A stretch of 64,000 bases of DNA from Anaerolineales bacterium (GCA_035446285.1 DAOMSJ010000001.1:298796-362795); one strand, 5' to 3'. Positions 1 to 64,000 are shown, counted from the stretch's first letter. Notes: generated by a model not told the origin, from the letters alone. A program made the numbers and translations.

Positions 1-968
1 AGATAGCGGTCAAAGGCGGCAATCGCTACCAGATAGAGCTCATTGGCGGTGCTACCGCTGCTGTTGGTAGCAGCGTAATAGTCCACTAGGCCGCGCTGCA
101 ACTCATCTACGGCTATGCCGGCATTGACTAGCTCCACCAATGCAGCGTATGAGGAAAACGAAAGCGGAAACTTGGTCACCGCATCGGTGAACAAGGCATT
201 GGCCTGGGCGCTGTCGCCAATCGCCTGATAGGCGCGGCCCATGAGCAGATCCATATCCGCCTTGAGATAGTCATTGGCGGTGGTGGTGTATACGGCTTGA
301 TAGGCCAGGATGGCGGCCTGGTGGTCGCCGCGCTCGCTATGCACTTTACCGATCTTGACCTGCAGCGAGAGCGTGTCACCCAGGCGCGGCGCGGTCATCG
401 CCTGCTGGAAGGCCGCCAGGGCGCCTTCAAGATCTCCGCTGGCTTGCAGGGCATCGCCGCGCAGCTCGTGCACATAGGCGTCAAGAATGCTGGGTCGCAG
501 GGCCAGATAATTTTGATACTGTGCATCCGCCGCGGCGCCATTGCCCTGCGCGGCATACAGCTCGGCCAGGGCGAAATGGGCGCCGGCGGCTTCTTCGCTG
601 CCGGGGAACTCGGCGATCACATTGCTGAGCGTACTGATGGCTTCGGCCGTGCGGCCAAGTTTGACGTAGGCGCGCCCCATGCCCAGCAGGGCGGCGGGGT
701 GCAGCTCGATCTCGGTTCCTTGATAGACACGCTCATACTCCGTGAGCGCCGCCTGCCAATCGCCGTAAAAGAACAAGCGGTCAGCTGATTGCACGCGGGC
801 GCTGTTGGTGGGCGTGGGGGCAGCGGTAGGTTCAGGCGTCGGTGAAGGAAGCGCGGCGCTAGCGGGGGTGGAGGTGGGCAGCGAGGGATCCAGCACACGC
901 TGCAGGTTGCACGCCAAGCTTCCCAAGGCCAACGCAAGCACCGTGAAGACAATGGCTCGCCAAGGCAT
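1..968 (-). CDS. TPR-repeat exported protein (putative lipoprotein); 3' end lies outside the window
   Basis: Absent from the ORF track because it runs off the left edge. My translation from ATG (968-966) gives MPWRAIVFTVLALALGSLACNLQ (signal peptide plus Cys) and a P/T/A-rich linker. TPR-like helices follow (LLGMGRAYVKLGRTAEAI, FALAELYAAQGN, LMGRAYQAIGDSAQAN). The frame stays open to nt 1. Confidence 0.7.
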   Translation of the reverse strand, partial: MPWRAIVFTVLALALGSLACNLQRVLDPSLPTSTPASAALPSPTPEPTAAPTPTNSARVQSADRLFFYGDWQAALTEYERVYQGTEIELHPAALLGMGRAYVKLGRTAEAISTLSNVIAEFPGSEEAAGAHFALAELYAAQGNGAAADAQYQNYLALRPSILDAYVHELRGDALQASGDLEGALAAFQQAMTAPRLGDTLSLQVKIGKVHSERGDHQAAILAYQAVYTTTANDYLKADMDLLMGRAYQAIGDSAQANALFTDAVTKFPLSFSSYAALVELVNAGIAVDELQRGLVDYYAATNSSGSTANELYLVAIAAFDRY

Positions 969-1047
969 GCCAGTCACTATACCGTAAAATCATTTTGCCC
1001 ACACAAGGCTCATTGTGACCTCATTTTTTTAGTACACTACATCTCTT

Positions 1048-1749
1048 ATGGGGGATGCAGAGCACACCTACCGCATTGCAGACATTGCCGTCAGCGAGCG
1101 CCCGCGTGAACGCCTCAAGCAGCAAGGCGCCGCCTCGCTCAGCACCGCCGAGCTGTTGGCGGTGCTGCTGCGCACCGGCCTGCAAGGCGAAAACGCCGTA
1201 GCACTGGCGCAGCGTTTGCTGCACAGCTTTGGCAGTCTGCCTGGCTTGCACCGCGCGGACTTTGCCGAGATGGAAGCCACGCACGGCCTCGGCGAAGCCA
1301 AAGCCGCCACCATCAAGGCCGCCATCGAACTAGGACGGCGGCTGCACACCCAAGACCCGGAACAACGTATACGCGTCAACAGCCCGGCCGACGCGGCCAG
1401 CCTGGTGCAGTACGAAATGAGCGCGCTGGAGCAAGAGCATCTTCGCACCATTCTGCTCAGCACGCGCAATGAAGTGATCGAGATTGTGGAGATCTACCGC
1501 GGCTCACTCAACAGTGCGCCGGTGCGCATCGCTGATGTGTTCAAACCCGCCATCCGCAAGAACGCCGCTGCCTTCATTCTGGTGCACAACCACCCCAGCG
1601 GCGACCCCACACCCAGCCCAGACGACATTGCCCTCACCAAGGCCATTCGTGAAGCCGGCCAGTTGCTAGGCATTGATGTGCTGGATCATTTGGTGATCGG
1701 CCAGGGGCGCTATATGTCGCTGAAAGAAAAACGGCTGGGCTTCAGCTAG
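1048..1749 (+). CDS. radC: RadC-family JAB/MPN domain protein
   Basis: 233-aa ORF with the N-terminal 'LSTAELLAVLLRTG' helix-hairpin-helix-like segment. The C-terminal JAMM-type motif 'LVHNHPSGDPTPSPDD' is characteristic of RadC/UPF0758. Confidence 0.9.
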   Translation: MGDAEHTYRIADIAVSERPRERLKQQGAASLSTAELLAVLLRTGLQGENAVALAQRLLHSFGSLPGLHRADFAEMEATHGLGEAKAATIKAAIELGRRLHTQDPEQRIRVNSPADAASLVQYEMSALEQEHLRTILLSTRNEVIEIVEIYRGSLNSAPVRIADVFKPAIRKNAAAFILVHNHPSGDPTPSPDDIALTKAIREAGQLLGIDVLDHLVIGQGRYMSLKEKRLGFS

Positions 1750-1764
1750 GCTGTAAACGTGATC

Positions 1765-2016
1765 TCAAATTTGTCGAACTCGCCGCTGGCTGGCTGCCAA
1801 GTCAGTTGACAGTCCTGCACCTCTGCCATCGGCGGCCAACTGCTCCAGCGCCGGGCGCGGCCCTTCGGCCAACACGTCCACGCTGCCAGAGTGCAGGTTA
1901 CGCACCCACCCGGTGAGCGCCAAACTGCGTGCCTGCTGCCACACAAAATAACGGAAGCCCACACCCTGCACGCCGCCGCTGACCAAGGCGGTCATGCGTT
2001 CGGATACCTGGTTCAT
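1765..2016 (-). CDS. acyP: acylphosphatase, apparently frameshifted (conserved C-terminus continues in the other frame, about 1835..1746)
   Basis: The N-terminus 'VSGGVQGVGFRYFVWQQARSLALTGWVRNLHSGSVDVLAEG' is the acylphosphatase signature. The expected C-terminal strands (PPMAEVQDCQLTWQPASGEFDKFEITF) are encoded in the +1 frame of overlapping ORF 1746..1964. The start overlaps the upstream gene's stop by 4 nt. Confidence 0.65.
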   Translation of the reverse strand: MNQVSERMTALVSGGVQGVGFRYFVWQQARSLALTGWVRNLHSGSVDVLAEGPRPALEQLAADGRGAGLSTDLAASQRRVRQI

Positions 2017-3212
2017 TCATCGCCCCCTGCACGCGTCGCCAGGCGCATCAGCCCCCACAGCAATATGGCCACACCCGCTGCCCCTCCCACCGAGCGTAAG
2101 TCCACATTCGCCAGCAGAGGTCGTGGCTCTGCAGCCAGGGAGGCATGCCAATCCAACTCCAGGTGCAGCATATCCACACCGAAGGCAGCCTGCGGCGCCT
2201 GGATGCAATCACCCGAACGTGCGTAGGCTTCCACCAGGATGCCAAAACCGGTCTCGTTAAAGCGTTCGATCAGGTAGCGCACCAGCGCGGCCGATTGCAG
2301 GTGAGCCATCGCCGCTTGTGCGGCATGCCGCGGGGGAAAGCTGCCACACAAGGTATAGAGTGGCGGCAGGCTACCCTCGCGTAACGCCGCGGCCAGCTGG
2401 CTGGTCTCCTGCGGGTCCGGCTCACCTTGAGCCACCGAGGCGATACCCTCGCGCAGCCAGGCGGGCAGGTTGGCGTAGCCTTGGGCGCCCAGCCCTTCGT
2501 AGAGCATGGTATGCGCCAGTTCACTGGCGATCTGGCGCTCCACCTGCGAATCGCGCGTGAGCAGCAAAACTCCCTGGCCGGGCTGCATGTGCCCTGCCTC
2601 CCACGGATATCCCGCCAATTGGGCAACGCGCCATGCATCTAGCTCGTGCTCATAAACACGCAGGGTCAGCGGCTGCGGGTCTGGCAGCGGCAACAACGCC
2701 TGTACGCGATCCACTGCCTGGTTGGCCGCATTCAAGAGCACGGCAGCATCAGCAGAGTTACCGCTGTGCCACAGCACCTCAAACGAATGGAGCTCCACCT
2801 GCTGCCAGGCGAAGCGATTATCGTCATAGTAAAAGGTGTAATGCGGGCTTTCGAAGAACTCGCCGTGGTCAGAGGCAATACGGAACCAATACTCAATGGT
2901 GCTGAAGGCCTGTGGCTGGTTCTGCTCGTCGAGCGTCACCTGTACATCCAGCCGGTTGGGGCTGATATCACCTTCGTAGACCCAGATGCGCTCATCATCC
3001 CCCACCTGGTAAAAGATATAGCCCTCAAGGATGATGGGGCGGCTGGTGAACTCAGCCACAAAGTTGATCTGCTCACTGAAAAGATACTCAACAGATTGAG
3101 CCGTGAACTCAACGCGCTCCTGGGCCACGGCCGGGCGTGCCGCGGCACACAAAACCAGGGCTAATAACAAGCCTAGCGCGTGGAGGCGGTGCGGATGCCT
3201 TCGTTGCTGCAT
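2013..3212 (-). CDS. exported peptidase-MA-like protein with a degenerate zinc motif and a C-terminal TM anchor
   Basis: 399-aa ORF with signal peptide 'LGLLLALVLCAAARPAVAQ'. The segment 'IASELAHTMLYEG...LPAWLREGIASVAQ' resembles the HExxH...EG block of peptidase-MA-like proteins, but the first His is Ser. The C-terminus is hydrophobic (GGAAGVAILLWGLMRLA). Confidence 0.55.
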   Translation of the reverse strand: MQQRRHPHRLHALGLLLALVLCAAARPAVAQERVEFTAQSVEYLFSEQINFVAEFTSRPIILEGYIFYQVGDDERIWVYEGDISPNRLDVQVTLDEQNQPQAFSTIEYWFRIASDHGEFFESPHYTFYYDDNRFAWQQVELHSFEVLWHSGNSADAAVLLNAANQAVDRVQALLPLPDPQPLTLRVYEHELDAWRVAQLAGYPWEAGHMQPGQGVLLLTRDSQVERQIASELAHTMLYEGLGAQGYANLPAWLREGIASVAQGEPDPQETSQLAAALREGSLPPLYTLCGSFPPRHAAQAAMAHLQSAALVRYLIERFNETGFGILVEAYARSGDCIQAPQAAFGVDMLHLELDWHASLAAEPRPLLANVDLRSVGGAAGVAILLWGLMRLATRAGGDE

Positions 3213-3224
3213 AAGGCAAGAATA

Positions 3225-4271
3225 CTATTCTTCTGTGTCTTCGTCTGTGTCGTCGGGGGAATCGGGATTGGCAAAATCTTCTAAATCTTCAGGCGAGAAA
3301 TCCAGCAGGCTGAGCTCATCCATCTCATTGGTGAAAGCCAGATTCTCGATGGCGTTCTCAAGGAATTCGATCTCTTCGTCATCCTCGGCGCGTTCGATCA
3401 GCTCTTCCAGCACATCGGCAATGCCGTTGCCGCCGATCTGCGAGAGCGCCCAGGCGGCGGCCAGGCGCACTTCGCTCTCCTCATCCTGCAGCAGGTCGAA
3501 CAGGCCGGGGCGCGCCTCGCTGAGCTCCAGCTCGCCAGCGGCGCGGGCCGCCTCACGGCTGATCTCATGGTTCGGGTCGGCCAGGCTTTGCATCACCTGC
3601 GGTCCCCAACGGTCGTCCGCGGTGCGGCCCATGGCAAACAAGGCGCTGCTGACCCACTCTTCTTCGCCGCCATCAAAGGCTTCTTCGATCATGTCGGCGA
3701 TCTCTGGGCGGCTGGAGTAGCCCATCGATTCGAGGGCGCGGCGGCGCAGCAACGGGTCTTCATCGGCGTGCAAGATATCCAGTAAGGCGGCTTCGGCCTC
3801 TTTGTGCGCCGAGGCAGCCAGCTCGCCCACCTCCCCCAGATAGATAAAGTGCCCCAGCGTGGCGGCCACCTGGGCGCGCACATCGATATCTTTGTCTTCG
3901 CGCAATCGCGTGACCAGCACGGGCACCAGTTTGGCGTCCTCCGAGGCCCACAGGCCGCGTGCCGCCACGGTGCGCACACGCGCGGCTTCATCTTGCAGGG
4001 CCACAGCGTTCAGCGCATCAAAGTGCACCACCGTATTGCTCTCGGCGAGTTCTTCTGCGTCTTCTAGGATGGCTACGCGGCGTTCTTCGGAGAGCGTAGT
4101 CCAAACCGGCGCAAGGCTGGCCAGGTCAGCGGCTTCCAAGGCAGACAGGCGGAACAGATAGCGTGCCGCAACCGGCGTAGCCTCATCCTGCAAAGCGGCA
4201 AGCACATCGCTAAAGCTGAGTGTCTCGCCGCTTTCTTCAAAGTTGTCGTCAAACAGTGGGTTGTCGTTCAT
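3225..4271 (-). CDS. HEAT-repeat protein with acidic N- and C-terminal tails
   Basis: 348-aa ORF with repeated 'D..VR..AA.aLG' HEAT/PBS-lyase-like units (DIDVRAQVAATLG, EISREAARAAGEL, ESEVRLAAAWALSQIG). The C-terminus is very acidic. It abuts rseP with no gap. Confidence 0.75.
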   Translation of the reverse strand: MNDNPLFDDNFEESGETLSFSDVLAALQDEATPVAARYLFRLSALEAADLASLAPVWTTLSEERRVAILEDAEELAESNTVVHFDALNAVALQDEAARVRTVAARGLWASEDAKLVPVLVTRLREDKDIDVRAQVAATLGHFIYLGEVGELAASAHKEAEAALLDILHADEDPLLRRRALESMGYSSRPEIADMIEEAFDGGEEEWVSSALFAMGRTADDRWGPQVMQSLADPNHEISREAARAAGELELSEARPGLFDLLQDEESEVRLAAAWALSQIGGNGIADVLEELIERAEDDEEIEFLENAIENLAFTNEMDELSLLDFSPEDLEDFANPDSPDDTDEDTEE

Positions 4272-5339
4272 TTAGGGCAGCACCAAGGGATTAATGAAGT
4301 CTTGCAGGTTGATATAGACCATCGCCATCAGCAGGAAGGCCAGGCCGATCAAGTTGACTGCATTTTGGTACGTGATGGGAATGCGCTTGCCAAACAGCAG
4401 CTCAGGCAAGGTAAAGAGAATACGCCCACCATCCAAAGCCGGAATGGGCATCAGGTTGAGCAGGCCTAGCGATACCGAAATCGAGGCGAAGAACGAAAGC
4501 GTGTTGACGCCAGACGGCAACGGGCTATCCGGAGCGGCATCTGCCTCGCGCACCTCAGTGTAGATGTCATACATGCCCTTGTAGCCCACGAAGCGGCCCT
4601 GGCTCGAATCCACCTCACCACTGGCAAGGCGGAACGGCAGGGTCAGCAACAGCTCGGCCTGGTCATAGATGGCAAGGCCACCTTGCACCAGCGCCTGCCC
4701 GAAACTCACCGGCACGGCGGGGTGCCCCATGGAGACGCCGATAGCGCCATCCGCCGGAGCAGGGTCACGTGGCACCAGCGTCACGCGGTCACGCTGGCCG
4801 TCACGTTGGTACTCGATCAGGATTTCGCGGCCCAAATTGGCGTAGATCGCATCACGAATATCCTGCGTGCTGCTTATGGCCTCGCCATTCACATGCGTCA
4901 GCACGTCACCGGGCTGCAAGCCAGCCAACTGCGCCGGCGAACCATCCGAGACGGTTTGCACTTCTACGATGCTGGTGTTGGGTTGGCCAAGCTGCACAAA
5001 GATGATGGTGTAGAGCAGCACGGCGGTAAGCAGGTTCATGGCCGGGCCGGCAATAAAAATGAAGATACGCTTCCACGGACTGGCGGCAGAGAAGCCACCC
5101 GGCACGTCCGGGTCGTTCTCTCCGGCGGGCATCGCAAAGCCACCCAGCGGAATGGCGTTCAGCGTGAATTCCGTTTCTTGAATTTTGAACAGGCGCACAA
5201 TGCGCGGCGGGAAACCGATGCCAAACTCCTGCACCTTGATCCCACACGCCTTGGCCGCCAGGTAGTGCCCCAACTCGTGCACAACGATCAGGGCGGCGAT
5301 GGCAACAATAAACTGAAGCAAAGCAAGAATAGCGCTCAT
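4272..5339 (-). CDS. rseP: site-2 (M50) zinc metalloprotease, RseP-like, with PDZ domain
   Basis: Carries the 'VVHELGHYLAAK' HExxH motif in TM1, a central PDZ-like segment (GSPAQLAGLQPGDVLTHVNGE) and a C-terminal 'NLMPIPALDGG' motif. I prefer ATG at 5339 (MSAILALL...); the track start at 5363 adds 8 residues. Confidence 0.9.
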   Translation of the reverse strand: MSAILALLQFIVAIAALIVVHELGHYLAAKACGIKVQEFGIGFPPRIVRLFKIQETEFTLNAIPLGGFAMPAGENDPDVPGGFSAASPWKRIFIFIAGPAMNLLTAVLLYTIIFVQLGQPNTSIVEVQTVSDGSPAQLAGLQPGDVLTHVNGEAISSTQDIRDAIYANLGREILIEYQRDGQRDRVTLVPRDPAPADGAIGVSMGHPAVPVSFGQALVQGGLAIYDQAELLLTLPFRLASGEVDSSQGRFVGYKGMYDIYTEVREADAAPDSPLPSGVNTLSFFASISVSLGLLNLMPIPALDGGRILFTLPELLFGKRIPITYQNAVNLIGLAFLLMAMVYINLQDFINPLVLP

Positions 5340-5408
5340 GGGTTGATTATATCCATGCCCCACCCCACACTGCAGGCAGGCAACTAATAGCTAGATGAGG
5401 CTGATTCG

Positions 5409-6377
5409 TTAGACCAGGGCAGCCGCGCCGCCCGCCGAGGCTTGTAGCACGCGTAGCACGCCCGGAATCTTGGCCAGCCGCGCCGCCACTTCGGCGGCGT
5501 CTGCCGCGGCGCTGAGCACGTGCACGTTAGGGCCAGCGTCCAGCGTGTAGCCGGCTTGCAAACCCTCGGCGCGCCAGGCAGGCACTGCCTGCATCACCGC
5601 CAGGCTGGGCGGCTGCCAGTACAGCAAGGGGGGCTGCGAGGTCATCATCACGGCATGCATCAGGTGATTGTCAAACTCCATCACCGCCGCCAAAGCCGCC
5701 AGGTCACGCTGCAAGATGGCTTCACGCGCCTGCGCCAAGCGCTGCTCGGCGCCCACCAGGCGGGCGGCTTGCAGCGGGCTGCTATCTGCCAGCGGGTGGC
5801 CCGCGGTTGAGCCCACCACCTTATGCTCTTCACTAATAATGGCGATGGTATCCACCAGGTCCCAATGCTGTGGGCCGGCCACGGAGACGGCGTAGCTGTC
5901 TTCGTCTGTGTCTGCGGCGCGCCACTCCACAAAGCCGGCCGGCACCGAGCGGCTGGCCGAGCCGGAGCCGCGCCGCGCCAAGCGCGAGAGCGCGGCTTCG
6001 TCCAGTTGCAGTCCGGCGGCGGCGCTGGCCGCCAGCGCCAGGGCGGCGAATGCCGACGAGGACGAGGCAATGCCCGATCCGCTGGGGAAGTTGTTGCTGC
6101 TGGTGACCTCAGCGAAGTGGCTGATGCCAGCCATGCCGCGCACCAGGTCTAGAATGCCCGAGACGCGCGCCACCTGCACCGCGGCGGCGGGTGCGTTGTT
6201 AAGCACCAGCGCATCGGCAGGCAGGGCGGCGTCAAAGCGCACCGTGGTGCGCGTTTCCAGCCCCGCCAGGTTCATGGAGATGGAGCCATTGGCAGGCAAC
6301 CGCAACGCATGATTGCGGTTGCCCCAATATTTAATGAAAGCGATGTTTGGGTGTGCGATTGCGCTGGCTGTACTCAT
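5409..6377 (-). CDS. mvaD: mevalonate diphosphate/phosphate decarboxylase (GHMP kinase superfamily)
   Basis: 'AHPNIAFIKYWGNRN' and 'GSGIASSSSAFAALA' match the diphosphomevalonate decarboxylase family. The ATG overlaps the ggt stop (ATGA at 6374-6377). Confidence 0.85.
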   Translation of the reverse strand: MSTASAIAHPNIAFIKYWGNRNHALRLPANGSISMNLAGLETRTTVRFDAALPADALVLNNAPAAAVQVARVSGILDLVRGMAGISHFAEVTSSNNFPSGSGIASSSSAFAALALAASAAAGLQLDEAALSRLARRGSGSASRSVPAGFVEWRAADTDEDSYAVSVAGPQHWDLVDTIAIISEEHKVVGSTAGHPLADSSPLQAARLVGAEQRLAQAREAILQRDLAALAAVMEFDNHLMHAVMMTSQPPLLYWQPPSLAVMQAVPAWRAEGLQAGYTLDAGPNVHVLSAAADAAEVAARLAKIPGVLRVLQASAGGAAALV

Positions 6378-8014
6378 AAGGTCATTGCCACACCGTCTGC
6401 GCGCGGATCACTGCCGCCCCACAGCACTCCGGTTTCCTTCTCTCTCAAGATAATCTGTCCGCGCCCGAAAACAGCACGCGGCAGGCCACTCACCTCGCGC
6501 ACGGTATGGCCCATCTGTGCCAATTGTGCCTGCGTAGCGGCGGGCACCCCTTCTTCGATGGATACGGCCAGCCCGGCATCGCCCTCCTCAATGCAGAAGC
6601 GCGGCCGGTCGAGCGCGGCCTGCGGGTCAAGCCCATCATCGATCAGGTTGACCGCCACCTGCATGTGGCCTTGCGGCTGCATGTAGCCGCCCATCACGCC
6701 GTAGCAGGCAAACAGCTCGCCGCTGTCTGCGTGGGTGATCATCGCCGGAATGATGGTGTGATACGGCCGCTTGCCCGGCGCCAGCGCATTGGGATGCGAA
6801 GCATCCAGGCTGAAGCCGTAGCCACGGTTCTGCAAGGTGAAGCCCCAGCCCTTGGGCACGATGCCAGTGCCAAAGCCGTGATAGTTACTGTTGATAAAGG
6901 AGCAGGCATTGCCTTGGCCGTCCACCACGCTGAGATACACCGTATCCGTGCCAGCGGTGGGCCGCCCGCGCGGCACATCCGCCACGGCACGCGTGGCATC
7001 CAGCCGCGCGGCGCGCTCCGCCGCGTACGCTTGCGAGAGCAGCGCCTGCAATGGGGCGGGATTGGTGGCGGGGTCGGCTACAAACCAGCGCGTATCAGCG
7101 AAGGCCAGGCGCATCGCTTCGATCATCAGGTGCCAGCGCTCGGCGCCCAGCGGGTCTTGCCCGGCCAAGGTGAAATGCTCCAAAATATTGAGCGCCAACA
7201 GCGCAGCGAGCCCCTGCCCATTGGGCGGGCACTCCCACACGCGGTAGCCGCGGTACTCGGCATGAATGGGCTCATCCCAGGTGCTGTGATGGCCGGCCAA
7301 ATCCGCGGCGCTCATCACGCCGCCCGCCTCAGCCAGCACAGCCACGATGGCTTCGGCAATCTCGCCCTCGTAAAAGGCACGTGCGCCACCCTCGGCCAGC
7401 ACGCGCAAGGTGCGTGCCAACCCGGGATTGCGGAACAACTCGCCGGGCTGCGGCGCGCGTCCCTCGATGAGCAACTCAGCGCCATTGGGCGCCGAGGCTA
7501 GCTGGTTGGCCGCGCCGCGCCCCCAAAAATAGCTGGTGAGCGGAGCAACCGGGAAGCCAGCCTCAGCCAGCTCGATTGCAGGCGCCAGCACCTCGGCCAA
7601 CGGCAAGCGGCCGTGCCTGGCGATAAGGTCACTCCAGCCCGCGGCCGCCCCCGGCACGGTGACGGTGTGGGCATGATAAAGAGGCAGCTCGGTCATGCCT
7701 TGTTGCTTGAGCAGGTCAAGCGAGAGCGCCGCTGGAGCGCGGCCAGACCCATTGAGGGCGGTTACCTGGCGTGTCTTGGCTTCGTAGTAGAGGGCAAAAC
7801 AATCCCCACCGATGCCAGTGCTGGTGGGCTCGGTGACGTTGAGCGCCGCGGCGGTGCCCACAGCAGCATCCGCCGCCGTGCCGCCAGCACGCAGGATCGC
7901 CAGACCAGCCGCAGTGGCCAGCGGCTGGCTGCTGGCCACCATGCCTGCTCGCCCGACGACGGGCGAGCGGCGCGAAACAAAATGAGGATTAGGCTGAAAA
8001 TACATGGACTGCAA
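6374..8014 (-). CDS. ggt: gamma-glutamyltransferase family protein
   Basis: 546-aa ORF with 'GGTAADAAVGTAAALNVTEPTSTGIGGD'. The autoprocessing/nucleophile region is 'GTDTVYLSVVDGQGNACSFINSNY'. The track start is TTG (8014); the first ATG is at 8005. Confidence 0.9.
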   Translation of the reverse strand: MQSMYFQPNPHFVSRRSPVVGRAGMVASSQPLATAAGLAILRAGGTAADAAVGTAAALNVTEPTSTGIGGDCFALYYEAKTRQVTALNGSGRAPAALSLDLLKQQGMTELPLYHAHTVTVPGAAAGWSDLIARHGRLPLAEVLAPAIELAEAGFPVAPLTSYFWGRGAANQLASAPNGAELLIEGRAPQPGELFRNPGLARTLRVLAEGGARAFYEGEIAEAIVAVLAEAGGVMSAADLAGHHSTWDEPIHAEYRGYRVWECPPNGQGLAALLALNILEHFTLAGQDPLGAERWHLMIEAMRLAFADTRWFVADPATNPAPLQALLSQAYAAERAARLDATRAVADVPRGRPTAGTDTVYLSVVDGQGNACSFINSNYHGFGTGIVPKGWGFTLQNRGYGFSLDASHPNALAPGKRPYHTIIPAMITHADSGELFACYGVMGGYMQPQGHMQVAVNLIDDGLDPQAALDRPRFCIEEGDAGLAVSIEEGVPAATQAQLAQMGHTVREVSGLPRAVFGRGQIILREKETGVLWGGSDPRADGVAMTL

Positions 8015-8080
8015 GATTCTAATCTCTATTCTCGAATCTCAAACCTAGTCAAAGAACAGAGATTAGAGAGTGGGGATTAG

Positions 8081-9075
<995 letters not shown>

Positions 9076-9079
<4 letters not shown>

Positions 9080-10119
9080 AGCCCTGCCACCGCAATCGGA
9101 GCCTTATGGCCCTCGGCACTCTCATATAACCAGCAGCGCACTTTGTGTCCCGGCGCCACGTCCAGCAAGCTGGGTTCAGCGTGGTTGCAGATCTCCAGCT
9201 TGTATTCTTCACGCGCTTTGCAACGCGGCGCAAAGCGGCAGCTTGGCTTCAGGCCGATTAGGTTGGGCACTGAGCCGGGGATGGTTTCCAAACGGTCTTT
9301 GACCTCACCCAATACGGGGATGGAGGCTTGCAAGCCCACCGTGTACGGATGCAGCGGTTTACGGAACAAAGTGCGCGTATCGGTCTGCTCAACGATTTGG
9401 CCGGCGTACATCACTGCCACGCGGTCGGCCATCTCCGCCACCACGCCGAGATCATGCGTGATGAGAATAACGGAGGTGCCCGTCTCGGCGCTCAGCTCGC
9501 GCAGCAGGTCCAGGATCTGCGCCTGGATGGTGACGTCCAGCGCCGTCGTGGGCTCATCGGCGATCAACAGCTTGGGTTTCAGCGCCAGCGCCATCGCGAT
9601 CATGACGCGTTGCGCCTGGCCGCCGGAGAGCTGGTGCGGGTAGGCCTTGGCTCGGCGCTCCGGGTCAGGGATACCCACCTGGCGCAGCAATTCCACCGCC
9701 CGCGCCCAGGCTTCGTCCTTATCCAGCTTCTCGTGAATGTCAAACACTTCCACGATCTGTGCCCCGATGGTGAACACGGGGTTCAAGCTGCTTTTGGGCT
9801 GCTGGAAGATCATCGAGACTTGCTGGCCGCGGATGCGGTTCATCTCTTTGCTGCTCTTGAGCAGCAGGTCTGCGCCGTCCAGCAAGATCTCGCCGCCCAC
9901 CACCTTGCCGGGGGCGTCCACCAAGCGCAATACAGAGAGCGAAGTCACGCTTTTGCCACAGCCCGATTCGCCCACCAGGCCAAAGATCTCACCGGGGGCA
10001 ACGTCAAAACTTACATCATCGACCGCGGTCAGCACACCGTCATCCGTAAAGAAGTACGTCTTGAGGTGATTGACCTGCAGCAAGGGCTGCGTGGTTGTGG
10101 TTTTTGTCTCGCGGGCCAT
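9076..10119 (-). CDS. oligopeptide/dipeptide ABC transporter ATP-binding protein (OppD/DppD type)
   Basis: Walker A '[10 protein letters not shown]', signature '[15 protein letters not shown]', Walker B '[11 protein letters not shown]'. Confidence 0.9.
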
Positions 10120-10125
10120 GATTGC

Positions 10126-11070
10126 CTACTTCTTTGCCACCTGCGCCAAGCGCGGGTCCATCGCATCACGCACGCCGTCACCCAGCAGGTTGAAGGCCAG
10201 CACGGTCAGCATGATCGCCAGGCCGGGGAAGAACACGAGGTGCGGCGCGGTGAAGACTTGATTGCGCTCGCTGCCCAGCATGGTGCCCCACTCTGGCGTA
10301 GGCGGTTGCGCGCCCAAGCCCAGGAAGGAGAGTGCCGCCGCTTCCAAAATGGCGGCGGCAATGCTCAGCGTGGCCTGCACCACCAGCGTGGGCAACGCAT
10401 TGGGGAAGATGCGCACGAACAGCAGGCGCAGCGAGTTGGCGCCGAGGGCGCGGGAGGCCGAAACGAATTCTTGCTCTTTGATGGAAAGCACCGAGGCGCG
10501 CACCAAGCGCGCGAACACCGGAATATTGACGATGGCAATGGCATACAACGCATTCTGCAAGCCGCGCCCGATCACAGTAATGATGGCAATTGCCAGCAGA
10601 AAGCTGGGGAAGGCCAGCACCACATCCATAAAGCGCATGATGACATTGTCCACCCAGCCGCCCACGTAGCCAGACACCGCGCCGATTACGGCCCCCACCA
10701 CAACGGCCATGCCAATCGTGGAGAAGCCAATGAACAGCGATACACGCGTGCCGTAAATAATGCGGCTGTAGACATCACGATAGTTGGCGTCGATGCCCAT
10801 CAGATGCTCTGGCTTATCTGCCGGGCAGCCCAGCAAATGGATACATGGCGCCTCGCGCTCTTTGAGCGTCTCGACGCCCAACAGGGATTGCACAGGGTCA
10901 TAGGGCGCAATCGCAGGCGCAAAAATAGCCACCAGGGTCAAAAAAACCAGAATGGCGAGGCCCACCATGGCATTGCGCTGCTTGAACAGCCGCCGCCAGG
11001 TGAGCGCCGCCAGGCTGCGCGAGCGCAAGCCATCAGTAGGGGCCGTAACGATCTCTATATTGGTCGTCAT
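10126..11070 (-). CDS. peptide ABC transporter permease (OppC/DppC type)
   Basis: Polytopic 314-aa ORF with the binding-protein-dependent permease loop 'EFVSASRALGANSLRLLFVRIFPNALP'. Confidence 0.9.
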   Translation of the reverse strand: MTTNIEIVTAPTDGLRSRSLAALTWRRLFKQRNAMVGLAILVFLTLVAIFAPAIAPYDPVQSLLGVETLKEREAPCIHLLGCPADKPEHLMGIDANYRDVYSRIIYGTRVSLFIGFSTIGMAVVVGAVIGAVSGYVGGWVDNVIMRFMDVVLAFPSFLLAIAIITVIGRGLQNALYAIAIVNIPVFARLVRASVLSIKEQEFVSASRALGANSLRLLFVRIFPNALPTLVVQATLSIAAAILEAAALSFLGLGAQPPTPEWGTMLGSERNQVFTAPHLVFFPGLAIMLTVLAFNLLGDGVRDAMDPRLAQVAKK

Positions 11071-11072
11071 AG

Positions 11073-12155
11073 TTATTTCAGCCGAATGCGAGGATCAATG
11101 TATGCATAGGAAATATCCACCAGCATGTTCACAACCACATAGCCCAGTGCAACCACCACTGTGAAGCCCTGAATGATGGGGTAATCACGCCCGGTGATGG
11201 CGTCAAACAACGCACGCCCCACCCCAGACAGGCCAAACGTGGTCTCCGTGAGCACCGCACCGGCGAACAGCGTACCCACCTGGATACCAATCACGGTGAT
11301 CACCGGCAGCAGTGCATTGCGCAGCGCATGCTTGAGGATCACCAGGTTCTCGGCTACGCCTTTGGCGCGGGCGGCGCGCACATACTCGCGGCCGAGCACA
11401 TCCAGCATACTGGAGCGCGTGATGCGGGCAATGATCGCCAACGGAATCGTGCTCAGGGCGATGGCGGGCAGGATCATGTGGCGGAAAGCATCCACCAACA
11501 CGTTCCATTGGCCCGTGATAAGTGCATTGAAGAAAACAAAATTAGACGCAAAGTCAGCCAGCATGTAAATGCCGGTGCCACGCGTCAACCCCAATCCCCA
11601 CACCTGATAAAAGGGATCGGGGATCACGCCCGCCGTCAGGCGCCCGGTGGGGGCCAGCCAGAAGGGCGTATCCTTCAGCAAAATGGCGAACACATACGCC
11701 AACATCAGTCCCAGCCAGTACACCGGCATGGAAACGCCGATGTTGGCGCCGATCATGGTGCTGACGTCCACTGCGGAGTTGCGCCGCACAGCCGAGATCA
11801 CGCCCATGGGCACACCCACCAGAATAGAGATAAACAAGGCCGAGAACCCCAGCTCCAGCGTGACGGGCAGGCGTTCGATGATCATTTGCGAGACCGGGCG
11901 GCTGTAGCGGATCGAATCGCCGAAGTTGCCGCGCAACAGGATCTCACGCATGTAAATGCCCAGCTGCACAATCATGGGCTTGTCCAGCCCCATGCGTTCA
12001 TTGAACGCATCGCAGACCGCATCCGTGGCACGTTCCCCCAGCGCCGAACGGCAGGGGTCACCGGGAATTGAACGCGCAATGACGAATGTCACCACAAGGA
12101 TGCCCAAGACCACCGGGATGGTTAGCAGAATACGGCGCAGTATGTACTTTGACAT
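11073..12155 (-). CDS. peptide ABC transporter permease (OppB/DppB type)
   Basis: 'MSKYILRRILLTIPVVLGILVVTF' is the typical OppB N-terminus, and the permease loop is 'REYVRAARAKGVAENLVILKHALRNALLP'. I prefer ATG at 12155. The track's TTG at 12188 would read through a 10-bp hairpin. Confidence 0.85.
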   Translation of the reverse strand: MSKYILRRILLTIPVVLGILVVTFVIARSIPGDPCRSALGERATDAVCDAFNERMGLDKPMIVQLGIYMREILLRGNFGDSIRYSRPVSQMIIERLPVTLELGFSALFISILVGVPMGVISAVRRNSAVDVSTMIGANIGVSMPVYWLGLMLAYVFAILLKDTPFWLAPTGRLTAGVIPDPFYQVWGLGLTRGTGIYMLADFASNFVFFNALITGQWNVLVDAFRHMILPAIALSTIPLAIIARITRSSMLDVLGREYVRAARAKGVAENLVILKHALRNALLPVITVIGIQVGTLFAGAVLTETTFGLSGVGRALFDAITGRDYPIIQGFTVVVALGYVVVNMLVDISYAYIDPRIRLK

Positions 12156-12170
12156 AAGGTAGTGAGTAAC

Positions 12171-12210
12171 GCGGGATGGGCTCGGCAATTGCTTGCCTTA
12201 CCCATCCCGC
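12171..12210 (-). promoter_or_regulatory. intercistronic stem-loop between the peptide-binding-protein gene and the first permease gene
   Basis: Perfect 10-bp inverted repeat, gcgggatggg (12171-12180) and cccatcccgc (12201-12210), with a 20-nt loop and no U-tract. Confidence 0.5.
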
Positions 12211-12245
12211 GCGGATAACTCAGGTTCTAGCAGCTAACGTGAGCT

Positions 12246-13916
12246 TTACGGAGCGTTGATGAAGCTGTCCCACAGGTAGCCATAGTAATCAAAGCTACCA
12301 GTGTTACCCACGTGGTACGGGTTCGAGGCGTCCAGGCCGCGGGCCCAGGAGGCCACTACGTCGTCAGCATCGAAGTCAGAACCATCGTGGAACTTCACAC
12401 CTTCACGCAGGTTGCAGGTCCACACAGTCGAGTCAGCATTGGCCTCGCAAGAGGTGGCCAACTCGGGATAGGTGGCGCCGGAGTCCTTGCCGTACTCCAA
12501 CAGGGTTTCAACAACCTGCTGGCAGGCGGTCAGGGATTCACCGTCGGTCTCGTCAGCACAGTCAAGGCTGATGGGTTCAGCGTTCTGAACGAACACAATG
12601 CTGTCCGTGCCATTGTCCAGATAGTTGAACTGCGGAGCGCCAAACGGCGGGTAGTACGCACCCTGCAGGGAAGACAGGGCGGCGTGGGCCGCGGCACCGT
12701 GCGCCACGGGGATCAGGGGCACGAGGTCCTTGACGGCGTTGTTGGCTTCGGCATACAGCGGGGCAGCCGTGGCCAGGTCAGCGATCGAGGAGGCTTCCTG
12801 CAGAGGACCGTAGATCTCCTCATGGGCAGTACCAAACTGCGGGTTGTTCTCCGCAAAGTGGAAGTCCATGAAGTTGGTCACGTGCGGGTAGTCAGCGCCC
12901 CAACCCAGCAGATGCATACCATCGGTCAGATTGCCGGAGGTGGAAGCATCGATGAACTCACCAGATTCCATGGGAACCACTTCAACGGTGATACCCAGGT
13001 TCTCCTGCAGCTGAGCCTGGATTTCAGTGGCTACACGAGCCGGCTCGGGCAGGTACACGCGGAACACGTCACGATAGTACAGCTTGGTGGTGAAGCCATC
13101 CGGGTAACCGGCTTCGGCCAGCAGCGCGCGGCCAGCTTCAGCATCGAAGGTGTACCAGGCGTCGCCTTCACAACCATTGGGGATACCGCAAGGGGTGAAG
13201 TGGGAAGCCACTTCGGAACCAGCAGGGTAGAAGTTGTCCACAATGCGCTGGTAGTCAATGCCCATGGCAATGGCGCGGCGTACGTCTACATTGTCGTACG
13301 GCTCAGCCGTGTTGGTGAAACCAATGTAGAAGACGTTCGGGTTGTCCTGGTTGATCAGCTGCAGGTTGGTGTCACCCTGAATGGTGGCATAGTCAGACGG
13401 GCTGACGTTGCTGATGAAGTCAGCGGTGCCGGCCTGCAGTTCCTGCAGACGGGCGGCGCCTTCAGTCAGCCAGCGCAGCGTTACAGTGCTGGCACTACCA
13501 GCCTCACCCCAGTAGCCGTCAAAGCGAGTGTAGACCAGCTGGTTGCCGCGGTCCCACTCAGCCACCTGGTAGGGGCCGGTACCAATGGGGTTCTCGAGCA
13601 GCTCACCAGAGCCGCCCGTGCGGGCGAGGTGCTCCTGCGGCTGAATGCCGAAGGGGGTGAAGGCAATCTTGGCCTCAAACGCCGGGTCCGGCTTGCACAG
13701 CGTGAAGACCACAGTGAGCTCATCCACCGCTTCGATGGTAAGCACCTTACCGCCGTAGTCACAGCTACCGGCATCCAGCTTCAGGCCTTCAAATGCTGCC
13801 AGGGCCGTAAACTCGTCTTCCACCACGGGGGCGGCAGTGCCGCCGCCACAGGCGACAAGCACGAGGCTCAAAGCCACGAGCAGAGCAAACAGCGTGCTCA
13901 TTTTCTTCATATTCAT
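12246..13916 (-). CDS. ABC transporter substrate-binding lipoprotein, family 5 (peptide/nickel)
   Basis: Lipoprotein signal 'LFALLVALSLVLVACGGG' on a 556-aa family-5 SBP-sized product. It is the first gene of the Opp-like operon. AAGGAG spacing favours the second ATG at 13910. Confidence 0.85.
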   Translation of the reverse strand: MNMKKMSTLFALLVALSLVLVACGGGTAAPVVEDEFTALAAFEGLKLDAGSCDYGGKVLTIEAVDELTVVFTLCKPDPAFEAKIAFTPFGIQPQEHLARTGGSGELLENPIGTGPYQVAEWDRGNQLVYTRFDGYWGEAGSASTVTLRWLTEGAARLQELQAGTADFISNVSPSDYATIQGDTNLQLINQDNPNVFYIGFTNTAEPYDNVDVRRAIAMGIDYQRIVDNFYPAGSEVASHFTPCGIPNGCEGDAWYTFDAEAGRALLAEAGYPDGFTTKLYYRDVFRVYLPEPARVATEIQAQLQENLGITVEVVPMESGEFIDASTSGNLTDGMHLLGWGADYPHVTNFMDFHFAENNPQFGTAHEEIYGPLQEASSIADLATAAPLYAEANNAVKDLVPLIPVAHGAAAHAALSSLQGAYYPPFGAPQFNYLDNGTDSIVFVQNAEPISLDCADETDGESLTACQQVVETLLEYGKDSGATYPELATSCEANADSTVWTCNLREGVKFHDGSDFDADDVVASWARGLDASNPYHVGNTGSFDYYGYLWDSFINAP

Positions 13917-14020
13917 TTCTCCTTAAGAACTTCTCCGTCCAAACTGCCATTGGTAAAACCGGTGAAACTTACTGAACTCAGCCTCACCTCCTTTGCTACC
14001 CTTGTAAAACTGGGTAGCTG

Positions 14021-14050
14021 ATTATAGTACTTCTTGAGAAGCCGGGTCAA
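14021..14050 (-). promoter_or_regulatory. candidate sigma-70-type promoter of the peptide ABC operon
   Basis: The minus strand reads TTGACC (14050-14045), an 18-nt spacer, then TATAAT (14026-21). It sits about 100 nt upstream of the SBP start and immediately after the preceding gene's stop. Confidence 0.5.
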
Positions 14051-14060
14051 CGACTTAATC

Positions 14061-14813
14061 CTAGTGGTGCAAAATCTGTGAGAGGAACAGCTTGGTGCGC
14101 TCTTCCTGGGGGTTGTTGAACAGAGTCTGCGGAGTGCCCTTTTCAACAATCAGGCCGTGATCCATAAAAATCACTTCATCGGCAGCGGCGCGCGCAAAAC
14201 CCATTTCATGGGTTACGCAGACCATGGTCATGCCTTCTTTAGCCAGAGCCAGCATCACATCCAGCACTTCTTTGATCATCTCCGGGTCCAGCGCGCTGGT
14301 GGGTTCATCAAACAGCATGATCTTGGGGTTCATCGCCAGCGCACGCGCAATCGCCACACGCTGCTGCTGCCCGCCAGATAGCTGGGCCGGGAAGCTATCC
14401 GCCTTTTCAGCAATACCCACACGTTTAAGCTGCTCATGAGCAGTCTGGATGGCCTCCTGCTTGCTGCGGCCGCGCACCACGCGCTGCGCCAGGACAATAT
14501 TGTCCAGCACGGTCAGATGCGGGAATAAGTTGAACAGTTGGAAGACCATGCCGATCTCGGCACGGATGCTGTTGATGTCTTTGTTCTTCTCATTGAGGCG
14601 CTTGCCGTCCACCCACACCTCACCCTCGGTTTCCACCTCCAGGTGATTGATGCAGCGCAGCAGGGTGCTCTTGCCAGAGCCGCTTGGCCCCACAATGACG
14701 ACCACTTTGCCGCGCTCTACAGAGAGATCAACACCGCGCAATGCCTGCACATCGCCAAAGTACTTGTGCAGATTGCGGATCTCAATAATGGGCTTATTTT
14801 CGGCTGTTGCCAT
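14061..14813 (-). CDS. polar amino-acid ABC transporter ATP-binding protein
   Basis: '[15 protein letters not shown]', '[19 protein letters not shown]', '[11 protein letters not shown]'; GlnQ/HisP-like, 250 aa. Confidence 0.9.
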
Positions 14814-15684
14814 GTAAACGTTTCTCCAAAATACGCACCAGGACCGACAGAACCAGGGTCATGCCCAGATACAGGATAGCCAGAATGGTATAGGCTTCAC
14901 GGAAACGGAAGGTGCGCCCAGCATACAAGCGGGCCACCTGGGTAATGTCACGCACTGCCAGCATAGACACCAGCGAGGAGTCTTTAACCATGGCCACAAA
15001 ATCATTGCCCAGGGCGGGCAGCACGTTGCGGATGGCCTGCGGCAGGACGACGTAACGCATGGCCTGGGCATAGCTCATGCCCAGCGAACGTGCCGCTTCC
15101 ATCTGCCCCTTACCGATCGACTCAATGCCGGCGCGGAAGATCTCGGCCAGGAAGGCGCCATAGGTGACCGAGAGGGCAATGATGGCACGCACGTTCAATG
15201 AAATGCTGTCATTGTTGATGCCAGCCAGCGGGCCGCCAATAAAGCCCAGCCCCACCGAGGTAAGCCAGTCGCCCACCGCCTTGAACAGGCCCAATGAATC
15301 TGGCACCGCCACCAGGGCAATATAGAAGATCAGCACCAGAATGGGGATGCCGCGCACCAACTCTACGTACAGCGTGGCCACATTGCGAATGACCACATTG
15401 CGGGAGATGCGTCCCAAGCCAGCCACCAAACCGAGCACCAGGGCAATGCCGTAGGCATACAACGTGGTGGTGATGGTGATGCCAATACCAATGCGGATAA
15501 AGGCCAGCGCTTCACCAAAGCTTGATTGCGTGGTGACCAGGTAAAAGGCGCCAATCGCTATGACGAAAATTCCCCCAACCCACCAGGGGAATTCATCAAT
15601 ACGCTCTTGCAAAGTCTTTTTGCGGCCCTGAACTGCAGTAGACGCGGAAACTTTGCTTGGGTCTATGTCCGTGGAATGGGTCAT
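14794..15684 (-). CDS. polar amino-acid ABC transporter permease
   Basis: Permease loop '[32 protein letters not shown]'. I prefer ATG at 15684, which is preceded by GGAGG. The track start at 15726 would translate through the terminator hairpin. Confidence 0.85.
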
Positions 15685-15692
15685 GAGCCTCC

Positions 15693-15733
15693 GTGGAAGA
15701 AAAAACCGGTGTGCAGTCAACTGCACACCGGTT
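15693..15733 (-). terminator. intrinsic terminator/attenuator between the SBP and permease genes
   Basis: Perfect 13-bp stem, aaccggtgtgcag (15704-15716) and ctgcacaccggtt (15721-15733), with a 4-nt loop. On the minus strand it is followed by UUUUUUCUU. It lies 19 nt upstream of the permease ATG. Confidence 0.65.
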
Positions 15734-15764
15734 ATTTATAACCTAGAAACCAAGGCTAAACGAA

Positions 15765-16637
15765 TTACTCGCCGTCTTCGCCGTAAGCACCCGGGCCAAT
15801 GTCGTCATAGGTGACATTGAAGTCAGCGCCGAAGTACTGGGTGTTGAGGGCGGCCAGCGTACCGTCAGCCATCATCGCCTGGATAGCCTGGTTGACGGGG
15901 TCAACCAGATCGCTGCCCATGGGGAAGATGAAGCCAAGCTGATCGCTGGACATGGAGGGGCCGATGAGCTTGAGCACATCGGCGTTCTCACCCAGGTACC
16001 CCTGGCCAGCGGTCTCGTCGATGATCACGGCGTCAATGTCACCGGCGACCAAAGCCTGCACAGCGAAGGGGAACTGCTCGAAGGCCTGGATGCGCTCTTC
16101 CGGCAGGTAGGTGGCGGCGATTTCATAGTTGGTGGTGCCAGTCTGAGTACCCAGCTTCAGGCCGTCATCCGCAACGATGTCCTCGATGCTGTTGATGCGG
16201 GTCTCGTCCTGGCGCACCAGCAAACGAACGTCAATGTTGACGTAGCCAATGGAGAAATCCACAATCTGGGCGCGGTCCTCGGTGATGGTGATACCGTCAG
16301 CGGCGGCGTCAAACTGGCCATCCGCCACAGCCTGGATCATGCCGTCCCACGCAGCCTCGGTGTACACCGGGGTGCAGTGCAGGCGGGTGCAGATTTCGTC
16401 CCACGCATCGTAGTCCCAACCGCCGGGGATGCCGGTCTCGGCGTCCACATAGTTGAAGGGTAGGTAAGCGTTCTCGATGGCGATGGTCACCTCACGGCAA
16501 TCCATATCCACAATGGCGTCAGCCGCGGTGCCGAGACACTCGCCGCCTCGCACTGTGGGGTCACCACCAGCGCCACAGGCAGTGAGTACCAAAGCGCCCA
16601 CAATGAGAACAAAAAGGGTAAAGCGAACTTTCTGCAT
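15765..16637 (-). CDS. amino-acid ABC transporter substrate-binding lipoprotein, family 3
   Basis: 'MQKVRFTLFVLIVGALVLTACG' is a lipoprotein signal, followed by an SBP_bac_3-like body. ATG at 16637 is preceded by AAGGAGG. The track's TTG at 16706 adds 23 implausible residues. Confidence 0.85.
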   Translation of the reverse strand: MQKVRFTLFVLIVGALVLTACGAGGDPTVRGGECLGTAADAIVDMDCREVTIAIENAYLPFNYVDAETGIPGGWDYDAWDEICTRLHCTPVYTEAAWDGMIQAVADGQFDAAADGITITEDRAQIVDFSIGYVNIDVRLLVRQDETRINSIEDIVADDGLKLGTQTGTTNYEIAATYLPEERIQAFEQFPFAVQALVAGDIDAVIIDETAGQGYLGENADVLKLIGPSMSSDQLGFIFPMGSDLVDPVNQAIQAMMADGTLAALNTQYFGADFNVTYDDIGPGAYGEDGE

Positions 16638-16720
16638 CTTGTTCCTCCTTAGGAACGATTCAAACGGGTTACACATAAATGTACTCTGAATCAGGTTCGC
16701 ATGCAATAACGCACGCGCGA

Positions 16721-16885
16721 TCAGGCCTTTTTCTCTTCGTCCTTCTTCTCGTCTTCGCCAGCCACCCCTTTACGGAAGGCGCGAATACCCGAGCCCAGAT
16801 CCTCGCCCAGTTTCCCCAGACGACCCACACCAAAGATCAGCACCACAATAATGAGGATGACAATCCATTCCCAACCACTGAACAT
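16721..16885 (-). CDS. tatA: twin-arginine translocase subunit TatA/E (54 aa; below the ORF-track length cutoff)
   Basis: My translation is MFSGWEWIVILIIVVLIFGVGRLGKLGEDLGSGIRAFRKGVAGEDEKKDEEKKA. It has a TM helix, the FG hinge, an amphipathic 'LGSGIRAFRKG' segment and a charged tail. AGGAGG lies 5 nt upstream of the ATG. Confidence 0.85.
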   Translation of the reverse strand: MFSGWEWIVILIIVVLIFGVGRLGKLGEDLGSGIRAFRKGVAGEDEKKDEEKKA

Positions 16886-16991
16886 AACTACCTCCTGCCT
16901 GAAAACAATGCTTTCAGTGCGGCGATTCTACCAAAGCACACCTGCCCACTGCGATTTTTGAGATTAGAATGCTCGGCTACGGGGCCAGGCT

Positions 16992-18359
16992 GTGTCCACA
17001 CCAGAATTCTCCACACACGTTCACCACGCGCTGCAAACTCTAGGCAAACGAGTCGTGCGCAATCCGCACATCGAGCGGCTGCTGTTTTATGAGCGCCTGT
17101 GCGCCCAGCCGGCGCGCAACGGCCGCGCCACTCCGCCCTCCGTAGAGCTGTTCCTGCGCCGCGCCCTGCGCGAGTTCCGCACTGAGCATGCCGAGCACGC
17201 CAAACTGCTCACGCGCCGCTTCCAGGAGCAAGAGACCGCCAAGGAAATTGCCCACAGCCAATCGATCAGCCAGGAGACGGTGAACCGCAACCAGCAGCGC
17301 GCCATCCGCCTGTTTGCTGGCTGGCTGCTGGAGCAGGAGCAGGCCGCGCAGCAACAGCGCCGCGCCGCTCTGTTGGCCAGCCTGCCACCGGCCAGCTTTG
17401 GTGCGCTGGTGGGCGTGGATGCGCTGCAGAAAAAGCTCACCGGCCTGTTGCGCCGCCCTGAGCTGCCGTGGGTGCTGTGTCTCAGCGGCATCGGTGGCAT
17501 CGGCAAGACATCACTCGTTAATCAAGCACTGCGCAACGTGTTGGACCCATCGCCCTACCGCGGCATCGTGTGGCTCACTGTGCCACACGATCAGCCCTTG
17601 ACCCAGCGCACCATGCTGGCTGAACTGAGCCGGCGTCTGTTGCCCCCCACCCTGCCCGCCAGCGAACGGTTGGCCGCGCTGCAGACACGCCTCAAGCAGC
17701 ACGCCCACCTCATCGTGCTGGACGATGTCAGCACTGAGCTGGATGACCCAGCCTGGGTGGATTGGCTGCACAGTTTCGCCAACCCCAGCCGCTTTGTGCT
17801 GTGCAGCCGCCAACTGCCCGCCACGCTGGCGCGCGCCTACCTGTTGCCCATGGGCGAGATGAACGCCAAGGCTGCGCTGGCGCTAATGAGTTACCAGGCG
17901 CGTGAAGTGGGGCTGGAGGAGAGCGTACCCGTGCTGCGCAAGCACGCCGCGGCGCTGTATGCGCGCACGGGCGGCAACCCGCTGGCGCTCAAGCTGGCCG
18001 TAGGCCTGCTACACAGCTGGCCCATCACCGCGATCCTGGAAGCGCTCGAAGAACGCAGCCAGCCAGACATCGCTGCACTGTATACCGCCATCTATCAGGC
18101 CAGTTGGCAGGCGCTGAGTGAAGATGGCCAGCGCTTGCTGCTGGCCATGCCGCTGGTGGCCGCCGAGGGCGCCAGCCTGGCGCAGCTGCGCGCCATCAGC
18201 GGGCTGGGGGCCGCCGCGCTGCGCAACGCCATTCGTGAGCTGCACACCCGCAGCCTGCTGGATGCCAGTGGCGAGGCTGGGGACAAGCGCTACAGCATTC
18301 ACCACCTGACGCGCAGCTTCGTGCGCCAACATATTTTGCGTACGCCACCACATTCTTGA
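16992..18359 (+). CDS. STAND NTPase: N-terminal sigma-70 region-4-like HTH fused to an NB-ARC ATPase
   Basis: HTH 'ETAKEIAHSQSISQETVNRNQQRAIRLFAGWL', P-loop 'LSGIGGIGKTSL', Walker B 'HLIVLDDV', 'GGNPLALKLA' (GLPL-like) and a winged-helix end 'YSIHHLTRSFV'. GTG start. Confidence 0.8.
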   Translation: MSTPEFSTHVHHALQTLGKRVVRNPHIERLLFYERLCAQPARNGRATPPSVELFLRRALREFRTEHAEHAKLLTRRFQEQETAKEIAHSQSISQETVNRNQQRAIRLFAGWLLEQEQAAQQQRRAALLASLPPASFGALVGVDALQKKLTGLLRRPELPWVLCLSGIGGIGKTSLVNQALRNVLDPSPYRGIVWLTVPHDQPLTQRTMLAELSRRLLPPTLPASERLAALQTRLKQHAHLIVLDDVSTELDDPAWVDWLHSFANPSRFVLCSRQLPATLARAYLLPMGEMNAKAALALMSYQAREVGLEESVPVLRKHAAALYARTGGNPLALKLAVGLLHSWPITAILEALEERSQPDIAALYTAIYQASWQALSEDGQRLLLAMPLVAAEGASLAQLRAISGLGAAALRNAIRELHTRSLLDASGEAGDKRYSIHHLTRSFVRQHILRTPPHS

Positions 18360-19408
18360 TGAAGAGTAACCGCCGCTGGGCGCGCCATGCTCATAGGGAA
18401 GCCATCCGCAACAATGTAGCTTTCTGGGCAGTGCAGCCTATCTCTACCCAACGCAATGACGCCAACAATGTGCATCTGGCCATCCAGCATGGCTTGAGGC
18501 TCAGCAGCACACGCACCAGCGCTGCACGTCTACTCGGCAGCAGCTTTAGCTTGGCGCAGGCACAGCCAGCCCACTGGCTGCCGCTGTATGCGCTAGCCAT
18601 GCGTAACACGCAACTGCCCAGCCGCCTGCGTGCTGAGCTGCACTATCAGCACGCCGCGCTGCTTTGGGTAGCCGGCAACCGCCCGCAGGCGGCTAGCGCC
18701 TTTCAGCGCGCGCTGCGCATGGCGCGCCAGTATGGCCACCCTGCTTTGCAAGCACGCAACCTGATAGGCCTGTGCCTGGTGCACTCGCAAGACCCTGTGC
18801 GCGCTAACAAAGCCGCCAATCAGCTCAGCCAACTTTTGCCCAGCATCCCGCCTGTTTTGCAGGCACACGCGCATGCAGCGCTGGGCTACGTGGCCTACTT
18901 TGCACGCCAGCATCACGCCGCCGCGCTGCACTTCGCCGCGGCGATCGATGCCGCGCCGCCCAGCGTGGCGCGCGGCCAGCTACACACACTGGCTGGGTTA
19001 AACGCACTGGCGCAAGACCTGCCCGCTGCAGCCCTAAAACACTACAACGCCGCAGCGCTGCTGTTGCAACGCCACCAAGCCGGCACCAGCCAACTGGCAC
19101 GTGTGGAGTTGCTGCGCGCCACGGCTCACTATCACAAGACTACGCGCGGCCAGCGCGTGCGCCTGCAACCGGCCATCGCCGCGCTGCAACGCGCCGCAGC
19201 CCTGCTGGCCCATAGCCACAGCGATGCCAGCAGCCGCAGTCACCTGGAGAGCCTGCTCGGCCGCGCCTACACGCGCAGCGGCGATGTGGCCAGCGGGCTG
19301 CGCTACCTGGCCAGCGCGCTGCAACTGTCCGAAGACGCCGGCGAACACGCCATGGCGGCAGACATCTTCGCGGCGCTGCAACAACTGGAAAACAAAAACC
19401 CCGCCTAG
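18359..19408 (+). CDS. TPR-like repeat protein, probable sensor/C-terminal module of the upstream STAND NTPase
   Basis: Ala/Leu-rich helical repeats (AASAFQRALRMARQYGHPALQARNL, AHAALGYVAYFARQHHAAALHF, LLGRAYTRSGDVASGLRYLASAL). The ATG at 18359 overlaps the upstream TGA (TGATG). Confidence 0.7.
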   Translation: MKSNRRWARHAHREAIRNNVAFWAVQPISTQRNDANNVHLAIQHGLRLSSTRTSAARLLGSSFSLAQAQPAHWLPLYALAMRNTQLPSRLRAELHYQHAALLWVAGNRPQAASAFQRALRMARQYGHPALQARNLIGLCLVHSQDPVRANKAANQLSQLLPSIPPVLQAHAHAALGYVAYFARQHHAAALHFAAAIDAAPPSVARGQLHTLAGLNALAQDLPAAALKHYNAAALLLQRHQAGTSQLARVELLRATAHYHKTTRGQRVRLQPAIAALQRAAALLAHSHSDASSRSHLESLLGRAYTRSGDVASGLRYLASALQLSEDAGEHAMAADIFAALQQLENKNPA

Positions 19409-19421
19409 TGGCGGGGTTTTT
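19394..19421. terminator. bidirectional intrinsic terminator between convergent genes
   Basis: aaaaaccccgcc / tagt loop / ggcggggttttt. The GC core is flanked by an A-run and a T-run, so it works on both strands. The TAG stop of the TPR gene lies in the loop. Confidence 0.8.
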
Positions 19422-19437
19422 CGTTTGTCTATTAAGC

Positions 19438-20151
19438 CTAGGAGTTTTCGCGGCTGCCCAGGGTGCGCTCCAGGATGTCATCCATCTCATTGGAGCCAGC
19501 CTTGGCCTTGCGCGCCTTGCTCGACTGGTTGGCCGATTGCACTTCCTGCGCCTTGCGCCAGGCGATTTCCATGGCGGTGGGGATGGGGGTGTTGTCCTCT
19601 TCCTCCACCGCTTCCACTTCCGGCTCAGGTTCGGCCAACAGGGCTTTGATGCTCAGCTTGATCTGCTTCTTGCGGCGGTCAACATCCAAGACCTTGACTT
19701 CGATCTCGTCGCCAACCTTCACAGCCTCATCAGCCGAGCGCACATAGTCATGCGACATTTCGCTGATGTGCACCAGACCGGGGCGCTCAGCGCCAACCTC
19801 AACAAACGCGCCAAACTTCTCCAGCTTGGTGACCGTGCCTTTGAGCACGCTGTCTTTCTTGATCTCGCGCCATTCCAGCAGCAGAGGCTGGATCAGGGTC
19901 AGCTCAATGTGGCCGTCATTACCGATGCGGCGCACCCAGGCTTCAACTTCATCGCCCTCTTTGAGCACTTCTTCCACCTTGCGGACAGGCTCTTTACGCA
20001 GTTGTGAAATAGGAATCACAGCCGGCTTGGCTTGGCCAATATCTACTACTGCGCCGGCCAAGGTGGCCTTAATCACTTTACCTTTAACAGGGTCTTTCTT
20101 TTTGAGGCCAGTCTCTTGAGCAGTGGCCCCTTCAATATTTGCTTCAGACAT
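19438..20151 (-). CDS. S1 RNA-binding domain protein (two S1 domains, charged C-terminal tail)
   Basis: 'GKVIKATLAGAVVDIG' and 'GTVTKLEKFGAFVEVGAERPGLVHISE...GDEIEVKVLDVDRRKKQIKLSIK' are S1/OB-fold signatures. Confidence 0.85.
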   Translation of the reverse strand: MSEANIEGATAQETGLKKKDPVKGKVIKATLAGAVVDIGQAKPAVIPISQLRKEPVRKVEEVLKEGDEVEAWVRRIGNDGHIELTLIQPLLLEWREIKKDSVLKGTVTKLEKFGAFVEVGAERPGLVHISEMSHDYVRSADEAVKVGDEIEVKVLDVDRRKKQIKLSIKALLAEPEPEVEAVEEEDNTPIPTAMEIAWRKAQEVQSANQSSKARKAKAGSNEMDDILERTLGSRENS

Positions 20152-20192
20152 TTTACAACTCCGGGCTTGTTACCGATTTCACAACAGACCCG

Positions 20193-20221
20193 ATTGTACC
20201 TGTCCCCTTAAGCTTTGTAAA
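20193..20221 (-). promoter_or_regulatory. candidate sigma-70-type promoter of the S1-domain gene
   Basis: The minus strand reads TTTACA (20221-20216), a 17-nt spacer, then TACAAT (20198-20193). GGAG lies 7 nt before the ATG at 20151. Confidence 0.55.
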
Positions 20222-20236
20222 GTCCGCCGCCAGCCA

Positions 20237-21454
20237 TCACTTGGCTGTGGGCACTTTTCCGCCGGGGCGAATAACGGCCGAGAGCACGATCGCTACCAGC
20301 AATGCAGCCAGCACAAACCAGCCAGTGATGCTGAACATGGAGAACACGCCCACTTTATCGATCAGCAGGCCGCACACATAGAAGCCCAACGCGGTGCCGA
20401 TGCCCATGAACATGGCCGAGAACAGACCTTGCGCCGTGGAGCTCAGACCGCGCGGCGCCATCTCGCCTACGAACTTGATACCGGCTACCCATAGCAGCGG
20501 ATAAGTGAGGCCGTGGAAGAGCTGGATCAGCAACACCTGGTCAGGCGTGCGCGTGTTGGCGTACATGAAACAGCGCAGCGCCATTGCCAGCAGCGCCACG
20601 TAGAGCGCGCCGCGGCTGCCCAGGCTGCGCAAGAACCAGTGTGAGGCCGCCATCACCGGCAGCTCGGACACGGTAGAGATCGTCACCGCCAGACCCACCA
20701 GCGCCACACCCGAAATGGCGAGCGGCAGCCATTGGCTGGTACCCGGCAGCGCCTGGATCAGCAGTGGGAAATAGTCGTGCGCGGTGGAGCCGATGCCGGC
20801 CACCAGCGCAATGCCGAGGAACAGCAGCCACTGCGGCTCACGCAGCAGGCGCCCCACCTGGGCAAAGTAGGTGCCGCGCTCGGGGTTCTCCTCAAAGCGC
20901 AGCGAGCGCAGGAACAGCAGGTTGACACTCATCAGCACGGCGAAGATCCAGAACATGTACACAAGGCCGATGTTCTCCAGCACCAAACCGACGATGGCAG
21001 TGACCATACCCCACGACACTGTGCCCCATACGCGCACACTGCCGTAGCGGTCTTTGTTGTTGCCCATCATATGGATGGTGGCGCTGTCGATCAGCGGTAG
21101 CGTGTGCGAAGTGAGCACAGAGATCAAGATCTGCACCGCAAAGATCGGCGCAAAGGCGCGCAGCACAGGAAAGAGCAAGTTAAGCCCGATCGCCGCCACC
21201 ACGCCCATCAGCAAGATGATGCGGTGGCGATTGGTGGCATCCGCCAGCCCGGCCCAAAACGGCTTGGCCGCCAGGCTGATGAGCGGGCTGATGCCAGTCA
21301 CCAGGCCGATCTGTTCACCGCTAAAGCCGAGTGACTGCAGATACAGCACAAAGAAGGGCGTAACGCAGGCCCAGGCCGCAAATATAAAAAAATAGCTCAG
21401 CGAGATCTGAGCGTACTCATTTTTAGGGGTAGACAGCGGTGTAGGTTTCAGCAC
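20237..21454 (-). CDS. MFS transporter
   Basis: 405 aa with about 12 hydrophobic segments and an N-terminal 'YFFIFAAWACVTPFFVLYLQSLGFSGEQIGLV...AKPFWAGLAD' MFS-like motif. GTG start. Confidence 0.8.
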   Translation of the reverse strand: MLKPTPLSTPKNEYAQISLSYFFIFAAWACVTPFFVLYLQSLGFSGEQIGLVTGISPLISLAAKPFWAGLADATNRHRIILLMGVVAAIGLNLLFPVLRAFAPIFAVQILISVLTSHTLPLIDSATIHMMGNNKDRYGSVRVWGTVSWGMVTAIVGLVLENIGLVYMFWIFAVLMSVNLLFLRSLRFEENPERGTYFAQVGRLLREPQWLLFLGIALVAGIGSTAHDYFPLLIQALPGTSQWLPLAISGVALVGLAVTISTVSELPVMAASHWFLRSLGSRGALYVALLAMALRCFMYANTRTPDQVLLIQLFHGLTYPLLWVAGIKFVGEMAPRGLSSTAQGLFSAMFMGIGTALGFYVCGLLIDKVGVFSMFSITGWFVLAALLVAIVLSAVIRPGGKVPTAK

Positions 21455-21508
21455 AAGTGAATTAACCCCGTGTTTTACTTTCGTTTCGCTTGGGTGGTGG
21501 GTTTGAGG

Positions 21509-22534
21509 CTAAAAGACCACAACCTGGGTGCCGCGGCCAGTGGCCTGACGCTGGTTGGGTTGGCTGGCCGGCGTCACCCAGCGATACAGCCAGGCGGCGT
21601 GTTCTGGGCGCATATTGATGCAGCCCTTGCTCATTGGCGCGCCGAAATTGTTGTGCCAATAGGCGCCGTGGATGGCATAGCCGCCCTCGGCGAAGAAGCA
21701 AGCCCACGGCACCCCGGGCAGGTAGCGGTCACCCAAAGTATCCGTCAGGCGGTTGTCACCCATGTACTGGCTGGGCATCTTGGCATACAGATTGAAGTTT
21801 CCGGTGGGCGTCTGCGTAGGCAGGCCAGTGGAGCTGGTGTTGCGCACACCGGAGGAGATGGGCACGCGCAGCACCACAGTGCCATTTTCAAAGGCGGTGA
21901 GCTGCTGCGCCAGCAGCGAGACCTCGACGCGTTTCTGTCCGGCGGGCACATCCGGGCTGAGGGGAGTCAGATCCTCGGCCGGGATGGGCTGCAGGTGCTC
22001 GGCCTTGGCGTAATACTGCACATTGGTCCACGACTCGGTGATCTCGTACCACGGTGAGCCATCTGGCCCGTCTACCTTGGCGGTGACCCAGTGCATGCTG
22101 TCAAAGTACAGCAGGAACTGGTTCTGCACCTGCCAACCGCCTTGCCGCGAGTAGGTATAGGGCTGGCTGATGGGCACACTGATGCGGCACAGCATGCCCT
22201 CGGTGGGCACTTCATTTACAGGCGTGTTGCTGATCTCTTCTACGATCTGCACAAAGCTGCTGTGCACATATCCATCGGCGATCTTGAACCAGGTGGGGTT
22301 ATAGGCCGGGCCGCTGAAAGGATGCAGAGCTTGCTCGATGTGCACCAGCTCATCACGAAACAGCGTGCGCAGCGAGCTCAGGTTGATGCGCGGTTGGGCG
22401 AAGACGCTCGAGTCGTAGGTGACGCGGCCGAGCAGCCCTGCCGCCTGTTGGCTGGGCGCAGGCAGACGCCCGGCAGCCAATGCCGCCAGCGAAAGCCCAC
22501 TGAGCTTGAGGAAATCTCGGCGCGAAAGTGCCAT
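21509..22534 (-). CDS. Tat-exported L,D-transpeptidase (YkuD domain)
   Basis: Twin-arginine signal 'SRRDFLKLSGLSLAALAAG'. The catalytic block is 'GYAIHGAYWHNNFGAPMSKGCINM'. Confidence 0.85.
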   Translation of the reverse strand: MALSRRDFLKLSGLSLAALAAGRLPAPSQQAAGLLGRVTYDSSVFAQPRINLSSLRTLFRDELVHIEQALHPFSGPAYNPTWFKIADGYVHSSFVQIVEEISNTPVNEVPTEGMLCRISVPISQPYTYSRQGGWQVQNQFLLYFDSMHWVTAKVDGPDGSPWYEITESWTNVQYYAKAEHLQPIPAEDLTPLSPDVPAGQKRVEVSLLAQQLTAFENGTVVLRVPISSGVRNTSSTGLPTQTPTGNFNLYAKMPSQYMGDNRLTDTLGDRYLPGVPWACFFAEGGYAIHGAYWHNNFGAPMSKGCINMRPEHAAWLYRWVTPASQPNQRQATGRGTQVVVF

Positions 22535-22658
22535 CTAATAATTCTATCGCCAAGCAGGTTGCTATAGGAAACAGATAACAGAGATTCGAGACCAGAGATT
22601 AATCTCCAATCTCCCAGTCTCTATCCTCCTCTCCCTTTCCAATAGTAAACTTAGCGCC

Positions 22659-24182
22659 ATGTTAGCCAGGGTCTACTCCTGCGCTGTGGTGGGTTTGGAT
22701 GGCGTAGTAGTAGAAGTAGAGGTGGATACACATCCTGGGCTCCCCAAAGTGGTCGTGGTGGGCTTGCCTGACGCGGCTATCCAGGAGAGCCGCGAGCGTG
22801 TTGCCTCGGCCATCAAGAATTCCGGCTTCGAATTCCCCCGCAACCACATCACCATCAACCTGGCTCCAGCCAGCGTGCGCAAAGCCGGCCCGGTGTATGA
22901 CCTGCCCATCGCCCTCGGCATCCTTGCCGCCAGCGGCCAGATCCCGGCCGCCGGGCTGCAGGGCTCGCTGACCCTGGGCGAGCTCTCGCTGGATGGCGCG
23001 GTGCGCCATGTGCGCGGCGTGCTGCCCATGGCGGCGCTGGCGCGACAGCAGGGCATGCGCACGCTGTACGTGCCCGCCGTGGATGCGGCCGAGGCAGCCC
23101 TGGTGCCGGATGTGGAGATCTTCCCCGTTGCTTCGCTCAGCCAACTCGCCGCTCACCTGCGCGGCGAGCACGCGCTGCACCCCTTCACCGCCGAGCCGCA
23201 CAGCACCGAAAGCGACGCGCCACCCGCGTATACCGACCTGCGCGAGGTCAAAGGCCAGGAGCAGGTCAAGCGCGCCCTCGAGGTGGCCGCGGCGGGCGGC
23301 CACAATCTGCTGATGAGCGGCGCACCGGGCGCGGGCAAGACGCTCATGGCGCGCGCCCTGCCCGGCATCCTGCCTGAGCTGAATTTAGACGAGGCGCTGG
23401 ATGTGACGCGCATCTATTCGGTCTCAGACAAGCTCAACGACAGCAGCCCGCTCATCCGCACGCGCCCGTTCCGCGCCCCGCACCACACCATCTCGCACGC
23501 TGGGCTGGTGGGCGGCGGCACCTGGCCGCAGCCCGGCGAAATCTCGCTGGCGCACCGCGGCGTGCTCTTCCTCGATGAGCTGGTGGAATTTGCGCCGCGC
23601 GTGCTGGAGGTGCTGCGCCAGCCCATCGAAGACAAGATCGTCACCATCAGCCGCGCTCAGGGTGCGCTGACTTTCCCCGCCAACTTTCAACTCGTCGGCG
23701 CCATGAACCCGTGCCCGTGTGGCTACTACGGTGACCCGTTGCGCGCCTGCACCTGCGCACCGGGCACGGTGACGCGCTACCAAAAGCGGCTCTCCGGCCC
23801 GCTGCTGGATCGTATCGACATCCACGTTGAAGTGCCACGTGTGGACTATGAGAAGCTCAGCGATGAACGCTTAGGCGAACCCTCCGCCGCCGTGCGGGCG
23901 CGTGTGGAGGCCGCCCGTCGCATCCAGCACACCCGCTTTGCAGGATTGCCCGCCCACACCAACGCCGATATGGGCGTGGCCGAGGTGCGCCGCTTCTGCG
24001 AGCTGGATGCCGATGGCCGCGCCCTGGTACGCGCCGCCATGGCGCAAATGCAGCTCACCGCACGCGCCTACCACCGCGTGCTCAAGCTGGCGCGCACCAT
24101 CGCCGACCTGGCGGGCGCGCAAAACGTAGCGCCCCAGCATTTGGCTGAGGCGCTACAGTACCGGGCACGGCTGGCCGTCTAG
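22659..24182 (+). CDS. comM: YifB/ComM family Mg-chelatase-like AAA+ ATPase
   Basis: N-terminal Lon-like 'VGLPDAAIQESRERV', Walker A 'GAPGAGKTLMA', 'GVLFLDELVEF', and a C-terminal Mg-chelatase subunit ChlI-like region. Confidence 0.9.
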   Translation: MLARVYSCAVVGLDGVVVEVEVDTHPGLPKVVVVGLPDAAIQESRERVASAIKNSGFEFPRNHITINLAPASVRKAGPVYDLPIALGILAASGQIPAAGLQGSLTLGELSLDGAVRHVRGVLPMAALARQQGMRTLYVPAVDAAEAALVPDVEIFPVASLSQLAAHLRGEHALHPFTAEPHSTESDAPPAYTDLREVKGQEQVKRALEVAAAGGHNLLMSGAPGAGKTLMARALPGILPELNLDEALDVTRIYSVSDKLNDSSPLIRTRPFRAPHHTISHAGLVGGGTWPQPGEISLAHRGVLFLDELVEFAPRVLEVLRQPIEDKIVTISRAQGALTFPANFQLVGAMNPCPCGYYGDPLRACTCAPGTVTRYQKRLSGPLLDRIDIHVEVPRVDYEKLSDERLGEPSAAVRARVEAARRIQHTRFAGLPAHTNADMGVAEVRRFCELDADGRALVRAAMAQMQLTARAYHRVLKLARTIADLAGAQNVAPQHLAEALQYRARLAV

Positions 24183-24207
24183 GCCACCAAGTGTGTAGGG
24201 CTGCTTT

Positions 24208-25809
24208 TTACTGGCTCACCACCAACCCAGTAGATTCAATGTACTCTTTACGCTCCTGCAAAAAGGTTCTTACGCTTTCAACTGCGGCAGCGTAGGTCTC
24301 TTCATCCACCAGGCTGCGCTCTGCGTTAGCAGCAAGTACTAAGCTGGCATATTCATCCACCTTCTCAACCAGAGCATCACTAGCAAAGACAGCATCGTAG
24401 ACCGCTTGCACATTGGCCTCATACAAGGCGCGGAAGGTGTCATTGGCAATGAAGCGGGTGAGCAGCGTGTTGCTGCCACCGCCCATTCCGCCGCCGCGTC
24501 CCATACCGCCACCAAAACCACCCTGCTGATTGGTTAGATCCAGGCTGTAGCTCACATTACCGCCTAGCTTGCTCAGGCTTTCATTGGTGTCCCACAGCAG
24601 CACTGTGATCTGCTCGGTCTGCTCCTCATAGTAGAGGTAGTAGTTGTTGTTCATACCCAACATGGAGTCGGTGTTAACCAACACGGCATTCACCGCCAGG
24701 TAATTGGCAAAACCCTCCACATCCAGGTACGTTGGCAGTTCGGCTTCAAAGGTTGCATCATCAGCCTCATCCAGAAAACGCATAAAATCAATCAACGGTT
24801 TCATATCGGCATCATTCACGCGCGTCTCTTGCGTAAAGCTGTTGGCATAGCTACTCGGCTCCTCACCTGAGTAGCTCAGGGTGGCGCCAACATCGGCCTT
24901 GTACAGCACACCCAGGGTGCCGGGGAAACGCTTGGCCAGGTAACTCTCATCCACCAGCTCAGAGACAACATACAGCCGCTCTGCTTCATCATTGAGGCTA
25001 AAGCCCGTAAAGACAGTCTCGGTGGCCGCCAGGCCAGCCAGGGTGGCGGCATAGTTGCTGATCGGCTCCTGCAGCATGGCTTCATCGTAGGAGGTGCCGT
25101 AATTGCGAACAGCAATGGCGCTGTAGCCTTGATAGGTTTGGCCATCCACATACTCATCGAACTTGATCATGAAGGGGATCTTGATCAGCTCTTCTGATAT
25201 CTGGCCGCGCCCCATCCCCATCCCACCCTCAAAGTTGCCTTGCATCCCGCCCTGCGGGAAGCCTCCAAAACCCTGGGCGCCTTCCCCCTCAGCGTCTTGA
25301 GGCGGCTCGAAGCCTGCGGGCGGCTGGAAACCGCCGCGCATACCTTCGGGTGCTTCGCCTTCGCCGAATGGCGGCAGCTCACCGCTTGGCAACTGCATGT
25401 CCCCTGGCGCCCCATCGGCAAGGGCGCCAAAACCTTCGCCGCCTCCGCCGCCTAGCGCGGTGCGCAGGGAAGCATTGCCGCGCAGGCGAATGCCCACATC
25501 ATTGATGCGCACGCCGTCAATGATCACATCGGCCTCAAAGTACTCCTTCAGCCCAGTTTCCTGATAGGTGGTGAGCATGCTCTCATAGTCCGCATCAGAC
25601 ATCAGCACCTGGATCTCGTGCACCACACCATCATCAAACAGGGCGACTGTGTTAGTTACATCATTCTCTCCGGCAGTTGACAACCGCGTAGACACCGATG
25701 TGGTGTAGGCAATCACGCGCTGGCTGCCCAGCACGAACACTAATGCTGCAGCCAAGATCGTCATCAGCACCAACAAGGGTATGTTACGTTTCAAGGTTAG
25801 GCTCATCAT
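24208..25809 (-). CDS. CotH-family atypical kinase, membrane-anchored/extracytoplasmic, with Gly-rich low-complexity inserts
   Basis: N-terminal TM 'IPLLVLMTILAAALVFVLG'. CotH blocks are 'IIDGVRINDVGIRLRGNASL', 'GTLGVLYKAD' and 'NNNYYLYYEE...LLWDTNESL'. Confidence 0.8.
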   Translation of the reverse strand: MMSLTLKRNIPLLVLMTILAAALVFVLGSQRVIAYTTSVSTRLSTAGENDVTNTVALFDDGVVHEIQVLMSDADYESMLTTYQETGLKEYFEADVIIDGVRINDVGIRLRGNASLRTALGGGGGEGFGALADGAPGDMQLPSGELPPFGEGEAPEGMRGGFQPPAGFEPPQDAEGEGAQGFGGFPQGGMQGNFEGGMGMGRGQISEELIKIPFMIKFDEYVDGQTYQGYSAIAVRNYGTSYDEAMLQEPISNYAATLAGLAATETVFTGFSLNDEAERLYVVSELVDESYLAKRFPGTLGVLYKADVGATLSYSGEEPSSYANSFTQETRVNDADMKPLIDFMRFLDEADDATFEAELPTYLDVEGFANYLAVNAVLVNTDSMLGMNNNYYLYYEEQTEQITVLLWDTNESLSKLGGNVSYSLDLTNQQGGFGGGMGRGGGMGGGSNTLLTRFIANDTFRALYEANVQAVYDAVFASDALVEKVDEYASLVLAANAERSLVDEETYAAAVESVRTFLQERKEYIESTGLVVSQ

Positions 25810-25820
25810 GTGCTCCTTCT

Positions 25821-25867
25821 CACAGGCGGGCGGTCAAGGCAACTTTTCCTTGGCCGCCCTGCCTGTG
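25821..25867 (-). promoter_or_regulatory. intercistronic stem-loop just upstream of the CotH ribosome-binding site
   Basis: cacaggcgggcggtcaagg (25821-25839) pairs with cttggccgccctgcctgtg (25849-25867), with one bulge and one mismatch. On the mRNA it ends 3 nt before AAGGAG. There is no U-tract. Confidence 0.45.
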
Positions 25868-25875
25868 CTCATTGT

Positions 25876-26556
25876 CTAGAGATCAGTGGTGTTGTAGCCA
25901 GCAATCAAGGAGATCTTGTTGTCTTCATTGAGCTTACGCAGCTCAGACACAAATTCCTCGACGCGGTTGGACTTCTTTAACCCTACGCTATAGGTCAGCT
26001 CAGTCAGTTTGCCGTTGTTGACAGTGTCAACGCTGATTAGCTCAGCGCTGTGGGTGTACTTCAAGAACAACGCGTCAAACAGCTTGTCAAACGCCGCACC
26101 GCTGGGCACCTGAATGCGGAGGATCTGCCCGGCGGCTTCACGCGCAAACCAGTTGAAGCGCATCATCATCACCACCACCAGGCTGATAATTACAGCAGCC
26201 ACAATGGCGAGCAGATAGAAGCGCGTACCGATAGCCATACCAATGGCCATGGTGAAGAAGATGAAGCCAACATCGCGCGTTTCCTTGACCGCATTGCGGA
26301 AGCGGATGATGGAAAGCGCGCCGACCAGGGAGAAGGCCCGCGCAATGTTCGACCCAACCACCATCATCACCAGCGCCACCACCATGCCATTGAGCACTAG
26401 TGTGAAAACGAAGCTTTGCGTGTACGAGGTGCCGCGGTGGGTAAGTTTGTAGATCCAACCGATAAAGGCGCTCAGCACAAAGCTAAGAACGAGCACCAGA
26501 GTGACATCCAACACGGAGAATTCTCCGGTCAGGTCTTGAAAATTGAAGATATCCAT
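25876..26556 (-). CDS. DUF4956-type membrane protein
   Basis: Four or five TM segments with the family hallmark 'ARAFSLVGALSIIRFRNAVKETRDVGFIFFTMAIGMAIG', plus a soluble C-terminal domain. Confidence 0.8.
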   Translation of the reverse strand: MDIFNFQDLTGEFSVLDVTLVLVLSFVLSAFIGWIYKLTHRGTSYTQSFVFTLVLNGMVVALVMMVVGSNIARAFSLVGALSIIRFRNAVKETRDVGFIFFTMAIGMAIGTRFYLLAIVAAVIISLVVVMMMRFNWFAREAAGQILRIQVPSGAAFDKLFDALFLKYTHSAELISVDTVNNGKLTELTYSVGLKKSNRVEEFVSELRKLNEDNKISLIAGYNTTDL

Positions 26557-26578
26557 TGTGTGTTACTCCTTCGTTTGA

Positions 26579-27346
26579 TTAGTGCGCAGCGAGCGCAAGT
26601 TGGGGGAAGGCCGGCACGTTGGCATTGGCCAGATCAATGCTGCGGCAGTACTTGCTTACACGCACAGTTTTGAGATTGTGTGCGGCGATCATGTCGGCCA
26701 GCCAGTACGGCAGGCGCTCATTCACTTTGATTTCCATCACGGCACGGTTGGGCGAGAGCATTGGCAGCGTGGCGGCATCCTGCAGGCGCAACTGGTGCAC
26801 CTGGTAGCCCAGCTGTGTGTCAAAGGTGACGCGCAGCCCCAGGTCATACTCAGCGCCCATAAAGGCCTGGCGTTGGTAGCGCACAATGCTCACGGGGTGC
26901 AGGTTGTACTCCCACAGATACGAGTACACCTCTGACACCACAGCTTCATCTTCGGCGGCCACGGTACTGGGCAGCTCACGCCGGTTACACAACGCCAGTG
27001 CTTCGCCATAGGGCATGAGTACGCGCCGCTTCTGCGTGACGCGGTCAAGGCGCTGCTTGATCTCTACGAAAACAGGGGTGGCCGCGGTAAGCACAGTGTT
27101 GTCTTCATAACGGCGGATGCGCAGCTTGCGGCGGAAGCGAATGCCATCCACCTTTTCCCAATAGCAGCGCAAATCCGGCGAGTCGTAATACAGGCTGGAG
27201 AGCCCATAGCTACCCATGCTGTGCTCATCCGCTTGTAGGTACTTGCGCAAGGCGGCCTTGAAAACTTCGGCTTGGCGCAAGCTAACCAAGTACTTGAGCT
27301 CAAAACGGTTGAAACGACGAATGGTGTGACTGAGATTTTTGGCCAT
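26579..27346 (-). CDS. VTC-domain (polyphosphate polymerase-like, triphosphate-tunnel fold) protein
   Basis: 'RFNRFELKYLV', 'LSSLYYDSPDLRCYWEKVDGIRFRRKLRIRRYE' and 'AVMEIKVNERLPYWL' match bacterial VTC-domain proteins. Confidence 0.8.
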   Translation of the reverse strand: MAKNLSHTIRRFNRFELKYLVSLRQAEVFKAALRKYLQADEHSMGSYGLSSLYYDSPDLRCYWEKVDGIRFRRKLRIRRYEDNTVLTAATPVFVEIKQRLDRVTQKRRVLMPYGEALALCNRRELPSTVAAEDEAVVSEVYSYLWEYNLHPVSIVRYQRQAFMGAEYDLGLRVTFDTQLGYQVHQLRLQDAATLPMLSPNRAVMEIKVNERLPYWLADMIAAHNLKTVRVSKYCRSIDLANANVPAFPQLALAAH

Positions 27347-27391
27347 ACTTTTTTCCTAAACAAGTTGATGGCCGTAGTCTAAAAAACAGCC

Positions 27392-27463
27392 CTGTGAGAT
27401 GGCTGAAAACCTGCTGTGAATTGGCTGTGAGAGCACACAAACGAAGGCTCTGTGAATCTGCTG
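27392..27463. promoter_or_regulatory. phased CTGTGA-type direct repeats in the divergent VTC / response-regulator intergenic region
   Basis: CTGTGA occurs at 27392, 27414, 27425 and 27450. Three extended 14-mers are ctgtgagatggctg, ctgtgaattggctg and ctgtgaatctgctg. Two of the spacings are 22 and 11 bp. Confidence 0.45.
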
Positions 27464-27530
27464 AGAAACCCACTTTGCGCCTATACAGGTTGACGGGTTT
27501 CAAGCAAACTATCTATAAACGAGTGGACCT

Positions 27531-28208
27531 ATGCATACCGTATTGATCGTGGATGATGACCCTAAGCTGCTGAAGATGTTGCAGCGCACGCTGACCTATG
27601 AGACCCTCAACGTGGTCACGGCGGCCAACGGCTTAGAGGCGCTGCCACTGGTGCAAACGCACAAACCCAACCTGATCATTGCTGATTGGATGATGCCCAA
27701 GATGAACGGCGTGACCTTTGTGCAGCGCCTGCGTGCCGAAGACAATAAAACGATGGTGCTGATGCTCACCGCGCGCGATGCCATCGAAGACCGCGTCATG
27801 GGCCTCGAGGGTGGCGCCGACGATTATCTGGCTAAGCCCTTTGCCCCCGCTGAGCTGGTGGCCCGCGTGCACGCCCTGCTGCGCCGCGTGCAAGCCGAAC
27901 CTCAAAACCAGCCAGCCAGCTATGCAGACATCACGCTCGACCCTGTGACGCGCCAGGCCCAACGCGGCGATACCGAGCTAAGCCTCACCCTGACCGAGTT
28001 CAACTTGCTGCACCTGCTGTTGCGCCACCCGCGCCAGGTGCTGGAACGCAGCCGCATTCTGAGTGAAATATGGGGCTACGATTTTGGCGGCAATGACAAT
28101 GTGCTTGAGATCTATATCGGCTACCTGCGCAAAAAGTTGGAAGCCGATGGCCGCCCGCGCCTCATCCAAACTGTGCGCGGCGTGGGCTACGTACTGCGCG
28201 AGGAATAA
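27531..28208 (+). CDS. OmpR/PhoB-family response regulator
   Basis: Receiver 'VLIVDDDPKLL...IIADWMMPKMNG...MLTARD...GADDYLAKPF'. The winged helix is 'LTEFNLLHLLLRHPRQVL...IYIGYLRKKLE'. Confidence 0.92.
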   Translation: MHTVLIVDDDPKLLKMLQRTLTYETLNVVTAANGLEALPLVQTHKPNLIIADWMMPKMNGVTFVQRLRAEDNKTMVLMLTARDAIEDRVMGLEGGADDYLAKPFAPAELVARVHALLRRVQAEPQNQPASYADITLDPVTRQAQRGDTELSLTLTEFNLLHLLLRHPRQVLERSRILSEIWGYDFGGNDNVLEIYIGYLRKKLEADGRPRLIQTVRGVGYVLREE

Positions 28209-29650
28209 TGTCTATTCGCCTGCGCATCACCATCCTCTACACAGCCATCCTGGCGCTCACCTTGTGCATTTTTGGGGCAGTGTTGTACTTCATCCAGGCG
28301 CAGTCCACGTTGGACTCGCTGCGCAGCGACTTGCTTTCCAGCGCTATGCGCCTCGGCGAAGCGGTGGCACGCAGCAGCCAAATGCCCCACAGCCAGCCAC
28401 CGCTGGGCGGCATCCAGACACCGCCGCTGCCTTTTGGAGAATTCTCCAATGAACAGGCATTTCAAAGTTTCCCCGAGCGTGAAATTGCCCGCGTGCTGGA
28501 TGCGCAAGGCCGCTTGGTAGCCAGCCCCTTCGGCCGCGAAGGGGATGCACTGCCACTAAGCGCTGAAGGATTGCAAGCCTTGCAAGATGGGCAGGAGTGG
28601 TGGGAAACCAGTGATGTGGCTGGGGAACCGATGCTGATCTATAGCCGTCCCATCGTGGTGGATGATGAGTTTATGTCCATCATTCAAGTCGCCACCAGCC
28701 TGGCCGAGCGCAGCCATTCACTACGCACCCTGGCAACCACTGTGCTGGGCGCAGGCTTGCTCATCGTCATCATCGCCTTCGGCGTAGGCTGGGTGTTCTC
28801 CGGCGCCATGTTGGCCCCCATCCAACGCATCACGCTCACCGCGCAGGCGATTGGTGATGAGCAGGATTTCACCCACCGCGTGAACTACGTCGGCCCGCAA
28901 GATGAAGTTGGTCTATTGGCTAACACGTTTAACTCCATGCTTTCCCGTCTGCAGAATGCCTTCCAGCGGGTGGAGCACTCGCTACAGATGCAACGCGAGT
29001 TTGTCGCCGATATCTCACATGAGCTGCGCACTCCACTCACCACACTGCGCGGCAACCTCAGCCTGCTACGGCGTAACCCGCCTATGCCCAGCGAGGAACG
29101 CGAAGACATCCTCAACGATCTCATTGATGAAAATGACCGCCTCATTCGCCTGGTGAACGATCTACTCCTCCTGGCCCGTGCAGACGCCGGGCGTGAGCTG
29201 GCCAGGGATGCGCTGGATGCTGGTGAGCTGCTCAAGGATGTGACGCGTCAGGCCCAGGTGCTCGATCCCGAGCGCTCGATTCGTCTGCAAGTGCCAGAAA
29301 GACTTACGATGCTTGGCGACCGCGATGCCCTCAAGCAGATTTTGCTCATCGCTGTGGAGAACGCCATCAAGCATTCGCACGGGGAAATCAGCGTGGCGGC
29401 TGAACTTAAGCAAGATACCGTTGAGATACGTGTTCAGGACCGCGGGCAGGGTATTGCAGCTGATCAGTTGCCGCACATTTTTGGCCGTTTCTACCGCGCC
29501 GAGGGGTCTGAAGCCGCCACGGGCTTTGGCCTCGGGCTTGCGATAGCCAAGACCCTGGTTGAAAAGCAGTCTGGCCATATAAAAATGAAGAGCGAGCCTG
29601 GGCAGGGAAGCACTCTCATCTTGCAGTTTCCTATGCAGCCTCAGCTCTAG
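28208..29650 (+). CDS. sensor histidine kinase (2 TM, HAMP, HisKA, HATPase_c)
   Basis: 'FVADISHELRTPLTTL' is the H-box, and 'QDRGQGIA...GFGLGLAIAKTLVEKQSGHI' gives the N/G boxes. The ATG overlaps the regulator's TAA (TAATG). Confidence 0.9.
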   Translation: MSIRLRITILYTAILALTLCIFGAVLYFIQAQSTLDSLRSDLLSSAMRLGEAVARSSQMPHSQPPLGGIQTPPLPFGEFSNEQAFQSFPEREIARVLDAQGRLVASPFGREGDALPLSAEGLQALQDGQEWWETSDVAGEPMLIYSRPIVVDDEFMSIIQVATSLAERSHSLRTLATTVLGAGLLIVIIAFGVGWVFSGAMLAPIQRITLTAQAIGDEQDFTHRVNYVGPQDEVGLLANTFNSMLSRLQNAFQRVEHSLQMQREFVADISHELRTPLTTLRGNLSLLRRNPPMPSEEREDILNDLIDENDRLIRLVNDLLLLARADAGRELARDALDAGELLKDVTRQAQVLDPERSIRLQVPERLTMLGDRDALKQILLIAVENAIKHSHGEISVAAELKQDTVEIRVQDRGQGIAADQLPHIFGRFYRAEGSEAATGFGLGLAIAKTLVEKQSGHIKMKSEPGQGSTLILQFPMQPQL

Positions 29651-29687
29651 GTAAAATCAAGGCACTTCTACTTAAAAGCGAGGTGCT

Positions 29688-30077
29688 ATGTCTAAACAAA
29701 CCGTCTACGCCCCCAAAGGCATCAAGCCCATGGGCCCCTACACCCCCGCCATCCGCATGGGTGACCTGCTGTTCATCTCGGGCCAGGTGGGCATTGACCC
29801 TGAAAGCGGCAAGTTCGTTGAAGGCGGCGTTACTGCCCAGGCCACCCAGGTGCTCGAGAACCTTAAGGGCCTGGTCGAGGCCGGTGGCAGCTCGATGGAC
29901 AAGGTGCTCAAGACCACCATGTTCCTCACCGATATTGCCGACTTTGCTGCCGTGAATGAGATCTACGCAACCTACTTCGCCAGCGAGCCGCCCGCCCGCT
30001 CCACCATCCAGGTGGCGGCACTACCCGGTGGCGCCCTGGTGGAGATCGAAGCGATTGCTTCGGTGAGCAGTAATTAG
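29688..30077 (+). CDS. ridA: RidA/YjgF-family reactive-intermediate deaminase
   Basis: 129 aa, 'GPYTPAIRMGDLLFISGQVGIDPESG...PARSTIQVAALPGGALVEIEAIA'. Confidence 0.9.
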   Translation: MSKQTVYAPKGIKPMGPYTPAIRMGDLLFISGQVGIDPESGKFVEGGVTAQATQVLENLKGLVEAGGSSMDKVLKTTMFLTDIADFAAVNEIYATYFASEPPARSTIQVAALPGGALVEIEAIASVSSN

Positions 30078-30121
30078 GGAGTAGTGCAAAGGAAAATCCT
30101 CACCTCCACGGCTATTCCGAT

Positions 30122-31153
30122 ATGACACCGGTGGTCAGCATCATCGTTCCCTGCTTCAATGAAGAGGCCACCATTGGTGGCCTTCTTGAAGCCATCCTGG
30201 CCCAAAGCACACCCGCTGAGCAGATGGAAGTGGTCATCGCCGATGGACTGTCCACAGACCGCACGCGTGAGCGTATCGCCGCCTTCAGCCAGCAGCACCC
30301 GCAGCTGGCGGTGCACGTGGTCGACAATCACGCCCGCCGCATTCCGCACGGGCTCAACCTAGCCATCGCCGCGGCGCAGGGCAGCACGCTGCTGCGCCTC
30401 GACGCACACTCCAGCCCGCACCACGAGTACGTGGCGCGCAGTCTGCAAACGCTGGATGAGGGCAAGGGCTGGAACGTGGGCGGTGTGTGGGAAGTGCGCC
30501 CGGGCAAAGAGACCTGGCTGGCGCGCGCCATTGCCCAGGCCGCCAGCCACCCCTTTGGCGTGGGCGATGCGCGCTACCGCTACACGACCCAAGCCGGCGC
30601 GGTGGACACGGTGCCTTTCGGCAGCTTCCGCCGCGAGCTGATCAAGACCATCGGCGCTTTTGACGAGACGCTCGAAACCAACGAAGACTATGAGTTCAAT
30701 GCCCGCGTTCGCCTGGCGGGCGGCACGGTGTGGCTGGACCCCGCCATTCGCTCGGTCTACTATGCCCGCCCCACGCTGGCGGCGCTGGCACGCCAATATT
30801 GGCGCTACGGGTACTGGAAGTGGCGCATGCTGCGCCGCTACCCCAGCACCCTGCGCCCGCGCCAGGCCATTCCGCCCCTGTTTGTGCTCGGCCTGCTCGG
30901 CCTGAGCCTGCTGAGTGTGTTCTGGACGCCCGCTGTGTGGCTCCTGGGGGCCGGGGTGGTATCATACGCACTGCTCTTACTGGCGGCTGCGGCACAAAAA
31001 GCGCTGCACCTGCGGCAGCCCAGCCTGCTGGTTGGCATGCCCCTGGCGATGATCACCATGCACCTGAGCTGGGGTAGCGCCTTTCTGTGGAGCTTGCTGA
31101 CATCGTTGGTCAATCCTCCACGCACACACGTAAATGGCACAACTGCGATCTAA
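30122..31153 (+). CDS. family-2 glycosyltransferase with C-terminal TM helices
   Basis: 'VSIIVPCFNEEATIGGLLEAILAQ', 'ADGLSTDRT' and 'RLDAHS'. The C-terminal 100 aa are hydrophobic. Confidence 0.85.
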   Translation: MTPVVSIIVPCFNEEATIGGLLEAILAQSTPAEQMEVVIADGLSTDRTRERIAAFSQQHPQLAVHVVDNHARRIPHGLNLAIAAAQGSTLLRLDAHSSPHHEYVARSLQTLDEGKGWNVGGVWEVRPGKETWLARAIAQAASHPFGVGDARYRYTTQAGAVDTVPFGSFRRELIKTIGAFDETLETNEDYEFNARVRLAGGTVWLDPAIRSVYYARPTLAALARQYWRYGYWKWRMLRRYPSTLRPRQAIPPLFVLGLLGLSLLSVFWTPAVWLLGAGVVSYALLLLAAAAQKALHLRQPSLLVGMPLAMITMHLSWGSAFLWSLLTSLVNPPRTHVNGTTAI

Positions 31154-32564
31154 AGACTCCACCAGCCTGCGCCTGGGCCTAAGCGAACGCCGTGTATTGC
31201 TGGCCCTGGGCGATCTGGTCGTGGCCGCCGTGGCGCTGGCCGTGGCTCTGTATTTCTGGGTTATCGCCGTTGGCTCGCTCAATACACTGCAAGTCATTGA
31301 ATTCCTGCAAGAGCGCCCGCCCGATTGGTTCTACTTCCTGCCCGTCATCTGGGTGGTGCTGCTCTTCGAAACCTACGACCCCCACCGTGCCTCCAGTTGG
31401 CATCATACGCGCAACAGTTTGCTGGTTGCCGCAGCACTGGGCATGAGCTTCTACATCATTTATTACTTTGCGGCCGACCCTGGCACCCTGCCGCGCCGTG
31501 CCATTGCCGTTTTTGCCGTCACGGCCTTGCTGCTCACCACCCTGTGGCGTTTGCTCTACATTCGCATCTTCACCTCGCTGCAATTTGCACGCCGCGCGGT
31601 AGTAGTGGGCGCCGGCCGCGCCGGAGAAGCACTGCTGCGCGTCATCGGCGAAATGCGCCCGGCCCCGTATCAGATCGTAGCCTTGCTGGATGATGACCCT
31701 GACAAAATCGGTAGCACGATCAGCGGGCATGAAGTCATCGGCGGCAGCGAACGGCTTTCCAGCTTGATTGAAGAAGAAGCTGTTACCGATATCCTGGTGG
31801 CCATCTCCGGCCAGATGCGTGAGAACACCTTCCACGCCCTATTGGATGCGCAAGAAGGCAGCGCCGAGATCATGCGCATGCCCACCGCCTACGAAGAGCT
31901 GCTGGGCCGCGTACCCATCAACTATTTGGAAGCTGATTGGATGGTGCGCTCCTTTGTGGATGACACTCGCGTCAATCACTTCTACCAATTGGGCAAACGC
32001 TTGTTTGACATTTTAGGTGGCCTGGTGGGCGTGGCGATTCTGCTTGTGCTCACTCCCATAGTTGCCATTCTGACCCTCATTGACACCGGCTGGCCGCTGA
32101 TCTTCTCGCAGACCCGCGCTGGCAAGGGTGGCAAGCCTTATCGCATCATCAAGTTCCGCACCATGCGCGTGGATGCTGAGAAAGATGGCAACCCGCAACT
32201 GGCCAAAGAAGATGACGAGCGCACCACGCGTCTGGGCAAAATTCTGCGCAAGACGCGCATCGACGAATGGCCGCAGTTTATCAACGTGCTGCGTGGCGAC
32301 ATGAGCCTGGTTGGCCCGCGCCCGGAGCGCCCTGAGCTGATGGAGCACTTTGAGCGCCGCATCCCCTTCTATCGTGCGCGTTTGCTGGAGCGCCCCGGCA
32401 TCACCGGCTGGGCGCAGGTGAACTACGGCTATGCCGCCACCATCGAAGAGATGAGCATCAAGCTGGAGTACGACCTGTACTACATCAAGCACCGCGGCCC
32501 CATCCTGGATTTGATCATTATTCTGCGTACCCTGGCCACCGTCTTCGGCTTCCGGGGGCGTTAA
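31134..32564 (+). CDS. polyprenyl-phosphate glycosylphosphotransferase (WbaP/EPS-initiating sugar transferase type)
   Basis: N-terminal TM bundle, a central Rossmann-like 'RRAVVVGAGRAGEAL', and a C-terminal bacterial sugar-transferase domain 'KRLFDILGG...KFRTM...DERTTRLGKILRKTRIDEWPQFINVLRGDMSLVGPRPERP'. Confidence 0.88.
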   Translation: MAQLRSKDSTSLRLGLSERRVLLALGDLVVAAVALAVALYFWVIAVGSLNTLQVIEFLQERPPDWFYFLPVIWVVLLFETYDPHRASSWHHTRNSLLVAAALGMSFYIIYYFAADPGTLPRRAIAVFAVTALLLTTLWRLLYIRIFTSLQFARRAVVVGAGRAGEALLRVIGEMRPAPYQIVALLDDDPDKIGSTISGHEVIGGSERLSSLIEEEAVTDILVAISGQMRENTFHALLDAQEGSAEIMRMPTAYEELLGRVPINYLEADWMVRSFVDDTRVNHFYQLGKRLFDILGGLVGVAILLVLTPIVAILTLIDTGWPLIFSQTRAGKGGKPYRIIKFRTMRVDAEKDGNPQLAKEDDERTTRLGKILRKTRIDEWPQFINVLRGDMSLVGPRPERPELMEHFERRIPFYRARLLERPGITGWAQVNYGYAATIEEMSIKLEYDLYYIKHRGPILDLIIILRTLATVFGFRGR

Positions 32565-33469
32565 GTGACCAAGGTACTCGTTACCGGCGGGGCGGGCTTC
32601 ATCGGCTCGCATCTCGTCAAAGCCCTGTTGCAACGCGGCGATAGCGTGCGCGTGTTGGATGATTTTTCCAGCAGCACCCGCAACCACGTCCCCGCAGAGG
32701 CAGAGCTCATTGAAGGCAAAATACAAGACCCCGCCGCGGCGGCCAAAGCCGTTGCCGGCGTGGAGTTTGTCTTTCACCAAGCGGCCTTCATTTCCGTTCC
32801 CGAATCCATTGAGAACCCTGCCGCCTGCTGGTCCAGCAATGTGGATGGCACCCTCGCCATCCTGGCGGCCGCGCACAAAGCAGCTTGCCGCGGCGTGGTG
32901 CTGGCCTCCAGCGCCGCTGTGTATGGCGACAGCCAGGCGCTGCCGCTGGCTGAGGACGCGGGTGCCAAGTGCCTCTCTCCGTATGCTGCATCCAAGTATT
33001 TCAATGAAACGCTGGCGCAACTGTACACGCTGACTTACGGCCTGCCGGTGACGGCTTTGCGCTATTTCAACGTCTTCGGCCCCGGCCAATCCCCGACCTC
33101 GGCCTATGCTGCTGCTGTGCCCAAGTTCATCGCCGCGCTCGCCGCTGGTGAGGCGCCAACGATTTTCGGTGACGGCACGCAAGGCCGCGATTTCATCTTT
33201 GTGGGCGATGTCGTACGCGCCAACCTGCTGGCCGCTGAAGCCAACAGTGGCGGCGCGTTCAACGTGTGCACAGGCCAGGAGACCACCCTGCTTGACCTGC
33301 TGGCGGCGCTGTATCCCCTGTTCCCCAACGCGCCGCAGGCCACCCACGCCGCCCCACGCCTGGGCGATGTGCACCGTTCACTGGGCGATCCGCAGGCGGC
33401 ACACGCCGCCCTCGGCTTCCGCGCCGAGACGCCGCTGGCCGAAGGACTGCGCCAGATCGTGGAGGCCGC

Positions 33470-33473
<4 letters not shown>
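32565..33473 (+). CDS. NAD-dependent sugar-nucleotide epimerase/dehydratase (SDR family)
   Basis: 'KVLVTGGAGFIGSHL', 'SSAAVYG' and 'YAASKY' (YxxxK). The GTG start follows the upstream TAA directly. Confidence 0.88.
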
Positions 33474-35352
<1,879 letters not shown>

Positions 35353-35353
<1 letters not shown>

Positions 35354-36456
35354 TGGATACCGCTACCTGGAACGCTCTTATCTCCCAATTGCCGCGCCCG
35401 CATCTCTTGCAGACCGGCCAGTGGGCACGCGCCAAAGAACCGTTTGGCTGGACGGCGCACTACAAGACCTGGGAACAAGATGGCAAGTTGGTAGCCGCGG
35501 CGCAGATCCTGCAGCGCAGTGTGCGCCTGCCGCTGATTGGCAAAGAGCTGTGCATGCTGTATGTGCCTAAAGGGCCACTGCTGGCGGATTGGAACGATGC
35601 CGCCCTGCGCGCCCGCGTGCTGGCTGGCCTGTGTGAAACCGCCAAGGAGCTGGGCGCTTTCTTCATCAAGATTGACCCCGATTTGGCCTATGGCTACGGC
35701 TTGCCCGGCGCCGAGGATGAGCGCGTGGTGCCAGCGGCCGCCGATTTTGTGGCCGAGTTGAAAGCTAACGGCTGGCGCTACTCCAACGAGCAAGTGCAGA
35801 TGCCCAATACGATGTTGATCGACATCGACAAGAGCGAAGAAGCCATCCTGGCGGCCATGAAGCAAAAGGGCCGCTACAACCTGCGCCTCTCACAGAAAAA
35901 GGGCGTCACCGTGCGCCGTGGCACCCCGGCCGACTTTGCCACCTTCTACAAAATGTACGCCGAGACCTCGGTGCGCGATGGCTTCGTCATCCGCAGCGAG
36001 GCCTACTACCGCGCCGTGTGGGATGAGTTCTACAACGCCGGACTGCTGATTCCCCTGCTGGCTGAGGTGGAAGGCGAAGTGGTGGCCGGGCTGATGCTAT
36101 TTATCTACGGCGAACAATCCTGGTACATCTACGGCATGTCGCGGGCTCTGCACCGCGAAACCATGCCCAATTATCTGTTGCAATGGGAAGCTATCCGCGC
36201 CAGCCGCGAGGCCGGCTGCAAGGTGTATGACCTGTGGGGCGCGCCGGATGAGTTCAACGAAGCCGACCCGATGTGGGGCGTGTACCGCTTCAAGCTCAGC
36301 CTGGGCGGCTACGAGGCACGCCATATTGGCGCCTGGGACCTGCCGCTGCAGCCCGCAGTGTACAGCCTGTACACGCAGGTGCTGCCGCGCCTCATAGCCG
36401 CCATGCGCTGGCGCGGCCGCCGCCAGACGCAGGCGCAAGTGCGCTCAGAGCATTAA
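35353..36456 (+). CDS. FemAB-family (aminoacyl-tRNA-dependent peptidyltransferase-like) protein
   Basis: My start is ATG at 35353, overlapping the upstream TAA (TAATG), giving MDTATWNALISQLP... Blocks are 'LYVPKGP', 'MKQKGRYNLRLSQKKGV' and 'YIYGMS...MPNYLLQWEAIRASREAGCKVYDLWG'. The track's longer ORF from 34762 is an out-of-frame extension through the upstream gene. Confidence 0.8.
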
Positions 36457-36536
36457 TTCTTCTAATCGTTAATTAGCTAATCAAAGATTGTCTGTTAGTC
36501 TGTCAGTCTTTCGCCAAGCCGTTATACGAGTACTGT

Positions 36537-36662
36537 GCTTCGTCTTTGCGAGGAGTGCGCAGCTTTGCTGCGCCGACGAAGCAACCCCAAGTCAATAGTG
36601 CAGTTTAGCTTGGGGATTGCTTCGCTGCGCTCGCAATGACATTATTCGCGTTTTATCTGCGG
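36537..36662. repeat. REP/MITE-like structured repeat cluster (inverted pair of 'TTGCGAG...CGAAGCAAT' modules plus a 'CGCGTTTTATCTGCGG' module)
   Basis: Nested hairpins are gcttcgtc/gacgaagc (36537-44 / 36575-82) and cgaagcaaccccaag/cttggggattgcttcg (36577-91 / 36609-24). The modules recur at 41458-41600. Confidence 0.7.
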
Positions 36663-36665
36663 CCA

Positions 36666-37292
36666 TTATTTATTCAAAGGAAACAACCTGCGATACTGCT
36701 CACTAATCAAGCCAATCGCTTGTTGAATACGCTCGCGGTTCTCGTCAATCTGATGCCAGCGGCTGGCGCCCGAAGGATGCGGCAGCGGCACGTACCACAC
36801 GCCATCCATCTGCATCTGTGTACCGATGACCTGCTCCAGCACAATGCCGCGGCCATAAAAGGTCTCGATAGCCATCTTGCCGATGGGAATGATGAGTTTA
36901 GGGCGCACCAATGCCAGCTCCTCATCAAGGAACGGGCGGCACATCTGCTGCTCGGTGAGCGAGGGGGCACGGTCACCGCCCCCAGATTTGTTCTTGCCCG
37001 GGAAACACTTGGTCACCGAGGTCATATACTGCGTGCGGCGGAACCAGGCTTCGTCAATGCCAGCGTCGCCCAGCCACTGAAACAAGCGCTTGCCGCTGCT
37101 GGCATTGAAGGGCCGCTTGGCCACCACCTCGGTCACACCAGGCGCTTGGCCCACCGTCATGATGCGTGCCTTTACGCTGCCGTGCGTTACCGCGGGGGGC
37201 TCGATATAGTAGCCCGCCTGCAAACACAGGCGGCAGGCACGCATCGCGCGTTGCAACTGCTCAAAGCGCGCCTGGCGTTCGGCCAGTTTCAA
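36666..37292 (-). CDS. uracil-DNA glycosylase superfamily protein (family 4/5-like)
   Basis: 'CRLCLQAG', 'IMTVGQAPG' and 'VPLPHPSGASRW' match UDG family motifs. The TTG start overlaps the nfo stop (TTGA). Confidence 0.8.
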   Translation of the reverse strand: MKLAERQARFEQLQRAMRACRLCLQAGYYIEPPAVTHGSVKARIMTVGQAPGVTEVVAKRPFNASSGKRLFQWLGDAGIDEAWFRRTQYMTSVTKCFPGKNKSGGGDRAPSLTEQQMCRPFLDEELALVRPKLIIPIGKMAIETFYGRGIVLEQVIGTQMQMDGVWYVPLPHPSGASRWHQIDENRERIQQAIGLISEQYRRLFPLNK

Positions 37293-38155
37293 GCGGTTGG
37301 CTCGCCAGTAATGACTTCGCCGCCGAGCGCCTGCCAGGTGCGCTGGTAGAGCAGCGCATCGTCTTCCAGGATCGGGCTTTCGCTGAGGATACGCCCGCCG
37401 CAGTCCATATCCTTGAGGGCTTGGAACAGCTCCTCAAGTTTGAAATCTGATTCAGCCATGGTGAGGTGGTTCTTCTCACCCTTCTCGGTGTAGGCAATGC
37501 CAGAGAGGTGGCAACTCAGATTTTTGAGCGCCTCGGCCCCCAGCGCGTCGCGGTACTTGCCCAGCGCCACCATCCACTCATCGTAGCTGTTCATGCTGCC
37601 GTCGCCGGCGCGGGCGTGCAGATGGGCAAAGTCGATGCACGGCAACACGCCCAGAATCTCCCTGGCCATCTCCAGGTTCTCTTCCAGCGTACCCAGTTGG
37701 CCGCCCTTGCCCATCGTCTCCGGGCGCAGGGTGACAGGGTTGCGGTTGCGGCGCAGCTCAGCCACGCAATCTTGCAGGCGCGCTTTGGCCAGCTTCATCG
37801 CTTCCTCAGACGGCTTGCCGCTGTAGCTGCCCGGGTGAAAGATGATCTCGGTGGCGCCGGCCAGGTTGCCGTAGTGCGCCGCATCCATCAGGCGGCGGCG
37901 CGCGTTGGGCCATTCTTCAAACGTGGCGTTCAGGTTGATGTAGTACGGCGCATGCACGCTGAGCAGCACGTCAGACTGCTTGGCCTGCTGGCGGATGGCG
38001 GCGCAGGTCTCTTCGCTGACGCGCACCGATTGCACCCAGCCCAGCTCCAGGGCGCCCAGCCCAAGCGTGCGGATGTGCTGCACGGCGCCCACGCTGCCGC
38101 CGGGTTTCTTGGGCGCCGAGATCGGCGCCCCTACAGTTCCAAATCGAAAGGCCAT
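37289..38155 (-). CDS. nfo: endonuclease IV-type TIM-barrel AP endonuclease
   Basis: 'MAFRFGTVGAP', 'LSVHAPYYINLNA', 'IIFHPGSY' and 'IDFAHLHA' resemble the metal-binding blocks of Nfo/xylose-isomerase-like proteins. I prefer ATG at 38155. The 46 residues added by the track start are Cys/Ser-rich and implausible. Confidence 0.8.
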   Translation of the reverse strand: MAFRFGTVGAPISAPKKPGGSVGAVQHIRTLGLGALELGWVQSVRVSEETCAAIRQQAKQSDVLLSVHAPYYINLNATFEEWPNARRRLMDAAHYGNLAGATEIIFHPGSYSGKPSEEAMKLAKARLQDCVAELRRNRNPVTLRPETMGKGGQLGTLEENLEMAREILGVLPCIDFAHLHARAGDGSMNSYDEWMVALGKYRDALGAEALKNLSCHLSGIAYTEKGEKNHLTMAESDFKLEELFQALKDMDCGGRILSESPILEDDALLYQRTWQALGGEVITGEPTA

Positions 38156-38201
38156 GCCTAAATTGTAATAGAATGAATCCAGTAGATTGAAAGGCAGAGC
38201 A

Positions 38202-38789
38202 ATGACCACTCGAGACGAAGCGCTTGCGATTGTGCACGAACACGTAAAGAACGAGGGGCTGGTACGCCACATGCTGTGCGTGGAAACCGCCATGCGCCAC
38301 TACGCCGCCATGTACAGCGAAGATGCCGAGCTATGGGGCGTGGCCGGGCTGCTACACGATTTTGACTGGGAGATCCACCCCACCCTCGAACAACACCCGC
38401 AAGCCGGTGCGCCGATCCTGCGTGAGCGCGGCGTGCCAGACGAGATTGTGCAGGCGGTGCTCAGCCACGCCAACCACAGCGGCATCCCGCGCACCACCCT
38501 GATGCAAAAGGCGCTGTATGCCTGTGATGAGCTTACCGGCCTGATCACCGCCGTGGCGCTGGTGCGCCCCTCACGCTCGATCCTTGACGTCAAGGTCAAA
38601 TCCATCAAGAACAAGTGGAAGGACCGCGCCTTTGCCGCCGGGGCCAACCGTGAAGAGATGGAAGACGGTGCGCGTGAACTGGGCATTGAGCTGTGGGAGC
38701 ATGCCGGCAACGTGCTGGCCGCCATGCAGGCCAATGCCGCCGAGCTTGGCCTGGTGGGCAACCCGGAGGCCGCTGGCAGCGAAAGCTGA
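38202..38789 (+). CDS. HD/HDIG-domain phosphohydrolase
   Basis: 'VRHMLCVE...WGVAGLLHDFDWE...LSHANHSG' gives the H...HD...H pattern. I prefer ATG at 38202 over the track's TTG at 38187. Confidence 0.8.
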   Translation: MTTRDEALAIVHEHVKNEGLVRHMLCVETAMRHYAAMYSEDAELWGVAGLLHDFDWEIHPTLEQHPQAGAPILRERGVPDEIVQAVLSHANHSGIPRTTLMQKALYACDELTGLITAVALVRPSRSILDVKVKSIKNKWKDRAFAAGANREEMEDGARELGIELWEHAGNVLAAMQANAAELGLVGNPEAAGSES

Positions 38790-38827
38790 CCCCGCTGCAA
38801 GCATCCACTCGCTTGACACAAGTACCC

Positions 38828-38856
38828 AAAAGCCCGCAGATGCGGGCTTTGTTGGT
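38828..38856 (+). terminator. intrinsic terminator after the HD-domain gene
   Basis: aaagcccgc / agat loop / gcgggcttt, followed by gttggtatt. Confidence 0.7.
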
Positions 38857-39066
38857 ATTCATGAGCCTGGCCAAAGGACAAAGCTGGCACAGTACTTGCA
38901 AACCTCAGGGGGAGATGGTGAACGATCTACACACTATGGATTCTTGGTCTTGGCACAGCCCATGCGGCTCATTCAGGCGCACAAGCGACCTGATCGACCT
39001 AAGCTACCCAACTGACCCCATCTACCTAAACGACCTTGCGAACAAACGCGGGAAGCGGGTGACGAA

Positions 39067-40167
39067 ATGAGCATTCTTAGCGGAAAAGGGATGTACCTTT
39101 GGATCATTAGCCGTGTGGAGGGGGGCGATCCGCAAAAGATCGCCGAGCTGGCCCAACAAGCCGGGCTCACCCATGTGCTCATCAAGGTGGCAGACCGCAA
39201 TTACAAGTACAACATTGATAACAAGACCGGGCATGACTATGTGCCCGGGGTGGTTTCCGCGCTGCGCGCCCGCGGCATTCAGCCCTGGGGTTGGCAGTAC
39301 ATCTATGGCACCAACCCGGCCGCCGAGGCCCAGATCGCTATCCAGCGCACCAAGGAATTCAACCTGGATGGCTTTGTGGTCAATGCCGAGGTGGAGTTCA
39401 AGCAAAAGAACATGGAGACGCCCGCCCGCCAGTACATGAAGGCACTGCGCGCCGGCCTGCCCAATACGCCCATCGGCTTCAGCAGCTACCGCTACCCCAC
39501 CCTGCATCGCCCGCTGCCTTTCGAAACCTTCCTCGAATATAGCGACATCAACATGCCGCAGGTCTACTGGATCCAAGCCAGCAACCCGGCGGCACAATTG
39601 CTACGCTCCGTGCGCGAGCACCAGGCGCTCAGCGTCTGGCGCCCCATCCTGCCCACCGGCGCCGCCTACCCGGATGGCGACTGGAACCCGACCGCGGCGC
39701 AGGTCACCGATTTCATGCAGGCCTGCAAAGACAACAACATCTCCGGCGCCAACTTCTGGGAGTGGTACTACGCCCGCCGCATCAGCGGCATTTGGGATGC
39801 GGTCAAGAACTTCTCCTGGCCCACCAGCCCAGCGCCTACACCGGATATCAGTATTCGTTTTCTGGATGCGCTCAATTCGCAAGACCCGGTCAAGGTGACC
39901 GCGCTGTACGGCAACAGCGGGGTGCATGTCAACGCGCAGCGCACCGTGCAGGGCAGCGAAGGCATCCTGCGCTGGTACAACTCGCTGTTGCGCGAGACGC
40001 TGCCCGGTGCACGCTTCGAGATCACCGGCAGCACCACGCAGAAGAACCTGCGCGTGCTCACCTGGACAGCCACTTCAAGCAAGGGCCGCGTGCTGGACGG
40101 CAAAGATTCGCTCGGCATCCAGAATGACAAGATTGCCTATCACTACACGTACTTCACGGTGAGATAA
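39067..40167 (+). CDS. hypothetical fusion protein: N-terminal glycoside-hydrolase-like TIM barrel plus C-terminal NTF2/SnoaL-like domain
   Basis: 366 aa. The N-terminal alternating beta/alpha pattern (GMYLWII...THVLIKVAD...GIQPWGWQYIYG...LDGFVVNAEVEF...MPQVYW) suggests a GH-like barrel. The C-terminal 120 aa ('IRFLDALNSQDPVKVTALY...IAYHYTYFTV') look NTF2-like. No catalytic motif could be verified. Confidence 0.5.
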   Translation: MSILSGKGMYLWIISRVEGGDPQKIAELAQQAGLTHVLIKVADRNYKYNIDNKTGHDYVPGVVSALRARGIQPWGWQYIYGTNPAAEAQIAIQRTKEFNLDGFVVNAEVEFKQKNMETPARQYMKALRAGLPNTPIGFSSYRYPTLHRPLPFETFLEYSDINMPQVYWIQASNPAAQLLRSVREHQALSVWRPILPTGAAYPDGDWNPTAAQVTDFMQACKDNNISGANFWEWYYARRISGIWDAVKNFSWPTSPAPTPDISIRFLDALNSQDPVKVTALYGNSGVHVNAQRTVQGSEGILRWYNSLLRETLPGARFEITGSTTQKNLRVLTWTATSSKGRVLDGKDSLGIQNDKIAYHYTYFTVR

Positions 40168-40303
40168 AAGAGTGAGCAGTAACTGGTGATTGGTGAGCAG
40201 TTGCTCGGCACAAGATACAGTGTCAGTATTAGAGAGTAGAGATTTCCTAATCACTGCTCACGAGTCACTATTCACTTCGGGCCTTACCAATTACTATTTA
40301 CCG

Positions 40304-41440
40304 GTGAGTAAACTTCTCCTTGCGCTCCTGGCCCTCGCCTGCCTCCTCTCCGCCTGCACGCTGCCCAGCGGCCCGGCGCCTGCCAATAGCGGCAGCACAC
40401 CGACCCCGTTTGCGCCGCTGGCGGCAACCTATACCGCCAGCGCCAGCCCCACGCCTGAAGCCAGCAGCACGCCGACGATCACACCCACGCCCGCCCCGCT
40501 GCCCGCCAGCTTTGCCGGCAGCCTGCGCACCGACGTGCTGCCGGTCAGCTACAGCGCAGACCAGTGCAGCTACCTGGCCGCCCGCTGGAACCCGGACAAC
40601 AGCCAGCCCGGCACAGTCGTGGCGCCGCTGATGTATCACAGCATTTTGCGCGGCAATGCCGTGCCCAGCCTCTCGCAAGACATCAACGAAGTCACCTTCT
40701 ACGCCATCGTAGAGACGGCGCGCCGCCTGGGTTTTGAAACCATCACCAGCCAACAACTGGTGGATTTTTTGCACAACAACGCCCCCATCCCGCCGCGCAG
40801 CATGCTCTTGATCCTGGATGACCGCCGCCCCGGCACCGCCCAGGAATACTTCATACCCCTGTATGAGCAATATGGCTGGGGCACAACGCTGGGCTGGATC
40901 ATTGGTGACACCGACTCGCGCACCGGGGAGCATAGCGGCGAAAGCTTGTGGGCCTGGATCGAGCGTCTGAACGACACCGGCGTCTTTGATGTGCAGTCGC
41001 ACGGCCTGAACCATATACCGGTGGTGGGCGGACTGAGCACAGACTTCCTGCGCAGCGAATTGGGTGACAACATTCCCATCCTGGAGCAGCACTTCGGCCA
41101 GCGCCCCGTGGCGCACATCTGGGCGGGTGGCAACTTCACCGCCGATGGTGTAGCCATGGCCGATGCGCTGGGCTACGAAATAGCCTTCACGGTGTACTCA
41201 CGCGGGCCGATCATGTTCAACTGGATTCCGCAGGGCGAACAGGAGCGCGCCATCGGTAACCCGCTGCTGACCCTGCCGCGCTATTGGGACTCAGCCGCCG
41301 AGCTCAACCTGCAGCAAGCCGCCGATGCTGGCGATGCCGCCCAGCAGTTTGCCCGCGAGAACTATGCCGCAGAAGCGGCATGGTTTTCGCAAAATTGCGG
41401 CGGCGAGCTGCCCGCGTTGGATGCTGTGTTTGATGACTAG
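40304..41440 (+). CDS. polysaccharide deacetylase (NodB-homology) lipoprotein
   Basis: GTG at 40304 gives 'VSKLLLALLALACLLSACTL' (lipobox), followed by a P/T/A linker. 'LLILDDRRPG' and 'VQSHGLNH' resemble NodB motifs 1 and 2. The track start at 40190 adds 38 non-signal residues. Confidence 0.7.
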   Translation: MSKLLLALLALACLLSACTLPSGPAPANSGSTPTPFAPLAATYTASASPTPEASSTPTITPTPAPLPASFAGSLRTDVLPVSYSADQCSYLAARWNPDNSQPGTVVAPLMYHSILRGNAVPSLSQDINEVTFYAIVETARRLGFETITSQQLVDFLHNNAPIPPRSMLLILDDRRPGTAQEYFIPLYEQYGWGTTLGWIIGDTDSRTGEHSGESLWAWIERLNDTGVFDVQSHGLNHIPVVGGLSTDFLRSELGDNIPILEQHFGQRPVAHIWAGGNFTADGVAMADALGYEIAFTVYSRGPIMFNWIPQGEQERAIGNPLLTLPRYWDSAAELNLQQAADAGDAAQQFARENYAAEAAWFSQNCGGELPALDAVFDD

Positions 41441-41457
41441 TGGTTAACTGCTTTTTA

Positions 41458-41930
41458 CCGCAGATAAACGCGGATACGCGCAGATAAAAAGCAGGTTGTC
41501 ATTTCCGAGCATAGCGAGGAATCCTTTAGGCCAAACAAAGTCAAGCCAATTCCCATTGTCGTTGCGAGGTGCTGCGTAGCAGCATACGAAGCAATCTATC
41601 CGCCCATAAAAGATTCTTCACAGAGCACTGCAGTTTATGGCCCAAAGGATTCCCCTCGGCCTACAGCCTCGTTCGGAATGACAAACACACATTTCGTCAT
41701 TCCGAGCGAACAACGTGAGCGAGGAATCCTTTAGGTCAGACCACGTGCTCTCCCAAAGCTGTTGCCTTTTGCCAGCGCAGCGAGCAATCTATCCGCCCAT
41801 AAAAGAGTCTTCACAGAATAACGCTGCAGTTTATGGCCTAAAGGATTCCTCCTCGGCCTACGGCCTCGTTCGGAATGACAAACACACATTTCGTAATTCC
41901 GAGCGAACAACGTGAGCGAGGAATGACATC
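41458..41930. repeat. structured tandem repeat array (period about 194-198 bp, 2.2 copies) built from REP/MITE-like hairpin modules
   Basis: Copies lie at 41498-41695, 41696-41892 and 41893-41930 (partial). The roughly 137-nt cores at 41591-41727 and 41785-41924 are about 90% identical. Each core carries a ccataaa...tttatgg hairpin and a 13/14-bp hairpin, ctcgttcggaatgac / gtcattccgagcgaa. Confidence 0.8.
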
Positions 41931-41941
41931 CGCACTCCTAT

Positions 41942-41978
41942 AAAAAAACGGCCTGCACAATGTGCAGGCCGTTTTTTG
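41942..41978. terminator. bidirectional intrinsic terminator (ends rpoC; also closes the plus-strand repeat region)
   Basis: An A7 run, then cggcctgcaca(a)tgtgcaggccg, then a T6 run. It lies 9 nt downstream of the rpoC stop. Confidence 0.85.
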
Positions 41979-41986
41979 GTTCAGTC

Positions 41987-44900
41987 TTACTCCTCGTCGC
42001 TCGGAGGCAGCGGCTCAGCCGGGGCCTCAGGCAGTTGGCCGAAGCTCTCGCCCAGGCCAATGCCACCACCGTTCAGCTCAGCACTGGCGCTGGGCATCTC
42101 GCCGTAGGCCAGCTCACCCAGCGGCGCGGCGCCTAAGGGTGCCATCTCTTCCTTGCGCGGCTCGGGTTGCGGCAGCAGGTGGGCGTTGGCCTCGTGGCCG
42201 GTGCCCGCCGGGATCAGCTTACCCAGGATGACGTTCTCCTTCAAGCCGGTCAGCGGGTCTTCCTGTCCGCCGATGGCCGCACCCGCCAGCACCTTGATGG
42301 TGTGCTGGAAGGAAGCCGCAGACAAGAAGGAGTCCGTGCTCAGCGAGGCCTTGGTGATGCCCAACAGCACATCGGCAAACTTGGCCGGCTCTTTGCCTTC
42401 GGCAATCAGCGCCTCGTTCTTGTGGCGCAGCTCCAGGCGGCTCACATGGTCACCGGGCAGCATGCCGGTGTCACCCGGGCGGGTGACCTGCACCTTGGAC
42501 ATCATCTTGCGGATGATGACCTCAAAGTGCTTGTCATGGATGTTCTGACCCTGCGAGCGGTACACCTGCTGCACTTCAGTGAGCAAGTACATGTAGCAGG
42601 CTTCACGGCCCTGGATGCGCAGGATGGAGTGCGGATTGAGCGAACCTTCGGTCAGCGCCTGGCCAGCTTCCACCTTGGCCCCATTGGGGATGAGCATACG
42701 CGTGGTGTTGGGTACTTCGTACTCAACCGAGTCTTTCTGCTCGTACGAGACATAGATCTTGCGATCCTCAACGCGCACCTTGCCGCCGTTCTCAACCTTG
42801 AGCTCGGCTTCTTTCAGCGTAGCGATGATGTCGCCGGGTTCTACCTTGGCGCCGTCTTCAACAGCGATGCGGTAGCCCTTGGGCAGCTCGTACTCATCAT
42901 GCACCATTTCAGAGTGCAGGATGCGAATGACACGCAGGTCACTGAAGCGCTCAGACTGGGCCACTTCCACAGTGCCACCCAGCTCAGCCACAACGGCTTC
43001 ACCCTTGGGCTGGCGGCGGGCTTCAAAGAGCTCTTCCACACGCGGCAGACCCGTGGTGATGTCCGATTCGGCCGCTACACCACCGGTGTGGAAGGTGCGC
43101 AGCGTCAGCTGCGTACCCGGCTCACCGATGGACTGGGCTGCCACGATGCCGATGGCCGCACCCAGCGCCACCGAACGGCCACGGCCCATATCCAGGCCGT
43201 AGCATTTGACACAGATGCCCTGCTCAGCTTCGCAGGTCATCGGGGAGTACACATACACATCCTGCACGCTAGCGGCCGTCACCTTGCGGGTCTGGTCATG
43301 GTCGAGCAGTTGGTCCTTCTCCACCAGCACTTCGCCCGTGTTGGGGTCAACGATATTGTGGGCGGCTACGCGGCCAAAGATACGGCTGCCCAGCGACTGG
43401 TCAGCCACATCGTCGGCGGAGCGCATCCAGATGCCTTCATCCGTGCCACAGTCTTCAATAGTGGTGATGACGTCCTGCGCCACATCCACCAGGCGGCGGG
43501 TCAGGTAACCGGCGTCTGCAGTACGCAGCGCGGTATCGGCCAGACCCTTGCGCGAACCGTGCGTGGAGATGAAGTATTCCAGCGTGGTGAGGCCTTCGCG
43601 GAAGTTGGAGCGGATGGGCAGCGGAATGATGCGGCCCGAGGGGTCCGCCATCATGCCACGCATACCGGCCAGCTGTGAGATGGAGCTGAAGCCACCCTTG
43701 GTGGCGCCGGAGTTGGCCATGGTGGCCAGGTTGCCCTTCTCATCCATGTTCTTGCGCACGGCAACCGCCACCGTGTTGGTGGTCTCTTGCCAGATCTCGA
43801 TCACGCGCTCGTTCTGCTCTTGCTCGGTCAGCAAGCCACGGCGGAAGTCTTCTTCCACTGCCTGCTCGCGTTCCATCGCAGCGGCCACGATACCTTCCTT
43901 CTCCTCCGGAATGGTGATGTCGGAGATGGCGATCGTGGTGCCAGAGCGGGTAGCAAACTTGAAGCCAATGTCTTTGACGCGGTCAGCCACATCCGTGGTG
44001 CGCTTCTCGTCACCGGTCACTTCAAGCAGTTCAGCGATGAGATCCTTGATGGAGCCCTTATCGATCACTTCGTTTACGAACATGATCTCAGGTTCCAGTT
44101 CCAGGTTGAGCAATACGCGGCCCACCGTGGTGTCGATGAAACGCGTCTCAGCCTCGGCCATGCGGGTGCCCTGCTCGTCGTACCAGGTTTCGGTGCGTAG
44201 GCGGATGGGCGAATGCACGTCCAACTGGCCCAGTTGGTAGACCATCACTACTTCGTCCATGTCACCAAAGACGCGGGGCTGCTTGCCCTTCACGGGCACA
44301 GGCTCCATGGTCAGGTAGTACACACCCAAGACCATATCCTTAGAGGGGCCGATGATCGGCTCGCCGTCAGCAGGCTTGAGCAAGTTCTTGGTGGAAAGCA
44401 TCAGCTCGCGCGCTTCCCATACCGCTTTCTGCGAAAGCGGTACGTGCACGGCCATCTGGTCACCGTCAAAGTCTGCGTTGAACGCGGTGGTGACCAGCGG
44501 GTGCAACTGGATGGCGCTGCCTTCGATCAGGATCGGCTCGAAAGCCTGGATACCGAGGCGGTGCAGCGTTGGCGCACGGTTGAGCAGCACGGGGCGGTCT
44601 TTGATGACCTCCTCGAGCACTTCGTACACTTCGGGGCGGTTGCGGTCAATGATGCGCTTGGCGCCCTTGACGTTGGCGGCGTAGTTGGCGCTCACCAGGC
44701 GGGAGATGACGAAGGGCTTGTACAGCTCCAAGGCCATGCTCTTGGGCAGACCGCACTGGTACAGCTTGAGCTGCGGGCCCACCACAATCACGGAACGGCC
44801 GGAGTAGTCCACACGCTTACCCAACAGGTTGCGGCGGAAGCGGCCCTTCTTGCCCTTGAGCAGATCGCTCAGAGATTTCAGTTCGCGGCGGCCACGGCGC

Positions 44901-46354
44901 GAGAGTGCCTTGCCGCGCTGCGAGTTATCGATCAGCGAGTCCACCGCTTCCTGCAACATGCGCTTCTCGTTGCGCACGATCACATCCGGCGCACCCAGCT
45001 CCAGCAGACGCTTGAGGCGGTTGTTACGATTGATCACGCGGCGGTACAGGTCATTCAGGTCAGAGGTCGCAAAGCGGCCACCGTCCAACTGCACCATCGG
45101 GCGTAGGTCGGGCGGGATGACCGGCAATACAGTGAGGATCATCCACTCGGGGCGGTTGCTGGAGCGGCGGAAAGCCTCCACCACGCGCAGGCGGTTGGTG
45201 GCCTTGCGGCGGCGCTGCTTGCTGCGCGAGGTGCGCAGTTCCTTCCACAGCTCTTCGCTCAGGCGGTCAAGGTCAAGACGCTCGAGGATGTCGTAGAAGG
45301 CCTCGGCGCCCATATCGGCGCGGAACACCTGGCCAAAGCGAGCGCGCAGCTCGCGGTAGCGGTTCTCGCCCATGAAGGTCATCGGGCGCAGGTCTTCCAG
45401 CTCCTCGCGGGTGCGCATCTGGTCTTCGTGCTCATTGCTGGAGGACTTCTCGTCCAGCGAGTCACGCAGGTTGTTCATTGCCAGCTCAGATTCGGCCTTG
45501 ATGCTGGCCTTCTCCACAGCAATGCGCTCAAGCTCGGCGTGCTTCTTCTCGCCGATCTTCTTTTCGTTGTCTTCCAGGAACTCTTTGACGATCTCCTGCA
45601 CGCGGGCAATGTGCTTGTTCTCCACCACCTCGCCAGCCTTCACCAGGTTGCCCTTGATGGCGCTGAAGGTGATGGCAGCCTTGGAGGCGGCGCCCATCTG
45701 GTCTTGCAGTTTGGATTCGACGCGCTGGCCTTCTTTGATCACCGGGTCGATCTTGGCAGCCAGCTCTTCATCGTAGCGGCCTTCGATCTCCTTGGTGCGC
45801 TCGTCCAGCTTGCCCAGCTTCTCGTCACGCTGCTGCTTGGCTGCCGCGATCTGGGCGTTGATCTGCGCGGCGTGCTCTTTTTCGGCCGAGCTGATCTCTT
45901 CGTCCAGGCGGGCCAAAGCCTTCTGGCGAGCATCTTCATCTACGTAGGTCACTACGTACTGCGCAAAGTACAGCACGCGGTCCAGGTTGCGACGCGAGAT
46001 ATCGAGCAACAAGCCCAGGTAGGAAGGTACGCGGCGCGTGTACCACACGTGAGCCACAGGAGCGGCCAACGAGATGTGGCCCATGCGCTCACGGCGCACA
46101 GAGGAACGGGTGACTTCTACGCCACACTTGTCACAAATAATGCCTTTGTAGCGAATGTTCTTGTACTTGCCGCAATAGCACTGCCAATCGCGGGTGGGGC
46201 CAAAGATGGCTTCATCAAAGAGACCATCTTTCTCCGGGCGCAAGCGGCGGTAGTTGATCGTCTCCGGCTTGAGCACTTCGCCATAAGACCAACTGCGAAT
46301 GGTCTCGGGCGAGGCCAAGCTGATGCGCAATGCACGCAATCCCTTTGTTTCCAT
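41987..46354 (-). CDS. rpoC: DNA-directed RNA polymerase subunit beta' with a long lineage-specific insertion
   Basis: Zn-finger '[23 protein letters not shown]', '[12 protein letters not shown]' catalytic loop, '[18 protein letters not shown]', and trigger-loop/bridge regions. ATG at 46354 is preceded by GGAGG. The track's TTG at 46369 adds 5 residues. Confidence 0.97.
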
Positions 46355-46512
46355 ATGTGCGGCCTCCAAACGGTTTTCGGTTACGGCGAAAAGCGTAGCC
46401 TCCGCATACCTGGCGTCTTCCTCTCCACCCTGGATTCAGACCTGTGACCCAGCCAGCTACGCAGACTCTCGCTCTGCTGTTTAGTTTGAATAATCGAACA
46501 GTTGTGCTATTT

Positions 46513-46575
46513 CAGAGACAAACCAAAGCAAGCGCTTAGAGACCTTTCTCAAAGCGCTTGCTGATTGTGCACAAT
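46513..46575 (-). promoter_or_regulatory. rpoC leader elements: 12-bp palindrome and an attenuator-like hairpin with U-tract
   Basis: The palindrome attgtgcacaat lies at 46564-46575. The hairpin agcaagcgctt-t-gaga-aagg-tctc-t-aagcgcttgct lies at 46527-46562. On the mRNA it is followed by UUUGGUUUGUCUCU (46526-46513). Confidence 0.5.
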
Positions 46576-46599
46576 GTATTCGATTGAATTTCGTGAAAT

Positions 46600-46627
46600 A
46601 TTATACCAACGGGGGATACAGAGTCAA
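46600..46627 (-). promoter_or_regulatory. candidate strong sigma-70-type promoter of rpoC
   Basis: The minus strand reads TTGACT (46627-46622), a 16-nt spacer ending in TGg (extended -10), then TATAAT (46605-46600). The predicted leader is about 245 nt. Confidence 0.6.
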
Positions 46628-46663
46628 GGAAAACAGCCCGCTACTGTGGAATAGATTGTACAC

Positions 46664-49600
46664 CTAAGTGAGGGGCAACTCAAGATAGAAAGTGCTGCCC
46701 GCCCCCAGCTCACTTTCCACCCATACGCGGCCCTTATGACGCTGCACGATCGAGCGCACGATGTTGAGGCCATTGGCGCCCCCATGCCCCACACGGCGCT
46801 CAAAGATACTGGGCACATCCACCGGGGCAATACCCACGCCGTTGTCCTTGACCGAGAGCACCACCGTGTCTGCGCCATAGATTGCCGCCAGCTGCACGGC
46901 GCGGCCGCGGGCGCTGTAGCGCACGGCATTATCCACCAGGTAGTACACGGCGCGCTGCAACAGCGCACGTTCTGCCTGCACCAGCTTCTGCGAACCCTCG
47001 CTGGGCGCCAGCACCAACTCAATCTGCTTGTGGCGCGCCTGCGGGCTGGCCTCATCCAATACCGCTTGCAACACATCCTCCAGCGCAAGCGGCTCCAGGC
47101 GCGGCCCTTCGCCTTCCTGGCTGCGCTCAGCGGCCAGCAAACTGCTGGCCAGCGTGCTGATGCGCTCCATATTGGTGTAGATGTGCTGCATGAAGTCTTT
47201 TTGCTGCTCATTGAGCGAGCCGTGCAAGCTGAGCATGGACAAATAGCCGTTGACCATTTCCAGCGGGTCTTTGAGATCGTGCCCGATGGCGCTGAGCACC
47301 TCCATGCGTGCACTCTCTTGCTGCTTGGCCAAGGTGACATCCATCAGCGTGCACATGAAGCCAAGCAGCTCTGGCCCAGCCCACAGCGGGTTCAGCGTAG
47401 CCTCATAGGCCACCTCTTGAATGCTGATCTCAGCACGTTGCGGCCTGGGGCCAGCGCTGCGCAAGAAACTCATCAGCTCGTTATCGCGGATCGCCTGGTC
47501 CAGCGGCGGCGCGGGCGGCAAATCGGCACGCAGGCGCAGCACGCGCCCAGCGGCCGGGTTGGCGAACACAAGATGCAACTCCGCATCCAGCAGGATGGTG
47601 GGCAGCGGGTCGGCGGCCAAAACCGCCTCCAGGCGTTGCTGGCCGCTGCGTGCCAGCAAATATTGGCGCGCGTTGGTGGCGGCGGTGGAGGCTTGCGCGG
47701 CAAGCGTCTCCAGATAGCGCACCGTGTTGCTGCCCACCTCAAAATGCTGCGCTTCATCGTAAGCCAGCCACAGGGTACCCAGTTGCTTGCTGCCGTCCTT
47801 GAGCGCAAAGGCCGCCACTGAGCCAGGGTAGGGTGTGCCCTTATCTACTTTCAGGCGAGCACGCGCCGGGTTGGTTACAAAGACCTGGTCACGTTCTTTG
47901 GTCAGCGCACTCATCTGCGCGTCCAGGGCTTCGTAGCGCTCATGGCCCTCACCTTTGCCGAAGCTCAGTTCGCTGCCGCCATGTTCGCTGAGGAACACCA
48001 GTCGCGCCAACGAGGCGCCGCTGGCCAGGGCCGCTTCTAGCAACGGCTCAATGTGGCTGCGCACTTCCAGGCTGGAGGACAGGCCGTGACTGAGCGCCAA
48101 GAGACGTTGGGTTTCTTCACTGCGCGTCAGCACGGCACGGCGCATCACCTCAAATGCTGAGCCAAGCCGCCCGACTTCATCGCTGCCAGTGACTGACAGT
48201 GGAGCGCGCAGATCGCCCGCGGCGATGCGCTGCGTCTCGGCCGCCAGGGTGTGCAACGAGGCGCTCACACGGCGCACGCTGCTGCGCAGCAGCGCATATG
48301 CCGCTACACCAGCCAGCAGCAACACGCCAAGGATCGGCAGCGCCAGCTGCAGCGCACGCTGCTGCGCCAGGCTGGCCGGCCAGCGCGCCACCACCGCCCA
48401 GTTGCTGCCGGACACCGGCTGGTAGCGCACCAGCACACGTGCACCGTCTTGGGCGGCTTCTTCATACGCCAAAGCTGATGTACCGCTCTGCCCGCCGTAG
48501 GTCTGCAACAAGGCCGCGGCAAACGGAGCAATCACAATTTGCTGCTGGCCATCCACCAGGAAGGCTTGCGCCCCCAATGTATTAATGCTTTGCAAGCTCT
48601 GCACCACGGGCAGAGCAAAAGGATTGCTGTGCAAACTGGTGCGCCCCACCAATACATTGCGCACCTGATTGTTGCTGTTGCGCACCGCGGCCACAAACAC
48701 CAATTGGGCCACATTTTGCTCGCTGGCACTTTGGCTGGCCGGTGGTGCACTCAGGATCTGCAGCGAGACGCCCTGAATGGCCAGTGATACGGCCGAGAGT
48801 TCGGTCTGGCTGGGCGAGAGGCTCATGTAGTTGGCGTTGGGCACGCCGCTGACCACGTTGCCGCCGGTATCCAGCAGCGTAAGCTGCTCAAAATAAGGCA
48901 CGCCACCCAAGTGGCTCTGTAGCGTCTCAGCCGCCTGTTGCGCGCTGGCATCGGCCAGGCGCGTATCAGCGGCCAGTTGCAGGATCAGGTTCTGGCCCGT
49001 TTCGAGCACAAAAGGCACCGAATCGGCGGCGATGTGCAGATTGTTCTCCACGCGGTCGGCCAGCAGTTGCTGCGAGCTGCGCCCCGCCATCCACCAGGTG
49101 AGCGCACCCAGGGCGACGAAAGCCACCACCGCCAGCGGGGCGAGGGCAAACAGGAAGCGCGCTTCCAGGCTGCGCTCGCTGGGGGCGGGCTGCGCAGGCT
49201 GCCCAGCACGGTCTGCATGCGGCCAGCGCGCCAAAGCCAACTGCAGCACCAGGCTGCCCAGCAGCAAAGGAACGGCGACGGCCATCGCTGCCCCCGGCAA
49301 ACGCGAGAGCGCAAAGTCCAAACTCACCAGCCAGCTAGACGAAGCCCAAAACAAGGCAGTAGCAATATAAAGAAGGGGATAGAGGGCCGAGAGCAGCGCC
49401 GCGGCCACTATGGGCTTGCGCAGCCAGGCGAACAGAGCCGTCCTATAGCCCTGGCTGCGTAAGAACGCAAAGGCCACCGCTAGTAGGGCCAGCTCCAGCG
49501 GCGTGAAGGGGCTGCGTGTATCCCACGCAGCCAGCAACACGCCGCCCACTGCCGCCAGTAGCGCCGCACTGGGCGCGCCAAACCACAGCAAGGCCAGCAT

Positions 49601-49903
49601 CCATGGCACAGCCAATAGCGGCGCCAGCAAAGCGCCGCGCGCCGAGATGCCCAGGCCGGGGATGGGCAGCGCGCCATCGGCGGGCAGGCGCAAGGTAAAG
49701 ATCAGGATGGACAGCGGAACCACCAGCAGCAAGGCCAGCCAGCGTAGCTGCTGCTTGCGCGTCCACAGCACGCCGTGTCCGCCCAGGCGCAACGCCAGGG
49801 CCAGCGTGGCGGCCAGCAACGCCAGCCATACCAACCACCCCAGCCAATCAGCCGGGGCGAGAATGTTCAAGAAGGGAAATGATTGCAGAAAAGTGTAGGT
49901 CAC
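46664..49903 (-). CDS. large multi-domain sensor histidine kinase (polytopic N-terminal sensor, HAMP, GAF/PAS-like, HisKA, HATPase_c)
   Basis: 1079 aa. The first roughly 270 aa are almost entirely hydrophobic helices. It also has HAMP-like 'RIAAGDLRAPLSV', H-box 'LSAIGHDLKDPLE', and ATPase 'VKDNGVGIA...GGANGLNIVRSIVQRHKGRVWVESELGAGSTFYLELP'. Confidence 0.88.
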   Translation of the reverse strand: MTYTFLQSFPFLNILAPADWLGWLVWLALLAATLALALRLGGHGVLWTRKQQLRWLALLLVVPLSILIFTLRLPADGALPIPGLGISARGALLAPLLAVPWMLALLWFGAPSAALLAAVGGVLLAAWDTRSPFTPLELALLAVAFAFLRSQGYRTALFAWLRKPIVAAALLSALYPLLYIATALFWASSSWLVSLDFALSRLPGAAMAVAVPLLLGSLVLQLALARWPHADRAGQPAQPAPSERSLEARFLFALAPLAVVAFVALGALTWWMAGRSSQQLLADRVENNLHIAADSVPFVLETGQNLILQLAADTRLADASAQQAAETLQSHLGGVPYFEQLTLLDTGGNVVSGVPNANYMSLSPSQTELSAVSLAIQGVSLQILSAPPASQSASEQNVAQLVFVAAVRNSNNQVRNVLVGRTSLHSNPFALPVVQSLQSINTLGAQAFLVDGQQQIVIAPFAAALLQTYGGQSGTSALAYEEAAQDGARVLVRYQPVSGSNWAVVARWPASLAQQRALQLALPILGVLLLAGVAAYALLRSSVRRVSASLHTLAAETQRIAAGDLRAPLSVTGSDEVGRLGSAFEVMRRAVLTRSEETQRLLALSHGLSSSLEVRSHIEPLLEAALASGASLARLVFLSEHGGSELSFGKGEGHERYEALDAQMSALTKERDQVFVTNPARARLKVDKGTPYPGSVAAFALKDGSKQLGTLWLAYDEAQHFEVGSNTVRYLETLAAQASTAATNARQYLLARSGQQRLEAVLAADPLPTILLDAELHLVFANPAAGRVLRLRADLPPAPPLDQAIRDNELMSFLRSAGPRPQRAEISIQEVAYEATLNPLWAGPELLGFMCTLMDVTLAKQQESARMEVLSAIGHDLKDPLEMVNGYLSMLSLHGSLNEQQKDFMQHIYTNMERISTLASSLLAAERSQEGEGPRLEPLALEDVLQAVLDEASPQARHKQIELVLAPSEGSQKLVQAERALLQRAVYYLVDNAVRYSARGRAVQLAAIYGADTVVLSVKDNGVGIAPVDVPSIFERRVGHGGANGLNIVRSIVQRHKGRVWVESELGAGSTFYLELPLT

Positions 49904-49985
49904 GTTGTGTTTGCCAGTAGCCCTGGCACACGCGCTACTGCCCGTTTTGCCAGCGGAGCCTTGCGCTAACGCAAAAGCAACAACC

Positions 49986-50684
49986 TCAGTCTGCCAGTTG
50001 GGTCTTGCGTGTACGCACGAGCGTCAGCGCCTCTTCCAGCACCTCGGCGGCCTGCATACCATCCGAGATCAGGGTGATGGCATCTTCGGCGGCGCGCAGG
50101 GGCGCAACTTCGCGGCTGCTGTCAAAGGCATCGCGCTGCTTGAGAGACTCTAGCACTTCCGCGTAGCTCGTGCTGTCGCCGCGCGCCTGCAATTCCTCAA
50201 AGCGGCGCTGGGCACGCTCTTCCTGCGATGCGGTGAGGAATATCTTGGGGTCAGCTTCGGGCAGCACCACCGTGCCGATGTCGCGCCCGGCCATCACCAC
50301 GCTGCCGCGCAAGCCGATGCGGCGCTGCTGCTCAGTGAGCGCGGTGCGCACCCCTGGATAGGCAGACACTTGCGACACATGCGCTTCCACATCCGGCGTG
50401 CGCAGCTCCCAGGTGCAATCCACGTCATCCAGCAGCACGTCATACAAGCGCCCATCGTCTTTGCTGGGCGGGCGCAGATCAATGCTCACCTCGCGGGCCA
50501 ACGCTTCCACGGCTGCCTGGTCATCGATGTTCATGTTGCGTTGCAGGGCAGCCAGGGTGACGGCGCGGTACATCGCCCCGGTATCGAAATACAAGTAACC
50601 CAGAGAATCGGCCAGGCTTTTGGCAAGCGTGGACTTTCCCGAGGCGACCGGGCCGTCAATAGCGATGGTGAGTTCTTTAGACAT
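49986..50684 (-). CDS. cmk: cytidylate kinase
   Basis: 'IAIDGPVASGKSTLAKSLA..LGYLYFDTGAMYRAV', 232 aa. Confidence 0.93.
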   Translation of the reverse strand: MSKELTIAIDGPVASGKSTLAKSLADSLGYLYFDTGAMYRAVTLAALQRNMNIDDQAAVEALAREVSIDLRPPSKDDGRLYDVLLDDVDCTWELRTPDVEAHVSQVSAYPGVRTALTEQQRRIGLRGSVVMAGRDIGTVVLPEADPKIFLTASQEERAQRRFEELQARGDSTSYAEVLESLKQRDAFDSSREVAPLRAAEDAITLISDGMQAAEVLEEALTLVRTRKTQLAD

Positions 50685-52332
50685 TTAGCGATTTTCTCCA
50701 CTTGAGTTTGCAGCCACATCCTGCGGAAGCAGATGTGAGGCTGCCCAAAGAATAATGTGTTGGCGTGTCTCCGGCGCCTGGCGGTACAGCAGCCAGCCCA
50801 AGGGATTGGGTGGCACATGCTCCCAGGCCGGGCCGCTGGTCCACACAAAGCTCTGGCCATGATAGGCGCTGGCTTCCGCAGGCTCGGCTTCATCGGCGGC
50901 GGTGATGATCAGTGGCGCGCCGCTGCCCGTCACAGGCGGCAGCTCACGCAGCAGCCAGGCCAACTCAGCGCTTTGCACGCGCGTCTCCACCGACAGCGCG
51001 GCGGGCACGCCCGCATTACGCTCGGAGAGATTGTTGAGCGTAGCACGCAGCAGATCCAACTGTCCAGCCGCGGGGCCGGGCGCCCACAGTTCGGCCGCAC
51101 GCAGCGCCGCGGCGTTGGCCGGGCGGGTAGCGGCGGACAGCATGAACAGCGCAAAGCTCAAACTGAGCGCCCACACCAGGCCGTGCACAGCCGCTTTACC
51201 AGACCAGCCCAAACCGATCAGCACCGTCACCAGCACCCCCAGCAGCAGCACGCCGCCGGTGACATAGAAGTAGAAACTGGGCGTCTCCAACAAAAAGTCA
51301 TTGCTGGCGATGCGCGCCAGGGAGAAGGTGAGGAAAGCGAAGAGCACCAGCATCAGGGCCGCCTCACCCATCGCGGCACGCGGCTCCTCCTCAGGCACAG
51401 AAAGATGGCGGCCAATTACCTGCGCCGAGAGCGCCCACAGCGGCAGCACAACCCACAGCATATCGGCCACCTGGCGGCCAGGGTACAGCAACAGCGTGGC
51501 CAGCGAGATCAACGCAAATACACTCAGCAGTTGCCCAGCGGTGTTCTTGTGCAGCCACGCATGCACTGCGCCCCAGATACCAAAAATAACGATGGGCAGC
51601 CCATAGCCCAGCAGGGCAAACAAGAGCTTGAACAGCGATTCGCCCGAAGGCTGTGCCCAACCTTGTAAAAAGCCAATCAGCGGCGCCGCCACGCTGCCCA
51701 GACCGGCGGGCACTTTCAGGAAGAGCGTGCTGCCCAGAACCAGCACCGCTGCCGCCGCCAGCGCGGCACGGCGCGCGTGTGCACCAACCAACGGTGTGCG
51801 CACGAGGAAAGCCCACACGCACAGCGTGGCAATTAGGCCAATGAAGAAAGTGGGTGCGGCCAGCGCACCCAGCGCCAACAAGCCGCCGGCCAGGGCACTG
51901 CGCCCGCGGCGCCACACGGTCAGCCCAGCCAGCAAACCAGTCACCGCCCGAGGCCAGGCGCGAAAGCGCCACCAACCCGGGATCGAGCGCCAGGCCCAGT
52001 GCCAGCACCACGGTTACCTTGCGGCCAAGCACATCGCGCCAGGCGTAAGGAAGCAGCACCAGCAAGCAGCCAGCCAGGGCAGGCCACACGCGGGCAAGGA
52101 ATTCGCTGCTGGGCACAACGGAAAACAAGAATGAGGTCAGCAGAGTATAGGCTGGCTGTACTCCGATGGCCGCATCGCCGCCCTGTGAAATCGTAAAGGC
52201 TGGCAGAGCTGCTGCCGCTTCGCCGGCGTTCAGCGGCAGCAAGCCCAGATTGCCAAAACGCAAGATCAGCCCTAGCAGGGCGATGGCAATGTAAGCAGCA
52301 ATCTCAAAGGTGAGCGAAGGGCGGCGCGCCAT
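50685..52332 (-). pseudogene. polytopic membrane protein (GT-C/PMT-like N-terminus) split by an apparent 1-nt frameshift near 51944-51949
   Basis: ORF 51391..52332 looks membrane-protein-like only for its first 130 codons (to ...LDPGLVALSRLASGG), then becomes Arg/Gly/Ala-rich noise. ORF 50685..51944 begins VTGLLAGLTVW... in the adjacent frame exactly there. Removing one G in TCGGGCGGTGAC joins them into a product of about 548 aa. Confidence 0.65.
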
Positions 52333-52380
52333 ATTCCGTGATTATAGTCGGCGCGTTTGACCGGCCAGATAAAGTTTCCC

Positions 52381-54819
52381 TTAGGGAACGAGGTAGATCG
52401 TGACCGAAGTGTTCTGGAACACGATGGGCAGACGCGCCGCGAACTTGCCTTCGTTCACCGGGTAGCTCACGCGCTCCAAGTCACCCACAATGATGTAGCG
52501 AATGTCATAGCGCTGCAAGATCTCATCGGCCGTAACCCAGTCGCCCGTGGCGTACAGGGTTTGGATGGCGCCGATGCGCTCATAGTCCACATTGCCGCCG
52601 CGCCACTGGCCCTCATGCCCGGGCCAGCCCATCACACCCGGCAGCCCGGTAAAGGTGGCGTAGCGCGCATAGGCGCTGTAGCTGCCGCCAACCGCCTCCA
52701 CCAACACGCCGGACTCGGCGCCGTGCAGCCAGGCAATCGCTTCGCGCGCATCGGCAGGTAGGTAGGTGCTGCCATCCAGCGTGAGCGGGCGCTCCGCCGG
52801 GCGGCTGGCAATGTCTGCGAAGGCGTAGGCCGGATACACAAAGCCTGTGCCGAGCACCAGCATGAGCAGCGCGGCCACGGCGGCACGTGCGCCGCGGCGC
52901 AACTCCAGCATCAGCACGCTGATGCCAAAGGCGGCCACCAGGCTCCACAACAGCCAGGCCTGGTAATAGAACTTGAAGACCGTGTTCATGCGCGTGCCAA
53001 ATTGATCACGCAAGTAGATAAATTCGGGCGCGGTCACCAACAGCGCAACGATCAACGCCAGCAGCACCACGAAGCCAACCGCGGCCGGTGTGGTCTGCGC
53101 TGCAGTCTGCAGCTTAGTCCTTGACTCAGGCTGGGGCTTGGCCAACAGGCCGCCAAAGACGCCCAACAGCACGATCAAGCTCAGCCAGCCGCCGGGGGAG
53201 GTAAAGCGGCGGCGCAGCGATTCGGCAAACAGGGCGGAGAGGCTGGGCGCACCCAGCCCGGCTAAGATGCTGTCTCCAAGCGGAGTGCCCGCCAAGACCT
53301 GCGCATACAGCCAGGCCAGCGCAAACGAACCAAGCCACAGCAAGAACACAAACCCCAGTGCATAGCCCAGCGCCTTGGGCAGGCCGTTGAACTGGCGCTG
53401 CTTCCACTGCCATAAAGCCCACAACAACACTGGCACCAGCAGCGTGGCAAACATGATCCAGAAATGCGTGCCGCGCGTGGGATTGATCAAATTGGGCAAA
53501 AAGCCGCCCGCCTGCGAAGTGAAGCCAATAAAGAACGGCAGAAACAGCAGCACTCCGCCCATGCCCGTGGTCAACACCACGCGGGCAAACTCACTCGCGT
53601 GCTCGCGCTGCCAGCCCGCCGCGGCGCGGCGCACGACATACGCGCCCGCCAGCACAATGGCGTAGATGGGCAGATCCCAAATATTGATGAAAGCCAGCGC
53701 GCCAATCACCAGGCAAGCCAACACCAGAGTTAACGGTTCAAGCGCCAAGCCCCGCCACGGCCGTTTGCGCTCACCCCCGCCCAAATACACATTGTGGGCC
53801 ACACCTACCGCCAGCAAAACAAACGGGATCGAGAAGACGTGCGGGTGCAGGTCACCCAGCACAAATGAAAACGCGGGGAACTCATCAATCAGCTCTTGCT
53901 CATTGCCCTCAAAGGTGCGGTCATTGATCACGCGCGAGCCGCGCCACCACCACCAGAAGCTGTCAAAGCCGCGCGGCTGCCAGGCAGGCTCAGTGCTGGG
54001 CGGATTCACCAGTTCTTTGACATCCAGCCAGGCCCACACCGCCGAGCTGCGCTCGCCAGCCGCATCCGTCTGCCAAAACAGATGCCGCGCATGCAGGATC
54101 TCCAGCAAGCCTTCGGCGTTGCCCATCACCAGCATCAACAGCGGGGCCAGCCCGGCCAGCCAGCGCGCCGTGCGCATCAGCGCCGGGCGGTAGGCGGCCA
54201 GCAAGTTGAACACCACGCCATACGCTGCCGTGGCGCCCATCGCAAACACTGAGGCCAACCCCAGATTGAAAGCCACGACTCCACTGATGCCCAGCAGCTT
54301 CGCTAGCATGGCAATCATCAAATAGCCAAAGTAATAGTACGAAATGGCATAGCCCGAGAGCCACGGATCGTGCGGCGGCATGCTGGGCGATCGCAAAATG
54401 GCGTTGATGAAGGCCAACTCCATCGGTTTTTCGGTGTTCACAATGTCTGGGTTGCTGGCGCGCATCCACAGCATGAAGACGAACGCCAGCACAAACACCA
54501 GCTCGGTAGCCAGGATCTGGCCGCGCTGCGCGCTGACCCAGGTGCGCAGCTGCCCGGCGGGCAGGCTGCGCAGCGCCCACACGCTGGCGCCAGCCAGCAC
54601 AGCCAGCGCAGTAAGCAACCCGCTCGCATCATTGGCCAGCAGGCCAAAGCTGCTCAATAGCCAGAACACATAGCCCCACAGCAGCAAGGCCAGTGGGCGC
54701 ACAAACGCATAGCCGCGCTCCGGCAGCGCTGGCAGCAGGCGATAGGCCAACGGCAGCGCCAGCCAGCTCAGCACAGCCAGCAGCAAGTACCAGGAGAACG
54801 CAGTCAGCACGTCATTCAT
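52381..54819 (-). CDS. DUF2298 / 'Chlor_Arch_YYY' family polytopic membrane protein (function unknown; GT-C-like)
   Basis: 812 aa with at least 15 hydrophobic segments, the motif 'NTEKPMELAFINAIL...DPWLSGYAISYYYFGY', and a C-terminal soluble domain 'GLPGVMGWPGHEGQWRG...YIIVGDLE'. Confidence 0.75.
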   Translation of the reverse strand: MNDVLTAFSWYLLLAVLSWLALPLAYRLLPALPERGYAFVRPLALLLWGYVFWLLSSFGLLANDASGLLTALAVLAGASVWALRSLPAGQLRTWVSAQRGQILATELVFVLAFVFMLWMRASNPDIVNTEKPMELAFINAILRSPSMPPHDPWLSGYAISYYYFGYLMIAMLAKLLGISGVVAFNLGLASVFAMGATAAYGVVFNLLAAYRPALMRTARWLAGLAPLLMLVMGNAEGLLEILHARHLFWQTDAAGERSSAVWAWLDVKELVNPPSTEPAWQPRGFDSFWWWWRGSRVINDRTFEGNEQELIDEFPAFSFVLGDLHPHVFSIPFVLLAVGVAHNVYLGGGERKRPWRGLALEPLTLVLACLVIGALAFINIWDLPIYAIVLAGAYVVRRAAAGWQREHASEFARVVLTTGMGGVLLFLPFFIGFTSQAGGFLPNLINPTRGTHFWIMFATLLVPVLLWALWQWKQRQFNGLPKALGYALGFVFLLWLGSFALAWLYAQVLAGTPLGDSILAGLGAPSLSALFAESLRRRFTSPGGWLSLIVLLGVFGGLLAKPQPESRTKLQTAAQTTPAAVGFVVLLALIVALLVTAPEFIYLRDQFGTRMNTVFKFYYQAWLLWSLVAAFGISVLMLELRRGARAAVAALLMLVLGTGFVYPAYAFADIASRPAERPLTLDGSTYLPADAREAIAWLHGAESGVLVEAVGGSYSAYARYATFTGLPGVMGWPGHEGQWRGGNVDYERIGAIQTLYATGDWVTADEILQRYDIRYIIVGDLERVSYPVNEGKFAARLPIVFQNTSVTIYLVP

Positions 54820-54821
54820 GA

Positions 54822-57800
54822 TCAGCGAATCACTTCGTAGACGGCGGTATCGCCCACACGGAAGACTTCACGCCACAACACGCCATCCTGCGCCTCAAAC
54901 TTGGCCAGTCCTTCAGCGGTGTAGACGGCCTGCTCCATCTGGCCAACAACAATATAGCTGACCGCATACGTCTCCAGCAGCGTCTCAACCTCAGCCAGAT
55001 CGAGCGTGTCGTAAAACAGGTTCACATCGCCCATGCGCCCCCACACATCATTGCCGGGCACAAACTCGCGCTGCTGGCGCTGGTGATGGTTCCAACCCAG
55101 CACCGCCGGCAGGCCGGTGTTGATGGCATAGCGGCCGCCCCAGCGATATTCGCTGACGTAGCCTTCCATGATGACTGGCGAGCCTTGGATATGGTCTTGC
55201 ATCCAGCGAATGGTTTCGTAGTCCTCGCGCAGATCAAGCATGCGGTCACGCTCGTAGTACACGGCGTATTGCATATAGTCCATGCCGTCCAAGCTGCGCG
55301 GCGAGCCTTCGGTCATGCGGTCGTTCACCTTGGCGGTGACGCCCAGCAGCAGAAACAGCGCACCACAGGCCACCAGGGCCACACCGGCGCCCTGCCATGC
55401 ACCGCGCCAGGTGGGCGACCATGCCTGCATAGCTTGCCAGCACCACGCCGCCGCCACGGCAGCGCACAACGCCAGCAGCGTCCACGCCTGCATATAGAAC
55501 TTGAAGACGGTGTTCATGCGAGATACATCGCCTTGCAGCACCACCACTTCCACAAACAAGGTGAGGAAGATCGCCGTGCCAGTCAGGAACAAGACGATGC
55601 GCTTGGCCTCGTCCTGGCCGGGGCGCAGGAACAGAGCACCGATCCACAACAGCAGTGGCACCAGCAGCCAGCCGACCATCACACCCAAGACATGCAGGCC
55701 AAACAGCACCAGCAGCAGGGCTACTACACCCAACGGTAGCGTCCACACATACGGCTGCAGCTTGCGAACGGATGACAGCGGCGTTTCGGCCAACCACTGG
55801 CGCGTTTCCCACGCCAGCCAGGCCACAATAAAGAACAGGAACACACCCCAGTGCGTGAAGTACGGCCCAAACTCCACGTGGATGCCGTCCCAGATACGCA
55901 TGGAGCTGTAGCCCTGGCGATACCACCAGCTAAACGGCAGATAGGCGGCGTAGCACAATACTGCCAATACCAACGGACCGGAGAGAATCGTGAAGGGGCG
56001 CGGCAGCGCATCGCCCTTGCCGCGCGGCACGTAGCGCCAAATGGCGTAGCCCGCGGCGATAGCGCCCAGCAGCGCGTAGACCGGCAGGTCCCAGGTGTTG
56101 ATGGGGCGCAAGCTACCGATGACGATGCCGCCAAAGACAAAGGCCCAGGCCAACTGCAGCCAGCCGCCCGCGCCACGCTGGGCGCGCGCCGTGCTCCACG
56201 CCGAGCTCAGGATGGCGGAGAGCGCCCAGGCTAAGGCCAGCACGGTCACCGGTAGGGCAATCATGTGGGCGTGCAAATCGGCATACGTAAAAGTAAACAG
56301 CGGGAATTCAGTAATGGGCGCCGATTCGCCGGGGGCGGGGAAGATGCGCGTCGGGTTCCAGTACCACTCCCCCAAGCCATACGGCAGCGGCGTGCCAGAG
56401 ACCGACAATACAAAGCCGCGCAGCATCCACCACAGCTCGGTCAGCGCACTAATGCCCTCCAAGGCGGCACCCTCGCTGCCGAGGCGCACATAGCCCTGCA
56501 GGATCATGTGCAGGTTGCCGAGGTTGCCCAACAGCACGGTGGCGATGGCGGCCGCCAATCCGACACTGTGCGGGCCAGGCGCGTTGAGGCGCGGTTGGCG
56601 CGTTTGCCAGGCTACCCAGATGTTCCAGGCCACGCTGTACGCGCCGAGGGCCAGCATTGCAAACAAGCTGGGCAAAATGAAGTTGTAGGCCACCGAGGGT
56701 ACGATGCCCAACAGCTTCACCAGTGAGCCCACCAGCACGAAGCCATAGTAGTAATAGTTAATGTAGCCACCCGCAAACCACGGGTCATAGGCCGGGAAGC
56801 TGGTGCTCTTAAGCACAGCATTGAAATAGGCGAAGTCCATCGGCTTTTCGCCACCCTTGGACGGGTGCCACAGATCAGGGTTGCCGAGGCGGATCAACAA
56901 CATAATGACAAAGAAGCCGAGGAAGAGCAGCTCCGTGCGAATGAACATGGCGCGCTGGTTCTTCCACTCAGATTTGAGTTGCTCCCATTGCGGGCGGCTG
57001 GCCAATACACTCAGCAATGCAATCAGCAGCGCAAAGGTGGCCAGCCAGCCGCGGCTAAAGCTCAGGCCCAGCGAGCCACCCATCCAGCCAAAGTAGGCCA
57101 GCAGCAGCAAGCCGCCCAGACGCGCAAACGGATAGCCGCCATCGCGCAGGCCAGGCAGCGCCCAGCGCACCAGCGGATAGGCCAGCACACCCAGCACGCC
57201 CAGCGCCACATACCAGACCACCAGGCTGACCCACGGCGAAGCATTGACCCAGGCATCTCGGCTGAACAACTCAGCCCAGGTGCCGCCGCTGCGCTGCTGC
57301 TCCAGGCGATCGGCAGGCAGCATCAGCGTAGGCGGCACACCGCCTGAGGCTTGCTTGGGCGTGATGTGAATGGCCTGGTCCACCGCGGCGCTGGCCAGGA
57401 TCTCAGCCACTGCCGCCGAGTCGTACTCGGCCGTCTTCTGGAAAATAAATACCTTGGGGTGGTCGTATACCGTAAAGGCTTCTTCAGCCCATTGGTCATT
57501 GAGCTTGATACCGCCCAGCTGCGGGGCGTTCTCAAACACCTGGATCAACTCGTAGCCCAGTTGGCCTTCAAACATGCCCACTTGCGCTTCGGTGTAGCAC
57601 GCTTGAATGCTCTGCTCAGCGGGACAGCCCAGCAGGGCGCGGTAATACACGACGGCCAGCGGGAAGCGCTCCGGAATGCGCGGCAAGCTGCCCCACTGAC
57701 GGTTGGAGCTGATCATCACATACTCAGCACGGTCGAGCGTGTCTTGGAAACGCTGCACTTTGTCAGCGTTCTCATCCCAGTAAATTTCAAAGTTTAGGCC

Positions 57801-59954
57801 ACCCTGATAAATGCCACCGTAGCCGTCGTAGCCATCCATGCGCAGCGGCAAACCATCGTCCCAACTGGTCTCGTTGGCAATCGCCGTGCCCTGCAAGATC
57901 GCCTGCCCATCAGACAACGCGCTGACCTGCAGATAGTAGATCAGGCCCTGCTCCAAGGTCACCGGATTTACGAGCTCCAGCGTGCCAGCCAACCCGGCGC
58001 CACTGCCCGGCTGCACCGTCACGGCCATGTCCAATAGTGTCTCGGCAAAATCAGGGGCGGTGCCAAGCTGCACACGCAGCGGCACCGGCGCCAGTTGCAC
58101 CGCGCCTTGTGGCTGCAGGTACAGCACCACCTGGTCCGGGAAGCTACCTTGGGTCAGCGCAAACTCCAGATCGAGAGCCGAGCCCATGTGCAAGCTCAAC
58201 GGCTGCTCCAGCAGATCCTGCTCGCCCAAGTCAATGCTCTGCGAATGGCTGAGCACGACGCGCTGCAAGACCACATGGCCTTCACCTGCGGGCAGTTGCA
58301 AGTGCAAGCGGTAAGTGCCCAGCGGGTCCGCAAAGGTGGTGGCGCCGACCAGCATGGCTACTGGCGTAACCTCGTCTGAAGCCAGATTAGCAAAGTCAAT
58401 CACCTGGCCATAGTCTGCATTAAGGATCTCGCCATCGGCTCCGGAGCGCACGGTGAGCGCCGTGGGCGTTTGCACAGTCTTGATGTCGATGTGGCTCAGC
58501 TCGCCGTCTTGGCGCACAGAGAAGCTGGTGAGCAAGCTTGCCTCAGGGCGGATGCGCACATTGTAGGGAAGCGAGAGTTGTTGGCGCACGGCGCCTTGTT
58601 CGCCTTGCAGCGTCAAGGTCATCGGCCCCGGCACGTTCTCATAGATCCAACGCGAGGCGGCTACGCGCGAATTGGGCTGAATGTAAATTTGCACGAAGGC
58701 TAGCGACCATAGCAGGCCGCCCACCACCCCCAGCACGCCCAGCGCCACGGCCGCAGGGCGCAGCCAGCGCTTCCACAGCGCTTTGCTGCGCGCTGGCACA
58801 TTGCCAACACGCCATAGTTCAAATACGCCCCACGCGCCGATAATGGCCAGCACAGGGTACAGCGGCAGGAAGTAACGCATGGTGGGGTTGAAGGCGGTGG
58901 ATTGCCACACAAAATAGATCAACCCCCAGCTCCACACCACAAAGAACGGCTTGAGCCATTCGCCTTTGAGCGCACGCCAGCCCGCCCACAGGAAGCCGGC
59001 CCAGGTGGTGATGGCCAGCGGCCAGCCAAGGCCCCAGCGCACAATATTCTCGAAGCCGAACCATAGCGGACGGCGCGCCCACTGCATGGAAGGCGGCCAA
59101 TCGGCATCGCCGTTGACCTGCGCCGCGAGCTGGCGCATGGTCTCAACCCACGAGGGGTTAAGACCCAGACCAATAAAGGCATACGGCTGAAAGATGCGGA
59201 AGGACACTACGCTAACGGCAGCAGCCAGAAGCACCCAGAGCACACCCTTGCCCAGCTGCTCTTCAAGCTTCTCGGCGGGCAGCGCAGACAAGCGCACCAG
59301 CACGGCCAGCGGCAGCGTGAGACATACCAAACCCACGCTCACCTTGGAAGCCATGGCGCAGCCCAGCGCCACGCCAAACCACACAAAGTCCAAGACATTG
59401 AAGGGCTTCTCAGCTGGCTCGGTGGCGATGCGCACGGCGAAGTAAACGGTGAGGATGGTGAAGAAATTGACGAAGTTATCCACGGTCCAGAAGTGCGACT
59501 GTTGCACTTGCATAACCGAGAAGGCGGAGAAGGCCGCCGCCAGCAGACCCACGCGGCGGTCAAACAAGCGCGTGGCCGTGAGGTAGACCAGCAAAATTAC
59601 GCCCAGGTCCATCAGGCCGGAGAAGGCCTGGCCCACCAGGCGCACATTGGATTGCATGTCGAGCCAATCCACGGCATAGCGCACCATGGTGACCGGCAGG
59701 TTGCCGTAGACAAAGAAGGTGAAGCCTACATTGTTGGGGTTAAGCGGCGACATGGCCGTATCAAAATACTCAGCAATGCTGCTCACCGGCTGCATGGCGG
59801 ATACCACCTGAATGAGGAAGCGCTCGTCTGGGTGCAGCTGCTGGCTCTCGGCCCAGTCAAGCCCAGTGAAGCGCAGCCAAGCCGCCACCGTAAGAATCAA
59901 GGCCAGCGCCAGGGTGTACAGCCATTTGGATTGCAGTGTTGTGGTTTTTGGCAT
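54822..59954 (-). CDS. 1710-aa multi-module membrane protein: PMT/GT-C-like N-module, beta-rich extracytoplasmic middle, C-terminal 'YYY' (DUF2298) module
   Basis: The N-module has 'LRFTGLDWAESQQLHPDERFLIQV...FTFFVYGNLP'. The C-module has 'GGEKPMDFAYFNAVL...DPWFAGGYINYYYYGF' and 'GLPAVLGWNHHQRQQRE...YIVVGQME', paralogous to the 812-aa neighbour. Confidence 0.75.
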   Translation of the reverse strand: MPKTTTLQSKWLYTLALALILTVAAWLRFTGLDWAESQQLHPDERFLIQVVSAMQPVSSIAEYFDTAMSPLNPNNVGFTFFVYGNLPVTMVRYAVDWLDMQSNVRLVGQAFSGLMDLGVILLVYLTATRLFDRRVGLLAAAFSAFSVMQVQQSHFWTVDNFVNFFTILTVYFAVRIATEPAEKPFNVLDFVWFGVALGCAMASKVSVGLVCLTLPLAVLVRLSALPAEKLEEQLGKGVLWVLLAAAVSVVSFRIFQPYAFIGLGLNPSWVETMRQLAAQVNGDADWPPSMQWARRPLWFGFENIVRWGLGWPLAITTWAGFLWAGWRALKGEWLKPFFVVWSWGLIYFVWQSTAFNPTMRYFLPLYPVLAIIGAWGVFELWRVGNVPARSKALWKRWLRPAAVALGVLGVVGGLLWSLAFVQIYIQPNSRVAASRWIYENVPGPMTLTLQGEQGAVRQQLSLPYNVRIRPEASLLTSFSVRQDGELSHIDIKTVQTPTALTVRSGADGEILNADYGQVIDFANLASDEVTPVAMLVGATTFADPLGTYRLHLQLPAGEGHVVLQRVVLSHSQSIDLGEQDLLEQPLSLHMGSALDLEFALTQGSFPDQVVLYLQPQGAVQLAPVPLRVQLGTAPDFAETLLDMAVTVQPGSGAGLAGTLELVNPVTLEQGLIYYLQVSALSDGQAILQGTAIANETSWDDGLPLRMDGYDGYGGIYQGGLNFEIYWDENADKVQRFQDTLDRAEYVMISSNRQWGSLPRIPERFPLAVVYYRALLGCPAEQSIQACYTEAQVGMFEGQLGYELIQVFENAPQLGGIKLNDQWAEEAFTVYDHPKVFIFQKTAEYDSAAVAEILASAAVDQAIHITPKQASGGVPPTLMLPADRLEQQRSGGTWAELFSRDAWVNASPWVSLVVWYVALGVLGVLAYPLVRWALPGLRDGGYPFARLGGLLLLAYFGWMGGSLGLSFSRGWLATFALLIALLSVLASRPQWEQLKSEWKNQRAMFIRTELLFLGFFVIMLLIRLGNPDLWHPSKGGEKPMDFAYFNAVLKSTSFPAYDPWFAGGYINYYYYGFVLVGSLVKLLGIVPSVAYNFILPSLFAMLALGAYSVAWNIWVAWQTRQPRLNAPGPHSVGLAAAIATVLLGNLGNLHMILQGYVRLGSEGAALEGISALTELWWMLRGFVLSVSGTPLPYGLGEWYWNPTRIFPAPGESAPITEFPLFTFTYADLHAHMIALPVTVLALAWALSAILSSAWSTARAQRGAGGWLQLAWAFVFGGIVIGSLRPINTWDLPVYALLGAIAAGYAIWRYVPRGKGDALPRPFTILSGPLVLAVLCYAAYLPFSWWYRQGYSSMRIWDGIHVEFGPYFTHWGVFLFFIVAWLAWETRQWLAETPLSSVRKLQPYVWTLPLGVVALLLVLFGLHVLGVMVGWLLVPLLLWIGALFLRPGQDEAKRIVLFLTGTAIFLTLFVEVVVLQGDVSRMNTVFKFYMQAWTLLALCAAVAAAWCWQAMQAWSPTWRGAWQGAGVALVACGALFLLLGVTAKVNDRMTEGSPRSLDGMDYMQYAVYYERDRMLDLREDYETIRWMQDHIQGSPVIMEGYVSEYRWGGRYAINTGLPAVLGWNHHQRQQREFVPGNDVWGRMGDVNLFYDTLDLAEVETLLETYAVSYIVVGQMEQAVYTAEGLAKFEAQDGVLWREVFRVGDTAVYEVIR

Positions 59955-59957
59955 GAG

Positions 59958-62096
59958 CTAATTGTCCGAAGCCACCAGGAACATCAGAAAATCTCGCGAG
60001 GGTTCCTGGCTGCTGAAGCGGGTCAGCACACCCTGCGGGAACAACTGCTGCAAAGTGCTGGCAGCGAGTGTATCCTCTTGCTTGAGCAAATACAGCCGTG
60101 GCGCTGGCACGGTCAGTGTTTGGCTGAGCTGCTCGGTCCAAATGGCGTAATCACGGCCGGGGTTGCCAGCCTCCATCGCCACCAGGCGCGTATCCACCCA
60201 ATGCGGGTAGGCCACCACCCAGGCGCTCTCCAGCGAACCGAAACTGTTGGCATAGTCCGCAATCACCTGGCCCAGCTCTGAGCTGTTCCAGGAGTTGGCG
60301 CGGTAGTTGCGCGTGTACTCACCAAACACCAGATTGAAATTGAGCAGCGCTATCAGCAGCAAAGCTGCCGCGCCCACGAACTGTGCGGCGCGAGCGCCAA
60401 AGGTTCCCCCCAGGCGCTGGCGCAGGCTGTGCAGCATCGTATCCAGCGCCAGCGCGCACAAGAGGAAGGTGGGAATCCATGCGCCGCTGGCGCGGTTCAT
60501 GGCTGGGTTCTCCTCGGGAAAAGCCAGCGAGAGGGTAGACGGCAGCATCAACAAGGGAATGCTGAGCAACAGGAACAGATCCTGCCAGTGACGGTGACGC
60601 GCATAACGCATCACGGCGATGCACACGCCCAACAATAGCAACGCGGCACTCAGCGGGTCAAAGGCGGGTGTACGTACATTGCCGGCTACCCACAGCGTAC
60701 CACCCGAATAATTGAACAGCCCCAGACCCTTGACCACATTGCTGGCCAGGATAGCCGCCACGGGGCCGGGATACTCACGCTCGGCCTGGCCGAGGCGCGT
60801 GAGCACGCGCTGGTTGACGATAGCGGGATTATCGATGGTGTAGCGCAGCAAGGGCGTTACCGCCAGGATAGCGACCACGGCCAGCAAGGCCGTGCCGATG
60901 ATGGCCTGGCTGCGTACTTGCTGGCTGCTGCGATGCAGCAAAAAGATGCCCACCGCGGCAGCGGCCACCAGCGGCATGATGCGGAAGGCGCTGTAGCCGT
61001 TGAGGCCAATGCCCATGCACAGGCCAGCCAGCAAGAAGTCGTTGAGCGTGCCGCGGCGCAGGCCGCGCAACAAATAGTAGAGCGTGGGTGCAGCCAAGGC
61101 GGCGTACAGGCTGAAGTTGAGCCCGAGGCGGGAGATCACGTTGGGCCAATAGCCCAGCCCGGTCAGCAGCAAAGCGAACAAGCCGACCCAACGCCCACCC
61201 ACTTCCTTGCCCAGCAGGTACATGTAGACCAGCGAAACAAAGGCCACCAGCGCGCTGCTCAGCTTGAGGGTCAGGAAGCTGACGCCGGTACCGAAGACGC
61301 CACCCACCCACGAAGCCAGGTAAAACGCCAGCGGCTCGCGGCCGGTGTTGCGCTCAAAGAAGATGGGCGTCTTGCCATTTTGGATATCGAGCACATCCAT
61401 CAACATCTCGGCATGATCGCTGACCATCTCCGGCGGCGTGATACTCAGCTGATGGAAGCGGAAGAAGGCGATGAGCGCAAAGGCCAGCGCCACGACCGCC
61501 GCCCAGCGCGAGACACTGAGCTTGAGCTCCGGCTGAGCAACGAAAGCTGCCAGCCGCGTGCGCCAGCTGGCTTGGCGCGGGCCGGGCTGCCAAAACGCCA
61601 GCAGCACGCTGCCCACCGCACCCAGCCAGCACAGCACATTGAGCATAGTGAAGCGATTGCTGCCACTGAGCAGGAAGGTAAGCACAAACAAAACGCCTGC
61701 CGCCAGCAGCGGCGCACGGCGGAAAACGGGTGCCCGCGTGTCCGCATCCGCAGCGGGCAGCGCCGTCAAGCTCCACTCGCCTTCGATGTAGCCCCAGGCG
61801 GCCAGGCCAGCGGCCAGCAGGAAGGCGCTCACCGCCAAAGCGGCTGCCATGCCAGCGCCGGAAGATAAGACTACCTGGCCCGCAAAAAACAAAACGGCGG
61901 CGGCCAGGCTACGCCACGGCACCTGCGCCAGCGTGAAGGCCGGCGCGACAGCCTTGGTGCGCTTACGGCGCGCCGGTGCAGCCGTTTTGCGCACACGCGT
62001 CCGGCTGCCCTTGCCGCGCGGCAAAGGCGGAATGGTAGGCGGCTCCTGGCCGCTGAGGATTGCTTTCAAATAATCGAGGAGACTGGGTTCGGGCAT
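59958..62096 (-). CDS. GT-C-fold glycosyltransferase (family 39/83-like, ArnT/PMT type) with a basic Pro-rich N-terminal tail
   Basis: 712 aa and polytopic, with 'FFRFHQLSITPPEMVSDHAEMLMDV...REPLAFYLASW' (an acidic first-loop motif). The hydrophobic core resembles PMT_2-type enzymes. Confidence 0.65.
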   Translation of the reverse strand: MPEPSLLDYLKAILSGQEPPTIPPLPRGKGSRTRVRKTAAPARRKRTKAVAPAFTLAQVPWRSLAAAVLFFAGQVVLSSGAGMAAALAVSAFLLAAGLAAWGYIEGEWSLTALPAADADTRAPVFRRAPLLAAGVLFVLTFLLSGSNRFTMLNVLCWLGAVGSVLLAFWQPGPRQASWRTRLAAFVAQPELKLSVSRWAAVVALAFALIAFFRFHQLSITPPEMVSDHAEMLMDVLDIQNGKTPIFFERNTGREPLAFYLASWVGGVFGTGVSFLTLKLSSALVAFVSLVYMYLLGKEVGGRWVGLFALLLTGLGYWPNVISRLGLNFSLYAALAAPTLYYLLRGLRRGTLNDFLLAGLCMGIGLNGYSAFRIMPLVAAAAVGIFLLHRSSQQVRSQAIIGTALLAVVAILAVTPLLRYTIDNPAIVNQRVLTRLGQAEREYPGPVAAILASNVVKGLGLFNYSGGTLWVAGNVRTPAFDPLSAALLLLGVCIAVMRYARHRHWQDLFLLLSIPLLMLPSTLSLAFPEENPAMNRASGAWIPTFLLCALALDTMLHSLRQRLGGTFGARAAQFVGAAALLLIALLNFNLVFGEYTRNYRANSWNSSELGQVIADYANSFGSLESAWVVAYPHWVDTRLVAMEAGNPGRDYAIWTEQLSQTLTVPAPRLYLLKQEDTLAASTLQQLFPQGVLTRFSSQEPSRDFLMFLVASDN

Positions 62097-62200
62097 AGGG
62101 CGAGTGGCCTGCTGAGGCCAAGCCTGATTTTATCGTAGGGTGCCGTAGCGCGCCTGTGTGCAGATGACGCCAGGGTTAGTGCGGCGCTAGCGCCTTCGTG

Positions 62201-63022
62201 CTAGCGCCGCCGTGCTACATACCAGGTATAGGTGCCTTCAGGGTCTGCACCGTGATTGGCCTGCGCGGCGAACACACGTTCCGTCAGGCCCAGGTTGGCG
62301 CGGCTGGGCCACAGCACCCAGCGCCCAAACAGCTTGCGCGCCACATAGCTGGGCAAGCCGAAATAATGCCCCCACTCCAACGCATGCAGCGCGGCGGGTG
62401 GGAAGTAGTGCCACCACGCTTCTACATCAAAGCCAGCTTCATCCAGCCGCGCCGTCCATTCCTCCGGCGAGAGCATGTTGACATGGCGCGAGATACGCGT
62501 GAACAAGCGCACATAGGCTGCAGCCAGCCCCTTCAGGCCGAGCTTGCTGAGCCAATTCGCAATCGAGAGATTGTGCGGCCAGCGGTGGTTGGGCACGCAG
62601 AACAGGAACAGGCCGCCCTTGCGCACCAGGCGGCCAGTCTCGTTGAGCACCTCTTGCAAATTGGGAATGTGCTCGAGCACCGAGTTGCTCAGCGCGCTGG
62701 CAAAGTGGCCGCCCGCCAGCGGGGCGCGGTGGCCGAGGGCTTGCACCAGGCCGCCATACGCGCCCCAGCGCTTGGCTTCCTGCAGGGAGACGAAGGCCGG
62801 GTCCAACCCAACATCCAGCGTGTGCCTGAACACCTGGCTGGCAAAATGCCCATCGCCACAGCCGAGATCGTAGACCGGCGCGGCCAGTTCAAAGTCTTTG
62901 TAAAAATCAGCCTCGACGGCGCGCAACAAAGCACGGAAGTATGGCAAGGCCTGCAGCTGGATCCACCAGTGCTTGTTTTCGCCCTGACGCGGCGAGGGCG
63001 AAGTTTGCGCTGGCAGGCTCAT
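62201..63022 (-). CDS. class I SAM-dependent methyltransferase
   Basis: Motif I 'VYDLGCGDGHFA', 'FASALSNSVLEHIP' and 'LVRKGGLFLFCVPN'. ATGA overlap with the upstream GT4 gene. Confidence 0.85.
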   Translation of the reverse strand: MSLPAQTSPSPRQGENKHWWIQLQALPYFRALLRAVEADFYKDFELAAPVYDLGCGDGHFASQVFRHTLDVGLDPAFVSLQEAKRWGAYGGLVQALGHRAPLAGGHFASALSNSVLEHIPNLQEVLNETGRLVRKGGLFLFCVPNHRWPHNLSIANWLSKLGLKGLAAAYVRLFTRISRHVNMLSPEEWTARLDEAGFDVEAWWHYFPPAALHALEWGHYFGLPSYVARKLFGRWVLWPSRANLGLTERVFAAQANHGADPEGTYTWYVARRR

Positions 63023-64000
63023 GCCGCACCCCCGGCAATCTCACGCGCAATCTCTTCGAACAGGGCTTCGTGGCGTGCCGCGCAAGTTTGCGGGCTGAAC
63101 TCCGTGCGCAACGCATCGGCATCGCCGCGATATTTTTCGGGGTGCGAGAGCACCTCGATCATGTTGGCGGCCAGCGCCTGCGCATCGCCCACGGGCGAAA
63201 CCAGCCCCATGCCGCTCATGCGCACCGGTTGGCGCACTCCAGGCAGCGCGGCAGCCACCACCGGCTTGCCGTTCATCATGGCCTCAATTTGCACAAAGCC
63301 GAAGGTCTCGGTGGAGTTGGTGCTGGGTACCACCAGCAGATCCAGCCCTTGATAGAACGAGGGCATGTCTTTCATCGGCAGCGTGCCGAGAAATTTCCAC
63401 TGGCCGGCTTTCTCATACTCAGCAATTTGCGGGAACAAGCGCTGGGCATAGGCCTCTTCGCCCAATACATCCTGATACTGCCCGGCAAACCACACGAGTG
63501 CATTGGGGAATTTTTGCAGCACCGCGGGCAGGGCTTGCAGCAAGACTTCAACGCCTTTTTCAGCGGCGAAGCGCGTGGCCATGGCAATCACCGGGCCGCG
63601 CTTCTCAGGATTGTGACGAGCGGAAAAAGCCATGGCGTTTTCCGGCTCACTCGCGGGTAGCTCCACCGCGGGGGAGATCACGCGCACTTTGTGGGCAAAG
63701 CGGCGCAGGTACGGCGAGTGGCTGGCAAAGTCTTCTGTATATGAAGAGATGCGGTGGGTAAAGCGGGCCGCCAGGTCATTCATCAAGTTAACAACAAAGT
63801 TCACGAAACGATTGAACAGGCCAGACGAAAGAATCAGGTCGGAGTGATAAATGATCACGGTCGCCCTTTTGAGCAGCCAGCCGCGGATGGCCAAGCCAGC
63901 CGCGTCAAACTGCGGCAGGTGCAGCAGCAGCGCATCATGCTTGCGGGTTTCCTCCCAGGCCAGGCGGCCCAGGCTGGGCATGATTACGCCCTTACTGATG
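63019..64000 (-). CDS. family-4 (GT-B, Glycos_transf_1) glycosyltransferase; 5' end outside the window
   Basis: 'RFAAEKGVEVLLQALPAV' and 'PSTNSTETFGFVQIEAMMNGKPVVAAALPGV'. The frame remains open upstream of the listed Met (…ISKGVIMPSLG) to nt 64000, and the N-terminal GT-B domain is incomplete. Confidence 0.85.
   Translation of the reverse strand, partial: ISKGVIMPSLGRLAWEETRKHDALLLHLPQFDAAGLAIRGWLLKRATVIIYHSDLILSSGLFNRFVNFVVNLMNDLAARFTHRISSYTEDFASHSPYLRRFAHKVRVISPAVELPASEPENAMAFSARHNPEKRGPVIAMATRFAAEKGVEVLLQALPAVLQKFPNALVWFAGQYQDVLGEEAYAQRLFPQIAEYEKAGQWKFLGTLPMKDMPSFYQGLDLLVVPSTNSTETFGFVQIEAMMNGKPVVAAALPGVRQPVRMSGMGLVSPVGDAQALAANMIEVLSHPEKYRGDADALRTEFSPQTCAARHEALFEEIAREIAGGAA

Follow-up and report, generated by a model that had tools for sequence, protein, structure and literature searches.

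A VTC-DUF4956-CotH operon in an Anaerolineales bacterium: a candidate module for polyphosphate synthesis and export

The channel of the yeast VTC complex is lined by basic residues, and a lumen-positive potential drives the transfer of polyphosphate (polyP) through it (PMC9911596). In bacteria, cotH, a poly-phosphate polymerase gene, and a DUF4956 gene, in some cases with DUF4832, have been described as accessory genes in the pel operons of Gram-positive bacteria (Whitfield et al. 2020, PMC7112168), and SIR_1592-1594 of Streptococcus intermedius form a triad of the same families within a Pel locus (PMC12345266). Deletion of the DUF4956 or the CotH homologue of that species halved Pel-dependent aggregation, whereas no effect was reported for deletion of the VTC homologue (PMC12345266); phenotypes that differ in this way do not fit a simple linear pathway. 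The same authors could not find synteny outside Pel loci (PMC12345266). An earlier note on the DNA studied here had stated that the association has no demonstrated function. This holds for biochemistry, as no biochemical data, including any polyP synthesis assay, were found for a bacterial VTC-domain protein in the literature searched, but weak genetic evidence does exist in S. intermedius (PMC12345266).

The window (the whole 64-kb stretch of DNA that was analysed) comes from a Chloroflexota/Anaerolineales organism. It carries, on the minus strand and in the order VTC-DUF4956-CotH, a VTC-domain protein gene (26579..27346, 255 aa), a DUF4956 protein gene (25876..26556, 226 aa), and a CotH-family kinase gene (24208..25809, 533 aa). 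By ORF calling, the intergenic gaps are exactly 22 nt and then 66 nt, so that the tightly packed triad described earlier is borne out; the peptides quoted at that time were also located, RFNRFELKYLV and RRKLRIRRYE in the VTC protein and GALSIIRFRNAVKETRDVGF in the DUF4956 protein. A Shine-Dalgarno-like AGGA/AAGGAG lies 5' of each gene, and the three genes are one operon. Within about 10 kb, one flank carries a two-component system, RidA, GT2, Bac_transf, epimerases, and FemAB, and the other YifB, YkuD, and MFS; Pel families, a DUF4832 glycoside hydrolase, and pst and pho genes are all absent from this interval. The locus is thus not a Pel-operon accessory cluster, there being no pelDEADAFG contiguity and no DUF4832 within that distance, and synteny of the triad outside Pel loci does exist, both in this window and in about 150 related loci. 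Among Anaerolineae, beyond near-identical strain-level matches, identity falls from 77-81% for DUF4956 through 63-73% for VTC to 47-62% for CotH, a gradient consistent with a core machine whose surface part evolves faster. Between the DUF4956 and CotH genes lies a stable RNA hairpin (25821..25867, minus strand; MFE -34.5 kcal/mol, z=-5.5, with 0/200 shuffles folding as well), which has no U-tail and no match to a terminator pattern. Some relatives (e.g., L005, L032, and L080; 6/21 with z<-3) have hairpins of differing sequence at this position, and the element may possibly act in processing, stability, or attenuation.

VTC and DUF4956 are a near-obligate pair, the fixed core of a module widespread in bacteria. 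In 74 of 76 Chloroflexota species loci, DUF4956 comes directly after VTC, the two genes are adjacent in 52/55 loci of a second, independent metagenomic set, and the adjacency also occurs in Paenibacillus and Nonomuraea. The third gene is more variable. Across 49 well-flanked Chloroflexota loci, CotH was present in 28 and a Cthe_2159 beta-helix lipoprotein in 25, with both in eight and neither in four; a same-strand CotH or Cthe_2159 gene is therefore added in 45/49, and every Cthe_2159 protein inspected starts with a lipoprotein-type signal. CotH was the commonest same-strand neighbour family in the second set, where Porin_O_P-family (phosphate-selective-porin-type) genes flank the pair in three loci (L147, L149, and L160). 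Co-localization of the three families across genomes, which had been named earlier as a check, was therefore found and recurs across phyla. The triad itself is real, but CotH is one of several exported partners and not an obligate member.

The third protein belongs to the CotH family as proposed (Pfam CotH PF08757, E=7.5e-47, far above the gathering score). Its AF2 model (pLDDT 74.8) gave B. cereus CotH (5JD9) as the top Foldseek match (E=2e-16, TM 0.83). D381 in an NTD motif and D407 in a WD motif correspond to the catalytic/metal-binding D228/D251 of B. subtilis and are invariant in 33 homologues, the D381 assignment needing a 3-residue gap shifted relative to the HMMER alignment. A disordered, G/E/P-rich insert of ~90 residues (~123-207) splits the N-lobe. 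The single N-terminal TM helix noted earlier is the only hydrophobic segment (residues ~6-36, with K7/R8 before it); a hydrophobic N-terminus was present in 121/121 CotH homologues aligned, and from this conserved signal-anchor the CotH domain is predicted to face outwards. A spore-coat role in the mother-cell cytoplasm was rejected, given the signal-anchor and the Chloroflexota/Anaerolineales host.

The best reading of the operon, to which we assign a probability of about 0.4, is a VTC-like module for polyP synthesis and export that feeds an extracytoplasmic effector. The VTC protein would polymerize polyP from ATP at the inner membrane face, a DUF4956 oligomer would take the nascent chain via its conserved basic cytoplasmic loop (R73, R85, R87, K91, and R94), the inside-negative membrane potential would help to push the chain outwards, and an exported partner would bind, anchor, or use the polymer outside. 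The topology would be that of yeast VTC feeding the vacuole lumen, an analogy based on the bacterial exterior being the side electrically equivalent to that lumen. Here, the exported protein would be the membrane-anchored, outward-facing CotH kinase, and elsewhere the Cthe_2159 lipoprotein, both, or the product of a Porin_O_P-family gene; transcription would proceed from an activator-dependent promoter, with the divergent regulator's own promoter carrying the same boxes. Synthesis of polyP by the VTC protein is probable, whereas translocation by DUF4956 can be put forward only tentatively, by analogy. It is doubtful that CotH uses polyP, possibly as the phosphoryl donor for a substrate in the envelope or matrix, and because CotH is absent from many loci, such a donor role cannot be the general purpose of the VTC-DUF4956 core. 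If the reading is true, the operon is a bacterial route for making and exporting polyP.

Synthesis and export is favoured by the domains, the catalytic residues, and the polymerase-like tunnel; by the VTC-DUF4956 adjacency in two sets and the exported partner in 45/49 loci; by the intact catalytic Asp residues and conserved signal-anchor of CotH; by the frequency of CotH as same-strand neighbour together with the Porin_O_P genes of the second set; and by the S. intermedius deletions of DUF4956 and CotH, which reduce matrix-dependent aggregation. Against it are the VTC deletion in that species, which, unlike those two, had no reported phenotype; a DUF4956 protein without detectable resemblance to the yeast channel, whose MgtC relatives are known as regulators and whose membrane part is unreliably modelled by AF2; a glutamate (E16) kept where Vtc4 has threonine; a partner that is variable and lacking in 4/49 loci; and the link of Porin_O_P and Pho-box-like promoters with uptake, which is the opposite direction.

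The DUF4956 assignment was far above the gathering score (Pfam PF16316, E=1.3e-18, 67.8 bits versus 30.6), whereas matches to Pfam MgtC (23.1 bits, gathering score 31.4) and NCBIfam MgtC/SapB (E=2.3e-5, 24 bits, cut-off 214) fell short; the protein is a DUF4956 member and only a distant relative of MgtC/YhiD. Hydrophobic stretches span residues ~9-138. Five helices (15-39, 45-67, 69-87, 94-108, and 114-133) are predicted in an AF2 monomer model with a pLDDT of only 53, in which the membrane part is unreliable, and the multi-TM character suggested earlier (4-5 TM) is thus supported. A beta-alpha-beta-beta-alpha-beta unit modelled at 144-218 would be a cytoplasmic, ferredoxin/ACT-like C-terminal domain. 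The block at 68-114 (GSNxARAFxLVGALSxxRFRNAxKxxRD...GMAxGTxFY) is conserved across lineages, and the conserved basic loop is probably cytoplasmic. No similarity to the yeast channel domain (DUF202) was detectable. As the protein is unrelated to the DUF202 helices and instead distantly MgtC/YhiD-like with an ACT-like domain, the channel role proposed earlier is pure analogy. MgtC proteins, the closest relatives of DUF4956, are known as regulators rather than transporters.

A somewhat unlikely alternative is membrane-tethered cytoplasmic polyP (or phosphate/Mg2+) homeostasis, in which the VTC protein would make or trim polyP inside and no polymer would cross the membrane. DUF4956 would then be an MgtC-like regulator or anchor, its ACT-like domain sensing a metabolite, and CotH or Cthe_2159 would merely be a co-regulated envelope response. 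The MgtC/YhiD resemblance and the ferredoxin/ACT-like domain fit this, a role for MgtC family members in regulating phosphate metabolism has been discussed (quoted in PMC12345266), the S. intermedius VTC and DUF4956 deletions differ in phenotype (PMC12345266), and four of the 49 loci have no exported partner at all. However, homeostasis leaves unexplained why an exported-protein gene is co-transcribed in the other 45, and why Porin_O_P genes replace the partner in some second-set loci; furthermore, PPK1/PPK2 already serve bacterial cytoplasmic polyP.

The domain assignment of the VTC protein was confirmed far above the Pfam cut-off (PF09359, E=4.4e-48, 164.3 bits versus 23, residues 13-238 of 255), and the protein has no hydrophobic segment, in keeping with the soluble, cytoplasmic protein described in the earlier note. 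A profile of 50 diverse bacterial homologues aligned along the whole of the yeast Vtc4 catalytic domain (E=3.7e-23) and matched the inactive Vtc2/Vtc3 domains more weakly and over shorter lengths (1e-13 to 1e-9). Vtc4 residues R196, K200, R264, R266, K281, Y359, R361, R373, E426, K428, S457, and K458 align with R14, K18, R76, R78, K97, Y157, R159, R172, E205, K207, S231, and K232, respectively. All 12 are invariant or nearly so in the 50 homologues, with K18, R76, R78, K97, R159, R172, E205, and K232 invariant (K18 in at least 90%). The note had counted loss of the tunnel catalytic residues as an argument against its own proposal; all those mapped from Vtc4 are retained, and the set is polymerase-like. 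In Vtc4, R264, R266, E426, and K458 have been named as essential residues (PMC4641920, PMC9911596). In hydrolase-type tunnel enzymes, four glutamates make up a second metal site, and Vtc4 has basic residues instead (Martinez et al. 2015, PMC4641920). As mapped by profile alignment, not by structure, three of these four positions are basic here (R14, K97, and K207), and the fourth is E16, a glutamate kept in the bacterial proteins but a threonine in Vtc4. These three residues, and the retention of K232 as the equivalent of catalytic Lys-458, make the VTC protein more like a polymerase than like the hydrolase tunnel enzymes.

Tunnel enzymes with near-identical centres nevertheless differ widely in activity, and AtTTM3 resembled Vtc4 yet is a tripolyphosphatase (PMC4641920). 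This precedent, and the retained E16 of an ExExK-type motif, would suit a different tunnel chemistry ((tri)polyphosphatase, nucleotide cyclase, or another phospho-polymer or signal) in a module unrelated to polyP export. We consider this quite unlikely, as the match to the Vtc4 catalytic domain is far better and longer than those to Vtc2/Vtc3, and both the polymerase-specific Lys-458 equivalent and three of the four basic substitutions are kept.

Upstream of the VTC gene, a direct-repeat family with 11-nt spacing was detected, comprising four hexamer boxes with an 11-bp period, CTCACA N5 TTCACA N5 TTTTCA N5 CTCACA (27393..27431, minus strand), which overlap the -35 position of the operon promoter. 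The pair pattern TTCWCA-N5-TTCWCA has three matches in the 64 kb versus 0.48 expected, only in this intergenic region, and the arrangement of the boxes ahead of VTC is conserved among many distant Chloroflexota loci as well as in a high-GC lineage. At the boxes, no consensus sigma-70 promoter (-35/-10) was found; a -10-like hexamer read from the sequence, TAGACT (27376..27381, minus strand), is 11 nt downstream of the last box, and its position is conserved in related loci, most of which have TAGAAT. A further exact match to the pair pattern, TTCTCA N5 TTCACA (27451..27467, minus strand), is nearer the regulator gene, and in relatives, box pairs of opposite orientation adjoin that gene, suggesting autoregulation. 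The regulator, of the OmpR/PhoB family (27531..28208, plus strand; Pfam Response_reg and Trans_reg_C), is divergent from the operon, as it also is in Paenibacillus (L085) and in L138/L152, and 36/51 Chloroflexota loci have a homologue no more than 5 kb from VTC. Its best NCBIfam matches (PhoB, NblR, and MtrA) are all below cut-offs; the PhoB model gave 213.9 bits against a cut-off of 296.2, and NblR and MtrA score equally well. The regulator gene is overlapped by one base by a sensor histidine kinase gene (28208..29650, plus strand; Pfam HAMP, HisKA, and HATPase_c), whose product has a hydrophobic N-terminal stretch, about 150 residues without a domain match, a second hydrophobic stretch, and then HAMP-HisKA-HATPase; the membrane-spanning segments and external sensor domain were read by eye, not computed. 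Pfam detected no PAS domain in the kinase, and its NCBIfam matches to WalK, heavy-metal, MtrB, and PhoR models were all below cut-offs. Neither this two-component system nor the promoter boxes appeared in the earlier note. Judged from the sequence, the operon promoter is apparently of the activator type, with four boxes in place of the -35, and the protein that binds these boxes is most likely the OmpR/PhoB-type regulator of the divergent system in its phosphorylated form.

The hexamers resemble the Pho-box consensus of PhoB/PhoP regulons, and the computed 11-bp phasing agrees. Porin_O_P relatives and Pho-box-like promoters are classically tied to phosphate uptake under starvation. One could envisage the uptake or scavenging of external polyP: an exported partner or porin would capture the polymer, DUF4956 would thread it inwards, and the VTC enzyme would consume it, either by running its reaction backwards or by hydrolysing the polymer, the system being induced by a phosphate-starvation-type regulator. 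Three loci in which Porin_O_P genes flank the pair, and a regulator whose best NCBIfam match is PhoB, albeit below cut-off, are in line with this, and the means by which microbes acquire external polyP is an open question (PMC13318637). Uptake is distinctly improbable, however: the inside-negative potential opposes polyanion import, there are no genes for a binding-protein/ABC or other energised importer, the tunnel has residues of the polymerase type with the second hydrolase metal site apparently missing, the kinase has no PAS domain typical of PhoR, and a kinase-fold partner would have no obvious role. Chance or lineage-specific neighbours with no functional link are refuted by the comparative data, since the pairing and its partner recur, with varying flanking genes, in Chloroflexota and unclassified metagenomic lineages as well as in Bacillota (Paenibacillus and, from published work, streptococci and clostridia) and Actinomycetota (Nonomuraea and, from published work, bifidobacteria).

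Synthesis and export of polyP can finally be set against the systems already described. Like PhoB/PhoP Pho-box promoters, the operon promoter has direct hexamer repeats of 11-bp period that replace the -35 upstream of a -10 box, and a cognate regulator of the OmpR family, but the regulator and kinase are below the PhoB/PhoR model cut-offs, the kinase is without a PAS domain, and no pst/pho genes are nearby. PPK1/PPK2, the accepted bacterial polyP synthases, would share the product made from ATP if the VTC protein makes polyP; their folds are unrelated, and they have no dedicated membrane protein or exported partner. DUF4956 shares with MgtC/SapB/YhiD weak sequence similarity over the membrane part and the C-terminal domain, and an architecture with several helices ahead of a small beta-alpha-beta-beta-alpha-beta domain; it scores under those family cut-offs, and has a strongly conserved basic loop motif of its own and a near-obligate VTC neighbour. 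The kinase has the fold (TM 0.83) and both catalytic Asp residues of Bacillus CotH (PDB 5JD9/5JDA) at about 15% identity. It differs in its N-lobe insert and in its signal-anchor, by which it faces outwards, the Bacillus enzyme being active in the cytoplasm of the mother cell; the host here is no spore-former of the Bacillus type, and no CotB/CotG-like substrate genes were seen. The pel accessory cluster has the same three families contiguous, its CotH is predicted to be secreted, and its DUF4956 is described as combining an MgtC-like TM domain with an ACT domain; in contrast, the triad here is free-standing, with a two-component system and box promoter of its own. Membership in the yeast-type VTC channel was rejected, as no SPX domain (Pfam) or DUF202 domain is present. 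The enzyme here is separate and soluble, whereas in yeast it is fused to the membrane domain, and its partner is a five-helix DUF4956/MgtC-like protein with an ACT-like domain rather than the three-helix DUF202. Furthermore, E16 at the tunnel mouth replaces the yeast Thr, a two-component system takes the place of inositol pyrophosphates, and nothing in yeast corresponds to the exported kinase or beta-helix partner. What the two do share is the VTC tunnel domain, matched by profile over its full length and with its catalytic residues conserved. In both, a cytoplasmic enzyme is paired with a membrane protein, and the opposite side of the membrane is electrically positive, as the vacuole is in yeast.

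Three closely spaced genes on the minus strand encode, in this order, a VTC protein of 255 amino acids (26579-27346; Pfam VTC, E=4.4e-48), a DUF4956 protein of 226 amino acids (25876-26556; Pfam DUF4956, E=1.3e-18, plus an MgtC match below threshold), and a CotH kinase of 533 amino acids (24208-25809; Pfam CotH, E=7.5e-47). The domain calls made in an earlier note on this DNA were upheld by this HMM search, and the gaps of 22 and 66 nt that it gave are exact in the ORF coordinates. Judged by the names of homologues, the organism belongs to Chloroflexota/Anaerolineales. A Shine-Dalgarno-like sequence lies ahead of each gene; the terminator pattern scan found nothing relevant at the operon, and Rfam gave zero matches across 23500-28500. 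Between the DUF4956 and CotH genes there is a very stable hairpin without a U-tail (25821-25867, minus strand; -34.5 kcal/mol, z=-5.5), and hairpins of unrelated sequence are found at the equivalent position in some relatives (loci L005, L032, and L080). This recurrence is a hint that the CotH segment of the mRNA may differ from the rest in expression or stability.

Divergent from the operon are two genes that, by domain matches, encode an OmpR/PhoB-family response regulator (27531-28208) and a HAMP-HisKA-HATPase kinase (28208-29650). The operon promoter region (27376-27467, minus strand) carries four hexamers, CTCACA, TTCACA, TTTTCA, and CTCACA, running from 27431 to 27393 on the operon strand with an 11-bp period; a further box pair, TTCTCA-N5-TTCACA, lies upstream of them, and a -10-like TAGACT is placed 11 nt after the last box. 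No sigma-70 -35/-10 consensus was found at this promoter in the pattern scan and, as read from the sequence, its geometry is of the activator-dependent, PhoB/PhoP type. Within the 64-kb window the box-pair pattern is confined to this intergenic region (three matches, 0.48 expected). Many distant Chloroflexota loci (L004-L083) keep the box layout, ending in TAGAAT, ahead of VTC, even where the upstream gene encodes the beta-helix lipoprotein Cthe_2159, and an equivalent arrangement with CTCTCA/TTCTCA boxes exists in a high-GC lineage (further loci L133, L138, and L152). A related regulator lies no more than 5 kb from VTC in 36 of 51 Chloroflexota loci; box pairs in the opposite orientation adjoin the divergent regulator gene in Chloroflexota relatives, pointing to a dedicated two-component system that controls its own expression. 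The operon hexamers resemble Pho boxes, but neither the regulator nor the kinase of the window reaches the cut-off of its PhoB/PhoR model, and a PAS domain is absent from the kinase. CusR/CopR boxes are palindromic; a copper or heavy-metal system, to which CusRS-like NCBIfam matches and Met/Gly-rich stretches had pointed, was dropped because all scores were below cut-off and the boxes here are direct repeats.

Gene neighborhoods were compared in two main sets of loci. For the Chloroflexota set, retrieved with the narrower VTC alignment, one genome per species was scanned, yielding 399 loci, of which the best 80 were all Chloroflexota; the metagenome set comprised 80 loci retrieved with an alignment of a distant VTC subfamily. 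DUF4956 is directly 3' of VTC in 74 of the 76 sufficiently flanked loci of the Chloroflexota set, and the pair is present in 52 of 55 metagenome-set loci. What accompanies the pair is variable. Across 49 long-flank Chloroflexota loci, CotH alone was found in 20, Cthe_2159 alone in 16, both in eight, and neither in four, and the one remaining locus has Cthe_2159 but no DUF4956. Cthe_2159, a lipoprotein of ~600 amino acids with a PF14262 beta-helix carbohydrate-binding domain (E~1e-100), therefore occurs in 25 of these 49 loci (examples are L012, L016, L019, L036, L046, L048, and L077), where its gene either replaces or joins CotH next to the pair; the window has no such gene. In the metagenome set, CotH is the commonest same-strand neighbor, often ~950 amino acids long and fused to LTD and Fn3-associated domains. 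Other neighbors there are PMT_2, the phosphate-selective-porin-type family Porin_O_P (L147:5375-7021, L149:6505-7806, and L160:500-1624), and large PPDK_N proteins with a dikinase-type ATP-binding domain (L147:238-3108 and L158:5093-7390), and small DUF3108-like lipoproteins also flank the pair (L149:5804-6508 and L158:9447-10145); the lineages with Porin_O_P, PPDK_N, or DUF3108-like neighbors are presumably diderm. Two further loci came from chromosome-sized, unannotated records mis-filed in a plasmid collection, and their ORFs were read manually: Paenibacillus cellulosilyticus (L085) has a regulator-kinase pair with a divergent VTC-DUF4956-Cthe_2159 operon, and Nonomuraea gerenzanensis has VTC-DUF4956-CotH. 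Because the pairing is kept while the partner varies, the core is VTC plus DUF4956, and the third position is filled interchangeably by exported or envelope proteins. The association of the three families given in the earlier note is borne out across phyla, but CotH is not a constant partner, being present in 28 of the 49 loci.

Other genes flank the operon in the window. Beyond the kinase gene is a polysaccharide-type cluster (~29688-36500, plus strand; 101-6869 of the reversed window locus L001) encoding RidA, a GT2 glycosyltransferase, a Bac_transf sugar transferase, two epimerases/dehydratases, and a FemAB-family protein; its synteny with the operon is limited to the closest relatives (L004-L006 and L008). 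Two genes downstream of the operon, adjoining an MFS transporter, is a YkuD-type L,D-transpeptidase (21509-22534, minus strand) with a weak twin-arginine signal match, its synteny being held in the same close relatives. Further along, an S1-domain protein gene (19438-20151) adjoins genes for a 434 amino acid NB-ARC (STAND NTPase) protein and, after it, a 349 amino acid protein without a Pfam match (~17055-19408; L001 17149-19502 reversed), possibly a defense or signaling pair. At 48001-62000, a stretch of about 14 kb, AT skew stays positive (0.18-0.28) and greatly exceeds that of the remaining window, a pattern that points to at least one very long gene or to a single-strand segment of distinct composition.

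The operon is a real, conserved, and regulated feature. For its function we favor above the other readings, though tentatively and with a probability of about 0.4, an analogy with yeast VTC, in which polyP would be made and moved outward to an exported partner: the VTC protein would polymerize polyP from ATP at the membrane and hand it to DUF4956, which would move it outward to that partner. DUF4956 is the most conserved of the three proteins (77-81% identity across Anaerolineae) and a distant relative of MgtC/SapB/YhiD, with hydrophobic helices spanning residues ~9-138. Its AF2 model is poor (pLDDT 53); the secondary structure in that model has five helices (15-133), in line with the four to five transmembrane segments claimed previously, followed by a beta-alpha-beta-beta-alpha-beta unit (144-218). 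By Foldseek, only the C-terminal ~90 residues matched anything, namely generic ferredoxin/ACT/PII/CutA-like domains, and no match fell below E=1e-3; the predicted architecture agrees with that described for the Streptococcus intermedius homologue, in which a membrane domain of MgtC type is joined to an ACT domain inside the cell (PMC12345266). Residues 68-114, including R73, R85, R87, K91, and R94, form the best-conserved block in lineages down to 33% identity, and the positive-inside rule would probably place both this loop and the C-terminal domain on the cytoplasmic side. DUF4956 does not resemble the DUF202 helices that make up the yeast VTC channel. That DUF4956 is instead a non-translocating, MgtC-like regulatory protein we regard as rather unlikely.

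The VTC protein has no hydrophobic segment. A single-sequence search with it against PDB sequences was not significant (E=0.22), but when 50 diverse bacterial homologues, all of them stand-alone, were combined into a profile, it matched the whole length of the catalytic domain of yeast Vtc4 (E=3.7e-23), the inactive Vtc2/Vtc3 domains giving poorer, partial matches. In the profile alignment, window residues R14, K18, R76, R78, K97, and Y157 correspond to Vtc4 R196, K200, R264, R266, K281, and Y359, and R159, R172, E205, K207, S231, and K232 to R361, R373, E426, K428, S457, and K458; all 12 are invariant or nearly so within the bacterial family. The tunnel catalytic residues, whose absence the earlier note had named as grounds for refutation, are thus kept in the window protein. 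In hydrolase-type tunnel enzymes a patch of four glutamates forms a second metal site, where Vtc4 has basic residues instead, and Lys-458 is specific to the Vtc4 polymerase mechanism (Martinez et al. 2015, PMC4641920). In our own mapping, three of the four patch positions in the window protein are as in Vtc4 in being basic, and the Lys-458 equivalent is kept; the fourth position is Glu (E16) rather than the Thr of Vtc4. This residue pattern favors a polymerase over a hydrolase, without proving it, and a different tunnel chemistry seems unlikely. No activity report for any bacterial VTC-domain protein was found in the literature.

In yeast, the VTC tunnel exits into a basic channel, forming a basic path, and a lumen-positive potential is required (PMC9911596). 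The bacterial exterior is electrically equivalent to the yeast lumen side, and export would therefore be favored and import not. The promoter boxes and the Porin_O_P neighbors point to an alternative, polyP uptake controlled by a Pho-like regulator, which is improbable. Outward movement of polyP would also explain why the third gene encodes an exported or envelope protein. CotH appears to be an active phosphotransferase exposed on the outer side of the membrane. Its AF2 model (pLDDT 74.8) superposes on the Bacillus cereus CotH kinase (TM 0.83, E=2e-16). D381 and D407, both invariant in 33 homologues, correspond to catalytic D228/D251 of B. subtilis and D224/D247 of the B. cereus structure, the D381 assignment depending on the shifting of a three-residue gap in the HMMER alignment. 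The single N-terminal transmembrane helix previously claimed is borne out by one hydrophobic segment with Lys/Arg just before it, the N-terminus being hydrophobic in all 121 aligned sequences (the window protein and 120 homologues). A G/E/P-rich disordered insert (about 123-207) interrupts the kinase N-lobe. Both exported partner types contain G/P/M/E-rich low-complexity stretches (e.g., GGFGGGMGRGGGMGGG and GGMPPGGGGGMPPGG), at ~123-207 and 428-446 in CotH, where the stretch is placed inside the N-lobe and not terminally, and at the C-termini of Cthe_2159 proteins (e.g., in L012, just upstream of 10001). Low-score CotH matches on Cthe_2159 proteins were rejected as false, arising from these shared G/P-rich stretches, and the two were called by Pfam with a score threshold in place of a Chloroflexota-built CotH profile.

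The earlier suggestion that CotH uses the polymer as phosphodonor can be at most one use of it, because the partner has a kinase fold in some loci and is a beta-helix or a porin in others. The more specific scheme, that a second bacterial polyP synthase, PPK-independent and VTC-like as in eukaryotes, and DUF4956 extrude polyP through the cytoplasmic membrane, perhaps via Porin_O_P in some metagenome-set lineages, to surface proteins including a secreted CotH that would use polyP rather than ATP as phosphoryl donor, is unlikely as a whole. Bacterial polyP synthesis is ascribed to PPK1/PPK2, and VTC to eukaryotes (e.g., PMC13318637, introduction). A bacterial VTC-type polymerase working with a membrane conduit, if it exists, would be a new route of polyP synthesis, a first mechanism placing polyP outside the bacterial cell, and a possible source of phosphoryl donor for extracytoplasmic kinase-fold proteins, with potential consequences for biofilm matrix, cation binding, and host interaction. 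The VTC family comprises 5,849 clusters at 50% identity, almost all stand-alone and of 240-280 amino acids, and it occurs in gut, oral, and pathogenic bacteria (streptococcal pel loci, Clostridium perfringens NELoc-2); its function would therefore be broadly relevant. The obligate VTC-DUF4956 pair, the interchangeable exported partners, and the dedicated two-component system with defined boxes provide experimental handles.

Contiguous cotH, poly-phosphate polymerase, and DUF4956 (/DUF4832) genes are known as pel accessory genes in streptococci, clostridia, and bifidobacteria (PMC7112168), and VTC-domain and CotH genes are listed together in C. perfringens NELoc-2. A Pel accessory cluster was rejected as the identity of the window locus, there being no pel genes within about 10 kb of the operon. 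In S. intermedius, deletions of the DUF4956 and CotH homologues lowered aggregation in artificial sputum medium by over one half and altered Pel levels, and no effect was reported for deletion of the VTC homologue (PMC12345266), which cautions against a simple linear pathway. The same authors did not find the three-gene synteny outside Pel loci (PMC12345266), but in Chloroflexota, Actinomycetota, and metagenomic lineages (loci L004-L165) the synteny is common where pel genes are absent. Published work already covers the gene association itself, though solely alongside pel and with no mechanism attached. This analysis adds a stand-alone form controlled by a two-component system, a core of two genes that is obligate while its partners alternate, the boxes at the promoter, and a residue pattern resembling that of the polymerase.
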